NCBI GenBank assembly: GCA_032718475.1
Contig: JAUCBJ010001825.1
Coordinates: forward strand, 1-64,000
Length of the DNA stretch: 64,000 nucleotides
Direction of reading: 5' to 3'
Source: Nemertoderma westbladi
Lineage: Eukaryota > Animalia > Xenacoelomorpha
The notes under the pieces were generated by a model. It saw only the letters and a list, made by a program, of their open reading frames with translations, ran no database searches and was not told the DNA's origin. The translations under genes and the position numbers were made by a program. Positions 1-64,000 of this stretch are shown one piece after another; position 1 is the first letter of the stretch, and each line of letters starts with the position of its first letter.

Positions 1-2440
1 GTAATGGTACGTATATGGGCTTCTTAACTACTGGTCATTCTATCAATTTACACAATACGGACTATGTCGACTATATATCCTGCCCAGCGGAGTCGGAACC
101 ATAAACTGAAATTCGAATGCGAAAATTCTATTCGAAATCGGCTCGAAAGAAAAGACATTAAAGAAACAAATAAACGCGGTAACTCCAACATATATTGGTA
201 ATTCTTGATAGAAGCATTGTAACAACAAATAAATATAATCCGCGTTACCCCTACCAGATGTGCGTCTTTGGTATTATTACGATAAATGCCCTAGATCCAG
301 CCAATAAACGGAAAGACATAAACATCCACGGAAACGTTGTGTTAAACACAGTTGTGCTCGTTATATTTACTGGAGTTTCGAGCGAAACTTGTTTGACGTA
401 CCACCTATGCTCACTCGGCTCGAACGATCCTGGAGTAAACCTACGATCAGAGTCCCGGAATACTCGATCAAACCTCCTCATTCCTTAGTTGGACCTCAGA
501 CCTGCGATCCTGGTGGTGTCGCGGATCCTCGTGGACTGTATTCACTGTTCAAAGATCTAGTGCTACCCTAACAATTAATCGGTAACACTCCGACAGTGAT
601 TTCTAGCTAGCAGCCCATCTTACCTAGCCGGATTGTGATGCGGACACCTAATATCACTATCCTACCGTATGGTCGTCCCCGTTTAACGCGATACAACCCT
701 TCATCAAGGTGAAGGAGAGTTTTGTACGAAACGAGTTAAACGTGATTCTATAAAGATCAAAAGGGAAACCTGCGTTTGTTCAGATAAACGTAAGTTATAA
801 CAGTAAGTCCAATCGATAAACGAATTGGCCTTATCTCGGTTCGATTGGGAAATCTCGAATCTCTAAGAAGATATCAAGCTTAGAAAACCATATTCTCTGC
901 GAGAGTTTTGGACGAACATATCCCATGACAAGCGGAGGAAAATCAGCTCGAGGAGAAGCATATCGAAATGGACGAGACACCGACAGTAAACCCAAACCTT
1001 CTAATGCAATCATATTGCACCCTTCACCCAGGAGTTATGGCCCTCCTAGTAAAGTGGTTCCCCCCAAAGAGAAAAGGACTCTTGCTAGCTTTAAAAAACT
1101 GCGTAAACGCCGTCCGCGCAAGAAAGACTAACTGTTTAGAGTATCTTTAGGTTTTAGAAACTGTGATTTTTATATTTTATAGACTGAAAATCCCATTTTC
1201 TGGGAGCGGTGTAAAAGCCTTTGCTGAATTGCCCCGTTATTTTTATTATCTTTTACATTAAAATACTCTGTAGTTGATTTAATAAGTGTAAGAGACCGTA
1301 TTATTGCTGTATCAGTGTTTTTAGAGGATCTAAGACCTATTTCCTCCGTATGTGTACTGTGAAAGGCATATTTTATGATTCTATGGCAATTCGTGACGCA
1401 AAGGGGTGATAGCTACTCTTGAACAGTAGTTACTATGACTACGGTTAACAGCTGACATTCATACGTGTTGATTTCCTTTGTTCTACGGCGTCTCTCAGTT
1501 CAGTCAGCCAATTAGAGCGTTTTCGTGGCTCCTTGTACAGAAAATTTCCGAGAAATGACGCAATGCCTATGTGCAGTGTTTACATTCAGTCCTGAGCCAA
1601 GGAAAGAACGGCTTGGAAGTATTTTGTGCTTTACTGTTTTAGCCGTACACTAGTAGGCTTAATCATAAGGACATATATCCGTTATCTTGACTAACCTAAC
1701 TCAATGCAATCAATGCATACTGCAGTACTGCATACACTGTATACTGTGTAACACTGTGCATACTTTATATTGTTATACTGCTATTTGCTGTCTGTACTTC
1801 ATAATTTGGTTGATGAATTATTATATTTGGAATAACGATAAATAACCCCGAAAACCCAATATTCTTGATATACTGAAGGTAAGAGAGAAAGGTTATACAT
1901 AACGATTGTGACTTATGTTAAAGTGGTTTGAAGTGAATCTAATGTTATTTGATAGACCCTACATGAGTCAGTCCGTGTTCCTTTTATATGTAACTAAAAT
2001 CAGTGAAGATCGGCAGATCAGTGTGCAGTATTGTGCAGCATTGTGTGCGAGTGATACTGATAACGAAGCATTTCCTAAAGAATGCGCCATATATGTGAAT
2101 TATAATTAAGCCATATCGTTGTGAGTAGTTTAAGTCATAACTCTGTTTATATAAATAAAGCGCCACGTCCTAAAGGAACTGTTGATATTCCCGAAGGTGA
2201 ATAATATTGTCAGAGATTATATAATACTGTCAGTCGAATAATACATTAAGCTTACATAGCAATAAAATTAAGCCGTCGAACCCAATCTCCCGGGAATTAT
2301 CCAGTGGGTGAATGATCGCGCACAGATTGGTTTCGACTAGTGTAGTGAATCAAATATTTGTCATCGGCTAAAGTGATTTATTATCTAACAGACATCCTAA
2401 TTTGGCGGGTTAAACTGCCAAAGGTCTGAAAGCGCGAACA
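1..2440 (+). mobile_element. 3' part of an LTR retrotransposon (degenerate internal tail, purine tract and 3' LTR); the 5' part lies outside the window
   Basis: Purine-rich GGGAGCGG (1202-1209) directly precedes TGTAAAAGC at 1210. The segment ends ...GCGCGAACA at 2440. Both termini are shared with the TSD-flanked solo LTR at 31522-32685. Region 1-1209 has only short, stop-interrupted ORFs I cannot assign. Confidence 0.7.
1210..2440 (+). repeat. LTR (~1.23 kb, TG...CA)
   Basis: TGT start and ACA end. About 1595-2440 is the reverse complement of about 31522-32335; the ORF pairs 1915..2109/31853..32047 and 1984..2166/31796..31978 are near identical. AATAAA at about 2153. Confidence 0.8.
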
Positions 2441-5400
2441 CCGCCCTCCCTTCCGTGTTTATATAATTTAAGTTTCTTACAGGTTTTTCTGCCCTCCCTT
2501 CTGTATTTATATAATTTATGTTTCTTACAGGTTTTTCCACCCTCCCTTCCGTGTTTATATAATTTATGTTTCTTACCGGTTTTTCCGCCCTCCCTTCCGT
2601 GTTTATATACTTTATGTTTCTTACAGGTTTTTCCGCCCTCCCTTCTGTGTTTATATAATTTCTGTTTCTTACAGGTTTTTCCGCCCTCCCTTCTGTGTTT
2701 ATATAATTTCTGTTTCTTACAGGTTTTTCCGCCCTCCCTTCTGTGTTTATATAATTTCTGTTTCTTACAGGTTTTTCCGCCCTCCCTTCTGTGTTTATAT
2801 AATTTATGTTTCTTACAGGTTTTTCCGCCCTCCCTTCTGTGTTTATATAATTTCTGTTTCTTACAGGTTTTTCCGCCCTCCCTTCCGTGTTTATATAATT
2901 TATGTTTCTTACAGGTTTTTCCGCCCTCCCTTCCGTGTTTATATAATTTAAGTTTCTTACAGGTTTTTCTGCCATCCCTTCTGTATTTATATAATTTATG
3001 TTTCTTACAGGTTTTTCCACCCTCCCTTCCGTGTTTATATAATTTATGTTTCTTACCGGTTTTTCCGCCCTCCCTTCCGTGTTTATATACTTTATGTTTC
3101 TTACAGGTTTTTCCGCCCGCCCTTCCGTGTTTATATAATTTAAGTTTCTTACAGGTTTTTCCGCCCTCCCTTCTGTATATAATTTATGTTTCTTACAGGT
3201 TTTTCCGCCCTCCTTTCTGTATTTATATAATTTATGTTTCTTGCCGGTTTTTCCGCCCTCCCTTCTGTGTTTATATAATTTCTGTTTCTTACAGGTTTTT
3301 CCGCCCTCCCTCCTGTGTTTATACTGTATAATTGATGTTTCTTACCGGTTTTTCCGCCCTCCCTTCCGTGTTTATATACTTTATGTTTCTTACAGGTTTT
3401 TCCGCCCTCCTTTCTGTATTTATATAATTTATGTTTCTTGCCGGTTTTTCCGCCCTCCCTTCTGTGTTTATATAATTTCTGTTTCTTACAGGTTTTTCCG
3501 CCCTCCCTCCTGTGTTTATACTGTATAATTGATGTTTCTTACCGGTTTTTCCGCCCTCCCTTCTGTATTTATATTTATGTTTCTTACCGGTTTTTCCGCC
3601 CTCCCTTCTGTGTTTATATAATTTATGTTTCTTACAGGTTTTTCCGCCCTCCCTTCTGTGTTTATATTATTTCTGTTTCTTACAGGTTTTTCCGCCCTCC
3701 CTCCTGTGTTTATACTGTATAATTGATGTTTCTTACCGGTTTTTCCGCCCTCCCTTCTGTATTTATATTTATGTTTCTTACCGGTTTTTCCGCCCTCCCT
3801 TCTGTGTTTATATAATTTATGTTTCTTACAGGTTTTTCCGCCCTCCTTTCCGTGTTTATATAATTTAAGTTTCTTACAGGTTTTTCTGCCCTCCCTTCCG
3901 TGTTTATATAATTTATGTTTCTTACAGGTTTTTCCGCCCTCCCTTCCGTGTTTATATACTTGTTGTTTCTTACAGGTTTTTCCGCCCTCCCTTCCGTGTT
4001 TATATACTTGATGTTTCTTACAGGTTTTTCCGCCCGCCCTTCCGTGTTTATATAATTTAAGTTTCTTACAGGTTTTTCCGCCCTCCCTTCTGTACCGTAT
4101 ATAATTTATGTTTCTTACCGGTTTTTCCGCCCTCCCTTCCGTATTTATATAATTTATGTTTCTTACAGGTTTTTCCGCCCTCCCTTCCGTGTTTATATAC
4201 TTGATGTTTCTTACAGGTTTTTCCGCCCGCCCTTCCGTGTTTATATAATTTTAGTTTCTTACAGGTTTTTCCGCCCTCCCTTCTGTATATAATTTATGTT
4301 TCTTACCGGTTTTTCCGCCCTCCCTTCCGTGTTTATATAATTTATGTTTCTTACAGGTTTTTCCGCCCTCCCTTCCGTGTTTATATAATTTAAGTTTCTT
4401 ACAGGTTTTTCCGCCCGCCCTTCTGTATATAATTTATGTTTCTTACAGGTTTTTCCGCCCTCCCTTCTGTGTTTATATACTTTATGTTTCTTAAAGGTTT
4501 TTCCGCCCTCCCTTCTGTGTTTATATAATTTATGTTTCTTACAGGTTTTTCCACCCCCCCCCTTCCGTGTTTATATAATTTAAGTTTCTTACAGGTTTTT
4601 CTGCCCTCCCTTCTGTATTTATATAATTTATGTTTCTTACAGTTTTTTCCGCCCTCCCTTCTGTGTTTATATACTTTATGTTTCTTACAGGTTTTTCCGC
4701 CCGCCCTTCCGTGTTTATATAATTTATGTTTCTTACAGGTTTTTCCACCCTCCCTTCCGTGTTTATATACTTTATGTTTCTTACAGGTTTTTCTGCCCTC
4801 CCTTCTGTATTTATATAATTTATGTTTCTTACAGGTTGTTCCACCCTCCCTTCCGTGTTTATATATTTATGTTTCTTACAGGTTTTTCTGCCCTCCCTTC
4901 TGTATTTATATAATTTATGTTTCTTACAGGTTTTTCCACCCCCCCTTCCGTGTTTATATACTTTATGTTTCTTACAGGTTTTTCTGCCCTCCCTTCTGTA
5001 TTTATATAATTTATGTTTCTTACAGGTTTTTCCACCCTCCCTTCCGTGTTTATATACTTTATGTTTCTTACAGGTTTTTCTGCCCTCCCTTCTGTATTTA
5101 TATAATTTATGTTTCTTACAGGTTTTTCCACCCCCCCTTCCGTGTTTATATACTTTATGTTTCTTACAGGTTTTTCTGCCCTCCCTTCTGTATTTATATA
5201 ATTTATGTTTCTTACAGGTTTTTCCACCCTCCCTTCCGTGTTTATATACTTTATGTTTCTTACAGGTTTTTCTGCCCTCCCTTCTGTATTTATATAATTT
5301 ATGTTTCTTACAGGTTTTTCCACCCTCCCTTCTGTATTTATATAATTTATGTTTCTTACAGGTTTTTCCGCCCTCCCTTCCGTGTTTATATACTTTATGT

Positions 5401-8400
5401 TTCTTACAGGTTTTTCTGCCTTCCCTTCTGTATTTATATAATTTATGTTTCTTACAGGTTTTTCTGCCCTCCCTTCCGTATTTATATAATTTATGTTTCT
5501 TACAGTTTTTTCCGCCCTCCCTTCTGTATTTATATAATTTATGTTTCTTACAGGTTTTTCCACCCTCCCTTCCGTGTTTATATACTTTATGTTTCTTACA
5601 GGTTTTTCTGCCCTCCCTTCTGTATTTATATAATTTATGTTTCTTACAGGTTTTTCCACCCTCCCTTCCGTGTTTATATAATTTATGTTTCTTACAGGTT
5701 TTTCTGCCCTCCCTTCTGTATTTATATAATTTATGTTTCTTACAGGTTTTTCCACCCTCCCTTCCGTGTTTATATACTTTATGTTTCTTACAGGTTTTTC
5801 TGCCCTCCCTTCTGTATTTATATAATTTATGTTTCTTACAGGTTTTTCCACCCCCCCTTCCGTGTTTATATACTTTATGTTTCTTACAGGTTTTTCTGCC
5901 CTCCCTTCTGTATTTATATAATTTATGTTTCTTACAGGTTTTTCCACCCTCCCTTCCGTGTTTATATACTTTATGTTTCTTACAGGTTTTTCTGCCCTCC
6001 CTTCTGTATTTATATAATTTATGTTTCTTACAGGTTGTTCCACCCTCCCTTCCGTGTTTATATAATTTATGTTTCTTACAGGTTTTTCCGCCCTCCCTTC
6101 TGTATTTATATAATTTATGTTTCTTACAGGTTTTTCCGCCCTCCCTTCCGTGTTTATATACTTTATGTTTCTTACAGGTTTTTCTGCCCTCCCTTCTGTA
6201 TTTATATAATTTATGTTTCTTACAGGTTGTTCCACCCTCCCTTCCGTGTTTATATAATTTATGTTTCTTACAGGTTTTTCCGCCCTCCCTTCTGTATTTA
6301 TATAATTTATGTTTCTTACAGGTTTTTCCGCCCTCCCTTCCGTGTTTATATACTTTATGTTTCTTACAGGTTGTTCCACCCTCCCTTCCGTGTTTATATA
6401 ATTTATGTTTCTTACAGGTTTTTCCGCCCTCCCTTCTGTATTTATATAATTTATGTTTCTTACAGGTTTTTCCGCCCTCCCTTCCGTGTTTATATACTTT
6501 ATGTTTCTTACAGGTTGTTCCACCCTCCCTTCCGTGTTTATATAATTTATGTTTCTTACAGGTTTTTCCGCCCTCCCTTCTGTATTTATATAATTTATGT
6601 TTCTTAAAGGTTTTTCCGCCCTCCCTTCTGTATTTATATAATTTATGATTCTTACAGGTTTTTCCGCCCTCCCTTCCGTGTTTATATAATTTATGTTTCT
6701 TACAGGTTTTTCCGCCCTCCCTTCCGTGTTTATATAATTTATGTTTCTTACCGGTTTTTCCGCCCTCCCCTCTGTATTTATATAATTTATGTTTCTTACA
6801 GGTTTTTCCGCCCTCCCTTCCGTGTTTATATACTTTATGTTTCTTACAGGTTTTTCTGCCCTCCCTTCTGTATTTATATAATTTATGTTTCTTACAGGTT
6901 TTTCTGCCCTCCCTTCCGTATTTATATAATTTATGTTTCTTACAGTTTTTTCCGCCCTCCCTTCTGTATTTATATAATTTATGTTTCTTACAGGTTTTTC
7001 CACCATCCCTTCCGTGTTTATATACTTTATGTTTCTTACAGGTTTTTCTGCCCTCCCTTCTGTATTTATATAATTTATGTTTCTTACAGGTTTTTCCACC
7101 ATCCCTTCCGTGTTTATATACTTTATGTTTCTTACAGGTTTTTCCGCCCTCCCTTCTGTATTTATATAATTTATGTTTCTTACAGGTTTTTCCACCATCC
7201 CTTCCGTGTTTATATACTTTATGTTTCTTACAGGTTTTTCTGCCCTCCCTTCTGTATTTATATAATTTATGTTTCTTACAGGTTTTTCCACCCTCCCTTC
7301 CGTGTTTATATAATTTATGTTTCTTACAGGTTTTTCCACCCTCCCTTCCGTGTTTATATACTTTATGTTTCTTACAGGTTTTTCTGCCCTCCCTTCTGTA
7401 TTTATATAATTTATGTTTCTTACAGGTTTTTCCACCCTCCCTTCCGTGTTTATATAATTTATGTTTCTTACAGGTTTTTCTGCCCTCCCTTCTGTATTTA
7501 TATAATTTATGTTTCTTACAGGTTTTTCCACCCTCCCTTCCGTGTTTATATAATTTATGTTTCTTACAGGTTTTTCCGCCCTCCCTTCTGTATTTATATA
7601 ATTTATGTTTCTTACAGGTTTTTCCACCCTCCATTCCGTGTTTATATAATTTATGTTTCTTACAGATTTTTCCACCCTCCCTTCTGTGTTTATATACTTT
7701 ATGTTTCTTACAGGTTTTTCCACCCTCCCTTCTGTGTTTATATACTTTATGTTTTTACAGGTTTTTCCGCCCTCCCTTCTGTGTTTATATACTTTATGTT
7801 TCTTACAGGTTTTTCCGCCCTCCCTTCTGTGTTTATATACTTTATGTTTTACAGGTTTTTCCGCCCTCCCTTCTGTGTTTATATACTTTATGTTTCTTAC
7901 AGGTTTTTCCACCCTCCCTTCTGTGTTTATATACTTTATGTTTTTACAGGTTTTTCCGCCCTCCCTTCTGTGTTTATATACTTTATGTTTCTTACAGGTT
8001 TTTCCGCCCTCCCTTCTGTGTTTATATACTTTATGTTTCTTGCAGGTTTTTCCACCCTCCCTTTCGTGTTTATATACTTTGTTTCTTACAGGTTTTTCCG
8101 CCCTCCCTTCTGTATTTATATAATTTATGTTTCTTACAGGTTTTTCCGCCCTCCCTTCCGTGTTTATATAATTTATGTTTCTTACCGGTTTTTCCGCCCT
8201 CCCTTCTGTATATAATTTATGTTTCTTACAGGTTTTTCCGCCCTCCCTTCTGTATATAATTTATGTTTCTTACAGGTTTTTCCACCCTCCCTTCTGTGTT
8301 TATATAATTTAAGTTTCTTACAAGTTTTTCTGCCCTCCCTTCCGTATTTATATAATTTATGTTTCTTATCGGTTTTTCCGCCCTCCCTTCCGTGTTTATA

Positions 8401-11400
8401 TAATTTATGTTTCTTACAGGTTTTTCCGTCCTCCCTTCCGTGTTTATATAATTTATGTTTCTTACAGGTTTTTCCGCCCTCCCTTCTGTGTTTATATAAT
8501 TTATGTTTCTTACAGGTTTTTCCGCCCTCCCTTCCGTGTTTATATAATTTATGTTTCTTACAGATTTTTCCGCCCTCCCTTCTGTGTTTATATAATTTAT
8601 GTTTCTTACAGGTTTTTCCGCCCTCCCTTCCGTGTTTATATAATTTATGTTTCTTACAGGTTTTTCCGCCCTCCCTTCTGTGTTATATAATTTATGTTTC
8701 TTACAGGTTTTTCCGCCCTCCCTTCTGTGTTATATAATTTATGTTTCTTACAGGTTTTTCCGCCCGCCCTTCCGTGTTTATATAATTTATGTTTCTTACC
8801 GGTTTTTCTGCCCTCCCTTCTATATTTATATAATTTATGTTTCTTACAGGGTTTTCCGCCTTCCCTTCCGTGTTTATATAATTTATGTTTCTTACAGGTT
8901 TTTCCGCCCTCCCTTCTGTGTTTATATAATTTATGTTTCTTACAGGTTTTTCCGCCCTCCCTTCCGTGTTTATATACTTTATGTTTCTTACAGGTTTTTC
9001 CGCCCGCCCTTCCGTGTTTATATAATTTATGTTTCTTACCGGTTTTTCTGCCCTTCCTTCTATATTTATATAATTTATGTTTCTTACAGGTTTTTCCGCC
9101 CTCCCTTCCGTGTTTATATAATTTATGTTTCTTACAGGTTTTTCCGCCCTCCCTTCTGTGTTTATATAATTTATGTTTCTTACAGGTTTTTCCGCCCTCC
9201 CTTCCGTGTTTATATAATTTATGTTTCTTACAGGTTTTTCCGCCCTCCCTTCTGTGTTATATAATTTATGTTTCTTACAGGTTTTTCCGCCCGCCCTTCC
9301 GTGTTTATATAATTTATGTTTCTTACCGGTTTTTCTGCCCTCCCTTCTATATTTATATAATTTATGTTTCTTACAGGTTTTTCCGCCATCCCTTCCGTGT
9401 TTATATAATTTATGTTTCTTACAGGTTTTTCCGCCCTCCCTTCTGTGTTTATATAATTTATGTTTCTTACAGGTTTTTCCGCCCTCCCTTCCGTGTTTAT
9501 ATAATTTATGTTTCTTACAGGTTTTTCCGCCCTCCCTTCTGTGTTTATATAATTTATGTTTCTTACAGGTTTTTCCGCCCTCCCTTCCGTGTTTATATAA
9601 TTTATGTTTCTTACAGGTTTTTCCGCCCTCCCTTCCGTGTTTATATAATTTATGTTTCTTACAGGTTTTTCCGCCCTCCCTTCTGTGTTTATATAATTTA
9701 TGTTTCTTACAGGTTTTTCCGCCCTCCCTTCCGTGTTTATATAATTTATGTTTCTTACAGGTTTTTCCGCCCTCCCTTCTGTGTTATATAATTTATGTTT
9801 CTTACAGGTTTTTCCGCCCTCCCTTCTGTGTTATATAATTTATGTTTCTTACAGGTTTTTCCGCCCGCCCTTCCGTGTTTATATAATTTATGTTTCTTAC
9901 CGGTTTTTCTGCCCTCCCTTCTATATTTATATAATTTATGTTTCTTACAGGTTTTTCCGCCCTCCCTTCCGTGTTTATATAATTTATGTTTCTTACAGGT
10001 TTTTCCGCCCTCCCTTCTGTGTTTATATAATTTATGTTTCTTACAGGTTTTTCCGCCCTCCCTTCCGTGTTTATATACTTTATGTTTCTTACAGGTTTTT
10101 CCGCCCTCCCTTCCGTGTTTATATAATTTATGTTTCTTACCGGTTTTTCTGCCCTCCCTTCTATATTTATATAATTTATGTTTCTTACAGGTTTTTCCGC
10201 CCTCCCTTCCGTGTTTATATAATTTATGTTTCTTACAGGTTTTTCCGCCCTCCCTTCTGTGTTTATATAATTTATGTTTCTTACAGGTTTTTCCGCCCTC
10301 CCTTCCGTGTTTATATAATTTATGTTTCTTACAGGTTTTTCTGGCCTCCCTTCTATATTTATATAATTTATGTTTCTTACAGGTTTTTCCGCCCTCCCTT
10401 CTGTGTTTATATAATTTATGTTTCTTACAGGTTTTTCCGTCCTCCCTTCTGTGTTTATATAATTTATGTTTCTTACAGGTTTTTCCGCCCTCCCTTCCGT
10501 GTTTATATAATTTATGTTTCTTACAGGTTTTTCCGCCCTCCCTTCTGTGTTATATAATTTATGTTTCTTACAGGTTTTTCCGCCCGCCCTTCCGTGTTTA
10601 TATAATTTATGTTTCTTACCGGTTTTTCTGCCCTCCCTTCTATATTTATATAATTTATGTTTCTTACAGGTTTTTCCGCCCTCCCTTCCGTGTTTATATA
10701 ATTTATGTTTCTTACAGGTTTTTCCGCCCTCCCTTCTGTGTTTATATAATTTATGTTTCTTACAGGTTTTTCCGCCCTCCCTTCCGTGTTTATATACTTT
10801 ATGTTTCTTACAGGTTTTTCCGCCCGCCCTTCCGTGTTTATATAATTTATGTTTCTTACCGGTTTTTCTGCCCTCCCTTCTATATTTATATAATTTATGT
10901 TTCTTACAGGTTTTTCCGCCCTCCCTTCCGTGTTTATATAATTTATGTTTCTTACAGGTTTTTCCGCCCTCTCTTCCGTGTTTATATAATTTATGTTTCT
11001 TACAGGTTTTTCCGCCCTCCCTTCCGTGTTTATATAATTTAAGTTTCTTACAGGTTTTTCTGCCCTCCCTTCTGTATTTATATAATTTATGTTTCTTACA
11101 GGTTTTTCCACCCTCCCTTCCGTGTTTATATAATTTATGTTTCTTACCGGTTTTTCCGCCCTCCCTTCCGTGTTTATATACTTTATGTTTCTTACAGGTT
11201 TTTCCGCCCGCCCTTCCGTGTTTATATAATTTAAGTTTCTTACAGGTTTTTCCGCCCTCCCTTCTGTATATAATTTATGTTTCTTACAGGTTTTTCCGCC
11301 CTCCTTTCTGTATTTATATAATTTATGTTTCTTGCCGGTTTTTCCGCCCTCCCTTCTGTGTTTATATAATTTCTGTTTCTTACAGGTTTTTCCGCCCTCC

Positions 11401-14400
11401 CTCCTGTGTTTATACTGTATAATTGATGTTTCTTACCGGTTTTTCCGCCCTCCCTTCCGTGTTTATATACTTTATGTTTCTTACAGGTTTTTCCGCCCTC
11501 CTTTCTGTATTTATATAATTTATGTTTCTTGCCGGTTTTTCCGCCCTCCCTTCTGTGTTTATATAATTTCTGTTTCTTACAGGTTTTTCCGCCCTCCCTC
11601 CTGTGTTTATACTGTATAATTGATGTTTCTTACCGGTTTTTCCGCCCTCCCTTCTGTATTTATATTTATGTTTCTTACCGGTTTTTCCGCCCTCCCTTCT
11701 GTGTTTATATAATTTATGTTTCTTACAGGTTTTTCCGCCCTCCCTTCTGTGTTTATATAATTTCTGTTTCTTACAGGTTTTTCCGCCCTCCCTCCTGTGT
11801 TTATACTGTATAATTGATGTTTCTTACCGGTTTTTCCGCCCTCCCTTCTGTATTTATATTTATGTTTCTTACCGGTTTTTCCGCCCTCCCTTCTGTGTTT
11901 ATATAATTTATGTTTCTTACAGGTTTTTCCGCCCTCCTTTCCGTGTTTATATAATTTAAGTTTCTTACAGGTTTTTCTGCCCTCCCTTCCGTGTTTATAT
12001 AATTTATGTTTCTTACAGGTTTTTCCGCCCTCCCTTCCGTGTTTATATACTTGTTGTTTCTTACAGGTTTTTCCGCCCTCCCTTCCGTGTTTATATACTT
12101 GATGTTTCTTACAGGTTTTTCCGCCCGCCCTTCCGTGTTTATATAATTTAAGTTTCTTACAGGTTTTTCCGCCCTCCCTTCTGTACCGTATATAATTTAT
12201 GTTTCTTACCGGTTTTTCCGCCCTCCCTTCCGTATTTATATAATTTATGTTTCTTGCAGGTTTTTCCACCCTCCCTTTCGTGTTTATATACTTTGTTTCT
12301 TACAGGTTTTTCCGCCCTCCCTTCTGTATTTATATAATTTATGTTTCTTACAGGTTTTTCCGCCCTCCCTTCCGTGTTTATATAATTTATGTTTCTTACC
12401 GGTTTTTCCGCCCTCCCTTCTGTATATAATTTATGTTTCTTACAGGTTTTTCCGCCCTCCCTTCTGTATATAATTTATGTTTCTTACAGGTTTTTCCACC
12501 CTCCCTTCTGTGTTTATATAATTTAAGTTTCTTACAAGTTTTTCTGCCCTCCCTTCCGTATTTATATAATTTATGTTTCTTATCGGTTTTTCCGCCCTCC
12601 CTTCCGTGTTTATATAATTTATGTTTCTTACAGGTTTTTCCGTCCTCCCTTCCGTGTTTATATAATTTATGTTTCTTACAGGTTTTTCCGCCCTCCCTTC
12701 TGTGTTTATATAATTTATGTTTCTTACAGGTTTTTCCGCCCTCCCTTCCGTGTTTATATAATTTATGTTTCTTACAGATTTTTCCGCCCTCCCTTCTGTG
12801 TTTATATAATTTATGTTTCTTACAGGTTTTTCCGCCCTCCCTTCCGTGTTTATATAATTTATGTTTCTTACAGGTTTTTCCGCCCTCCCTTCTGTGTTAT
12901 ATAATTTATGTTTCTTACAGGTTTTTCCGCCCTCCCTTCTGTGTTATATAATTTATGTTTCTTACAGGTTTTTCCGCCCGCCCTTCCGTGTTTATATAAT
13001 TTATGTTTCTTACCGGTTTTTCTGCCCTCCCTTCTATATTTATATAATTTATGTTTCTTACAGGGTTTTCCGCCTTCCCTTCCGTGTTTATATAATTTAT
13101 GTTTCTTACAGGTTTTTCCGCCCTCCCTTCTGTGTTTATATAATTTATGTTTCTTACAGGTTTTTCCGCCCTCCCTTCCGTGTTTATATACTTTATGTTT
13201 CTTACAGGTTTTTCCGCCCGCCCTTCCGTGTTTATATAATTTATGTTTCTTACCGGTTTTTCTGCCCTTCCTTCTATATTTATATAATTTATGTTTCTTA
13301 CAGGTTTTTCCGCCCTCCCTTCCGTGTTTATATAATTTATGTTTCTTACAGGTTTTTCCGCCCTCCCTTCTGTGTTTATATAATTTATGTTTCTTACAGG
13401 TTTTTCCGCCCTCCCTTCCGTGTTTATATAATTTATGTTTCTTACAGGTTTTTCCGCCCTCCCTTCTGTGTTATATAATTTATGTTTCTTACAGGTTTTT
13501 CCGCCCGCCCTTCCGTGTTTATATAATTTATGTTTCTTACCGGTTTTTCTGCCCTCCCTTCTATATTTATATAATTTATGTTTCTTACAGGTTTTTCCGC
13601 CATCCCTTCCGTGTTTATATAATTTATGTTTCTTACAGGTTTTTCCGCCCTCCCTTCTGTGTTTATATAATTTATGTTTCTTACAGGTTTTTCCGCCCTC
13701 CCTTCCGTGTTTATATAATTTATGTTTCTTACAGGTTTTTCCGCCCTCCCTTCTGTGTTTATATAATTTATGTTTCTTACAGGTTTTTCCGCCCTCCCTT
13801 CCGTGTTTATATAATTTATGTTTCTTACAGGTTTTTCCGCCCTCCCTTCCGTGTTTATATAATTTATGTTTCTTACAGGTTTTTCCGCCCTCCCTTCTGT
13901 GTTTATATAATTTATGTTTCTTACAGGTTTTTCCGCCCTCCCTTCCGTGTTTATATAATTTATGTTTCTTACAGGTTTTTCCGCCCTCCCTTCTGTGTTA
14001 TATAATTTATGTTTCTTACAGGTTTTTCCGCCCTCCCTTCTGTGTTATATAATTTATGTTTCTTACAGGTTTTTCCGCCCGCCCTTCCGTGTTTATATAA
14101 TTTATGTTTCTTACCGGTTTTTCTGCCCTCCCTTCTATATTTATATAATTTATGTTTCTTACAGGTTTTTCCGCCCTCCCTTCCGTGTTTATATAATTTA
14201 TGTTTCTTACAGGTTTTTCCGCCCTCCCTTCTGTGTTTATATAATTTATGTTTCTTACAGGTTTTTCCGCCCTCCCTTCCGTGTTTATATACTTTATGTT
14301 TCTTACAGGTTTTTCCGCCCTCCCTTCCGTGTTTATATAATTTATGTTTCTTACCGGTTTTTCTGCCCTCCCTTCTATATTTATATAATTTATGTTTCTT

Positions 14401-17400
14401 ACAGGTTTTTCCGCCCTCCCTTCCGTGTTTATATAATTTATGTTTCTTACAGGTTTTTCCGCCCTCCCTTCTGTGTTTATATAATTTATGTTTCTTACAG
14501 GTTTTTCCGCCCTCCCTTCCGTGTTTATATAATTTATGTTTCTTACAGGTTTTTCTGGCCTCCCTTCTATATTTATATAATTTATGTTTCTTACAGGTTT
14601 TTCCGCCCTCCCTTCTGTGTTTATATAATTTATGTTTCTTACAGGTTTTTCCGTCCTCCCTTCTGTGTTTATATAATTTATGTTTCTTACAGGTTTTTCC
14701 GCCCTCCCTTCCGTGTTTATATAATTTATGTTTCTTACAGGTTTTTCCGCCCTCCCTTCTGTGTTATATAATTTATGTTTCTTACAGGTTTTTCCGCCCG
14801 CCCTTCCGTGTTTATATAATTTATGTTTCTTACCGGTTTTTCTGCCCTCCCTTCTATATTTATATAATTTATGTTTCTTACAGGTTTTTCCGCCCTCCCT
14901 TCCGTGTTTATATAATTTATGTTTCTTACAGGTTTTTCCGCCCTCCCTTCTGTGTTTATATAATTTATGTTTCTTACAGGTTTTTCCGCCCTCCCTTCCG
15001 TGTTTATATACTTTATGTTTCTTACAGGTTTTTCCGCCCGCCCTTCCGTGTTTATATAATTTATGTTTCTTACCGGTTTTTCTGCCCTCCCTTCTATATT
15101 TATATAATTTATGTTTCTTACAGGTTTTTCCGCCCTCCCTTCCGTGTTTATATAATTTATGTTTCTTACAGGTTTTTCCGCCCTCTCTTCCGTGTTTATA
15201 TAATTTATGTTTCTTACAGGTTTTTCCGCCCTCCCTTCCGTGTTTATATAATTTAAGTTTCTTACAGGTTTTTCTGCCCTCCCTTCTGTATTTATATAAT
15301 TTATGTTTCTTACAGGTTTTTCCACCCTCCCTTCCGTGTTTATATAATTTATGTTTCTTACCGGTTTTTCCGCCCTCCCTTCCGTGTTTATATACTTTAT
15401 GTTTCTTACAGGTTTTTCCGCCCGCCCTTCCGTGTTTATATAATTTAAGTTTCTTACAGGTTTTTCCGCCCTCCCTTCTGTATATAATTTATGTTTCTTA
15501 CAGGTTTTTCCGCCCTCCTTTCTGTATTTATATAATTTATGTTTCTTGCCGGTTTTTCCGCCCTCCCTTCTGTGTTTATATAATTTCTGTTTCTTACAGG
15601 TTTTTCCGCCCTCCCTCCTGTGTTTATACTGTATAATTGATGTTTCTTACCGGTTTTTCCGCCCTCCCTTCCGTGTTTATATACTTTATGTTTCTTACAG
15701 GTTTTTCCGCCCTCCTTTCTGTATTTATATAATTTATGTTTCTTGCCGGTTTTTCCGCCCTCCCTTCTGTGTTTATATAATTTCTGTTTCTTACAGGTTT
15801 TTCCGCCCTCCCTCCTGTGTTTATACTGTATAATTGATGTTTCTTACCGGTTTTTCCGCCCTCCCTTCTGTATTTATATTTATGTTTCTTACCGGTTTTT
15901 CCGCCCTCCCTTCTGTGTTTATATAATTTATGTTTCTTACAGGTTTTTCCGCCCTCCCTTCTGTGTTTATATAATTTCTGTTTCTTACAGGTTTTTCCGC
16001 CCTCCCTCCTGTGTTTATACTGTATAATTGATGTTTCTTACCGGTTTTTCCGCCCTCCCTTCTGTATTTATATTTATGTTTCTTACCGGTTTTTCCGCCC
16101 TCCCTTCTGTGTTTATATAATTTATGTTTCTTACAGGTTTTTCCGCCCTCCTTTCCGTGTTTATATAATTTAAGTTTCTTACAGGTTTTTCTGCCCTCCC
16201 TTCCGTGTTTATATAATTTATGTTTCTTACAGGTTTTTCCGCCCTCCCTTCCGTGTTTATATACTTGTTGTTTCTTACAGGTTTTTCCGCCCTCCCTTCC
16301 GTGTTTATATACTTGATGTTTCTTACAGGTTTTTCCGCCCGCCCTTCCGTGTTTATATAATTTAAGTTTCTTACAGGTTTTTCCGCCCTCCCTTCTGTAC
16401 CGTATATAATTTATGTTTCTTACCGGTTTTTCCGCCCTCCCTTCCGTATTTATATAATTTATGTTTCTTACAGGTTTTTCCGCCCTCCCTTCCGTGTTTA
16501 TATACTTGATGTTTCTTACAGGTTTTTCCGCCCGCCCTTCCGTGTTTATATAATTTTAGTTTCTTACAGGTTTTTCCGCCCTCCCTTCTGTATATAATTT
16601 ATGTTTCTTACCGGTTTTTCCGCCCTCCCTTCCGTGTTTATATAATTTATGTTTCTTACAGGTTTTTCCGCCCTCCCTTCCGTGTTTATATACTTTATGT
16701 TTCTTACAGGTTTTTCCGCCCTCCCTTCTGTATTTATATAATTTATGTTTCTTACAGGTTTTTCCACCATCCCTTCCGTGTTTATATACTTTATGTTTCT
16801 TACAGGTTTTTCTGCCCTCCCTTCTGTATTTATATAATTTATGTTTCTTACAGGTTTTTCCACCCTCCCTTCCGTGTTTATATAATTTATGTTTCTTACA
16901 GGTTTTTCCACCCTCCCTTCCGTGTTTATATACTTTATGTTTCTTACAGGTTTTTCTGCCCTCCCTTCTGTATTTATATAATTTATGTTTCTTACAGGTT
17001 TTTCCACCCTCCCTTCCGTGTTTATATAATTTATGTTTCTTACAGGTTTTTCTGCCCTCCCTTCTGTATTTATATAATTTATGTTTCTTACAGGTTTTTC
17101 CACCCTCCCTTCCGTGTTTATATAATTTATGTTTCTTACAGGTTTTTCCGCCCTCCCTTCTGTATTTATATAATTTATGTTTCTTACAGGTTTTTCCACC
17201 CTCCATTCCGTGTTTATATAATTTATGTTTCTTACAGGTTTTTCCACCCTCCCTTCTGTGTTTATATACTTTATGTTTCTTACAGGTTTTTCCACCCTCC
17301 CTTCTGTGTTTATATACTTTATGTTTTTACAGGTTTTTCCGCCCTCCCTTCTGTGTTTATATACTTTATGTTTCTTACAGGTTTTTCCGCCCTCCCTTCT

Positions 17401-20400
17401 GTGTTTATATACTTTATGTTTTACAGGTTTTTCCGCCCTCCCTTCTGTGTTTATATACTTTATGTTTCTTACAGGTTTTTCCACCCTCCCTTCTGTGTTT
17501 ATATACTTTATGTTTTTACAGGTTTTTCCGCCCTCCCTTCTGTGTTTATATACTTTATGTTTCTTACAGGTTTTTCCGCCCTCCCTTCTGTGTTTATATA
17601 CTTTATGTTTCTTGCAGGTTTTTCCACCCCCCCTTTCGTGTTTATATACTTTGTTTCTTACAGGTTTTTCCGCCCTCCCTTCTGTATTTATATAATTTAT
17701 GTTTCTTACAGGTTTTTCCGCCCTCCCTTCCGTGTTTATATAATTTATGTTTCTTGCCGGTTTTTCCGCCCTCCCTTCTGTATATAATTTATGTTTCTTA
17801 CCGGTTTTTCCGCCCTCCCTTCTGTATATAATTTATGTTTCTTACAGGTTTTTCCACCCTCCCTTCTGTGTTTATATAATTTAAGTTTCTTACAAGTTTT
17901 TCTGCCCCCCCTTCCGTATTTATATAATTTATGTTTCTTATCGGTTTTTCCGCCCTCCCTTCCGTGTTTATATAATTTATGTTTCTTACAGGTTTTTCCG
18001 TCCTCCCTTCCGTGTTTATATAATTTATGTTTCTTACAGGTTTTTCCGCCCTCCCTTCTGTGTTTATATAATTTATGTTTCTTACAGGTTTTTCCGCCCT
18101 CCCTTCCGTGTTTATATAATTTATGTTTCTTACAGGTTTTTCCGCCCTCCCTTCTGTGTTTATATAATTTATGTTTCTTACAGGTTTTTCCGCCCTCCCT
18201 TCCGTGTTTATATAATTTATGTTTCTTACAGGTTTTTCCGCCCTCCCTTCTGTGTTTATATAATTTATGTTTCTTACAGGTTTTTCCGCCCTCCCTTCCG
18301 TGTTTATATAATTTATGTTTCTTACAGGTTTTTCCGCCCTCCCTTCTGTGTTTATATAATTTATGTTTCTTACAGGTTTTTCCGCCCTCCCTTCCGTGTT
18401 TATATAATTTATGTTTCTTACAGGTTTTTCCGCCCTCCCTTCTGTGTTATATAATTTATGTTTCTTACAGGTTTTTCCGCCCTCCCTTCTGTGTTATATA
18501 ATTTATGTTTCTTACAGGTTTTTCCGCCCGCCCTTCCGTGTTTATATAATTTATGTTTCTTACCGGTTTTTCTGCCCTCCCTTCTATATTTAGATAATTT
18601 ATGTTTCTTACAGGTTTTTCCGCCTTCCCTTCCGTGTTTATATAATTTATGTTTCTTACAGGTTTTTCCGCCCTCCCTTCTGTGTTTATATAATTTATGT
18701 TTCTTACAGGTTTTTCCGCCCGGCCTTCCGTGTTTATATAATTTATGTTTCTTACCGGTTTTTCTGCCCTTCCTTCTATATTTATATAATTTATGTTTCT
18801 TACAGGTTTTTCCGCCCTCCCTTCCGTGTTTATATAATTTATGTTTCTTACAGGTTTTTCCGCCCACCCTTCTGTGTTTATATAATTTATGTTTCTTACA
18901 GGTTTTTCCGCCCTCCCTTCCGTGTTTATATAATTTATGTTTCTTACAGGTTTTTCCGCCCTCCCTTCTGTGTTATATAATTTATGTTTCTTACAGGTTT
19001 TTCCGCCCGCCCTTCCGTGTTTATATAATTTATGTTTCTTACAGGTTTTTCCGCCCTCCCTTCTGTGTTATATAATTTATGTTTCTTACCGGTTTTTCTG
19101 CCCTCCCTTCTATATTTATATAATTTATGTTTCTTACAGGTTTTTCCGCCCTCCCTTCCGTGTTTATACAATTTATGTTTCTTACAGGTTTTTCCGCCCT
19201 CCCTTCCGTGTTTATATAATTTATGTTTCTTACAGGTTTTTCCGCCCTCCCTTCCGTGTTTATATAATTTATGTTTCTTTACCGGTTTTTCGCCCTCCCT
19301 TCTGTATTTATATAATTTATGTTTCTTACAGGTTTTTCCGCCCTCCCTTCCGTGTTTATATAATTTATGTTTCTTACAGGTTTTTCCGCCCTCCCTTCTG
19401 TGTTATATAATTTATGTTTCTTACAGGTTTTTCCGCCCTCCCTTCTGTGTTATATAATTTATGTTTCTTACAGGTTTTTCCGCCCGCCCTTCCGTGTTTA
19501 TATAATTTATGTTTCTTACCGGTTTTTCTGCCCTCCCTTCTATATTTATATAATTTATGTTTCTTACAGGTTTTTCCGCCCTCCCTTCCGTGTTTATATA
19601 ATTTATGTTTCTTACAGGTTTTTCCGCCCTCCCTTCTGTATTTATATAATTTATGTTTCTTACAGGTTTTTCCACCATCCCTTCCGTGTTTATATACTTT
19701 ATGTTTCTTACAGGTTTTTCTGCCCTCCCTTCTGTATTTATATAATTTATGTTTCTTACAGGTTTTTCCACCATCCCTTCCGTGTTTATATACTTTATGT
19801 TTCTTACAGGTTTTTCCGCCCTCCCTTCTGTATTTATATAATTTATGTTTCTTACAGGTTTTTCCACCATCCCTTCCGTGTTTATATACTTTATGTTTCT
19901 TACAGGTTTTTCTGCCCTCCCTTCTGTATTTATATAATTTATGTTTCTTACAGGTTTTTCCACCCTCCCTTCCGTGTTTATATAATTTATGTTTCTTACA
20001 GGTTTTTCCACCCTCCCTTCCGTGTTTATATACTTTATGTTTCTTACAGGTTTTTCTGCCCTCCCTTCTGTATTTATATAATTTATGTTTCTTACAGGTT
20101 TTTCCACCCTCCCTTCCGTGTTTATATAATTTATGTTTCTTACAGGTTTTTCTGCCCTCCCTTCTGTATTTATATAATTTATGTTTCTTACAGGTTTTTC
20201 CACCCTCCCTTCCGTGTTTATATAATTTATGTTTCTTACAGGTTTTTCCGCCCTCCCTTCTGTATTTATATAATTTATGTTTCTTACAGGTTTTTCCACC
20301 CTCCATTCCGTGTTTATATAATTTATGTTTCTTACAGGTTTTTCCACCCTCCCTTCTGTGTTTATATACTTTATGTTTCTTACAGGTTTTTCCACCCTCC

Positions 20401-23400
20401 CTTCTGTGTTTATATACTTTATGTTTTTACAGGTTTTTCCGCCCTCCCTTCTGTGTTTATATACTTTATGTTTCTTACAGGTTTTTCCGCCCTCCCTTCT
20501 GTGTTTATATACTTTATGTTTTACAGGTTTTTCCGCCCTCCCTTCTGTGTTTATATACTTTATGTTTCTTACAGGTTTTTCCACCCTCCCTTCTGTGTTT
20601 ATATACTTTATGTTTTTACAGGTTTTTCCGCCCTCCCTTCTGTGTTTATATACTTTATGTTTCTTACAGGTTTTTCCGCCCTCCCTTCTGTGTTTATATA
20701 CTTTATGTTTCTTGCAGGTTTTTCCACCCCCCCTTTCGTGTTTATATACTTTGTTTCTTACAGGTTTTTCCGCCCTCCCTTCTGTATTTATATAATTTAT
20801 GTTTCTTACAGGTTTTTCCGCCCTCCCTTCCGTGTTTATATAATTTATGTTTCTTACAGGTTTTTCCACCCTCCCTTCTGTGTTTATATACTTTATGTTT
20901 CTTACAGGTTTTTCCACCCTCCCTTCTGTGTTTATATACTTTATGTTTTTACAGGTTTTTCCGCCCTCCCTTCTGTGTTTATATACTTTATGTTTCTTAC
21001 AGGTTTTTCCGCCCTCCCTTCTGTGTTTATATACTTTATGTTTTACAGGTTTTTCCGCCCTCCCTTCTGTGTTTATATACTTTATGTTTCTTACAGGTTT
21101 TTCCACCCTCCCTTCTGTGTTTATATACTTTATGTTTTTACAGGTTTTTCCGCCCTCCCTTCTGTGTTTATATACTTTATGTTTCTTACAGGTTTTTCCG
21201 CCCTCCCTTCTGTGTTTATATACTTTATGTTTCTTGCAGGTTTTTCCACCCCCCCTTTCGTGTTTATATACTTTGTTTCTTACAGGTTTTTCCGCCCTCC
21301 CTTCTGTATTTATATAATTTATGTTTCTTACAGGTTTTTCCGCCCTCCCTTCTGTATTTATATAATTTATGTTTCTTACAGGTTTTTCCACCATCCCTTC
21401 CGTGTTTATATACTTTATGTTTCTTACAGGTTTTTCTGCCCTCCCTTCTGTATTTATATAATTTATGTTTCTTACAGGTTTTTCCACCCTCCCTTCCGTG
21501 TTTATATAATTTATGTTTCTTACAGGTTTTTCCACCCTCCCTTCCGTGTTTATATACTTTATGTTTCTTACAGGTTTTTCTGCCCTCCCTTCTGTATTTA
21601 TATAATTTATGTTTCTTACAGGTTTTTCCACCCTCCCTTCCGTGTTTATATAATTTATGTTTCTTACAGGTTTTTCTGCCCTCCCTTCTGTATTTATATA
21701 ATTTATGTTTCTTACAGGTTTTTCCACCCTCCCTTCCGTGTTTATATAATTTATGTTTCTTACAGGTTTTTCCGCCCTCCCTTCTGTATTTATATAATTT
21801 ATGTTTCTTACAGGTTTTTCCACCCTCCATTCCGTGTTTATATAATTTATGTTTCTTACAGGTTTTTCCACCCTCCCTTCTGTGTTTATATACTTTATGT
21901 TTCTTACAGGTTTTTCCACCCTCCCTTCTGTGTTTATATACTTTATGTTTTTACAGGTTTTTCCGCCCTCCCTTCTGTGTTTATATACTTTATGTTTCTT
22001 ACAGGTTTTTCCGCCCTCCCTTCTGTGTTTATATACTTTATGTTTTACAGGTTTTTCCGCCCTCCCTTCTGTGTTTATATACTTTATGTTTCTTACAGGT
22101 TTTTCCACCCTCCCTTCTGTGTTTATATACTTTATGTTTTTACAGGTTTTTCCGCCCTCCCTTCTGTGTTTATATACTTTATGTTTCTTACAGGTTTTTC
22201 CGCCCTCCCTTCTGTGTTTATATACTTTATGTTTCTTGCAGGTTTTTCCACCCCCCCTTTCGTGTTTATATACTTTGTTTCTTACAGGTTTTTCCGCCCT
22301 CCCTTCTGTATTTATATAATTTATGTTTCTTACAGGTTTTTCCGCCCTCCCTTCCGTGTTTATATAATTTATGTTTCTTGCCGGTTTTTCCGCCCTCCCT
22401 TCTGTATATAATTTATGTTTCTTACCGGTTTTTCCGCCCTCCCTTCTATATATAATTTATGTTTCTTACAGGTTTTTCCACCCTCCCTTCTGTGTTTATA
22501 TAATTTAAGTTTCTTACAAGTTTTTCTGCCCCCCCTTCCGTATTTATATAATTTATGTTTCTTATCGGTTTTTCCGCCCTCCCTTCCGTGTTTATATAAT
22601 TTATGTTTCTTACAGGTTTTTCCGTCCTCCCTTCCGTGTTTATATAATTTATGTTTCTTACAGGTTTTTCCGCCCTCCCTTCTGTGTTTATATAATTTAT
22701 GTTTCTTACAGGTTTTTCCGCCCTCCCTTCCGTGTTTATATAATTTATGTTTCTTACAGGTTTTTCCGCCCTCCCTTCTGTGTTTATATAATTTATGTTT
22801 CTTACAGGTTTTTCCGCCCTCCCTTCCGTGTTTATATAATTTATGTTTCTTACAGGTTTTTCCGCCCTCCCTTCTGTGTTTATATAATTTATGTTTCTTA
22901 CAGGTTTTTCCGCCCTCCCTTCCGTGTTTATATAATTTATGTTTCTTACAGGTTTTTCCGCCCTCCCTTCTGTGTTTATATAATTTATGTTTCTTACAGG
23001 TTTTTCCGCCCTCCCTTCCGTGTTTATATAATTTATGTTTCTTACAGGTTTTTCCGCCCTCCCTTCTGTGTTATATAATTTATGTTTCTTACAGGTTTTT
23101 CCGCCCTCCCTTCTGTGTTATATAATTTATGTTTCTTACAGGTTTTTCCGCCCGCCCTTCCGTGTTTATATAATTTATGTTTCTTACCGGTTTTTCTGCC
23201 CTCCCTTCTATATTTAGATAATTTATGTTTCTTACAGGTTTTTCCGCCCTCCCTTCCGTGTTTATATAATTTATGTTTCTTACAGGTTTTTCCGCCCTCC
23301 CTTCTGTGTTATATAATTTATGTTTCTTACAGGTTTTTCCGCCCTCCCTTCTGTGTTTATATAATTTATGTTTCTTACAGGTTTTTCCGCCCGCCCTTCC

Positions 23401-25993
23401 GTGTTTATATAATTTATGTTTCTTACCGGTTTTTCTGCCCTTCCTTCTATATTTATATAATTTATGTTTCTTACAGGTTTTTCCGCCCTCCCTTCCGTGT
23501 TTATATAATTTATGTTTCTTACAGGTTTTTCCGCCCTCCCTTCTGTGTTTATATAATTTATGTTTCTTACAGGTTTTTCCGCCCTCCCTTCCGTGTTTAT
23601 ATAATTTATGTTTCTTACAGGTTTTTCCGCCCTCCCTTCTGTGTTATATAATTTATGTTTCTTACAGGTTTTTCCGCCCGCCCTTCCGTGTTTATATAAT
23701 TTATGTTTCTTACAGGTTTTTCCGCCCTCCCTTCTGTGTTATATAATTTATGTTTCTTACCGGTTTTTCTGCCCTCCCTTCTATATTTATATAATTTATG
23801 TTTCTTACAGGTTTTTCCGCCCTCCCTTCCGTGTTTATATAATTTATGTTTCTTACAGGTTTTTCCGCCCTCCCTTCCGTGTTTATATAATTTATGTTTC
23901 TTACAGGTTTTTCCGCCCTCCCTTCCGTGTTTATATAATTTATGTTTCTTACAGGTTTTTCCGCCCGCCCTTCCGTGTTTATATAATTTATGTTTCTTAC
24001 CGGTTTTTCTGCCCTCCCTTCTATATTTAGATAATTTATGTTTCTTACAGGTTTTTCCGCCCTCCCTTCCGTGTTTATATAATTTATGTTTCTTACAGGT
24101 TTTTCCGCCCTCCCTTCTGTGTTTATATAATTTATGTTTCTTACAGGTTTTTCCGCCCGCCCTTCCGTGTTTATATAATTTATGTTTCTTACCGGTTTTT
24201 CTGCCCTTCCTTCTATATTTATATAATTTATGTTTCTTACAGGTTTTTCCGCCCTCCCTTCCGTGTTTATATAATTTATGTTTCTTACAGGTTTTTCCGC
24301 CCTCCCTTCTGTGTTTATATAATTTATGTTTCTTACAGGTTTTTCCGCCCTCCCTTCCGTGTTTATATAATTTATGTTTCTTACAGGTTTTTCCGCCCTC
24401 CCTTCTGTGTTATATAATTTATGTTTCTTACAGGTTTTTCCGCCCGCCCTTCCGTGTTTATATAATTTATGTTTCTTACAGGTTTTTCCGCCCTCCCTTC
24501 TGTGTTATATAATTTATGTTTCTTACCGGTTTTTCTGCCCTCCCTTCTATATTTATATAATTTATGTTTCTTACAGGTTTTTCCGCCCTCCCTTCCGTGT
24601 TTATATAATTTATGTTTCTTACAGGTTTTTCCGCCCTCCCTTCCGTGTTTATATAATTTATGTTTCTTACAGGTTTTTCCGCCCTCCCTTCCGTGTTTAT
24701 ATAATTTATGTTTCTTTACCGGTTTTTCGCCCTCCCTTCTGTATTTATATAATTTATGTTTCTTACAGGTTTTTCCGCCCTCCCTTCCGTGTTTATATAA
24801 TTTATGTTTCTTACAGGTTTTTCCGCCCTCCCTTCTGTGTTATATAATTTATGTTTCTTACAGGTTTTTCCGCCCTCCCTTCTGTGTTATATAATTTATG
24901 TTTCTTACAGGTTTTTCCGCCCGCCCTTCCGTGTTTATATAATTTATGTTTCTTACCGGTTTTTCTGCCCTCCCTTCTATATTTATATAATTTATGTTTC
25001 TTACAGGTTTTTCCGCCCTCCCTTCCGTGTTTATATAATTTATGTTTCTTACAGGTTTTTCCGCCCTCCCTTCTGTGTTTATATAATTTATGTTTCTTAC
25101 AGGTTTTTCCGCCCTCCCTTCTGTGTTATATAATTTATGTTTCTTACAGGTTTTTCCGCCCGCCCTTCCGTGTTTATATAATTTATGTTTCTTACCGGTT
25201 TTTCTGCCCTCCCTTCTATATTTATATAATTTATGTTTCTTACAGGTTTTTCCGCCCTCCCTTCCGTGTTTATATAATTTATGTTTCTTACAGGTTTTTC
25301 CGCCCTCCCTTCTGTGTTTATATAATTTATGTTTCTTACAGGTTTTTCCGCCCTCCCTTCCGTGTTTATATACTTTATGTTTCTTACAGGTTTTTCCGCC
25401 CGCCCTTCCGTGTTTATATAATTTATGTTTCTTACCGGTTTTTCTGCCCTCCCTTCTATATTTATATAATTTATGTTTCTTACAGGTTTTTCCGCCCTCC
25501 CTTCCGTGTTTATATAATTTATGTTTCTTACAGGTTTTTCCGCCCTCCCTTCCGTGTTTATATAATTTATGTTTCTTACCGGTTTTTCCGCCCTCCCTTC
25601 CGTGTTTATATAATTTATGTTTCTTACAGGTTTTTCCGCCCTCCCTTCCGTGTTTATATAATTTATGTTTCTTACAGGTTTTTCCGCCCTCCCTTCTGTG
25701 TTTATATAATTTCTGTTTCTTACCGGTTTTTCCGCCCTCCCTTCTGTGTTTATATAATTTATGTTTCTTACAGGTTTTTCCACCCTCCCTTCCGTGTTTA
25801 TATACTTTATGTTTCTTACAGGTTTTTCTGCCCTCCCTTCTGTATTTATATAATTTATGTTTCTTACAGGTTTTTCCGCCCTCCCTTCTGTGTTTATATA
25901 ATTTATGTTTCTTACCGGTTTTTCCGCCCTCCCTTCTGTGTTTATATAATTTATGTTTCTTACAGGTTTTTCCGCCCTCCCTTCCGTGTTTAT
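2441..25993. repeat. 48-bp tandem satellite, ~490 copies; consensus ATAATTTATGTTTCTTACAG-GTTTTTCCGCCCTCCCTTCYGTGTTTAT
   Basis: Continuous tandem repetition is visible directly, with 16-aa periodicity in all ORF-track translations. Recurrent variants include ACAGG/ACCGG, CCGCC/CCACC/CTGCC, TAAT/TACT and small indels. Confidence 0.98.
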
Positions 25994-26156
25994 CTACTGG
26001 TTTACTTTATCAACGGTACTTATCGTACTGTTTATACGGATTCCTTACTATATTTATCGCGGATGGGGTTTCGTTTTATTTGATTTCGACCATCTTGCCT
26101 GTTTGATAGTGACTGCTGCAGTTTTAGGGGCTCCTGCTGGCAAAGATTTTCTACAG
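25966..26156 (+). CDS. GPCAT: GPCAT/Gpc1 (DUF2838)-like acyltransferase, internal exon A (starts phase 1, ends phase 0)
   Basis: TTCTTACAG acceptor and CAG|GTGTGA donor. Encodes (x)FSALPSVFIYWFTLSTVLIVLFIRIPYYIYRGWGFVLFDFDHLACLIVTAAVLGAPAGKDFLQ, matching the family pattern P...Y/F...R..YY...W.(Y/F).L.DF. Confidence 0.8.
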
Positions 26157-26426
26157 GTGTGACTTTCATTAATCAATATTTCATTTGTTTTCCAATTAAC
26201 TACGCTAATTAACACCCTGCTGCTTACGAACAAAAATAAAACAGTAACCTGTGCAATTGATTCAGTTTATTGTTTTGGTTAGAATATCCGGCAACTACAA
26301 CCTGTTCCTTTCCCATTATTGTTAATCAACATAGTTGAAACGCCAATTGAATTTACGTTGTTACTCCCGGTGAAATACTTTCAGTTTCTTCACCCAATTA
26401 CCACCGCAAACAATAAATTATTTTAG

Positions 26427-26646
26427 ATTTCATTCGGTCTGTCCCATGGACCTCTGCTAGGGGCGATTATATTCTTCAAACATTCACTCGTGTTTCACCA
26501 TGGCAACAGAATGATGGGTGTGTTTGTCCACCTTGCGCCTGCAATGCTAACGTTTCTCGTAAGATGGCGCAGCACTGAGCTATCTCTAAATTGGTACACA
26601 ACATTTTATCAGGAGACAACTAGCGCAGACTTCGTATATACACTAG
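26427..26646 (+). CDS. GPCAT: GPCAT/Gpc1-like exon B (phase 0 to phase 1)
   Basis: TTTTAG acceptor and CTAG|GTGGGT donor. Encodes ISFGLSHGPLLGAIIFFKHSLVFHHGNRMMGVFVHLAPAMLTFLVRW..., matching the family signature GPL..A......SLVFH.....S..IH..P....RW. Confidence 0.88.
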
Positions 26647-27509
26647 GTGGGTCAGTCTGTATGTTGATACATAATGTTTGATCTAAATCAAATATTACGG
26701 GATTATGCCTATGTACTTCATCACCCCAGAAACCAATATGGCACTTTACTTACCTTTCAGCCATTTTACGGCAGTTATTATCACCCACCAATAAGGGGAT
26801 TGCTACCTAATAACGTCAAGGTAGCAATTAAGGCCTTGCGGCCGAACCAACCACAATCACATGTTGCGCACGCTATGCCAATGTCATACAGTGAATGTGT
26901 TATATTGTTTATTATATTGCGAATGGAGTTGTACAGGGGCTAGTCACTATAATCCAACCCCTAATATTGGTGATTAAGTATCTAGAGGGTGCTGGAGATT
27001 CGATTATCTATCCAAACATCGATTAGTCATATATTGTCAATGCTATAGTGATAGCAGCCAATCAGAGCCTAATAAAGTTTGACACATACATTATCTTATC
27101 CAGGTTTCCCGATAACTTCTATATAGTATTGTACATTAGATATTGCACTTCACTTGTCCAGCTGTAGTTCCTGCAGCAAAACCCATAGTTATTACGAACA
27201 AAGATTGACTTATAATTTTCAACCTGTGCGGTGCCACTGCCATGCACAAGCCCGGACTTTGGGCATTAGCTAGTTATCTATCTGCGTTATATTTACTATT
27301 ATACTGTTTATTAACAATATATTGGGAAGTTAAAAGGGCTAACAACAAACTCCGCTTGGCTTCTAGGCTCTACAGCAAGTCTACCAACCTCGATCCCATG
27401 ACAGGTAGATGATCTAAAACCTTAACACAGTGGCAGCAGATGATGGTGTATTGACAGACGGGAGACCATGACAACGTAACGTAGTATTTCCAGGTCTACC
27501 TTTTTCTGA

Positions 27510-27578
27510 GCAGCTAGAGGAATGGTTAGAGCGTCAGAATTACAACCTGGAGGTCACCAGTTCGATCCCATCTGACCT
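27510..27578 (+). mobile_element. tRNA-derived SINE head or tRNA pseudogene (intronic)
   Basis: A-box-like TAGAGGAATGGTTAGAGCG and B-box AGTTCGATCCC at tRNA-like spacing; stems poorly paired. Confidence 0.5.
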
Positions 27579-27665
27579 CATTACCAACTTTACCAAGCTG
27601 TCCCCAATAACATTAATTAGGGCTATAATAAGATAATTAATGACATTGTTTTAATAATATTTCAG

Positions 27666-27826
27666 TGATCCCGTTTGGAATATATATTGCTCACTACATC
27701 CTCTACACATTCTTCGTTTACGTTCTAATTAAACCAGATTTGGATCAACTCACATCGTTCCGTTTACTGACAGACCCCCCTGGACTCATCACTAAAGCCA
27801 TCAGCATTTGCTCAGATAGATTTTGG
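27666..27826 (+). CDS. GPCAT: GPCAT/Gpc1-like exon C (phase 1 to phase 0)
   Basis: TTTCAG acceptor. Encodes VIPFGIYIAHYILYTFFVYVLIKPDLDQLTSFRLLTD...SDRFW, matching the family P...Y......Y and TS(Y/F)R.L motifs. The donor TGG|GTTCGT was chosen for phase compatibility, so the exon end is less certain. Confidence 0.78.
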
Positions 27827-28032
27827 GTTCGTATAAATTATTTAGAGTAAATCGAGATGTATTATCTATAGTTTGTGTCACTGTGTGTATATTTTACGAT
27901 ACCAAGCGGAACGAATGTTTCGACGCAACAGATCGGAAAGGAGCAGGTTACGGAGGTTCAATACTAATAATAAACAACAAACGAACCTATAAAAAGTTTA
28001 TAGACGTGTTCAAGTCTGCATGAAGCGATATT

Positions 28033-28335
28033 TTAAGGATCTACTGTATGTAGATTGCGGAACTGTCCGACTTTAAACAGCAGTTTCGTAGGTTCTGTAA
28101 TTTCGGTTAGACATGCATGCTGATACACTCCATCAGTAGCTGTTTGTAGATTGTGGTAGAAATTTTCCACCTCTACAGGGGCAACACTAGTTGGAGAGTA
28201 GCACACAATCAGAACCACCTTAGGAAACTTCTTAGCCAGTCTTCCAGAACATGAGAAGTGGCAACGGATGATGCTGTTAGAGATTTAGTCTATTTGTCCA
28301 ATGCTGCATGTGCAGTTGGATTCATCAATTAGGCC
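28033..28335 (-). pseudogene. LINE (RTE-like) apurinic endonuclease fragment
   Basis: VLIVCYSPTSVAPVEVENFYHNLQ matches the APE-domain 'Y(S/A)PT....E.E.FY..L' pattern; truncated. Confidence 0.6.
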
Positions 28336-28599
28336 AATTCCACCATTACCACCGTCATCTGCTGATGCGAGGGCTAGTCGCCAACCGGCCCCCCCTGAGA
28401 ACCTCATCAGTCTGTCCAGTCAAAAAAAAAGTAAAAGTACATTTTTTTCGGCCGCTAGGCCAGGGATTACGTACAAAGTCTGGCGACTTATTTCCAGTGC
28501 AGTACCCCCAGTACTTTACTCCCCAGAGGAAACTCCAGTACTCATTTAGCTACCACTTAAGTATGTAAGGCAGAGAGATGCGCCCTGGCTGGTCCCTTT

Positions 28600-28705
28600 A
28601 AAGCATTCGTGCCGAAACGAAAACTGCCCTGGCCCGAGTGAGGATCGAACCCACGACCTACGGGAGATGTGAATTCAATGCGACCACTACACCAAGGTGG
28701 AACCA
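28600..28705 (-). mobile_element. tRNA-derived SINE head
   Basis: Minus strand reads TGGTGTAGTGG (A box) ... GGTTCGATCCT (B box). Confidence 0.55.
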
Positions 28706-29159
28706 GTCCGCATTGGGTGCTCTTGAACACCCACTGCGCTAAGAGAAAGCTTATCTGCCAAAGAAGTCCGCTCACCTTGTCGCATTGGGGACCCGAGTGT
28801 TAGGGTGTTAACCGGGTCTCAAATGGCTTGGTTGGTAGGGGTGGAACATGAGAGTAGCCTCCAAATCCAGAATCCCTCTCCCCCTTCAAATCTGGCCTCC
28901 CTGGTGACGGTTTGGGCCAGAAAGGTCATCAGGAAAGGGATTCACAGAATTGTTGGCCGCTCTCTCTCCAGTACGGGGTGAGACAGGCAGCCGGTCAGAA
29001 GATAACTGACGCCTGTGAGGCGAATTGTGTCCGGTAATTCCACTGGCTTCTCGTGGCCGGTGTAAAAGGTGTAAATGAATCCCCGTTTAGAATGAATCCT
29101 CAGTGATGTGGGGAGTCATTACAACCGTGGCAGGATTTCCTCGACTTCTGGAGCCAGTA

Positions 29160-29750
29160 GGTGGAGTTACCATCATCATTATGATGATCTAAGGACATGC
29201 GTAGAACATAGTCAACCACAATTATGAACAAGAATGGTGCAAGTGTGTCTCCCTGGAGGACGCCCCATAACACTTCAAATGGTTCTGTGTCACCGTCAAC
29301 AGTAGACACAAATGTTGTCAAACCATCGTATACTGATCTGATTGCTGCAATAATTTCATCAGGAATCCATATAATGAAAGTATGCTGAACATACGTGTGC
29401 GAGAGACTGAATCAAAGGCCTTGAAGAAGTCAACAAAGATAACAGCCAGATGCCTGTTTTTCTTTTTTGATAACTCTTCAATTATCATTCTAAGTGAAGT
29501 GCCAAAATGGGCTCCATGGTCCCACGACCTTTACGGAACCCATTCTGATTTCCACGGAGCAGTCTCTCAATGGGATCCCTGATGCGATTTAATAGATAAT
29601 AGCTTTGCAGCAATCGAGATCAATGAGATTCCCCGAAAAGAACCAGAGTGTTAGGTTTCCCTTCTTGGGAACTGGCACCAACTTATTTGTTTTCATTTCT
29701 TGTGGGACTCGTATTGTTCTGTGCATGTCTACTGTGATGGGATAGATGAG
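29160..29750 (-). pseudogene. LINE (RTE-like) reverse transcriptase fragment
   Basis: LVPVPKKGNL, an FVDFFKAFDS-type motif near 29410-29440, and GVLQGDTLAPFLFIIVVDYVLR. Frameshifted and truncated. Confidence 0.85.
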
Positions 29751-29763
29751 CTTTAAACGGTGT

Positions 29764-29882
29764 GCGGACACTTCCTCCCCGGACACTTCCCCCCCCCCCC
29801 CCCCCGGATAGTTCCCCCCCGTTCAAGTAGGACACTTCCCCCCCGGACACTCCCCCCCCCCCAAACACTTCCCCCCGGACAC
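29764..29882. repeat. short degenerate (CGGACACTTCCCCC)n repeat, probably a DNA-transposon terminus
   Basis: About 6-7 imperfect GGACACTTCCCC units with poly-C tracts. Confidence 0.5.
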
Positions 29883-30144
29883 ATTATCTGATGTTACAAA
29901 CATGAATTGATTATTTCAAAATGGTCCCAAAGTCTTTCACCACGGGCACACAGACAGGGAATGCCGGGGTTTGGGGACGGCAGCCCCCAATCAAAGAAGC
30001 GGGGTTTCCCCAATTAAAAGAAAAACAAACAAAATATGACTATAAAAATGTTTATTTTATAATTTTGAAAAAACTTGACTAGATACAACTTGTCCTGTAA
30101 CCATCTTTAACTTTTGTTTATTGCTTTTCTTTTTTTTTGTTTAG

Positions 30145-30342
30145 GTCATGTATTCGCTGTACACGGTCGGTAATTGGTTGTTGGTTGCTATGAGTCTAGT
30201 GTTGGCAGTTCTCTGGTATGAAACTATTTATGCGAACTCAGCTGTTCTCGCTGCTGCCGCTATTCTGGTAATTTTCAACGGCGCTCAGTTCTATGTGGAC
30301 ATCTTCGCATTGGACGGCCTCAGTTACACTGAATATATGTAG
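30145..30342 (+). CDS. GPCAT: GPCAT/Gpc1-like terminal exon D
   Basis: Long polypyrimidine tract plus TTTAG acceptor. Encodes VMYSLYTVGNWLLVAMSLVLAVLWY...VIFNGAQFYVDIF... to TAG, matching the family C-terminal (W/F)NG(A/G).(Y/F)Y.D(I/V)F motif. Confidence 0.85.
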   Translation, partial: VMYSLYTVGNWLLVAMSLVLAVLWYETIYANSAVLAAAAILVIFNGAQFYVDIFALDGLSYTEYM

Positions 30343-30407
30343 TAGAGATGGAACTAAGAAACATGTACCAACATCAGAGACCCTCCCTACGTGTGCGGGA
30401 TCTTATG

Positions 30408-30520
30408 TTCTGTAGGCACTCAGTTGTGTCGGCACTCCGTTCTGTCAGTGCTCCATTCTGTCGGCACACCATTCTGTCGGCACTCAGTTGTGTCGGCACT
30501 CCATTCTGTCGGTACTCCAT
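30408..30520. repeat. ~16-bp minisatellite (TGTCGGCACTCCRTTC) in the putative 3' UTR
   Basis: About 7 imperfect tandem units. Confidence 0.7.
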
Positions 30521-30577
30521 GAAAATCATGGAATAATATTTATGTTATTGTTTACATGTTTTAACATCCATAGATAA

Positions 30578-30583
30578 AATAAA
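30578..30583 (+). terminator. candidate polyadenylation signal of the GPCAT-like gene
   Basis: AATAAA about 235 nt after the stop codon. The context is AT-rich, so it may be chance. Confidence 0.35.
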
Positions 30584-30588
30584 TTATT

Positions 30589-30912
30589 AAGTAATTTAAG
30601 CAGGACATAAGATGATCCAACTCTATAGCAAATGGAGCGGAAATAATGAATTCACCACCAGTGGGCATCGAACCCGCGTCTCCAGATAAACGTTCAGGTA
30701 TGCTGACCACTACATCATAGAAGCTCCTGCATCTTTCCGATTGATTTGCTATTGAATACAGTACGCCCTTACGGATGGATTTGATATGTATCCTAGCTAA
30801 TACAGTAGCAGTTATGACTTGTAGTGGTCAGCATACCTGAACGTTTATCGGGAGACGCGGGTTCGATCCCCGCTGGTGGAGAATTAATTTTTAAGTAAGG
30901 TTTAAATTACTT
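30589..30912. mobile_element. palindromic element with two divergently oriented tRNA-like heads
   Basis: 30649-30719 is the reverse complement of 30813-30885 (TGTAGTGGTCAGCATACCTGAACGTTTATC..GAGACGCGGGTTCGAT.CCC.CTGGTGG). Outer AAGTAATTTAA/TTAAATTACTT pair. Confidence 0.65.
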
Positions 30913-31062
30913 AAAGATATTCATGTTATTTATTCATAATTATACTGTACCGGTAAATATAAGTTATAATAATAATGGCAAATATTATACGAATGAAAGT
31001 TGATTCAGTTCACCATACCATAATAGTTTTTATTGAATTGGAGAATCTTTTAGGCTCATTAA

Positions 31063-33383
31063 GGGGGGGGGGGGGGGGGGGGGGGGGAGGGGGGGGGGGG
31101 GTAGCGCATTTTCTGACCAAAACGTCGAATTTTTGAAACATATCCTATCTGATGCAGAATTTCATGCTGAATCCAAATATGGAAACCGTTTTCCTATATC
31201 TTGCGTAGTTTTCGAGATATCTGGGATAGAAGATACTGGCTCCGATATATCGCGATATCGGTAAACAGATGAAGTTAGGGGTTTGCATTCAATTTCTGCC
31301 ATTTTCTGTGCTCAGTGGTGCCAATTGGATGTCTCCACGAGAAAGAGCACAAAATTTTAATTGGGAAGGTATTTTTTTATGATTATTGGACCTACTTGTC
31401 AGTTAATAAGACAACTTCAAGTCTCCGGAATGAAGACGGGACTCGAATAAGCGACTCTGCGGTCTTTGCGTGATTACACGGAATAGACTTATCGGCCATC
31501 GGAGATCTTCAAAATGTATAATGTTCGCGCTTTCAGACCTTTGGCAGTTTAACCCGCCAAATTAGGATGTCTTCTAGATAATAAATCGCTTTTAGCCTCT
31601 GACAAGTATTTTATTCACTACACTAGTCGAAACCAATCTGTGCGCGATCATTCACCCGCTGGATATACCCGGGAGATTGGGTTCGACGGCTTAATCGTAT
31701 TGCTATGTAAGCCTACTGTATTATTCGACTGATCGTATTATATAATCTCTGACAATATTATTCACCTTCGGGAATATTAACAGTTCCTTTAGGACGTGGC
31801 GCTCTATCTATATAAACAGAGTTATGACTTAAACTACTCACAACGATATGGCTTAGTTATAATTCACATATATGGCGCATTCTTTAGGAAATGCTTCGTT
31901 ATCAGTCTCACTCATACACAATGCTGCACAATACTGCACACTAATCTGCCGATCTTCACTGATTTTAGTCACATATAAAAGGAACACGGACCGAATCATG
32001 TAGGGTCTATCAAATAACATTAGATTCACTTCAAACCACTTTAACATAAGTCACAATCGTTATATGTAACCTTTCTCTCTTACCTTCGGTATATCAAGAA
32101 TATTGGGTTTCGGGGTTATTTATCGTTATTCCAAATATAATAATTCATCAACCATATTATGAAGAACTGACAGTAAATAGCAGTATAACAATATAAAAGT
32201 ATGCACAGGTATGTTTGATTAGGTATGTTGAGTTGCATGAGTTGTGACAATCAGTCAGTTTTGTTATGATAACGGATATATGTCCTTATAATTAAGCCTA
32301 CTAGTGTAAGGCAGAGCCGTTCTTCCTGGCTTAGAATCACCAACAACACTAAAAACTGATAAGAATAACCTTATTTACAAAGGCTTCCACCCACCACAGA
32401 GAATGAGCATACAGATAGGAAAATTCAGTTCAGTAGATCTGTGATAGGTCGAAATCAAAACCAACTCAAATCCTATTGGCAGGTACAGAAAGCAGGGCTG
32501 TGGGGCAACCTTCCCAAGCTGGTTGGACGATCAAACATAGCCCAGATCCCTTCGCACAGTAAATCAGCCAATCAGCCGGTAGCTTGCACTATTCGAGTTA
32601 GAGATCCCTTTTAGAGTATTCCAGCGCCTTGGGGGGAACTGGTTAGCAAAGCAAACGAATCAGTTATCCCACAAAAGCTTTTACATATAATCTCCAGTTC
32701 TGGTGGTCGTACGAAGTTGGTTTTAGGCTCATTCGAAAGCTCTTTTCTTAGAGAACAAAGTTACCATTTGATTTAAGACAAAATGGTTGTGAATTTAACA
32801 TGAATTTGGGTAAAATATGCTTTGCAAATTTTGTTTAAGTTATGATTGCTCAGGAAGCTTTCAAGAGTTTGCCAAACCAAATGGTAACTTTGGTCTCTGA
32901 GAAAAGAGCTTTCGAATGTGCCCAAAATGAACTTTGTACGAACACTAGAACCGGAGATTATACATTTTGAAGATCTCCGATGACCAATAAGTCTATTCCG
33001 TGTAATCCCGCAAAGACCACAGAGTCACTTATTCGAGTCCCGTCTTCATTCCGGAGACTTGAAGTTGTCTTATAAACTGATCAGAAGGTCCAATAATCAT
33101 AAAAAAATACCTTCTTAAGTAAAATTTTGTGCTCTTTCTCGTGGAGACATCCAATTGGCACCACTGAGCACAGAAAATGGCAGAAATTGAATGCAAACCC
33201 CTAACTTCATCTGTTTACCGATATCGCGATATATCGGAGCCAGTATCTTCTATCCCAGATATCGCGAAAACTAAGCAAGGTATGGGAAAACGGTTTCCAT
33301 ATTTGGATTCAGCATGAAATTCTGCATCAGATAGGATAAGTTTCAAAAATTCGTCTTTTTGGTCAGAAAATGCGCTACCCCCC
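31063..33383. mobile_element. non-autonomous DNA transposon with ~550-bp inverted arms (Kolobok-like termini), interrupted by a solo LTR
   Basis: Left arm (31063-31521 plus 32686-32772) is the reverse complement of about 32875-33383. Termini are TTAA|GGGG..TAGCGCATTTTCTGACC and GGTCAGAAAATGCGCTACCCCCC|TTAG. Superfamily inferred only from TTAA plus GG termini. Confidence 0.8.
31522..32685 (-). mobile_element. solo LTR (1164 bp) with 5-bp TSD TATAA
   Basis: TG...CA termini; TATAA at 31517-31521 and 32686-32690; the host inverted-repeat arm resumes exactly after it. Related to the LTR at 1210-2440. Confidence 0.88.
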
Positions 33384-33389
33384 TTAGCC

Positions 33390-33886
33390 AAGGAATGCCT
33401 GTTCACCTGGGGATTTTCCACAGTAAACCCTTCTACTCTGTTTCCTAAAGGAATGCCTGTTCACCACCATGGGTGATCTTCCTCAATAAACCCTTCCACT
33501 CTGTTTCCTAAAGGAATGCCTGTTCTCCACCATGGGTGATCTTCCACAGTAAACCCTCCCACTCTGTTTCTTAAAGGAATGTCTGTTCACCACCATGAGT
33601 GATCTTCCTCATTAAACCCTTCCACTCTGTTTCCTAAAGGAATACCTGTTCACCACCATGGGTGATCTTCCACAGTAAACCCTTCTACTCCGTTTCCTAA
33701 AGGAATACCTGTTCACCACCATGGGTGATCTTCCACAGTAAACCCTTCCACTCTGTTTCCTAAAGGAATGCCTGTTCACCACCATGGGTGATCTTCCACA
33801 GTAAACCCTTCCACTCTGTTTCCTAAAGGAATACCTGTTCACCACCATGGGTGATCTTCCACAGTAAACCCTTCCACTCCGTTTCC
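33390..33886. repeat. 63-bp minisatellite, ~8 copies
   Basis: Unit AAGGAATRCCTGTTCACCACCATGGGTGATCTTCCACAGTAAACCCTTCCACTCTGTTTCCTA; 21-aa periodicity in ORF 33612..33917. Confidence 0.93.
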
Positions 33887-34056
33887 CAAGTTGCCTTGGT
33901 TCATATTTATCTACCACTGAAGGATGAAAGCCGGGGTTGGGTTAGGCTGCAGCATTTAAAGCACTTTTGCCCAAACAGTGCCGCCCTATTTAGGGATCGA
34001 ACCATGGCTACCTAATTGGAAGCCCATGAATGTCACCACTAGACCAAGCTGCTACT
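33887..34056 (-). mobile_element. tRNA-derived SINE with a Meta/RUDI-like central domain
   Basis: Minus strand has A box TGGTCTAGTGG, B box GGTTCGATCCC, then GGCTTTCATCCTTCAGTGGTAGATAAAT, which resembles the conserved 'GCCTTTCATCCTTCCGAGGTCGATAAA' SINE core as I recall it. Confidence 0.55.
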
Positions 34057-34935
34057 TGGTCTAAATATATTTTATTTATTAAACCAAAGTAAAATAATGT
34101 AAAATCATGTAAAACAATGTAAAATACTTACTGTACGATAACTTAAAAAAAGTCATATTATATGTAAATTGTGAAAACCAGTCGTTAATGCATGGGGGAT
34201 TTCATGAAGTGGCGTTATACAGGTATGCAAACTTTACAAGAAGCAACTTACCTTGTAAAGTTTGCATATTATTTTAATGAGTTCAAAGTTGGCGAAATTT
34301 TTTTGTCGGAAATGTGTCTCATACAAATCTAATCGAGTCGAGGTAGTTAGCTGAAAGAGCTGTGAATTTCCCTATGTTTGTTACACCTTTAAGGACTCAG
34401 TAGGCCGAATTATCATTATTAGTTTGGTTTTTTGCGGGTCTGTCCATACGCATCTATTTAATCCTCTTTGCACTTGTAACGCTTCGCAGAAGGTAAATAA
34501 CATTCAGGTTGTCAAAATTTAAATATAAAGTAAAATTATACTTATATATTGTATATTAATCTAATAATAATTATTGTCACCGATAATTATTACATAAATT
34601 TGCCTACAGTAAAAGTTAACAGACATTAACGATACATTTACACTAGTGGACAATGAGGGGACAATGATCAAATGACATACCATGTAGCTCTAACTAAAAA
34701 CCAATACAGACAAAAGACAAGTTGACGTGACATATGAAAATAAGTAGTACATAATGTCAAAAGGGGGAAGGGTGGGGCAGAGATTCAAGGTAAAGCCGGA
34801 GGTTGGGGAGTGGTGGGAGTTACACTAGGAGGAATACTTCATATAGACTAGCTTTATGGGGGAGGGAACCCAGGATGGCGGTTGCATTGCCTCGGATCAA
34901 AGCCACTGAAAGGGGTTGGAGGAGGAATTGGGTGG

Positions 34936-36116
34936 CGTGCGGTGCAGTTAACCAGTTAACCGTGCGGTGCAGTTAACCAGTTAACCGTGCGGTGCAGTTA
35001 ACCAGTTAACCGTGCGGTGCAGTTAACCAGTTAACCGTGCGGTGCAGTTAACCAGTTAACCGTGCGGTGCAGTTAACCAGTTAACCGTGCGGTGCAGTTA
35101 ACCAGCTAACCGTGCGGTGCAGTTAACCAGCTAACCGTGCGGTGCAGTTAACCAGTTAACCGTGCGGTGCAGTTAACCAGTTAACCGAGCGGTGCAGTTA
35201 ACCAGTTAACCGTGCGGTGCAGTTAACCAGTTAACCGTGCGGTGCAGTTAACCAGTTAACCGTGCGGTGCAGTTAACCAGCTAACCGTGCGGTGCAGTTA
35301 ACCAGCTAACCGTGCGGTGCAGTTAACCAGTTAACCGTGCGGTGCAGTTAACGCGGTGCAGTTAACCAGTTAACCGTGCGGTGCAGTTAACCAGCTAACC
35401 GTGCGGTGCAGTTAACCAGCTAACCGTGCGGTGCAGTTAACCAGTTAACCGTGCGGTGCAGTTAACCAGTTAACCGTACGGTGCAGTTAACCAGTTAACC
35501 GTGCGGTGCAGTTAACCAGTTAACCGTGCGGTACAGTTAACCAGTTAACCGTGAGGTGCAGTTAACCAGTTAACCGAGCGGTGCAGTTAACCAGTTAACG
35601 GTGCGCTGCACTTAACCCTTTAACCGAGCGGTGCAGTTAACCAGTTAACCGTACGGTGCAGTTAACCAGTTAACCGTGCGGTGCAGTTAACCAGTTAACC
35701 GTGCGGTGCAGTTAACCAGTTAACCGTGCGGTGCAGTTAACCAGTTAACCGAGCGGTGCAGTTAACCAGTTAACGGTGCGCTGCAGTTAACCAGTTAACC
35801 ATGCGGTGCATTTAACCAGTTAGCCATGCGGTGCAGTTAACCAGTCAACCGTGCGGTGCAGTTAACCAGTTAACCATGCGGTGCAGTTAACCAGTTAGCC
35901 GTGCGGTGCAGTTAACCAGTTAACCGAGCGGTGCAGTTAACCAGTTAACCGTGCGGTGCATTTAACCAGTTAGCCGTGCGGTGCAGTTAACCAGTTAACC
36001 GTGCGGTGCATTTAACCAGTTAGCCGTGCGGTGCAGTTAACCAGTTAACCGTGCGGTGCATTTAACCAGTTAGCCGTGCGGTGCAGTTAACCAGTTAACC
36101 GAGCGGTGCAGTTAAC
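34936..36116. repeat. 25-bp minisatellite (CGTGCGGTGCAGTTAACCAGTTAAC), ~47 copies
   Basis: Directly visible tandem array, more diverged towards the right end. Confidence 0.96.
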
Positions 36117-36174
36117 AAGTTGCCGTGATATTTTACGTCCAATTTCTCTGAGGTCGACGCAGTAATGAAATGAA

Positions 36175-36761
36175 CGTGCTTCCTGGAAAACACGTAACAG
36201 CGCAACGGCGAATCAGCGCAACAGCCCTATAACCAATGAACCATTTTTGCGCAATAGCGCAACAACCTAAGATTGGTTTATACATTCCACTCTATTTCCA
36301 TTGGCTTGTATATTCTGTTGCGTTCTATGACATTCCATTTCTGTAGCGCCGATGGCGCAACAAGCAGACAACAGGATAAGTTAGGCCTAAAAATACATGA
36401 AAATACTGGTTATTGATCAGCTGACAGCCAGTAGTCAGGCTGTCAGGTGGTGCTGTAGTGTTGCCAACTGTAGTGTGGTGTAGTGTTGGTGATTCGTGTA
36501 TCTACTAAGGACACTCGGCAGTGTTGCTAGTGCGATAAACGAAAGTCAATAAATCAGGTTACACTGATATTTTTGGGAGTAATCAGCCAGTCAGGCGTTA
36601 TTTGCGTCGACTTTTGATTGCGTCGAAAGCCCCCCCCCCCCCCCCCCCCCCATCGAATTAGTGTGGAATGAATAAACCAATCCTGGGTTGTTGCGCTGTT
36701 GCGCCAATGCTGCCCATTGGTTATAGAGTTGTTCCGCCATTGCGTGTTTTCCAGGAAGCCG
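36175..36761. mobile_element. MITE with ~100-bp imperfect TIRs
   Basis: GCTTCCTGGAAAACACG...GATTGGTTTATACATTCCAC on the left pairs with GTGGAATGAATAAACCAATC...CGTGTTTTCCAGGAAGC on the right. Confidence 0.75.
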
Positions 36762-36819
36762 TAAGAATTACCTGTTTCTATTATTCTAATAAATTTGAAT
36801 TATGTATTTTCCCAGTCGC

Positions 36820-37482
36820 CTATAGACGAGGTGTGGTGAGTCTACAACATCGAATAGCACTCCACTTGGCGGGATTACAACGCCACGTTGTACAGTCGTT
36901 TGATGCCCCATAACTGGTACACATACCGGTAGTGATGTAGCTTCCGCTGCAGGAACGATAGATCCCGTTATTAAAACACTTCCATACGCAATCAGACTGC
37001 TGGATGGGCAGAGTCCGTAACGCTTTGTTCAGATATCCAGTAAGTTTGCTGAAAATCTCGCTGTTTTTTCTGAGATTTAGCGCGATTTCTGCCACAAGTT
37101 GACCATGGAGTTCGAGCGATTCGAGAAAGTTTGTATCGTTGGCCGAAAGATCCACAATCTCATTCATTAGAGTGTCGATAAGTCCGTTAACTTCATCGAC
37201 TTTATTTTGTAGGTCGTTACGAACGTCATCCAAATCTTCATCCTTCACTAGTTTCTCAGAATGAACAACGAATTCCTCATTCAATGACGTGATCATGTGA
37301 TCAACCTCATCGAGTTTCATTCTCTCTAAATCGAGTTGGAACTTTAGATCGGATATGGTTGTTGAGTTCATGTCGTCGATGACCTTGGCGTTCCAGGCGA
37401 ATCCATGGAATACGTAGGCCATACAGCAGGCCATAACGAGTACCAGACACCCAACCAATGCTAGGAAGACTCGGAATCTCAT
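36820..37482 (-). CDS. 220-aa protein: N-terminal signal/anchor, coiled coil and Cys-rich C-terminal head; function unknown
   Basis: Uninterrupted ORF in unique sequence with ATG, a hydrophobic segment at aa 5-30, a heptad-like acidic helix at about aa 45-155, and a C-terminal domain with 8 Cys ending WSAIRCCRL. Confidence 0.72.
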   Translation of the reverse strand: MRFRVFLALVGCLVLVMACCMAYVFHGFAWNAKVIDDMNSTTISDLKFQLDLERMKLDEVDHMITSLNEEFVVHSEKLVKDEDLDDVRNDLQNKVDEVNGLIDTLMNEIVDLSANDTNFLESLELHGQLVAEIALNLRKNSEIFSKLTGYLNKALRTLPIQQSDCVWKCFNNGIYRSCSGSYITTGMCTSYGASNDCTTWRCNPAKWSAIRCCRLTTPRL

Positions 37483-38737
37483 GAAATGACATTCAAACCC
37501 ATTGCGACCCCCTGTGTCGTAATCACCATAATCACTAAAATAATTAAATATTTTATAAAAATGTAATTGTTGTTAGTTTGGCTCGTACCAGTAGAGAACA
37601 GACTAAACTCAACCAATTTAAATTAACTTTACCTTCTTAATTAAGGGGGGAACTTAAAAAATCAGACAAGCCCTTACGTTTTACGCAATAACTCGAGTTT
37701 GAGAAAAGATGTGTAAAAAACTGCTTGCAGATATTTATTCCACAGTATTACTGTACAAGAAACTAAGAATTAATCACCAAATTTTGGTTAGTTTAGATTT
37801 CATTTTAGGTACATTTGTAGTGTTACGCCATTTGATAATGTTACCCCAGTGCTGGCCTACCTTTCGCCGCTCTCAGATGACACAATGGTTCTAGGCTGGT
37901 TGTTCGGCTGATATTCCGGTGGTGGCGGTTGGTATGGTGGAGGGGGGTCGAATGGTTCCACTATGATCAAGGAGTCCACAGGAATTGGGGAGGGTTTAGA
38001 GTGCCTGAGTGGTATGTCAATAGGTCCAACCTTCCTTTTTATATTCAAAGCATTCATCTCCAAAGTTATAAGAAGAGCGGATATTTGCTTTAATTTGGGG
38101 CTAGGCAATAAATTGTTATAAATTAACGAATTATTAGTATGAAAATAAGTTATTTATCATTTCTAAACATCGTTTGAATGATAATCCGTGAACATAGATT
38201 AAGAAACACATTTGGTTTTTATGATGAAATTTTATTTTATTACTTATATTTTATGGTTTTTAGAAACTTTACGATACATAATTAGTAATCGACTGCTAAC
38301 ATTGTAAGGTTCTCTGCGACCAGATATAATTTATCCTTCCACTACGAATAACATAAATAATAGAACAAAATTAAAAATATTAAATATAATGTTATTACAT
38401 ATATTGGTGTCAAAAGAAAAGAGGGATTACATATTTTCTACAACACAAGTTTTACTGCGTTAGTTAGACCAAAAGAGTCGCACTTAACTTATATTGTATA
38501 ATCATTGTTTATTCAAATGGAATCCTAGCGAGTGATTTAACAGGTACAAAATGCATTAAATGTAAGTGGAATTTACCCACCTTGCCAACACTGCAGGCGG
38601 TATCATACATTTAATTACATACCCGTACTGTAAACACAGGTCACCACGGCGAGGGGTATAATCACATGTTGAATATATATTAATCCTTAATGTGTTGGCC
38701 TCTATCTCAATAGTATAAATAATAGAAGACAAAATGT

Positions 38738-39302
38738 GGGGCGAGCCACGAAAGTAAGCGAGCTTAGCATACGGGTACCACTAACTCAATAGATGTGTCT
38801 GTCGTTCTGTCGTGTTCAATTTTAAACGGTAATAACTCAGCCAAATGTTAATTAAATTTATCCAAACTTGGTACACATGTAGTCTGTCAAAAGTTTAGAA
38901 ATTTTCCAAGTTGAATTTCCGTGTGGCCTTCGGGAAGCTAAGATAATAGCAGTTAATTAGTTAATTAAGTTGATTGGGTAAAATCAGCATTTTCAACCCG
39001 CCTCTTAAAGGATATTAATTATTTTCTAGAATAAGATTTAAATAATTATACTTAAAAATTATACAACTGTATTCCCCATACCCCATTCCATTATAGTTTT
39101 TAATTATAAATAGTTATACTTAAAAATTATACAACTGTATTCCCCATACCCCATTCCATTATAGTTTTTAATTAGTTCAAGAGATTTGCTTTAAGAAATG
39201 TGTTTTTAATTGATCTAAACGTAATTAACTTATTAAAATGCCCCATCTCCAGCTAGCTCCCTCCTTCGTTGGCATGCTTGCCATAGCAAGCATGCCTAGC
39301 CT
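38738..39302 (+). mobile_element. probable Helitron/Helentron-associated non-autonomous element (DINE-1/HINE-like)
   Basis: TGTCTGTC-type microrepeat near the 5' end, an AAACTTGGTACACA core, an internal ~60-bp direct duplication (about 39047-39174) and a 3' hairpin GGCATGCTTGC-CATA-GCAAGCATGCC (39271-39296). Boundaries approximate. Confidence 0.45.
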
Positions 39303-39557
39303 ACCTTGGAAGGGGAACCAGTCCAACCACACCTCACCTTTACTCAAAGGCAGCATTGTAATGAGCCAGACTAATAAGAAGCTCGGTTATTGTGTTTAGC
39401 TTACAAAATGATTGCCCGAGTACTTAATCATGATTCCATAGAATAATTAGCTAAATAATTTCTTTGAGGCATTGACATGATAAATTAATATTTCAGTATC
39501 AATACTATCAGCATAAGTAAGGTAAATTTTAATATTTCTTACAAAATGAGTGGCCCC

Positions 39558-40124
39558 TGTGACGGGATCCACGGAGGATCCCGGTTTATCCGGTTTTCAA
39601 TCTACGCGTCCCCGCCGTGTGTGAAAGGTAAAAGAGTTTATTGATCGTCGTATATAGTTCTCCGGGTATAATAGTATAAGATGAAATATAAATGACACAG
39701 AATATAGGATATAATGTTGATAGTAAACGGAAGACGGGTGACGGTAATTAAAGTCCCGGTACTTCCCTAGCTAAACTAACCTAACTATGCACTGACTAAA
39801 TGACACACTGACTAGATGATTTGCTGTACTGATAATATATATTGCACGGTTGGCCGTTGTTACATTACTCAGCCGGTGCCTTCCCCCCATTGGCTAATAA
39901 CCCTGTTGTCGCCCTTTGCCTCCCTTGGAGTGTTTCCCCTCACTCCTGTTACTCTCTCTCTCTCTCAGGGGTGTAACCCCTGACCCCTATTGTGTGTGTG
40001 TGTGTGTGCTTTCTCCTTCCCACTTTGTTGGGGTGACACGAGGTTGATTGCTCACCCTCGTGTTCCCCAATATTGCTTAACGGCTCACTTTATGGGGTGG
40101 TTAGCGGAATTGAATACGCTAACA
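39558..40124 (-). repeat. 3' LTR of the BEL/Pao element
   Basis: Direct repeat of 53014-53580, with only about three substitutions seen by eye. AATAAA on the minus strand at 39637-39642. Confidence 0.96.
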
Positions 40125-40133
40125 CTCCCCCCC
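40125..40133 (-). other. polypurine tract (plus-strand primer)
   Basis: Minus strand G-run plus AG immediately before the TGTTAG start of the 3' LTR. Confidence 0.8.
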
Positions 40134-40847
40134 ATGCTATCTTCCCGGTGAGAAGATAGCATCCACCTCTAGTGGGCTACAATTCCGCTGGATCCCGATC
40201 TAGTATCGGGTGTGGGGTGGAACTATTTTCTTTTGGAGCCGGCTTTCCAGGCCGCTCCCTATGGGTATGATAATGCTACCCCGTTTGCCTGGTGTCCCGT
40301 GTCGGGCCGATCGTGCGCTCCTCCCACACGACTTTTGTTTCCCCAACAATTTCGCCACTCCAACTCTACTCTGTTTTCACCCTGACCCTCCTCTACTTTT
40401 CCTCACTTCGGCTCTAACTCTCGGGCTTCCCTGCCCCTCACTCAGCCTCTTATTCCTCCCCCCCCCCACACTTGAATTGCGCTCGCACTCTCTCTATACT
40501 CCGCACTCTCTCCGCACTACAACTCAACCTCTTTCCTGACCACTCACTCCCGACGAGTTTCACCCCCCCCCCCCCTTTTGTGCCGTCGCACTCAAGAAGC
40601 GTGATGTCGTCCAATGTCTCGTCCGTGGTAGTATTATAGTCCATTGGTCCCCAGTCCCAGCAGCTAATTGAGAAAGGTTATATGACTATAGTACTTACTT
40701 CGAATATATATATTTCGTTACTAGATTACTGATTGCTACGTACGTACATACAAATTGCACTTATTCGATTATTTTAGATTACTTGAATTTGTACTTAAGA
40801 GTTAGCACGTCTCACGTGGTGCCTTCCAGGCATGTTACACCGAAGTC

Positions 40848-43426
40848 TTAGTTCGTTACACCAGCCTTTGGGAACCACCTCAAGTCTTTCCCTTTGTCGT
40901 CCTCCTCCCTGGGTCGTTTCCTGGTCACCGCCGCTCCTCTGGTCTTGTCTGCTTTCTGGCTTCGGACTCTCGCCGTCACCTCCTTACTGATCCCGGTCGT
41001 CGACTCCTTGGGTGCCGGTGTTATTAGCTCCCGGTATCGCTTCGCGGGTGGCCCCTCCGAGTGGCCCTGTTGTCTCCCCCTGGTGACGTCCCATAGGATC
41101 ATCTTCATTGCCCGCGGCACATGCTCCGCCAAGAAATCCCTAAACTCTCCTCTACTCCGTGGCGTCCACCTATCCAAATACCTCTGCGTATTTATCACTC
41201 CGGCATATGATGCCGCCGTCGCCACTTCCTGGTAGGTAAACGGAAGCCTCCGTTTGATAATCTCCATGTGAGCTTCCTGATTGATGTTAAAGAAGCCCCA
41301 CCGGAACTCCTGGGCCTTCATGCGTTGCCGAGTCATCGCCCCAACGTTGGCCCACTCCTCGAAGATCCTAAACTTCTCTTCGTCGTCCATCCAGTCGCAC
41401 TGGCGTCCGTAATGTCCCCGAAAGTTACATTTCGAACATCGGTTATGCAACCGTGGACATGCCCCCATCCTGTGGCTCGACTCGCGGCAATAGAGACAAC
41501 TAGTCCCTTTCTGGAACCGGTACAAACAGCTCCTTTCCTGGTGGGTCTGTCTCCCACAGTAGTCGCAGCCGAGTACCAATGTCTCCCACCCCACGTCGTC
41601 TTTCATCCCAAGCGATCTCTGCGGTCTGTGGAGTCGCTGGTAAGCGAACTTCCGGACGTTAGTGTCCCTATCTACGTCGATCTCCTCGCCCCTCTCGGGC
41701 ATCGTCTCCCCGAATACTACCCGTGGTGCTGTCCCCGGTTACTCGCCCAACCTGATAGTGCTCCCCGCGAAATCCATCGCTGGCTCCCCGTGCACCCAGG
41801 CCCGCTTGCCGGGTCTATCCCAGAAGGCCCTCGCCCCACTGGCCGTCACCACCCTCCCGCCAACCCAGTCTGTGTCCGAGTGGCCGATCCTCCCGATGGG
41901 CGGCATCTCTCCGAACTCCTCGTCGTCTTCGTCCTCCTCTGGCAGTGGCTCCAACCCCGGTATCCCGGTGGACCCACTATGTCCCTTCCCGCCTTGGCTC
42001 TCGCCCGTAGCTCTCCATCCCTCTAGCTCCCCTAGCTTCCTTAGCGGCTGGTCGCCCTCGGCGCCAGCTGGTATGGGCGTCGCTTGCAATCCCGACGTCG
42101 ACTGCTTCGGTGATCCCACCGTCCATCCCAGTTCTCGCCCTAGAGATTCCCCCGAACTCCCTGACGAAGTCCAACGAAGTTCGTCTAAGCCCGCCTGTTC
42201 CTCGAAGCCGTAGCTCTGTGCCCTAGCTTCCTCCTCCCTTTCCTCTGCTTCTCTCCTCCCCCGTCTAGCGACTTCTTCCAGTCGCTTCGCCTCTCGTCTA
42301 TCCGTCTCTAGCTGCTCCCATCTCTGATACGGCGTATCTATCTCCCTGTCTACCAGATGTCGGCTGTTGTAGTACACCGACTCGCCCTTCAGCCCTGGGT
42401 GGTCTACCAGACCCACGAAAGCCGTCTTAAAGGCTCTTCTGTAGTATAGGGGTGATCCCGATAATAGGAATGCCGCTGGTTCCCTCTCAATAACCACGGT
42501 CATGAATAGGTTAAGCAAACCTATCATTATCCAGTCCTCCTGCAGGATATATCGCTTCTGATATACCTTTATCGCTCCTCTTCGGAATTGATACACCTCT
42601 TGTTTTCCCGGCCTCGCTCCCCACTTCAGCGAGTTCGCTAATTCTGCTCCGTACTCTTCTCTGAACTTCCCCCAGTCCATTGGTTTGTGACATACGAGCC
42701 CCAATAGCTGGCCCATCGCCACCGCTCCGCAATGGCCTGTGTTCTCGACTAGTCCCAACCCGTCTGGTGCTGTCATAGCCATGAAGACCGTCTGCATATC
42801 CAGATCGGACCGATGATTCTCTCTGCGTCGTCGCGAATCGCCGATCCCACTTTCGTTGTCGACTTCTCTCTCACTAGGACTTGCACCGCCCTCGGCAACC
42901 AGTTTAACTTCGGCCCTTCCTTCTTCCCATACGTTCCCAGGTCAAACAGGAAGATATCCCCATTTGGCGCAGCCAAATGTAGGAGTATGGTTCTGGCCGA
43001 TCCCGCCGATCCTCTCCTTGAACCCTCCTCGTCTTCCACGGTCCCTTCGTCGTCTAGGATCATGTATCCTCCCCTGTTGACGGACTCTATGAACCTCTTC
43101 CAATCTTTCCTCGGTGACTCTCTCGCATACTTCGGAATCCCGAACTTCGCCTCGTCTCCTTTCACCACGTAGTGGAAATGCTCGAAGATCGCGTTGTCCA
43201 GCGACGGCGTACCGTAGGTCCTGACCAGCCGCTGTTCGTGCACCTCCCTGAAGTGGTCCTGTAGCGCTCGTGCTGCGTGACCCTTTTCTAACCACTCGTA
43301 GTATCCCCTCGTCCTCTCTTCCGGATGCCTCTTGGTGAAATCCACCAGTATCTCCTTTCCTCCTAGCTCTGCCTTTCTCTTTCGCACAAGTTTGCTTGCC
43401 ATCTCGAACTCTGCCCGATCGCTCAC
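40848..43426 (-). pseudogene. accessory ORF of the BEL/Pao element: DEDDy 3'-5' exonuclease, charged helix and 3 CCHC zinc knuckles (~860 codons; one frameshift near 42805, one in-frame TAA at 41739-41741)
   Basis: ILDDEG (ExoI DxE), LLHLAAPNGDIFLFDL, LPRAVQVLVREKSTTKVGSAIRDD (ExoII), YQKRYILQED (ExoIII-like); CDYCGRQTHQERSC, CLYCRESSHRMGAC, CSKCNFRGHYGRQC. ORFs 41739..42797 and 40848..41702 share one frame. Confidence 0.75.
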
Positions 43427-43883
43427 CTTTGGGTGGTGTCTTACTAAGGCGCTATCGGATGAGTGATAGGTTTAGATGGTTTATTTCAGTTCGATGGCCT
43501 ATCTCTCTCTGAATTTCTGAGTTATCGCCTATTCTTTGCACTACTTAATTATGAAGCTACTAAATGTACCCTAAATCGCAATTTTGTCCGTTGCTTTAAT
43601 TATATTCCAGAATTTCCTTTTCTACTGTTACCATAATTTGCTAATTTTCAGCCCTATTCTTATTTTATTTTAATTTAATTTTAATTCTACAGTCCTACTA
43701 CTTACTATTGCCTATGGATTATTCTATTTTATAATCCACATTCTGGCCTACTCTGTGGGCTTGTGCAGTACAACAGTATGCGTCGCGTGGCCACACGATT
43801 TATCCAGCTGTACTCACATGCCCCCCTCTCGCTACTCACTACTGACTAATATCTATACTATATATACCCTTCTACCTCTATCT

Positions 43884-44348
43884 CTTACTAACCGGTACTA
43901 CGTACCCTCTAACTCCACTAACTAACGGTACTACGTACCCTCTTACTACTCTAACTCCACTGACTAACGGTACTACGTACCCTCCAACTCCACTAACTAA
44001 CGGTACTACATACCCTCTTACTACTCTAACTCCACTAACTAACGGTACTATGTACCCTCTTACTACTCTAACTCCACTAACTAACGGTACTACGTACCCT
44101 CTTACTACTCTAACTCCACTAACTAACGGTACTACGTACCCTCTTACTAACCTCTAACTCCACTAACTAACTAACGGTACTACGTACCCTCTTACTAACC
44201 TCTAACTCCACTAACTAGCTAATGGTACTACGTACCCTCTTACTAACTCCTCTAACACTCCTAACTAACTAACGGTACTACGTACCCTCTTACTAACTCC
44301 TCTAACACTCCTAACTAACGGTACTACGTACCCTCTTACTACTCTTAC
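43884..44348. repeat. ~30-45-bp degenerate tandem repeat inside the retrotransposon, between pol and the accessory ORF
   Basis: About 11 units containing ACTAACGGTACTACGTACCCTCTTACTA. Confidence 0.88.
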
Positions 44349-44505
44349 TATCTAACTTCTATCTGCCTACTTACTGCGTACCTAGTTATTATTATAAATA
44401 TATTTTTTTTTTAATTTTTTTTTATATGTGGGAAGGGCGTCTCGCCCTCAATCCCACCCCCCTCAGTCCAAAACTTGGACGACTAAACTCCTCTCTTACT
44501 CTACA

Positions 44506-45624
44506 CTAAGGTGCTCCCTCTAGAAGACAGCAATTCCCTACAGCCCTTCTGTAGGTTTTCCTGTCTTTGGCACCTATCTTGCCACCTATCCGCACTTCTA
44601 CCGATCGGACTCTTCCGTCCTCATCGGAGTAAGTGCCTACAACTCTCGCCAACCGCCACTGGTTGTTGATGATGGTATCATCCGTGAGGATCACGAGATC
44701 ACCCTCTTTCAGCTCTCTGTTCGTCTTCCTCCACTTACTTCTTCTGTGAAGCGTGGGTAGGTATTCCTCAACCCATCTCCTCCAATACTCTGCGCTTATC
44801 GCCTTAGCGACTTTCCAACTCTGGCGGGAGTGTATGTCATCTGGGTCTACACCCCGCATATCGATGGTCGCTGGCCTTTCCATTAGGAAATGGCTGGGCG
44901 TCAGCACGTCTAGTGACTCAGGGTCATCATTCTCTGGATATAGTGGTCTGCTATTAATGATACCCTCACACTTTGCAAGTACTGTCCTTAGCACGTCCTC
45001 CGTAACCATATGGGTGTTCATCAACTTCATCATCAGACGCTTCGAACTACCCACTAGTCTCTCGACGCATCCTAGGGTATGCGGTGCATACGGCGTCCTC
45101 CTCTCCCATTTTACTTGTCGTCGCCTCATGGCTGCCCTGACTTCCTCTCCTTCCAGGATATCCAAGGCCTCTGCCATCTCGTTCTCCGCCCCCATAAAGT
45201 TGGTCCCGTTGTCGGAGTATATTACTGCGATCGTCCCACCTTTGCGGTCTCTAAACCTCTCTAAGGCATTAATGAATGCCGATGCGGTTGCATCTTGGGC
45301 GAGTTCTATCCCTACCGCCCGCGTGTTATTACATACGAAGATAATACCGTAGCGTTTCTCCGTGTGCCGCATCACCTTGATCTTTATCGGCCCGAACATG
45401 TCCACACTGCAATGTGTAAATGGTGGGTCGTGCTGTCTTACCCTACTCGCCGGTAGTGGTGCCATCTCCTGTATGGCTCGCTCCTTCTTCGCTCGTCGGC
45501 AGGTCTGGCACTGCCCCACTACCGCCTTTACCTTCTTCCTCAACTGTTTGACCCAAAAGGTCCTCATTATCTCCGTGAGGGTTCGGTTGGTGCCCCTGTG
45601 CAATATCGACTTGTGGAGTCCCAA
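44506..45624 (-). CDS. BEL/Pao integrase (HHCC zinc finger, DDE core, DUF5641-like tail); fragment of a broken pol
   Basis: H-x4-H...CQTC; MAPLPASRV; PFTHCSVDMFGP; IYSDNGTNF; VERLVGS; INSRPL; LTPSHFL; WRRWVEEYLPTL; WRLARV. Confidence 0.95.
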   Translation of the reverse strand: MGLHKSILHRGTNRTLTEIMRTFWVKQLRKKVKAVVGQCQTCRRAKKERAIQEMAPLPASRVRQHDPPFTHCSVDMFGPIKIKVMRHTEKRYGIIFVCNNTRAVGIELAQDATASAFINALERFRDRKGGTIAVIYSDNGTNFMGAENEMAEALDILEGEEVRAAMRRRQVKWERRTPYAPHTLGCVERLVGSSKRLMMKLMNTHMVTEDVLRTVLAKCEGIINSRPLYPENDDPESLDVLTPSHFLMERPATIDMRGVDPDDIHSRQSWKVAKAISAEYWRRWVEEYLPTLHRRSKWRKTNRELKEGDLVILTDDTIINNQWRLARVVGTYSDEDGRVRSVEVRIGGKIGAKDRKTYRRAVGNCCLLEGAP

Positions 45625-45629
45625 ATAAT

Positions 45630-47395
45630 CTAGTGGACTATCGGCGATCCTGTGGGGATGATGATGGGCTTCGGTGGTACGACGATACTGTTGTTGTATC
45701 CCACCCTACAGTTCATTACTAGGATCCCGTCGTCATTAAGTTGTGGTGACAGCGTGATCAGCTCGCTATCCCGCCGGAGATGCTGTTGTTTACCGACGCG
45801 TTCCACCTCGTCGCCATAGTTCTTCCTTTGCTCGTAGCGGATGACTGCTTTGGCCGCTCCTTCCAGATCTATTGTCATTCTAATCTTCACGTCTTTGCCA
45901 ACTCCCCTGAGGAAATTCCCGAAGGCTCTCCAGTACGCCACTAATTTCTTGGTCTTGTACCAACTAGAACTGTAGCTAAGGAGTTTATCCGTCGGGTTAT
46001 CGCACAGTTCTCCTGGTTTTGGTTGCACGCCCCTAATCTCCCTCACCATCTGGGAGTATATCTCTTCTCCCTCTGAATCTCCCTCTTCTCCTTCTGACAC
46101 TACTTCTCCTGAGCCCGGGTCCACCTTTCTCATCGGCGGCCAGGCCTCCTTATCGCTCAGAAACTGTGGCCCGTGTTGCCACAATACTTCCTTCTTCAAG
46201 AAAGTGTGGCGTACTACGCCCCTCGATAACAAGTCCGCTGGGTTCTCGTCCGTTGGGCAGTAGTGCCACCTTTCCAGTTCTGTGGTCGCCCTTATTTCGT
46301 CCACTCTATTCGCGACGAATATAGGGTATCTCGTCCTTTCGTTATGTAGCCAACCAAGCACTACCATGGAATCCATCCAGTAGTGTGTCTCCACTATGTT
46401 GGGAATAGCATCCACTAGGTAGGCTGTAGCCCTAACTCCTAGTCTTGCAGCTGTCAATTCTAGTTTGGGAACTGATGCTGAATCTGGTGGCGTTGACTTC
46501 GCCTTGCTGAAGGCGAGTCTGGGCTTGTGAGCCCCCTCTCGTTGTACTAAATAGAGTGCAGCTCCGTATGCCTCTAACGACGCATCGGAGAACATGTGTA
46601 GGTCCCGACTCGTCATGTCCCCATCCGGGAAATACACTCGTGGCATGCTGTATGTTCCCATCTGCTCCAGGCTCTCTGTCCACTTATACCACTGCTTTCT
46701 AATCTCTTCCGGGACCTCTGCGTCCCACTCATCCTTTAGCTTGTATACTCTCTTGAGTATCTGTTTCCCCATGACTAGTAGTGGGGATGCTAGGCCTAGG
46801 GGATCGTATATCCTTGCTATGTACGACACATAGCCCCTCTTTGTGTGGATATCTGTGCCCTCCTGACTCAACTGGTACTTCAGTTCATCCATCTCTCTGT
46901 TCCACACGATTCCCAGTGCCTTCTGTTGAGACTCTATTCTCATGTTCGCCATGTCCTGCCCCTTGGCTGTTGTGGGATTATCCATGGTCGATCCTGGTCT
47001 CTCATCTTTTATCGCCTCGATAAATTCCTTCAAACTGGATTGGAATTTGGTTAGGTTGAAGCCGGATCCTTTAAGGATGTCGCTAACCTCGCGCCCTGTG
47101 TCCAGTAGCTCCTTAACCGTATTTCCAGACTCCATCCCGTCGTCTACGTAGAAGCTGCGTCGAATCATATCGACGGCTCTAATACTGTATTTATCTTCCT
47201 TTCCCTTTACTGTGTCTCTTACGGCCATAGTCGTCGTGAATGAAGACGACTTGGCTCCCATATTCTGTACTATCATCTTGTACATCGGTATTGTCGACGG
47301 TTCCACGTCACCATTGTACCACAAGAAGCGTTGACTGTCGCTATCCTCTTCCGTCACACGGACTTGGTTGAACATGCCTTCTATGTCACAGGTAA
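45630..47395 (-). CDS. BEL/Pao reverse transcriptase and RNase H; fragment of a broken pol
   Basis: CDIEGMFNQV, SFYVDDG, KALGIVW, IYDPLG, LHMFSDAS..AYGA, VPKLEL, YWMDS, FVANRV, NPADLLSRG. Confidence 0.95.
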
Positions 47396-49909
47396 GGCGT
47401 GTTTCCCATTCCTGAATCTGAGTAGGACCTCTATCCCTGAGTTGTATATGTTGGGACCCTCTAGCAGATAGTCGTTTAGGCATTTCCCGTCGGTCTTTGC
47501 CGATGCGTCCACTACCATCCGCAGTTTACCTTTCTTCGGATCTAAAGCCACGTGGAGTGGCAGGTAATATGTCCTGTCCGTGTTCGGTTCGTCGACCGGT
47601 AGCTCCACGGCCCATCCCTTCTCGACGTACTTTCTGATTGTCTTATGAATGTACTCATTCTTTTCGGGGCTCCGTTTTAACGTCTGTTTCAACTTACGAA
47701 GCCTCGTGAGTACCATTCCTTTATTATCGGGCAGTGGTAGCTTTGGTAGCTTCCATACCATTCCTATGGTATACCGCCCCTCGTCGCATCTCATAGACTC
47801 CTTTACGCTCTGCTGAGCCTGCTTGTCTTCCACCGAGGTCCCGACCCCGGTTTCCTTTAGTCCCTCAAAATCTTGCCTGAGCAGTCTCTTGAGCTGTTCC
47901 TCCGCTCTCTCATCCCCCATTTCTTGCATAGTTCCTGCGAACATGCATCCTGATGTCTCCGACATCCTAAATGGTATCTTACTCTTAATTGGGCCACTCA
48001 GCGCCCACCCGAACGGTGTCAATATCGCCACCGGGTCACACTGCCTGTCTTCGCCGAAGACCATTTGCATCCTTTCGTGGGCCGTCGGGCAGTCCATTCC
48101 TACTATGATGGATACCTTCCTAACGTCCACCTCTGGGATTGAGAAGTCGATATCATCCAGGAATTTATATTGTTCGACCTCGATGTTGGTTGGCCGCCTG
48201 GCATTGATATTTATTGACTCTATCACTTGGATGGGGTCGATGGTCGCCCCATAGTCGCATCCCGGTGCCACCGCTGCAATCGCGCACCGTCCGGTCCTCA
48301 TCTCCAGGACCTCATCTTTGTTAGAGATTGTTGTTACCGCCATTCTACTTGGCTTCGTTCTCAATCCTATCTCTTCGGCCACCCAATTTTCGATTAATGT
48401 GAAGGCAGCTCCACTATCAACCAGCATCAGTGTGGTCACTGATCGATTGCCTTCTCCAATCACTCGCACTGGTACTACCCCAAGTAGCACCGTTCCTCTC
48501 TTCTTCGCCCCTACTGTGCTCATTGCCATCGTTTGGCCTTTGCTTTGACCAAACTTGATTGGCGTCTCCTTGCATTGCCTAGCTCTATGTCCACTCATCA
48601 AACATCGCGAGCAGATCTCATTTCTTGCCGCGTATTCTACCTGATCTTCCCTGGGTAGCGCTTGCCAGTACCTCCAGTTCATGGTTTGATGAAGCGCATT
48701 TGTATGTAGCTGGCATTTGCTCTTTGGGTCGCAGCCGTCCTTGTACAGTGCATTGCGTATCGCAGTTGCATTTGTACCAAAGTCCCTACTATTCTTATTG
48801 TTTGGGTTCGGCCTACTGGGCGTACTGGGGTTATATTTATTTGTGTTGTTATTTTTCCCCTGTCCGCTCCATGATGTGGTCTTACCCCCGGCTACCTGTG
48901 GACTTGCAGTCCCCTGCGTCGCTGCGTATGGCAGTGATTGCCTGAGCTTTGGTAATGCGTTTGACGTGTTATGTTCTGGTTTCGGTCTATGGTAATCGGT
49001 TCTTGGTCCCTTTCCCAGGCTGTCCTCACTATAGACTGGGTCGGTTATTAATTCGGCTTCGTAGTTTAAGAAGCTCGACATTTCTTCTAAACCCGGTTCC
49101 GCACCCTTCCTATCTCGAGTGGAGAAAGTGTTTTTTCTCCACTTGTTGCGCAGCCACATCGGTAGCGCCTGCGCTATCGTGGTGATGTTGTTGGACGCGT
49201 TGAGTTCGTATGGCGAGTCTAGCATCTTTAGCACGATTAGCGCCTTTTCGACCTTGTTCGCGAACGTCTTAATGCTAACGGGATTATCCTGTAGGCCACC
49301 CGATGTTATGCCCCTCAGGGTTTGCTGGATGATCTTGGCCGGGTGCCCGTATTCCCTGTCCAGTGCCCGCCATGCCGTCGTGAAACCGCCCTCTATGCCC
49401 TGGTATTGCCTCACGATGTCGTATGCTGGGCCTCCTGTATATACTTGCAGATATTTTAGGCACTCCGCCTGCGTCAAGGTCTTTGTTAGTATTTCATTAC
49501 TATACATGCGCCAAAACTGCAGATATTCTTCCGGCCTACTCCCATCGAATTTAAACGGTTCCATGGGTGGTAACTCGATCCTAGTTTTTAACGCATCGAT
49601 CAACGTGGCCATCCCCATCGCCTGCGCTTCCAATGGGTTTGATGGATGTTGTATAGTTTCTCCTGTTGGGTGTGGTCCGTCCGTCCTATTTTCTACCTTC
49701 CTCTGGCTTGGGTATATCATTGGGGGTAGCGGCCCCCTCCATATTTCTGTGTTGCATGATCTATTTTCATCCAAGGGTCTCATTGTTCTTGCTCCTATCG
49801 GGGTATATTGTTGATATTGTGATGGGGGAATGTCACCCTGTCCCCCCCCCCCCCCCCCACCGGTATGTTTGGTACTGGGGTTGATGTTAATATATTGGGG
49901 CCCATGCAC
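47381..49909 (-). CDS. BEL/Pao gag core (DUF1759-like), zinc knuckles, aspartic protease and start of RT
   Basis: FKFDGS..EYLQFW, CSRCLMSGHRARQC, LVDSGA, YYLPLHVA, KLRMVVDASA, CLNDYLLEGP, VLLRFR. A 1-nt frameshift near 47393 joins it to the RT frame. Confidence 0.93.
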   Translation of the reverse strand: MHGPQYININPSTKHTGGGGGGGQGDIPPSQYQQYTPIGARTMRPLDENRSCNTEIWRGPLPPMIYPSQRKVENRTDGPHPTGETIQHPSNPLEAQAMGMATLIDALKTRIELPPMEPFKFDGSRPEEYLQFWRMYSNEILTKTLTQAECLKYLQVYTGGPAYDIVRQYQGIEGGFTTAWRALDREYGHPAKIIQQTLRGITSGGLQDNPVSIKTFANKVEKALIVLKMLDSPYELNASNNITTIAQALPMWLRNKWRKNTFSTRDRKGAEPGLEEMSSFLNYEAELITDPVYSEDSLGKGPRTDYHRPKPEHNTSNALPKLRQSLPYAATQGTASPQVAGGKTTSWSGQGKNNNTNKYNPSTPSRPNPNNKNSRDFGTNATAIRNALYKDGCDPKSKCQLHTNALHQTMNWRYWQALPREDQVEYAARNEICSRCLMSGHRARQCKETPIKFGQSKGQTMAMSTVGAKKRGTVLLGVVPVRVIGEGNRSVTTLMLVDSGAAFTLIENWVAEEIGLRTKPSRMAVTTISNKDEVLEMRTGRCAIAAVAPGCDYGATIDPIQVIESININARRPTNIEVEQYKFLDDIDFSIPEVDVRKVSIIVGMDCPTAHERMQMVFGEDRQCDPVAILTPFGWALSGPIKSKIPFRMSETSGCMFAGTMQEMGDERAEEQLKRLLRQDFEGLKETGVGTSVEDKQAQQSVKESMRCDEGRYTIGMVWKLPKLPLPDNKGMVLTRLRKLKQTLKRSPEKNEYIHKTIRKYVEKGWAVELPVDEPNTDRTYYLPLHVALDPKKGKLRMVVDASAKTDGKCLNDYLLEGPNIYNSGIEVLLRFRNGKHALPVT

Positions 49910-52900
49910 CTATCCGCAATAATTCCCCCCTCCCCTGGGTATATGTTATGTCCTTGCATGCTGTAGTCATACTGCTGTACTGGTACCGGTATAGGCCTAT
50001 CAGCTTCTGGCCTACCTGCCGGTATGTACTCCGCGACTTCCGGGTTTAATCCTGTCGTCCGCGCTGTCCTATCGCCTACATTATTCCTGCCAGCATGGCC
50101 TATGGTATGTGCAGTAAGGCCTACAGTATGTCCCACAGTCTGTATGTGTCGCTCGGGATCGAAGTTTATTCTTCTCGAATAATCCTCCCCGCGGCTACCG
50201 TATTCTCGATCGGTAGCTATATCCCACCGGGAAGTTTCTCTTCGACCCCCTCCACTGCTCTCGTCCTCGTGCTGGTACATCGCATACCCCTCTATCGGCG
50301 CGTAGTGCGCCTCGTCAGGTCGCGCCTCTCCGGGGCGACGGCAATCTCCCGAAGTTCGACCCGACCGACTCTCCGTTCCCATCTCGACTATTGACGGCTC
50401 GCTATCCGTCCTCGCTCTCCTATCGTTCGCGGCGATACTTCTCCTACTATCTTCTCTTCTTCTCTTTCCAGTGCAGTATTCCCGCTCGTGAGATCTCTCG
50501 TTGATCTCCCGGTTAAACTCCACTGTTCTTCTTCCCTCTTCTGATCGGGCTCGACGCTTCGTCTGCCCTCTCGCGACGTCAACCTGCCTCTCTCTGCTCG
50601 ATCGCACGCCGCTGGGGATACTCGCAATCCCCCTATTACTCTCCGTCGCCGGGTGTTGCGGTTTACCTAGCTCAGCCCGCGCATTATCCGCCGACGCCTG
50701 TGGGACACTCTCTGCCCCCCCCCCTCTCGCTACTAATTTGTTGTGGTGGGGCACCCGTAGCCCCCCCCCCCCCCCCCCCGCCCGCCGCATCTTACTTCAC
50801 TATCTCTTACTTCGCTACTATACCCCTCTCTAGCCGATACATCAACCCTACTGCGGCTGGGTCTATTCACCCCCGCCTCTCCCTCTGCTACTGTGTGGCC
50901 TACCAGGCCTACCTCGGGTTGGCTCAACCCCGCTACCTCCTGCCTACCAACTACGTGGCCTACCAGGCCGCCGTCGGGTTGGCTTAACCCCGCCACTTCC
51001 TGCCTACTAACTACGTGGCCTACCAGGCTGCCGTCGGGTTGGCTTAACCCCGCCACTTCCTGCCTACGAACTACGTGGCCTACCAGGCCCCTGTCTGCCA
51101 GGTTGTGTATGTCCGACACGTTCACATTAATAGCACCACCGTGATTGTCGCCAATTTGGCCCTCTAGTTCACCTAAATTATTTTGTGCACCAAAATTAGA
51201 AACAGACTACATTATTTGAATTATTTTGCAAATTCGGATTTGGATCATTATTTAAATTATTTGGATTAATTTGTAAATTCGAATTCGGATTATTATTTAA
51301 ATTATTTGGGTTATTTGTATTTAAGTTTAAATTACTACAACTAGGTAAAATATTTCCTGGAATAAAGGTTTGGTTAGAATTATCCAATACGGTACTATTA
51401 ATATTAACGTCGTCTACTGTAGTATTATTATTACCCCCCCCCGCCCGTACGGTCACACCAGTCTCGGGTTTGTCGTGCGGTTCCTGTAAGTGGGGTATTA
51501 ATAAATGTTTCCTCGACCCTTGGTTCCTCGAAAGCAGTCGAGCCAGCGTCACTCTCTGACAACCCCATCTGCACCAGTTTCAGTTTGTGCTTCTGTCTGG
51601 TTTGGTACTGAATAAGCCCCCTCAGACGGGTATTTAAACCCTCCCTCACACGCTTCTCCTCTGCCATTCTCTCCTTATTCTCCCGCGCGCTCTGGTCGGC
51701 CAATTCCTTCTCTCTCGCAACTCTCTCCATTCGTCTCGCCTCCCTCGCCACCTCACGCTCTTTACTTTCCGCCTCACGCTCCTTACGTTCCGCCTCGCGC
51801 TCTTTACGTTCACTCTGCTCTCTCGCCTCACGCTCTTTACGTTCACTCTGCACTCTCGCTTCACGCTCTTTTCATTCACTCTGCTCTCTCGCTTCACGCT
51901 CCTCTTGTTCCTTCCTCCCTATTTCCTCGCACTCCCTAAAGCTTCTCGCGGCCTTCTCGGCCCTCTCTCCGGTCTCTCTAATCAGTTCCATTTCCTTCTC
52001 TAATAGCGCCCTCCCCTCCTCTAACTGTCTCTCTACTTCTCTCTGGTCTTGCGCCGCTAGATCGACTTGGTAAGCCAAATTTAATTCCATCACCCGTCTT
52101 TCTTTTGCGGAGGATGTAGCAGACTTATCGGTTGTGACGGATTCCCTCCGTCTTCCCGTCCTACTAACTTTCCCCCGCCTCCCGGAACTTCCTCCGACCG
52201 ACGAGACCGAATCTTCGGGGTTAACCTCGGATTCGCCCTCCTGCGGTCTCTTCCAACCCACTAATTTTACTCCCCGGGCATCGACTCAGTATGGCCGTAT
52301 GTACACTACACTAGCCTGCATACCCATACACTCCCATAGATCAGACAGTTCGCTTGCAACCCCTTTCGCTCTGTCCTCGGCTAGTTCTCTCTGCCCAAAG
52401 CACATTAGGTAGTTAAAATGTTCGTTCGACTCACCTAGTCGCCTTTTCAACTTCACCTGGTCTATCTTGGCCCCTCCTTTGGTCTCTTTAAGTAGTTTTC
52501 GGGTCGCGTTGTAGGCCCGCCGAAGTCGATCGCTGACCCCGACGTCCTCGTCGCCGATATCTCCTCTATCTCTCCGGGTCCGGCGTCGTACCGGCGGCCC
52601 CACCGTCGCCATTCCGGTGGGCCGTCCGTCGCCCTCGGCCTGTGGCTGGCCGGCGACATCGGCACGTCGACCGCCGTCGTGTGTCGACTCGTCTCTCTCT
52701 CCTCCCGACTCGTCTCTCCTTTCTCTCGACTCGTCTCTACTTTCTCTCGACTCGTCTCTTCTTTCTCTCGACTCACCTTCTGGTTCCAGACGGCCCTCCT
52801 CATCCTGAATTGCCGGATCGCCCGTTACCGATGGGTCCGGCGTCGTGGGTCTATACCGTCTGGTCGCGGCCTCGCGGATCGTTAGGTCTCCGTCCAGGGT

Positions 52901-52933
52901 CCGCGGCGGTGTTGTTTCTCCCATTTGACTCAT
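49795..52933 (-). pseudogene. long N-terminal gag extension (low-complexity, coiled-coil and repeat segments), split by frameshifts
   Basis: Chain of adjacent minus-strand ORFs starting with ATG about 80 nt after the 5' LTR. Contains VNPEDSVSSVG (typical BEL gag 'P.DSVS'), E/R-rich coils and an Asn-rich block. Several breaks fall at poly-G runs. Confidence 0.7.
50893..51090. repeat. 60-bp coding repeat (~3.3 copies) within the gag extension
   Basis: Unit TACGTGGCCTACCAGGC...GGGTTGGCTTAACCCCGCCACTTCCTGCCTAC; encodes VGHVV.RQEVAGLSQP repeats on the minus strand. Confidence 0.85.
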
Positions 52934-53013
52934 CTTACTGGTAGCTGGCAGTCAGTTTGGGCTGTTGGTCTTTAATTACTGTTTAACTAGGGCAGCAGTT
53001 TGGGTTTAATTAC

Positions 53014-53580
53014 TGTGACGGGATCCACGGAGGATCCCGGTTTATCCGGTTTTCAATCTACGCGTCCCCGCCGTGTGTGAAAGGTAAAAGAGTTTATTGA
53101 TCGTCGTATATAGTTCTCCGGGTATAATAGTATAAGATGAAATATAAATGACACAGAATATAGGATATAATGTTGATAGTAAACGGAAGACGGGTGACGG
53201 TAATTAAAGTCCCGGTACTTCCCTAGCTAAACTAACCTAACTATGCACTGACTAAATGACACACTGACTAGATGATTCGCTGTACTGATAATATATATTG
53301 CACGGTTGGCCGTTGTTACATTACTCAGCCGGTGCCTTCCCCCCATTGGCTAATAACCCTGTTGTCGCCCTTTGCCTCCCTTGGAGTGTTTCCCCTCACT
53401 CCTGTTACTCTCTCTCTCTCTCAGGGGTGTAACCCCTGACCCCTATTGTGTGTGTGTGTGTGTGCTTTCTCCTTCCCACTTTGTTGGGGTGACACGAGGT
53501 TGATTGCTCACCCTCGTGTCCCCCAATATTGCTTAACGGCTCACTTTATGGGGTGGTTAGCGGAATTGAATAAGCTAACA
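53014..53580 (-). repeat. 5' LTR of the BEL/Pao element
   Basis: Direct repeat of 39558-40124, lying upstream of the gag ATG at 52933. Confidence 0.96.
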
Positions 53581-54141
53581 GCCCCCACGACTAAAATATT
53601 AAATTTTCCCTCTTTATTTCCCTCTCTTTGATTTATTGATGTTTGGTTAAATTTCTTAAATACTGAGTTTGTGATACAGTAGAATCGCTCAATATTAATC
53701 TGTATCTCATAACTGAGCTTCGTGCTGCGCGAAGACCCCACGAACGTGCTCATACTGCCAAGAATTTTATTCCCAAAAGTCCAGTCTTTTAATGGAAAGT
53801 GTACCCCCTTCCTGTCCTGTATGTTATGGTTTGTACTCATCTGTTGCGAATTTAATCATTGTCAATAACATTACCAGTGTAGAATCCCAAATAGTTTATT
53901 CTAAAAATATTGGGATGAATATTTTTAGAAGGGATTTCTGTGAAATGTTCTTAAAATTATATTATTATGTTTACGTCCTTTGAATTGTCTACATTTTATA
54001 CTGTGGCATTAACAGGGTAGATTAATTTCATTACTGCATCGACATCGGCATAAGGTAATTTTTAATATTTATGTCAACTTGAGACGCCACAATCTGAATT
54101 AAAAAACACAAATTTTCAATCAATACCTGCCTGCCATCAAT

Positions 54142-57100
54142 CTCACGTACTGCGGTACAACCGTCTGTGCCTTATGGGTTGGGGTGCAGATTAAAAGGGG
54201 TGTAACTGAACCCTCACGTACTGCGGTACAACCGTCTATGCCTTATGGGTTGGGGTGCAGATTAAAAGGGGTGGAACTGAACCCCCACGTACTGCGGTAC
54301 AACCGTCTGTGCCTTATGGGTTGGGGTGCATATTAAAAGGGGTTGAACTGAACCCTCACCTACTGCGGTACAACCGTCTGTGCCTTATGGGTTGGGGTGC
54401 ATATTAAAAGGGGTGTAACTGAACCCTCACGTACTGCGGTACAACCGTCTGTGCCTTATGGGTTGGGGTGCATATTAAAAGGGGTTGAACTGAACCATCA
54501 CGTACTGCGGTACAACCGTCTGTGCCTTATGGGTTGGGGTGCATATTAAAAGGGGTGGAACTGAACCCTCACGTACTGCGGTACAGCCGTCTGTGCCTTA
54601 TGGGTTGGGGTGCATATTAAAAGGGGTTGAACTGAACCCTCACGTACTGCGGTACAACCGTCTGTGCCTTATGGGTTGGGGTGCATATTAAAAGGGGTTG
54701 AACTGAACCATCACGTACTGCGGTACAACCGTCTGTGCCTTATGGGTTGGGGTGCATATTAAAAGGGGTGGAACTGAACCCTCACGTACTGCGGTACAAC
54801 CGTCTGTGCCTTATGGGTTGGGGTGCATATTAAAAGGGGTTGAACTGAACCATCACGTACTGCGGTACAACCATCTGTGCCTTATGGGTTGGGGTGCAGA
54901 TTAAAAGGGGTGGAACTGAACCCTCACGTACTGCGGTACAACCGTCTGTGCCTTATGGGTTGGGGTGCATATTAAAAGGGGTGGAACTGAACCCTTACGT
55001 ACTGCGGTACAACCGTCTGTGCCTTATGGGTTGGGGTGCAGATTAAAAGGGGTGGAACTGAACCCTCACATCCTGCGGTACAACCGTCTGTGCCTTATGG
55101 GTTGGGGTGCAGATTAAAAGGGGTGGAACTGAACCCTCACGTACTGCGGTACAACCGTCTGTGCCTTATGGGTTGGGGGTGCATATTAAAAGGGGTGTAA
55201 CTGAACCCTCACGTACTGCGGTACAACCGTCTGTACCTTATGGGTTTGGGTGCATATTAAAAGAGGTGGAACTGAACCCTCACGTACTGCGGTACAACCG
55301 TCTGTGCCTTATGGGTTGGGGTGCATATTAAAAGGGGTTGAACTGAACCCTCACGTACTGCGGTACAACTGTCTGTGCCTTATGGATTGGGGTGCAGATT
55401 AAAAGGGGTGGAACTGAACCCGCACGTACTGCGGTACAACCGTCTGTGCCTTATGGGTTGGGGTGCATAGTAAAAGGGGTTGAACTGAACCCTCACGTAC
55501 TGCGGTACAACCGTCTGTGCCTTATGGGTTGGGGTGCAGATTAAAAGGGGTGGAACTGAACCCTCACGTACTGCGGTACAACCGTCTGTGCCTTATGGGT
55601 TGGGGTGCATATTAAAAGGGGTTGAACTGAACCCTCACGTACTGCGGTACAACCGTCTGTGCCTTATGGGTTGGGGTGCATATTAAAAGGGGTTGAACTG
55701 AACCCTCACGTACTGCGGTACAACCGTCTGTGCCTTATGGGTTGGGGTGCATATTAAAAGGGGTTGAACTGAACCCTCACGTACTGCGGTACAACCGTCT
55801 GTGCCTTATGGGTTGGGGTGCATATTAAAAGGGGTGGAACTGAACCCGCACGTACTGCGGTACAACCGTCTGTGCCTTATGGGTTGGGGTGCATATTAAA
55901 AGGGGTGGAACTGAACCCTCACGTACTGCGGTACAACCGTCTGTGCCTTATGGGTTGGGGTGCAATTTAAAAGGGGTGGAACTGAACCCTCACGTACTGC
56001 GGTACAACCGTCTGTGCCTTATGGGTTGGGGTGCATATTAAAAGGGGTTGAACTGAACCCTCACGTACTGCGGTACAACCGTCTGTGCCTTATGGGTTGG
56101 GGTGCATATTAAAAGGGGTTGAACTGAACCCTCACGTACTGCGGTACAACCGTCTGTGCCTTATGGGTTGGGGTGCAGATTAAAAGGGGTGGAACTGAAC
56201 CCTCACGTACTGCGGTACAACCGTCTGTGCCTTATGGGTTGGGGTGCATATTAAAAGGGGTTGAACTGAACCCTCACGTACTGCGGTACAACCGTCTGTG
56301 CCTTATGGGTTGGGGTGCATATTAAAAGGTGTGTAACTGAACCCTCACGTACTGCGGTACAACCGTCTGTGCCTTATGGGTTGGGGTGCATATTAAAAGG
56401 TGTGTAACTGAACCCTCACGTACTGCGGTACAACCGTCTGTGCCTTATGGGTTGGGGTGCATATTAAAAGGTGTGTAACTGAACCCTCACGTACTGCGGT
56501 ACAACCGTCTGTGCCTTATGGGTTGGGGTGCATATTAAAAGGTGTGTAACTGAACCCTCACGTACTGCGGTACAACCGTCTGTGCCTTATGGGTTGGGGT
56601 GCATATTAAAAGGTGTGTAACTGAACCCGCACGTACTGCGGTACAACCGTCTGTGCCTTATGGGTTGGGGTGCATATTAAAAGGTGTGTAACTGAACCCT
56701 CACGTACTGCGGTACAACCGTCTGTGCCTTATGGGTTGGGGTGCATATTAAAAGGTGTGTAACTGAACCCTCACGTACTGCGGTACAACCGTCTGTGCCT
56801 TATGGGTTGGGGTGCATATTAAAAGGTGTGTAACTGAACCCTCACGTACTGCGGTACAACCGTCTGTGCCTTATGGGTTGGGGTGCATATTAAAAGGGGT
56901 GTAACTGAACCCTCACGTACTGCGGTACAACCGTCTGTGCCTTATGGGTTGGGGTGCAGATTAAAAGGGGTGGAACTGAACCCTCACGTACTGCGGTACA
57001 ACCGTCTGTGCCTTATGGGTTGGGGTGCATATTAAAAGGTGTGTAACTGAACCCGCACGTACTGCGGTACAACCGTCTGTGCCTTATGGGTTGGGGTGCA

Positions 57101-60100
57101 GATTAAAAGGTGTGTAACTGAACCCTCACGTACTGCGGTACAACCGTCTGTGCCTTATGGGTTGGGGTGCATATTAAAAGGTGTGTAACTGAACCCGCAC
57201 GTACTGCGGTACAACCGTCTGTGCCTTATGGGTTGGGGTGCAGATTAAAAGGGGTGGAACTGAACCCTCACGTACTGCGGTACAACCGTCTGTGCCTTAT
57301 GGGTTGGGGTGCAGATTAAAAGGGGTGTGAACTGAACCCGCACGTACTGCGGTACAACCGTCTGTGCCTTATGGGTTGGGGTGCATATTAAAAGGGGTGT
57401 GAACTGAACCCTCACGTACTGCGGTACAACCGTCTGTGCCTTATGGGTTGGGGTGCATATTAAAAGGGGTGGAACTGAACCCTCACGTACTGCGGTACAA
57501 CCGTCTGTGCCTTATGGGTTGGGGTGCATATTAAAAGGGGTGTGAACTGAACCCTCACGTACTGCGGTACAACCGTCTGTGCCTTATGGGTTGGGGTGCA
57601 GATTAAAAGGGGTGGAACTGAACCCTCACGTACTGCGGTACAACCGTCTGTGCCTTATGGGTTGGGGTGCATATTAAAAGGGGTGGAACTGAACCCTCAC
57701 GTACTGCGGTACAACCGTCTGTGCCTTATGGGTTGGGGTGCATATTAAAAGGGGTGTAACTGAACCCTCACGTACTGCGGTACAACCGTCTGTGCCTTAT
57801 GGGTTGGGGTGCAGATTAAAAGGGGTGGAACTGAACCCTCACGTACTGCGGTACAACCGTCTGTGCCTTATGGGTTGGGGTGCATATTAAAAGGGGTGAA
57901 CTGAACCCTCACGTACTGCGGTACAACCGTCTGTCCTTATGGGTTGGGTGCATATTAAAAGGGTGAACTGAACCCTCACGTACTGCGGTACAACCGTCTG
58001 TGCCTTATGGGTTGGGGTGCATATTAAAAGGGGTTGAACTGAACCCTCACGTACTGCGGTACAACCGTCTGTGCCTTATGGGTTGGGGTGCAGATTAAAA
58101 GGGGTGGAACTGAACCCGCACGTACTGCGGTACAACCGTCTGTGCCTTATGGGTTGGGGTGCATATTAAAAGGGGTTGAACTGAACCCTCACGTACTGCG
58201 GTACAACCGTCTGTGCCTTATGGGTTGGGGTGCAGATTAAAAGGGGTGGAACTGAACCCTCACGTACTGCGGTACAACCGTCTGTGCCTTATGGGTTGGG
58301 GTGCATATTAAAAGGGGTGGAACTGAACCCTCACGTACTGCGGTACAACCGTCTGTGCCTTATGGGTTGGGGTGCATATTAAAAGGTGTGTAACTGAACC
58401 CGCACGTACTGCGGTACAACCGTCTGTGCCTTATGGGTTGGGGTGCAGATTAAAAGGGGTGGAACTGAACCCTCACGTACTGCGGTACAACCGTCTGTGC
58501 CTTATGGGTTGGGGTGCATATTAAAAGGTGTGTAACTGAACCCGCACGTACTGCGGTACAACCGTCTGTGCCTTATGGGTTGGGGTGCAGATTAAAAGGG
58601 GTGGAACTGAACCCTCACGTACTGCGGTACAACCGTCTGTGCCTTATGGGTTGGGGTGCAGATTAAAAGGGGTTGAACTGAACCCTCACGTACTGCGGTA
58701 CAACCGTCTGTGCCTTATGGGTTGGGGTGCAGATTAAAAGGGGTGTAACTGAACCCTCACGTACTGCGGTACAACCGTCTATGCCTTATGGGTTGGGGTG
58801 CAGATTAAAAGGGGTTGAACTGAACCCTCACGTACTGCGGTACAACCGTCTGTGCCTTATGGGTTGGGGTGCAGATTAAAAGGTGTGTAACTGAACCCTC
58901 ACGTACTGCGGTACAACCGTCTGTGCCTTATGGGTTGGGGTGCAGATTAAAAGGGGTTGAACTGAACCCTCACGTACTGCGGTACAACCGTCTGTGCCTT
59001 ATGGGTTGGGGTGCAGATTAAAAGGTGTGTAACTGAACCCTCACGTACTGCGGTACAACCGTCTGTGCCTTATGGGTTGGGGTGCATATTAAAAGGGGTG
59101 GAACTGAACCCTCACGTACTGCGGTACAACCGTCTGTGCCTTATGGGTTGGGGTGCATATTAAAAGGTGTGTAACTGAACCCGCACGTACTGCGGTACAA
59201 CCGTCTGTGCCTTATGGGTTGGGGTGCAGATTAAAAGGGGTGGAACTGAACCCTCACGTACTGCGGTACAACCGTCTGTGCCTTATGGGTTGGGGTGCAT
59301 ATTAAAAGGGGTGTAACTGAACCCGCACGTACTGCGGTACAACCGTCTGTGCCTTATGGGTTGGGGTGCAGATTAAAAGGGGTGGAACTGAACCCGCACG
59401 TACTGCGGTACAACCGTCTGTGCCTTATGGGTTGGGGTGCAGATTAAAAGGGGTTGAACTGAACCCTCACGTACTGCGGTACAACCGTCTGTGCCTTATG
59501 GGTTGGGGTGCATATTAAAAGGTGTGTAACTGAACCCGCACGTACTGCGGTACAACCGTCTGTGCCTTATGGGTTGGGGTGCAGATTAAAAGGGGTGGAA
59601 CTGAACCCTCACGTACTGCGGTACAACCGTCTGTGCCTTATGGGTTGGGGTGCAGATTAAAAGGTGTGGAACTGAACCCGCACGTACTGCGGTACAACCG
59701 TCTGTGCCTTATGGGTTGGGGTGCATATTAAAAGGGGTGGAACTGAACCCTCACGTACTGCGGTACAACCGTCTGTGCCTTATGGGTTGGGGTGCATATT
59801 AAAAGGGGTGGAACTGAACCCTCACGTACTGCGGTACAACCGTCTGTGCCTTATGGGTTGGGGTGCAGATTAAAAGGGGTGTAACTGAACCCTCACGTAC
59901 TGCGGTACAACCGTCTGTGCCTTATGGGTTGGGGTGCATATTAAAAGGGGTGGAACTGAACCCGCACGTACTGCGGTACAACCGTCTGTGCCTTATGGGT
60001 TGGGGTGCATATTAAAAGGGGTGGAACTGAACCCTCACGTACTGCGGTACAACCGTCTGTGCCTTATGGGTTGGGGTGCAGATTAAAAGGGGTGGAACTG

Positions 60101-63100
60101 AACCCGCACGTACTGCGGTACAACCGTCTGTGCCTTATGGGTTGGGGTGCAGATTAAAAGGGGTGGAACTGAACCCTCACGTACTGCGGTACAACCGTCT
60201 GTGCCTTATGGGTTGGGGTGCATATTAAAAGGGGTGGAACTGAACCCGCACGTACTGCGGTACAACCGTCTGTGCCTTATGGGTTGGGGTGCATATTAAA
60301 AGGTGTGTAACTGAACCCTCACGTACTGCGGTACAACCGTCTGTGCCTTATGGGTTGGGGTGCATATTAAAAGGGGTGGAACTGAACCCTCACGTACTGC
60401 GGTACAACCGTCTGTGCCTTATGGGTTGGGGTGCAGATTAAAAGGGGTGGAACTGAACCCGCACGTACTGCGGTACAACCGTCTGTGCCTTATGGGTTGG
60501 GGTGCATATTAAAAGGGGTGTAACTGAACCCTCACGTACTGCGGTACAACCGTCTGTGCCTTATGGGTTGGGGTGCAGATTAAAAGGGGTGGAACTGAAC
60601 CCGCACGTACTGCGGTACAACCGTCTGTGCCTTATGGGTTGGGGTGCAGATTAAAAGGGGTGGAACTGAACCCTCACGTACTGCGGTACAACCGTCTGTG
60701 CCTTATGGGTTGGGGTGCAGATTAAAAGGGGTTGAACTGAACCCTCACGTACTGCGGTACAACCGTCTGTGCCTTATGGGTTGGGGTGCATATTAAAAGG
60801 GGTGGAACTGAACCCTCACGTACTGCGGTACAACCGTCTGTGCCTTATGGGTTGGGGTGCAGATTAAAAGGGGTTGAACTGAACCCTCACGTACTGCGGT
60901 ACAACCGTCTGTGCCTTATGGGTTGGGGTGCATATTAAAAGGGGTGGAACTGAACCCTCACGTACTGCGGTACAACCGTCTGTGCCTTATGGGTTGGGGT
61001 GCATATTAAAAGGGGTGTGAACTGAACCCTCACGTACTGCGGTACAACCGTCTGTGCCTTATGGGTTGGGGTGCATATTAAAAGGTGTGGAACTGAACCC
61101 TCACGTACTGCGGTACAACCGTCTGTGCCTTATGGGTTGGGGTGCAGATTAAAAGGGGTGGAACTGAACCCTCACGTACTGCGGTACAACCGTCTGTGCC
61201 TTATGGGTTGGGGTGCATATTAAAAGGGGTGGAACTGAACCCGCACGTACTGCGGTACAACCGTCTGTGCCTTATGGGTTGGGGTGCATATTAAAAGGGG
61301 TGGAACTGAACCCTCACGTACTGCGGTACAACCGTCTGTGCCTTATGGGTTGGGGTGCAGATTAAAAGGGGTGGAACTGAACCCTCACGTACTGCGGTAC
61401 AACCGTCTGTGCCTTATGGGTTGGGGTGCATATTAAAAGGGGTGGAACTGAACCCTCACGTACTGCGGTACAACCGTCTGTGCCTTATGGGTTGGGGTGC
61501 ATATTAAAAGGTGTGTAACTGAACCCTCACGTACTGCGGTACAACCGTCTGTGCCTTATGGGTTGGGGTGCATATTAAAAGGTGTGTAACTGAACCCTCA
61601 CGTACTGCGGTACAACCGTCTGTGCCTTATGGGTTGGGGTGCATATTAAAAGGTGTGTAACTGAACCCGCACGTACTGCGGTACAACCGTCTGTGCCTTA
61701 TGGGTTGGGGTGCAGATTAAAAGGTGTGTAACTGAACCCGCACGTACTGCGGTACAACCGTCTGTGCCTTATGGGTTGGGGTGCAGATTAAAAGGGGTGG
61801 AACTGAACCCTCACGTACTGCGGTACAACCGTCTGTGCCTTATGGGTTGGGGTGCAGATTAAAAGGGGTGGAACTGAACCCGCACGTACTGCGGTACAAC
61901 CGTCTGTGCCTTATGGGTTGGGGTGCAGATTAAAAGGTGTGTAACTGAACCCTCACGTACTGCGGTACAACCGTCTGTGCCTTATGGGTTGGGGTGCATA
62001 TTAAAAGGTGTGTAACTGAACCCTCACGTACTGCGGTACAACCGTCTGTGCCTTATGGGTTGGGGTGCATATTAAAAGGGGTGGAACTGAACCCTCACGT
62101 ACTGCGGTACAACCGTCTGTGCCTTATGGGTTGGGGTGCATATTAAAAGGGGTTGAACTGAACCCTCACGTACTGCGGTACAACCGTCTGTGCCTTATGG
62201 GTTGGGGTGCATATTAAAAGGGGTGGAACTGAACCCGCACGTACTGCGGTACAACCGTCTGTGCCTTATGGGTTGGGGTGCAGATTAAAAGGGGTGGAAC
62301 TGAACCCTCACGTACTGCGGTACAACCGTCTGTGCCTTATGGGTTGGGGTGCATATTAAAAGGGGTGTAACTGAACCCTCACGTACTGCGGTACAACCGT
62401 CTGTGCCTTATGGGTTGGGGTGCAGATTAAAAGGGGTGGAACTGAACCCTCACGTACTGCGGTACAACCGTCTGTGCCTTATGGGTTGGGGTGCATATTA
62501 AAAGGGGTGGAACTGAACCCTCACGTACTGCGGTACAACCGTCTGTGCCTTATGGGTTGGGGTGCAGATTAAAAGGTGTGTAACTGAACCCGCACGTACT
62601 GCGGTACAACCGTCTGTGCCTTATGGGTTGGGGTGCATATTAAAAGGGGTGGAACTGAACCCTCACGTACTGCGGTACAACCGTCTGTGCCTTATGGGTT
62701 GGGGTGCAGATTAAAAGGTGTGTAACTGAACCCTCACGTACTGCGGTACAACCGTCTGTGCCTTATGGGTTGGGGTGCATATTAAAAGGTGTGTAACTGA
62801 ACCCGCACGTACTGCGGTACAACCGTCTGTGCCTTATGGGTTGGGGTGCAGATTAAAAGGGGTGGAACTGAACCCGCACGTACTGCGGTACAACCGTCTG
62901 TGCCTTATGGGTTGGGGTGCATATTAAAAGGTGTGTAACTGAACCCTCACGTACTGCGGTACAACCGTCTGTGCCTTATGGGTTGGGGTGCATATTAAAA
63001 GGTGTGTAACTGAACCCGCACGTACTGCGGTACAACCGTCTGTGCCTTATGGGTTGGGGTGCATATTAAAAGGGGTTGAACTGAACCCTCACGTACTGCG

Positions 63101-64000
63101 GTACAACCGTCTGTGCCTTATGGGTTGGGGTGCAGATTAAAAGGTGTGTAACTGAACCCGCACGTACTGCGGTACAACCGTCTGTGCCTTATGGGTTGGG
63201 GTGCAGATTAAAAGGGGTGGAACTGAACCCTCACGTACTGCGGTACAACCGTCTGTGCCTTATGGGTTGGGGTGCAGATTAAAAGGTGTGTAACTGAACC
63301 CGCACGTACTGCGGTACAACCGTCTGTGCCTTATGGGTTGGGGTGCATATTAAAAGGGGTGGAACTGAACCCTCACGTACTGCGGTACAACCGTCTGTGC
63401 CTTATGGGTTGGGGTGCAGATTAAAAGGTGTGTAACTGAACCCGCACGTACTGCGGTACAACCGTCTGTGCCTTATGGGTTGGGGTGCAGATTAAAAGGG
63501 GTGGAACTGAACCCTCACGTACTGCGGTACAACCGTCTGTGCCTTATGGGTTGGGGTGCAGATTAAAAGGGGTGGAACTGAACCCGCACGTACTGCGGTA
63601 CAACCGTCTGTGCCTTATGGGTTGGGGTGCAGATTAAAAGGGGTGGAACTGAACCCTCACGTACTGCGGTACAACCGTCTGTGCCTTATGGGTTGGGGTG
63701 CAGATTAAAAGGGGTGTGAACTGAACCCGCACGTACTGCGGTACAACCGTCTGTGCCTTATGGGTTGGGGTGCAGATTAAAAGGGGTGGAACTGAACCCT
63801 CACGTACTGCGGTACAACCGTCTGTGCCTTATGGGTTGGGGTGCAGATTAAAAGGGGTGGAACTGAACCCGCACGTACTGCGGTACAACCGTCTGTGCCT
63901 TATGGGTTGGGGTGCAGATTAAAAGGGGTTGAACTGAACCCTCACGTACTGCGGTACAACCGTCTGTGCCTTATGGGTTGGGGTGCAGATTAAAAGGGGT
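54142..64000. repeat. 71-bp tandem satellite, ~139 copies in the window, continuing past the window end
   Basis: Unit CTCACGTACTGCGGTACAACCGTCTGTGCCTTATGGGTTGGGGTGCAKATTAAAAGGKGTKKAACTGAACC, repeated with high homogeneity. Confidence 0.98.

What the first reader, a model, noticed from the sequence alone, without database searches (positions are those of the whole stretch)
2441..26156. A 23.5-kb satellite built from ~490 copies of a gene's own splice acceptor
Seen: the 48-bp unit is the last 20 nt of an intron (ATAATTTATGTTTCTTACAG) plus the first 28 nt of GPCAT-like exon A (GTTTTTCCGCCCTCCCTTCCGTGTTTAT). The last unit runs seamlessly into unique coding sequence at 25994. In the gene's frame, splicing to most upstream copies reads FSALPSVFI then TAA, a stop after about 10 codons, so only the last acceptor is clearly productive. 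The downstream exons still keep open frames and compatible phases. Inference: the satellite was born by tandem amplification of an intron/exon junction. The gene must either ignore hundreds of near-identical decoy acceptors (for example by exon definition, since the decoys lack a strong donor), be tuned by array length through NMD-coupled mis-splicing, or have been recently silenced.
Basis: partly seen in the sequence, partly recalled or inferred. Interest (0 to 1): 0.85.

Follow-up and report, generated by a model that had tools for sequence, protein, structure and literature searches.

The report
Giant splice-acceptor "mirage" in GPCAT intron
A 48-base piece spanning a splice-acceptor signal and the first codons of an exon in an animal lipid-enzyme gene is repeated about 490 times over at least 23.5 kb; the cell likely uses only the last copy, which would make this an oversized example of a repeat type already described in lancelets ("mirage").

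Summary
The array is real: 2441-25993, period 48, about 492 copies, 415 with the acceptor AG, 89 identical to the last copy. Four downstream exons join in frame to 255 codons of a divergent animal GPCAT/DUF2838 protein. No AG lies between 25966 and 26107, so exon A must start inside the array; only 1 of 443 array AGs (25964-65) reads open to the exon's donor. The left end is an LTR-like element, so the array probably continues outside the window. Best reading: a pre-existing intron/exon junction was amplified, and the gene likely still splices to the last copy by exon definition. This kind is known: amphioxus "mirage" minisatellites (PMC3087553, PMC3902484), human F7 IVS7 (PMC1557585). The scan had already noted many such arrays on other DNA of this genome and in other animals. 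Only the size exceeds the papers I read. No RNA run, genome or upstream exon was available, so splicing, expression and copy number are untested. Rivals: gene silenced or weakened; intron born from an exonic duplication; array of start codons.

The parts
2441..25993 (+). 48-bp tandem array, about 492 copies; unit = 20 nt acceptor-like part ending in CAG plus the first 28 nt of exon A; first unit truncated by 6 nt
25946..25965 (+). last copy of the acceptor part; its AG (25964-65) is the only one of 443 AGs in the array that reads open in the gene frame to the donor after 26156; holds an in-frame ATG at 25953
25966..26156 (+). exon A (191 nt, starts in phase 1, ends in phase 0); first 28 nt belong to the last repeat unit; PF10998 positions 21-75
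26427..26646 (+). exon B (220 nt); PF10998 positions 82-109
27666..27826 (+). exon C (161 nt)
30145..30342 (+). exon D (198 nt to the stop codon)
8030..16469 (+). exact tandem duplication of 88 units (4226 identical bases) inside the array
1210..2440 (+). LTR-like element (TG...CA ends, purine-rich tract just before it, two AATAAA at 2154 and 2261) that abuts the first, truncated unit; likely the 3' LTR of a retrotransposon inserted into the array, same sense as the gene
31522..32685 (-). solo copy of the same LTR-like element with a 5-bp target duplication; defines the element's ends (91% identical over 804 bases)

Best explanation
The array is a head-to-tail repeat of the 48 bases around the start of exon A of a GPCAT-like gene, likely amplified from a pre-existing intron/exon junction into the upstream intron, and the gene is predicted still to splice to the last copy because only that copy is followed by a full exon with a donor. 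Steps: (1) shown: the unit is the last 20 nt before the only productive AG plus 28 nt of exon. (2) Inferred: one local duplication was multiplied by unequal exchange, with blocks of up to 88 units copied at once, and the copies decayed, mainly at CpGs. (3) Inferred: an LTR retrotransposon later landed inside a unit, so more array probably lies upstream. (4) Inferred: in an intron of more than 25.9 kb the splice sites are paired across the exon; the last AG lies 191 nt from the donor, the next 287 nt, and only 5 of 415 lie within 500 nt. (5) Shown on sequence: any slip to an upstream AG that uses exon A's donor meets a premature stop; inferred: such RNA is removed by nonsense-mediated decay. 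The array is most likely tolerated clutter, not a regulator.
For: No AG between 25966 and 26107 although the conserved R..Y....W...DF stretch is coded before 26107. 1 of 443 AGs open to the donor. The joined exons score 210 bits against a profile of 28 homologues built without the window protein; the alignment starts ungapped inside the last unit, at profile position 96. The 18 nt before the AG are as intron-like as only 3 of 724 windows of this gene's own coding sequence (crude model from 3 acceptors); reading them as codons adds nothing (792 of 1000 shuffles score as well). 99 of 107 homologues have 15 or more residues upstream of exon A's first codon, and in a model of homologue P0011 these form a confident helix, residues 2-29, so an upstream exon is expected. 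Three of the six commonest variants are CpG transitions away from the exon's sequence. None of 1835 GT sites in the array has A at +4 after a purine or G at +5. Four exons are open over 768 nt and keep 12 of 16 residues invariant in 20 homologues. Published mirages splice normally (PMC3087553 section 16; PMC3902484 passage). In human genes with long introns, sites closest across the exon are favoured (PMC9225289).
Against: The homology of the nine codons inside the last unit is weak alone: 95 of 1000 base shuffles and 78 of 1000 residue shuffles score as well. The upstream exon is not in the window (six-frame profile search), so that the array lies in an intron is inferred. For 3' sites PMC9225289 reports only a reduced upstream preference under exon definition, and in human data. 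400 junctions read CAG|GTTTTT, which scores 6 on a crude U1 match against 5, 6.5 and 7 for the gene's three donors, so donor-like sites are not wholly absent. The protein is a long branch (3.71 against a median of 1.07, quick tree) and has lost 4 of 16 invariant and 15 of 28 near-invariant residues. The intron position is not shared with relative L041.
Confidence: 0.7

Rival explanations
1. Same origin, but the gene is now silenced or strongly weakened: by mis-splicing into the 414 decoys, by heterochromatin on the array, or by early polyadenylation in the same-sense LTR upstream.
For: 414 AG-bearing decoys, 88 identical to the true site; a same-sense LTR-like element with two AATAAA hexamers sits upstream of the array; CpG decay suggests methylation; the protein is divergent. 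Gene disruption by same-sense intronic LTR elements is recalled, not from a call.
Against: No stop or frameshift in 255 codons while units differ from the exon copy by 2.3 of 48 positions on average; published mirages do not disturb splicing.
Confidence: 0.13
2. Intron gain in the act (Rogers model): the unit was 16 codons of continuous exon holding a CAG|GT proto-splice site; its duplication created the intron, with the first copy as donor and the last as acceptor.
For: The unit is 48 nt (in frame) and has CAG|GT at its junction; 98 of 492 units carry C at -17, which turns the stop into a sense codon so that the 'intron part' reads as hydrophobic codons; relative L041 has no intron at the homologous position; the mechanism has been shown experimentally (PMC3265369, abstract).
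Against: The 'intron part' does not score as coding (792 of 1000 shuffles as good) and is T-rich like the gene's other acceptors (3 of 724). The gene's other introns, where L041 covers them, do not match L041's either, so the missing match says little. The donor would have to be the weak GTTTTT.
Confidence: 0.08
3. The unit is the gene's start-codon region, not an acceptor: translation begins at ATG 25953 and the array is a run of 14-codon upstream mini-frames, perhaps transcribed from the LTR.
For: ATG 25953 is in frame with exon A, directly after the stop; 448 of 492 units keep the ATG.
Against: It would leave 4 residues before the glycine where 99 of 107 homologues have 15 or more, dropping a confident first helix; the ATG sits in a typical T-rich stretch ending in CAG; an in-frame ATG in 20 nt is not rare by chance (inference).
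Confidence: 0.04
4. The array is functional: its length tunes output through NMD-coupled mis-splicing, or the CAG|GT junctions act as recursive splice points that remove the intron stepwise.
For: All 414 decoys lead to stops when paired with exon A's donor; each intact junction is an AG followed at once by GT.
Against: No sign of selection on the decoys: 77 of 492 lost the AG, spread along the array without a trend (38-48 of 49 intact per block); the regenerated donor would lack +3 to +5 matches; like arrays sit in unrelated genes in published cases.
Confidence: 0.05

Closest known systems
Amphioxus 'mirage' minisatellites: globin BflGb6 (acceptor side) and BflGb9, Adh3, troponin C, PGBD5. Seen: PMC3087553 passages and section 16; PMC3902484 passages; the Adh3 paper PMC117041 was not held; supplements not read.
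   Same: Tandem unit made of an intron's 3' end plus the next exon's 5' part (as in BflGb6); unit size in the quoted range (10-72 bp for Adh3); many but not all copies keep the splice signal; the terminal copy is the authentic junction.
   Different: About 492 copies over at least 23.5 kb against 3-7 copies for the globin and PGBD5 cases; higher-order blocks of up to 88 units; cut by an LTR-like element; normal splicing and length polymorphism are reported there and untested here.
Human F7 intron 7 (IVS7) 37-bp minisatellite. Seen: PMC1557585 abstract and outline.
   Same: Repeat whose end unit spans the exon/intron boundary, leaving identical pseudo-sites that are normally silent.
   Different: Donor side there, where 5'-to-3' scanning picks the first site; here the authentic acceptor is the last of the series, so that rule cannot explain the choice.
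[quoted passage not shown]
   Same: A duplication that includes AG|GT or an intron/exon boundary.
   Different: Those are single duplications that made a new intron; here no new intron is shown and the upstream part of the unit looks intronic.
GPCAT / Gpc1 family (Pfam PF10998, DUF2838). Seen: PMC5122774 passages.
   Same: Profile match over about 250 residues; best named relatives are animal proteins, 30-34% identical.
   Different: Divergent: long branch, several conserved residues changed; N-terminal exon outside the window; activity untested.

Membership tests
mirage minisatellite | Tandem unit spans an exon/intron boundary with its splice signal | tested here: met
   unit = 20 nt ending in CAG plus 28 nt of exon A; upstream part intron-like, 3 of 724
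mirage minisatellite | The end copy is the authentic exon edge | tested here: met
   no AG 25966-26107; only AG 25964-65 of 443 is open to the donor; from sequence, no RNA
mirage minisatellite | Extra copies lie in the adjoining intron | tested here: inconclusive
   upstream exon not in the window; expected from homologues
mirage minisatellite | Many but not all copies keep the splice dinucleotide | tested here: met
   415 of 492 keep AG
mirage minisatellite | Normal splicing is undisturbed | not testable with these tools
   no run was listed
mirage minisatellite | Length instability between alleles or cells | not testable with these tools
   one haplotype only; an exact 4226-base internal duplication fits recent turnover or an assembly error
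GPCAT / DUF2838 | PF10998 domain and family-wide homology | tested here: met
   exons A and B hit PF10998 at E 2e-4 and 3e-4, each under the 25.2-bit cut-off alone; joined exons 210 bits on a 28-homologue profile
GPCAT / DUF2838 | Acylates glycerophosphocholine | not testable with these tools
   12 of 16 invariant residues kept; no assay
Rogers-type intron gain by duplication | Unit holds an AG|GT proto-splice site | tested here: met
   400 junctions read CAG|GTTTTT
Rogers-type intron gain by duplication | Unit was wholly exonic | tested here: inconclusive
   no coding signal in the 20-nt part (792 of 1000), but the test is weak in a poorly conserved helix
Rogers-type intron gain by duplication | Close orthologues lack the intron | tested here: inconclusive
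   only a distant relative (L041) gave exon structure; it shares none of the positions it covers
LTR retrotransposon (element at 1210-2440) | TG...CA ends, short target duplication, purine tract before the 3' LTR | tested here: met
   ends and 5-bp duplication seen on the solo copy 31522-32685; purine-rich tract at 1201-1209
LTR retrotransposon (element at 1210-2440) | Internal gag/pol coding region | tested here: inconclusive
   1-1209: the longest plus-strand frame has no Pfam hit, no tblastx match to the rest of the window; the rest lies outside

The most novel reading that the evidence does not exclude
This intron was itself made by the satellite: a 16-codon exon segment with a CAG|GT site was amplified about 500-fold, by a process that in this lineage seeds giant arrays specifically at splice signals, and the spliceosome now treats the whole array as one new intron, choosing 1 acceptor out of 415. 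That would be intron birth and intron gigantism by one mechanism, caught in a living gene.
Probability: 0.08. Interest if true: 0.75.

Novelty: new member of a known kind. Interest (0 to 1): 0.32.

Why it matters
If the gene is expressed, it is a clean natural test of 3' splice-site choice: 89 copies are identical over 20 intronic and 28 exonic bases, so branch point, pyrimidine tract and the first codons cannot be what marks the true site; only the downstream exon and its donor differ. That makes exon definition directly testable in a non-model animal at a scale about 70 times the copy numbers in the papers read here (492 against at most 7). The locus is not special on its own: earlier, unchecked notes list many such arrays in the same genome, so the open question is why exon edges seed giant satellites in this lineage, which needs a genome-wide count and not one window.

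Tried and rejected
No whole genome is held, so I could not look for the upstream exon, the other end of the LTR-like element, paralogues or other arrays of this unit. No RNA holder was listed for 25994-27900; no reads were laid; this is no evidence on expression. A word-based protein search with exon B found nothing; the full HMMER search found 310 relatives; a second word search with alignment A1, in which exon A was misaligned, gave 21 proteins and no close orthologue. The unit pattern had 0 matches in metagenome contigs. Of 80 related loci only L041 showed animal-type exon structure. Look-ups of earlier findings by place and by sequence (unit plus exon; LTR) were empty. Rejected: exon A starting downstream of the array (no AG); the array as a coding repeat (only 1 of 443 AGs reads open into exon A; the long frames stop at 26083 and 26106); selective loss of AG near the true site (the neighbouring copy has lost it, but 77 of 491 have, and there is no trend along the array); an older satellite recruited from nearby (best match elsewhere in the window 28 of 48; not testable genome-wide). 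The tree is the quick version and places the protein only loosely among animal rows; I did not identify the organism. Paper searches for larger published cases and for such arrays in acoel genome papers (listings only) found none; the library lacks most subscription papers, and the Adh3 paper was not held.
Full report
Observation. Tandem Repeats Finder gives an array at 2441-25993 with period 48, 492.5 copies and 92% matches. Segmenting backwards from 25965 gives 492 junction copies; 404 units are 48 nt, the rest 42-53 nt. 415 keep the AG, 77 have lost it, mostly by CAG to CCG, and 89 are identical to the last copy over 20 upstream and 28 downstream bases. Units differ from the last copy by 2.3 positions on average. 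There are 79 distinct units, arranged in repeated blocks; the largest is an exact tandem copy of 88 units, 4226 identical bases. That block could be recent unequal exchange or an assembly error; no reads were available to tell.

The gene. Exons at 25966-26156, 26427-26646, 27666-27826 and 30145-30342 have AG and GT ends, compatible phases, and give 255 codons and a stop. Exons A and B hit Pfam PF10998 (DUF2838) at profile positions 21-75 and 82-109, each below the curated cut-off alone; C and D have no Pfam hit. DUF2838 is the domain of yeast Gpc1/GPCAT (PMC5122774 passages). A search with exon B found 310 relatives; the closest named ones are animal proteins (lancelet, brittle star, acorn worm, ribbon worm, molluscs) at 30-34% identity to the joined exons. 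The joined exons score 210 bits on a profile of 28 homologues built without them. The protein is divergent: 12 of 16 invariant and 13 of 28 near-invariant residues of 20 homologues are kept, and it is the longest branch of a quick tree, loosely placed among animal rows.

Where exon A starts. The homology of the nine codons inside the last unit is suggestive only: they align without gaps and add 3.8 bits, but 95 of 1000 base shuffles and 78 of 1000 residue shuffles do as well. The stronger argument is mechanical. After the AG at 25964-65 the next AG is at 26108, beyond the conserved R..Y....W...DF stretch. With a canonical acceptor, exon A must begin in the array. Of 443 AGs in the array only the last reads open in the gene's frame to the donor after 26156. 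Of the 414 upstream AG-bearing junctions, 271 stop after 9 codons and 143 later, none reaching the donor.

Is the 20-nt part intron? It holds an in-frame stop followed by codons for a hydrophobic stretch, an in-frame ATG at 25953, and ends in CAG followed by GT. That allows two other readings: a wholly exonic 16-codon duplication that made a new intron, and a repeat of the start codon. Against both, the 18 bases before the AG are as intron-like as only 3 of 724 windows of this T-rich coding sequence, by a crude model from the gene's three other acceptors, and as codons they score no better than shuffles (792 of 1000). Against the start-codon reading, 99 of 107 homologues have 15 or more residues upstream (107 of the 123 proteins of 250 residues or more covered the needed part of the profile), which form a confident helix in a model of homologue P0011 (residues 2-29, mean pLDDT 83.7). 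No such exon is in the window. For the exonic reading, 98 of 492 units have a variant that removes the stop and relative L041 reads straight through the homologous position; but L041's two introns do not match the window gene's positions either, so this lineage's introns are not conserved enough to decide.

Direction and history. The commonest variants are C to T at exon position 20 (252 units), G to A at 23 (110), A to C at -17 (98), G to A at 9 (74), A to C at -2 (73) and C to T at 8 (72). Three of the six are transitions at the unit's two exonic CpGs, and the changes at 8 and 9 never occur together in 404 units, as expected for decay of methylated CpG (established knowledge). The exon keeps both CpGs, so it likely holds the ancestral state. 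The window outside the array shows little CpG depletion (ratios 0.65-1.1), so methylation is not shown. No relative of the unit occurs elsewhere in the window.

The left end. Bases 1642-2440 match 31522-32312 in reverse at 91%. The second copy is a 1164-base element with TG...CA ends and a 5-base target duplication; the left copy spans 1210-2440 and follows a purine-rich tract. It looks like the 3' LTR of a retrotransposon in the gene's sense. The first unit begins six bases into its exon part, directly at the LTR end, so the element likely landed inside an existing array, which then continues outside the window. The intron would exceed 25.9 kb, against 270, 1019 and 2318 bases for the next three. 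The left LTR has two AATAAA hexamers; the array has none.

Mechanism. Sequence around the true acceptor cannot mark it, since 88 decoys are identical. What differs is downstream: a complete exon with a donor 191 nt away. The neighbouring copy has lost its AG; the next AGs would give exons of 287, 335, 383 and 479 nt, and all others more than 500. None of 1835 GT sites in the array has the +4 A or +5 G of the usual donor (consensus recalled), although the junction itself, CAG|GTTTTT in 400 copies, scores like the gene's own weak donors on a crude U1 match. In human genes with long introns the sites closest across the exon are favoured; for 3' sites the paper reports a reduced upstream preference, not a clean reversal (PMC9225289, passages and section 9). 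I therefore infer exon definition, with slips removed by NMD. None of this is shown: no run was listed. The open frames over 768 nt argue, modestly, that the gene has stayed under selection while the array diverged.

What is known. Tandem repeats of an exon/intron boundary are described in amphioxus as mirages: globin BflGb6 repeats an intron's 3' end plus the exon's 5' part in 6 and 3 units, many but not all with the splice signal, without disturbing splicing (PMC3087553, section 16); Adh3, troponin C and PGBD5 are like cases (PMC3902484, passages). Human F7 has a donor-side case (PMC1557585, abstract). I found the mirage paper by search before opening the scan's notes. Those notes, unchecked, list many such arrays in this genome, some larger (600, 700, 840, 1300 copies) and some with transcripts reported to use the true site, and others in annelid, sea urchin, clam, abalone and comb jelly genomes. 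They are not evidence for this locus, but they mean the scan has found this kind before on other DNA. My paper searches found no published array of hundreds of copies; supplements of the mirage papers were not read and may list larger cases.

Verdict. Observation confirmed; origin by junction amplification likely; function most likely none, with the last acceptor used (0.70). Rivals: silenced or weakened gene 0.13, intron gain 0.08, regulatory or recursive use 0.05, start-codon array 0.04. New member of a known kind, unusual in size. Interest 0.32.

Noticed in passing
window 54142-64000: 71-bp satellite, 138.8 copies, running off the window. On the minus strand 97 units carry a donor-like TAC|GTGAGG; it may be a donor-side mirage of a gene beyond the window.
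   Followed up: partly
window 39557-53586: BEL/Pao retrotransposon on the minus strand with 574-bp LTRs 99.1% identical and a 5-base target duplication; Pao peptidase, DUF1759, integrase and DUF5641 hits. Three extra long frames downstream of the integrase (40848-41738, 41739-42941, 42773-43471) have no Pfam hit.
   Followed up: partly
window 36820-37572 (-): 250-codon open frame without apparent introns: hydrophobic stretch, acidic helical middle, cysteine-rich end; no Pfam hit below E 0.1.
   Followed up: partly
window 31096-33383: Element with 427-bp inverted ends, 95.5% identical, that holds the solo LTR at 31522-32685; looks like a non-autonomous DNA transposon.
   Followed up: partly
window 33390-33886 and 34936-36121: 63-bp array (8 copies) and 25-bp array (47 copies); no link to an exon was examined.
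   Followed up: no
window 29100-29411 (-): Frame in the third intron that resembles a non-LTR reverse transcriptase fragment (resemblance recalled); no Pfam hit at E 0.01.
   Followed up: partly
window 26037-26560: The GPCAT-like protein has changed residues that are invariant or nearly so in 20 homologues (for example C66, Y67, N70, N107, S119 in P0011 numbering) while keeping H112, H123, H174 and D64; its activity may differ.
   Followed up: partly

Follow-up and report, generated by a model that had tools for sequence, protein, structure and literature searches.

A BEL/Pao retrotransposon on the minus strand of a 64,000-nucleotide stretch of the Nemertoderma westbladi genome (contig JAUCBJ010001825.1, hereafter the window) carries behind its integrase a third gene, ORF3, which is broken in this copy but is a single gene across the family. 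ORF3 is probably constrained, and ESM Atlas matches and the order of its motifs make it probable that its product contains a 3'-5' exonuclease fold of the WRN/RNase D (DEDDy) type, here joined to three zinc knuckles.

The element is about 14.0 kb long and lies entirely on the minus strand, as do its genes and motifs described below. It is bounded by a 5' LTR of 567 bp with TG...CA ends (53014-53580) and a 3' LTR (39558-40124) that aligns to it over 565 bases with 3 mismatches, and it is flanked by a 5-bp target-site duplication (39553-39557 and 53581-53585). A 5' gag-like region consisting of several broken, charged, low-complexity frames (49795-52951), in which a Pfam search found no match, is followed by Gag with DUF1759 and one CCHC, the protease and the start of the reverse transcriptase (47381-49909; Pfam and motif scan), then by reverse transcriptase and RNase H (45630-47525; Peptidase_A17, E 1e-40) and the integrase (44506-45705; Integrase_H2C2, rve and DUF5641). 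A spacer of 1.1 kb (43403-44505), which contains a 42-nt tandem array at 43907-44349, leads from the integrase to ORF3, and a polypurine tract (40125-40134) adjoins the 3' LTR. The best 120 listed relatives of the integrase are 33-41% identical to it, the nearest at about 40%, and contain the same Pfam families as the element. The PR-RT-RH-IN domain order and the Pfam families DUF1759, aspartic protease, Peptidase_A17, Integrase_H2C2 and DUF5641 agree in identifying the element as a member of BEL/Pao (Belpaoviridae), in accordance with the initial annotation. With that family (PMC8742986; PMC3118150, accessible part) it shares LTRs, the domain order, the Pao-specific Pfam families, the polypurine tract and the optional third gene. 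It differs in its size, 14 kb compared with 4.2-10 kb in the ICTV profile (PMC8742986), in a third gene that is not env-like, and in that this copy lacks a primer site for tRNA-Arg or tRNA-Gly. Gag-pol (44506-52951) is spread over several broken frames, yet no more than 3 differences separate the LTRs; the copy may thus have been defective and mobilized in trans, or G/C runs may have been assembled wrongly.

ORF3 is located between the end of the integrase at 44506 and the 3' LTR, and thus in the env position that had been attributed to it. Its three pieces (43402-42773, 42941-41739 and 41738-40848) do rejoin into one protein, with 850 residues read through from the ATG at 43402; the earlier figure of ~860 was counted from 43426. 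Following an N-terminal part of ~110 residues (43067-43402) are the probable DEDDy exonuclease domain (42500-43066), interrupted by a frameshift near 42805, a charged, helix-like stretch with a low-complexity linker (41600-42350), in which the stop codon at 41741-41739 lies, three tandem CX2CX4HX4C knuckles (41397-41567) and a C-terminal region (40848-41396). The knuckles, exact as initially reported, start at 41567, 41498 and 41438; shuffling of that piece produced one knuckle in 3 of 20,000 trials and two in none of the 20,000. Gag has a single exact CCHC compared with these three. A hydropathy scan revealed neither a signal peptide nor a clear membrane anchor in ORF3, the best 19-residue value being 1.46, which upholds the previous statement on this point and on the basis of which an env function was rejected. 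Strong splice-donor-like sites occur at 52776, in early gag, and at 43426, just before the ORF3 ATG; one pattern search of the spacer upstream of ORF3 found no splice-acceptor-like match.

Other copies of the family were represented by contigs from four public sequencing runs, which belong to three studies and to no more than three samples. When the element is divided into 30 bins, each bin is covered by these contigs, and ORF3 between 41690 and 43450 is covered by 4671, 2799, 2786 and 15 of them, depth being no measure of copy number. The stop codon at 41741-41739 is private to the copy in the window: in all four runs the other copies differ there in all of the depth. The frameshift near 42805 appears to be a short deletion that is likewise private, as loose ends occur there in three runs and one contig reads across it and contains additional bases that agree with the frame offset; an intron or a programmed shift was rejected because other copies differ at this site. 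Since the stop codon is private and the frameshift apparently so, the nuclease-like part and the knuckles form one frame in the family. An unrelated nested insertion, the possibility raised initially against family-wide presence, was rejected, as ORF3 occurs in many copies, no terminal repeats of at least 25 bp flank it within the window, and its contigs never run into unlike sequence in the three deep runs (fraction 0.00, compared with 0.3 in the fourth, for 41690-43450). No single contig spans both pol and ORF3 in another copy. Three runs also contain deletion derivatives, represented by contigs of low depth that skip either 42258-43385, and with it the exonuclease-like part, or 40831-41401, and with it the part that follows the knuckles.

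Silent differences were counted at 39 of the 40 best-supported sites, the stop-codon site being omitted and 63 more sites lying beyond these 40, together with 6 from a comparison of the whole element. Among these best-supported sites, 10 of 14 differences in the N-terminal and exonuclease part are silent, against an expected fraction of 0.30 (p 0.002), whereas neither the linker (11 of 25, p 0.12) nor the knuckle part (2 of 6) reaches significance. Together with its presence across the copies, this identifies ORF3 as a retained, probably constrained third gene. Homologs of ORF3 were not found in protein sets at near length, at longer length or among all 50% representatives, nor in metagenome contigs, and searches of plasmids and phages at E values up to 10 returned chance matches only. 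None was found among 81 BEL loci, a result of little weight, since the profiles were weak and only 14 of the 80 metagenome loci had at least 2 kb past the integrase. Six related BEL loci (L218, L233, L236, L246, L260 and L267) have a long gag-like frame within ~1 kb after the integrase, which suggests units arranged head-to-tail in tandem.

The motif series from which a DEDDy exonuclease had been proposed is present in ORF3 and was located on the minus strand as ILDDEG (43060-43043), LLHLA (42985), KVGSAIRDD (42853-42827) and YILQEDW (42551-42531). ExoI (43060-43043) and ExoII (42853-42827) are in register with the DEDDy family. ExoIII (42551-42531), whose spacing had been called atypical, aligns without a gap, its Y-x3-E-x-W matching the Y-x3-D-x-W of WRN-like enzymes, so that the peculiarity is an Asp-to-Glu difference instead. 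The acidic residues of the domain are D-x-E, D and Y-x3-E (D-E-D-E); ExoIII is without the small residues of YAAxD, and the SNW motif matches poorly. In the ESM Atlas, the first piece of ORF3 matched PF01612 clusters at ranks 1 and 3 (0.94 and 0.92, with 183-184 shared features) and an unnamed, mostly rotifer cluster at rank 2 (0.93), and all ten of its best named matches belong to the same family or clan. The recognition value of 2268 lies under the 2300 mark, and PF01612 is present on only 13-22% of the members of those clusters. The C-terminal half had no match.

Searches of the ORF3 halves against Pfam, NCBIfam and PDB sequences yielded no exonuclease match. The two Pfam domains named in the initial annotation were accordingly not recovered at cut-off level, PF01612 having no match in the domain as searched in halves and zf-CCHC being represented on the knuckles only by zf-CCHC_4 at E 0.012, below the cut-off. 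The structure envisaged there for the DEDD site could not be used either: single-sequence AlphaFold2 models reached a pLDDT of 33 for the first piece and 38 for the knuckle and C-terminal part, and a structure search with the former gave no Z of at least 5, the best being 3.6. Two bacterial reference sets were assembled, one with 53 domains of RNase D, short RNase D and PolA, taken from 60 loci, and one of 55 WRN-like domains, 25 after thinning; a single WRN-like bacterial seed recovers WRN, EXD2 and mut-7 in the PDB. With a profile of the RNase D and PolA domains, ORF3 did not stand out from shuffles. With the WRN-like profile it scored higher than the remaining frames of the window (355 scored) and than 500 shuffles, at an HMM score of only 4-5 bits. 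The HHalign alignment keeps the order over 117 columns that begin at strand 2 and reach ExoIII, at a probability of 2.6% and a score of 20.6, compared with 13.6 +/- 2.3 in 60 shuffles, the best of which scored 20.4.

With eight hand-chosen blocks, which were picked post hoc, ORF3 scored 48.2, within the range of 33-80 spanned by true family members (n = 53), while no score above 21.0 arose in 600 shuffles and none above 19.5 among 120 BEL polyproteins, and none of 300 local shuffles reached the ORF3 score. In target-blind block tests, ORF3 was matched or beaten, for the WRN-like, short RNase D, RNase D and PolA sets in that order, by 7, 2, 1 and 56 of 150 shuffles when the ExoIII block was dropped, and by 10, 71, 14 and 185 of 300 shuffles in a second test, which makes these tests marginal (p 0.03-0.05 at best). 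In the second test, three of the four chains agreed on the nine residues assigned to ExoII, and two of the four on the nine assigned to ExoIII. The exonuclease claim of the initial annotation thus stands in so far as the ESM Atlas and the ordered motif alignment support it, whereas no standard cut-off was passed and the blind tests are marginal; we consider it probable that ORF3 carries the DEDDy fold predicted from these motifs.

The order and spacing of ExoI, the two strands, ExoII and ExoIII are those of the WRN exonuclease, EXD2, mut-7/Nibbler and RNase D (PF01612), from which ORF3 differs in scoring far under the cut-offs, in the Y-x3-E at ExoIII, in longer loops and in having neither helicase nor HRDC. 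Closer parallels exist among transposons. DEDDy ORF3s have been described downstream of pol in two LTR retrotransposons of bdelloid rotifers, Juno and Vesta, and also in Athena elements (PMC5408684, cited here and below from its accessible part), where they have DEED in place of DEDD, their activity is untested but is read as possible, and 3'-end processing was proposed for them; the findings are repeated for Terminons (PMC6431247, accessible part). In the same study the env- and GDSL-like ORF3s that were sequenced displayed mostly neutral variation (PMC5408684). As far as that source goes, the Juno and Vesta ORF3s resemble the one described here in occupying the env slot as an ORF of their own behind pol, in their DEDDy-type motifs with one Asp-to-Glu change and in the lack of a membrane anchor. 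In contrast, the rotifer elements are gypsy-like, as inferred from a GPY/F motif, and not BEL/Pao, and our element has the change at ExoIII and joins the domain to three CCHC knuckles within a protein of 850 residues. The Dada DNA transposons of Laccaria and Ectocarpus also encode a DEDDy domain, with a proposed function in 3'-end processing during transposition, but there it sits inside the DDE transposase (PMC3706591, accessible part). Because the rotifer ORF3s downstream of pol are published (PMC5408684), the concept is less new than was implied at first. An exonuclease ORF or a knuckle fusion in BEL/Pao was not found in the openly readable articles searched, though Repbase, GyDB, subscription journals and supplements may hold one, and the word exonuclease is absent from the accessible main text of PMC3118150 and PMC13524379. 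If the assignment is true, DEDDy ORFs, known from several unrelated transposon classes and of untested function in the literature, extend to BEL/Pao, in a high-copy family in which selection on ORF3 is measurable and with a knuckle fusion that points to an RNA substrate.

The function we tentatively favor for ORF3 is that of an enzyme which its knuckles hold on the RNA of the element and which trims 3' ends in the course of reverse transcription. ORF3 would then be a family-wide accessory gene for a putative WRN/RNase D-type 3'-5' exonuclease, the three zinc knuckles are predicted to tether the protein to element RNA, and the 3' ends trimmed would be those of element RNA or DNA. Enzymes of the DEDDy family trim tails back to structure. 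A self-primer that is cut or terminated past its duplex would retain a 3' tail that reverse transcriptase could not extend, and removal of the tail down to the duplex by the ORF3 enzyme would permit extension. A looser version of the same role would be the trimming of cDNA ends or RNA leftovers. That the enzyme is catalytically active, as its four acidic residues D-E-D-E suggest, that the knuckles bind RNA and what the enzyme trims are all predictions.

A candidate for such a primer is found in the LTR. The 40 nt that follow the 5' LTR of this copy are free of TGG, which precludes pairing with a whole tRNA 3' end; the 18-nt tRNA-Arg or tRNA-Gly primer site (PMC8742986), a typical trait of the family and not its sequence-based criterion, is accordingly missing from this copy. 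The primer-site position (52980-53013) is instead predicted to pair with LTR nucleotides 53234-53199 through 28 bp in four helices, up to the LTR boundary. Leader nucleotides 1-9 are the exact complement of 53207-53199, a match reached in 4 of 3000 LTR shuffles, and the extended pairing of 28 bp over 34 nt, a predicted structure whose length was picked post hoc, has an energy of -32.0 kcal/mol compared with -18.4 +/- 2.4 in shuffles, none of 400 reaching it. Duplexes of 18 and 25 nt are not significant by energy (45 and 64 of 400 shuffles), and 2 of 46 neighbouring 34-mers and 11 of 200 leader shuffles pair as strongly. The complementarity was seen in this copy only. The partner segment (53199-53234) is probably transcribed, because in the 5' LTR it lies between TATA-like (53297) and Inr-like TCAGT motifs (53288, 53267, 53251) and an AATAAA (53098), all of them consensus matches only, and it has the orientation of a primer, with the 3' end directed into the LTR. 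The pairing and its end at the boundary suggest self-priming, with a predicted duplex that could serve as a substrate for a trimming enzyme. Tf1/sushi elements are self-primed in this manner, their primer site being complementary to their own transcript and the pairing ending at the LTR boundary; in Tf1 about the first 11 nt and an RNase H cleavage are involved. The paired segment of our element is longer and lies some tens of nucleotides inside the likely transcript start. Self-priming is not mentioned in the accessible parts of PMC2774666 and PMC7879559, and a loose tRNA primer-site pattern, which matches 66 of 80 related loci, is uninformative. The most specific form of the proposal, a tRNA-independent BEL/Pao lineage whose own LTR transcript supplies the primer and which matures this RNA by a dedicated knuckle-tethered exonuclease, much like tRNA precursors are trimmed by RNase D, is improbable, and the only tie between enzyme and primer is their co-occurrence in one family. 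If the link is true, it provides a concrete reason for a retroelement to keep a trimming nuclease and constitutes a retrotransposon with its own primer-maturation enzyme.

Other explanations start from the same features. The Glu in place of Asp at ExoIII, the lack of the small YAAxD residues and the poor SNW match would fit a DEDDy fold that is kept as an RNA-binding scaffold and acts as an extra nucleocapsid-like chaperone, as would the three exact knuckles of ORF3 compared with the one of Gag, and inactive EXD1 and Maelstrom are precedents (PMC5408684). We regard this as rather unlikely, since ORF3 has an acidic residue at each of the four positions as well as the ExoIII Tyr and since the rotifer ORF3s (DEED), which also swap one Asp for Glu, are read as possibly active (PMC5408684). 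That ORF3 only resembles the family by chance, or is captured cargo without a role for the element, would agree with the lack of a cut-off-level match in any search, the marginal blind block tests and the domain-deleted variants at low depth in three runs. Independent methods that agree on the same domain and register, the excess of silent differences in the N-terminal and exonuclease part and a frame that is open in other copies count against it, and it is quite unlikely.

A counter-defence nuclease would trim or remove piRNAs, siRNAs or double-stranded RNA of the element and thereby weaken silencing by the host. The abundance of the family in contigs of the public runs, a matter of depth and not of copy number, is consistent with such an activity, as is the recovery of EXD2 and mut-7 among the solved relatives by a bacterial WRN-like query, but no result of the analysis bears on small RNAs, and the 3' ends of piRNAs are usually 2'-O-methylated and Piwi-bound, which counts against it. 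In the literature, viral DEDDh enzymes degrade double-stranded RNA to evade immunity (PMC3675627 and PMC13483370, accessible parts) and a role in silencing was raised for the rotifer ORF3s; however, in the accessible part of the latter report the DEDDy ORF3 has no clear correlation to copy number, and elements that possess it are still covered by small RNAs (PMC5408684). Counter-defence is therefore unlikely, and trimming of the element's own 3' ends by a knuckle-held enzyme remains the reading we prefer.

Outside the element, a minus-strand frame of 250 codons (36820-37572) has a hydrophobic stretch at its N-terminus, is heptad-like in the middle and rich in Cys at its end, and had no Pfam match below E 0.1. 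Long satellite arrays with 48-bp and 71-bp units extend on both sides, from ~2300 to ~26000 and from ~54000 onward. Inverted repeats of ~430-450 bp with 95% identity, at 31096-33383 and 1642-2440, probably belong to a DNA-transposon-like element.
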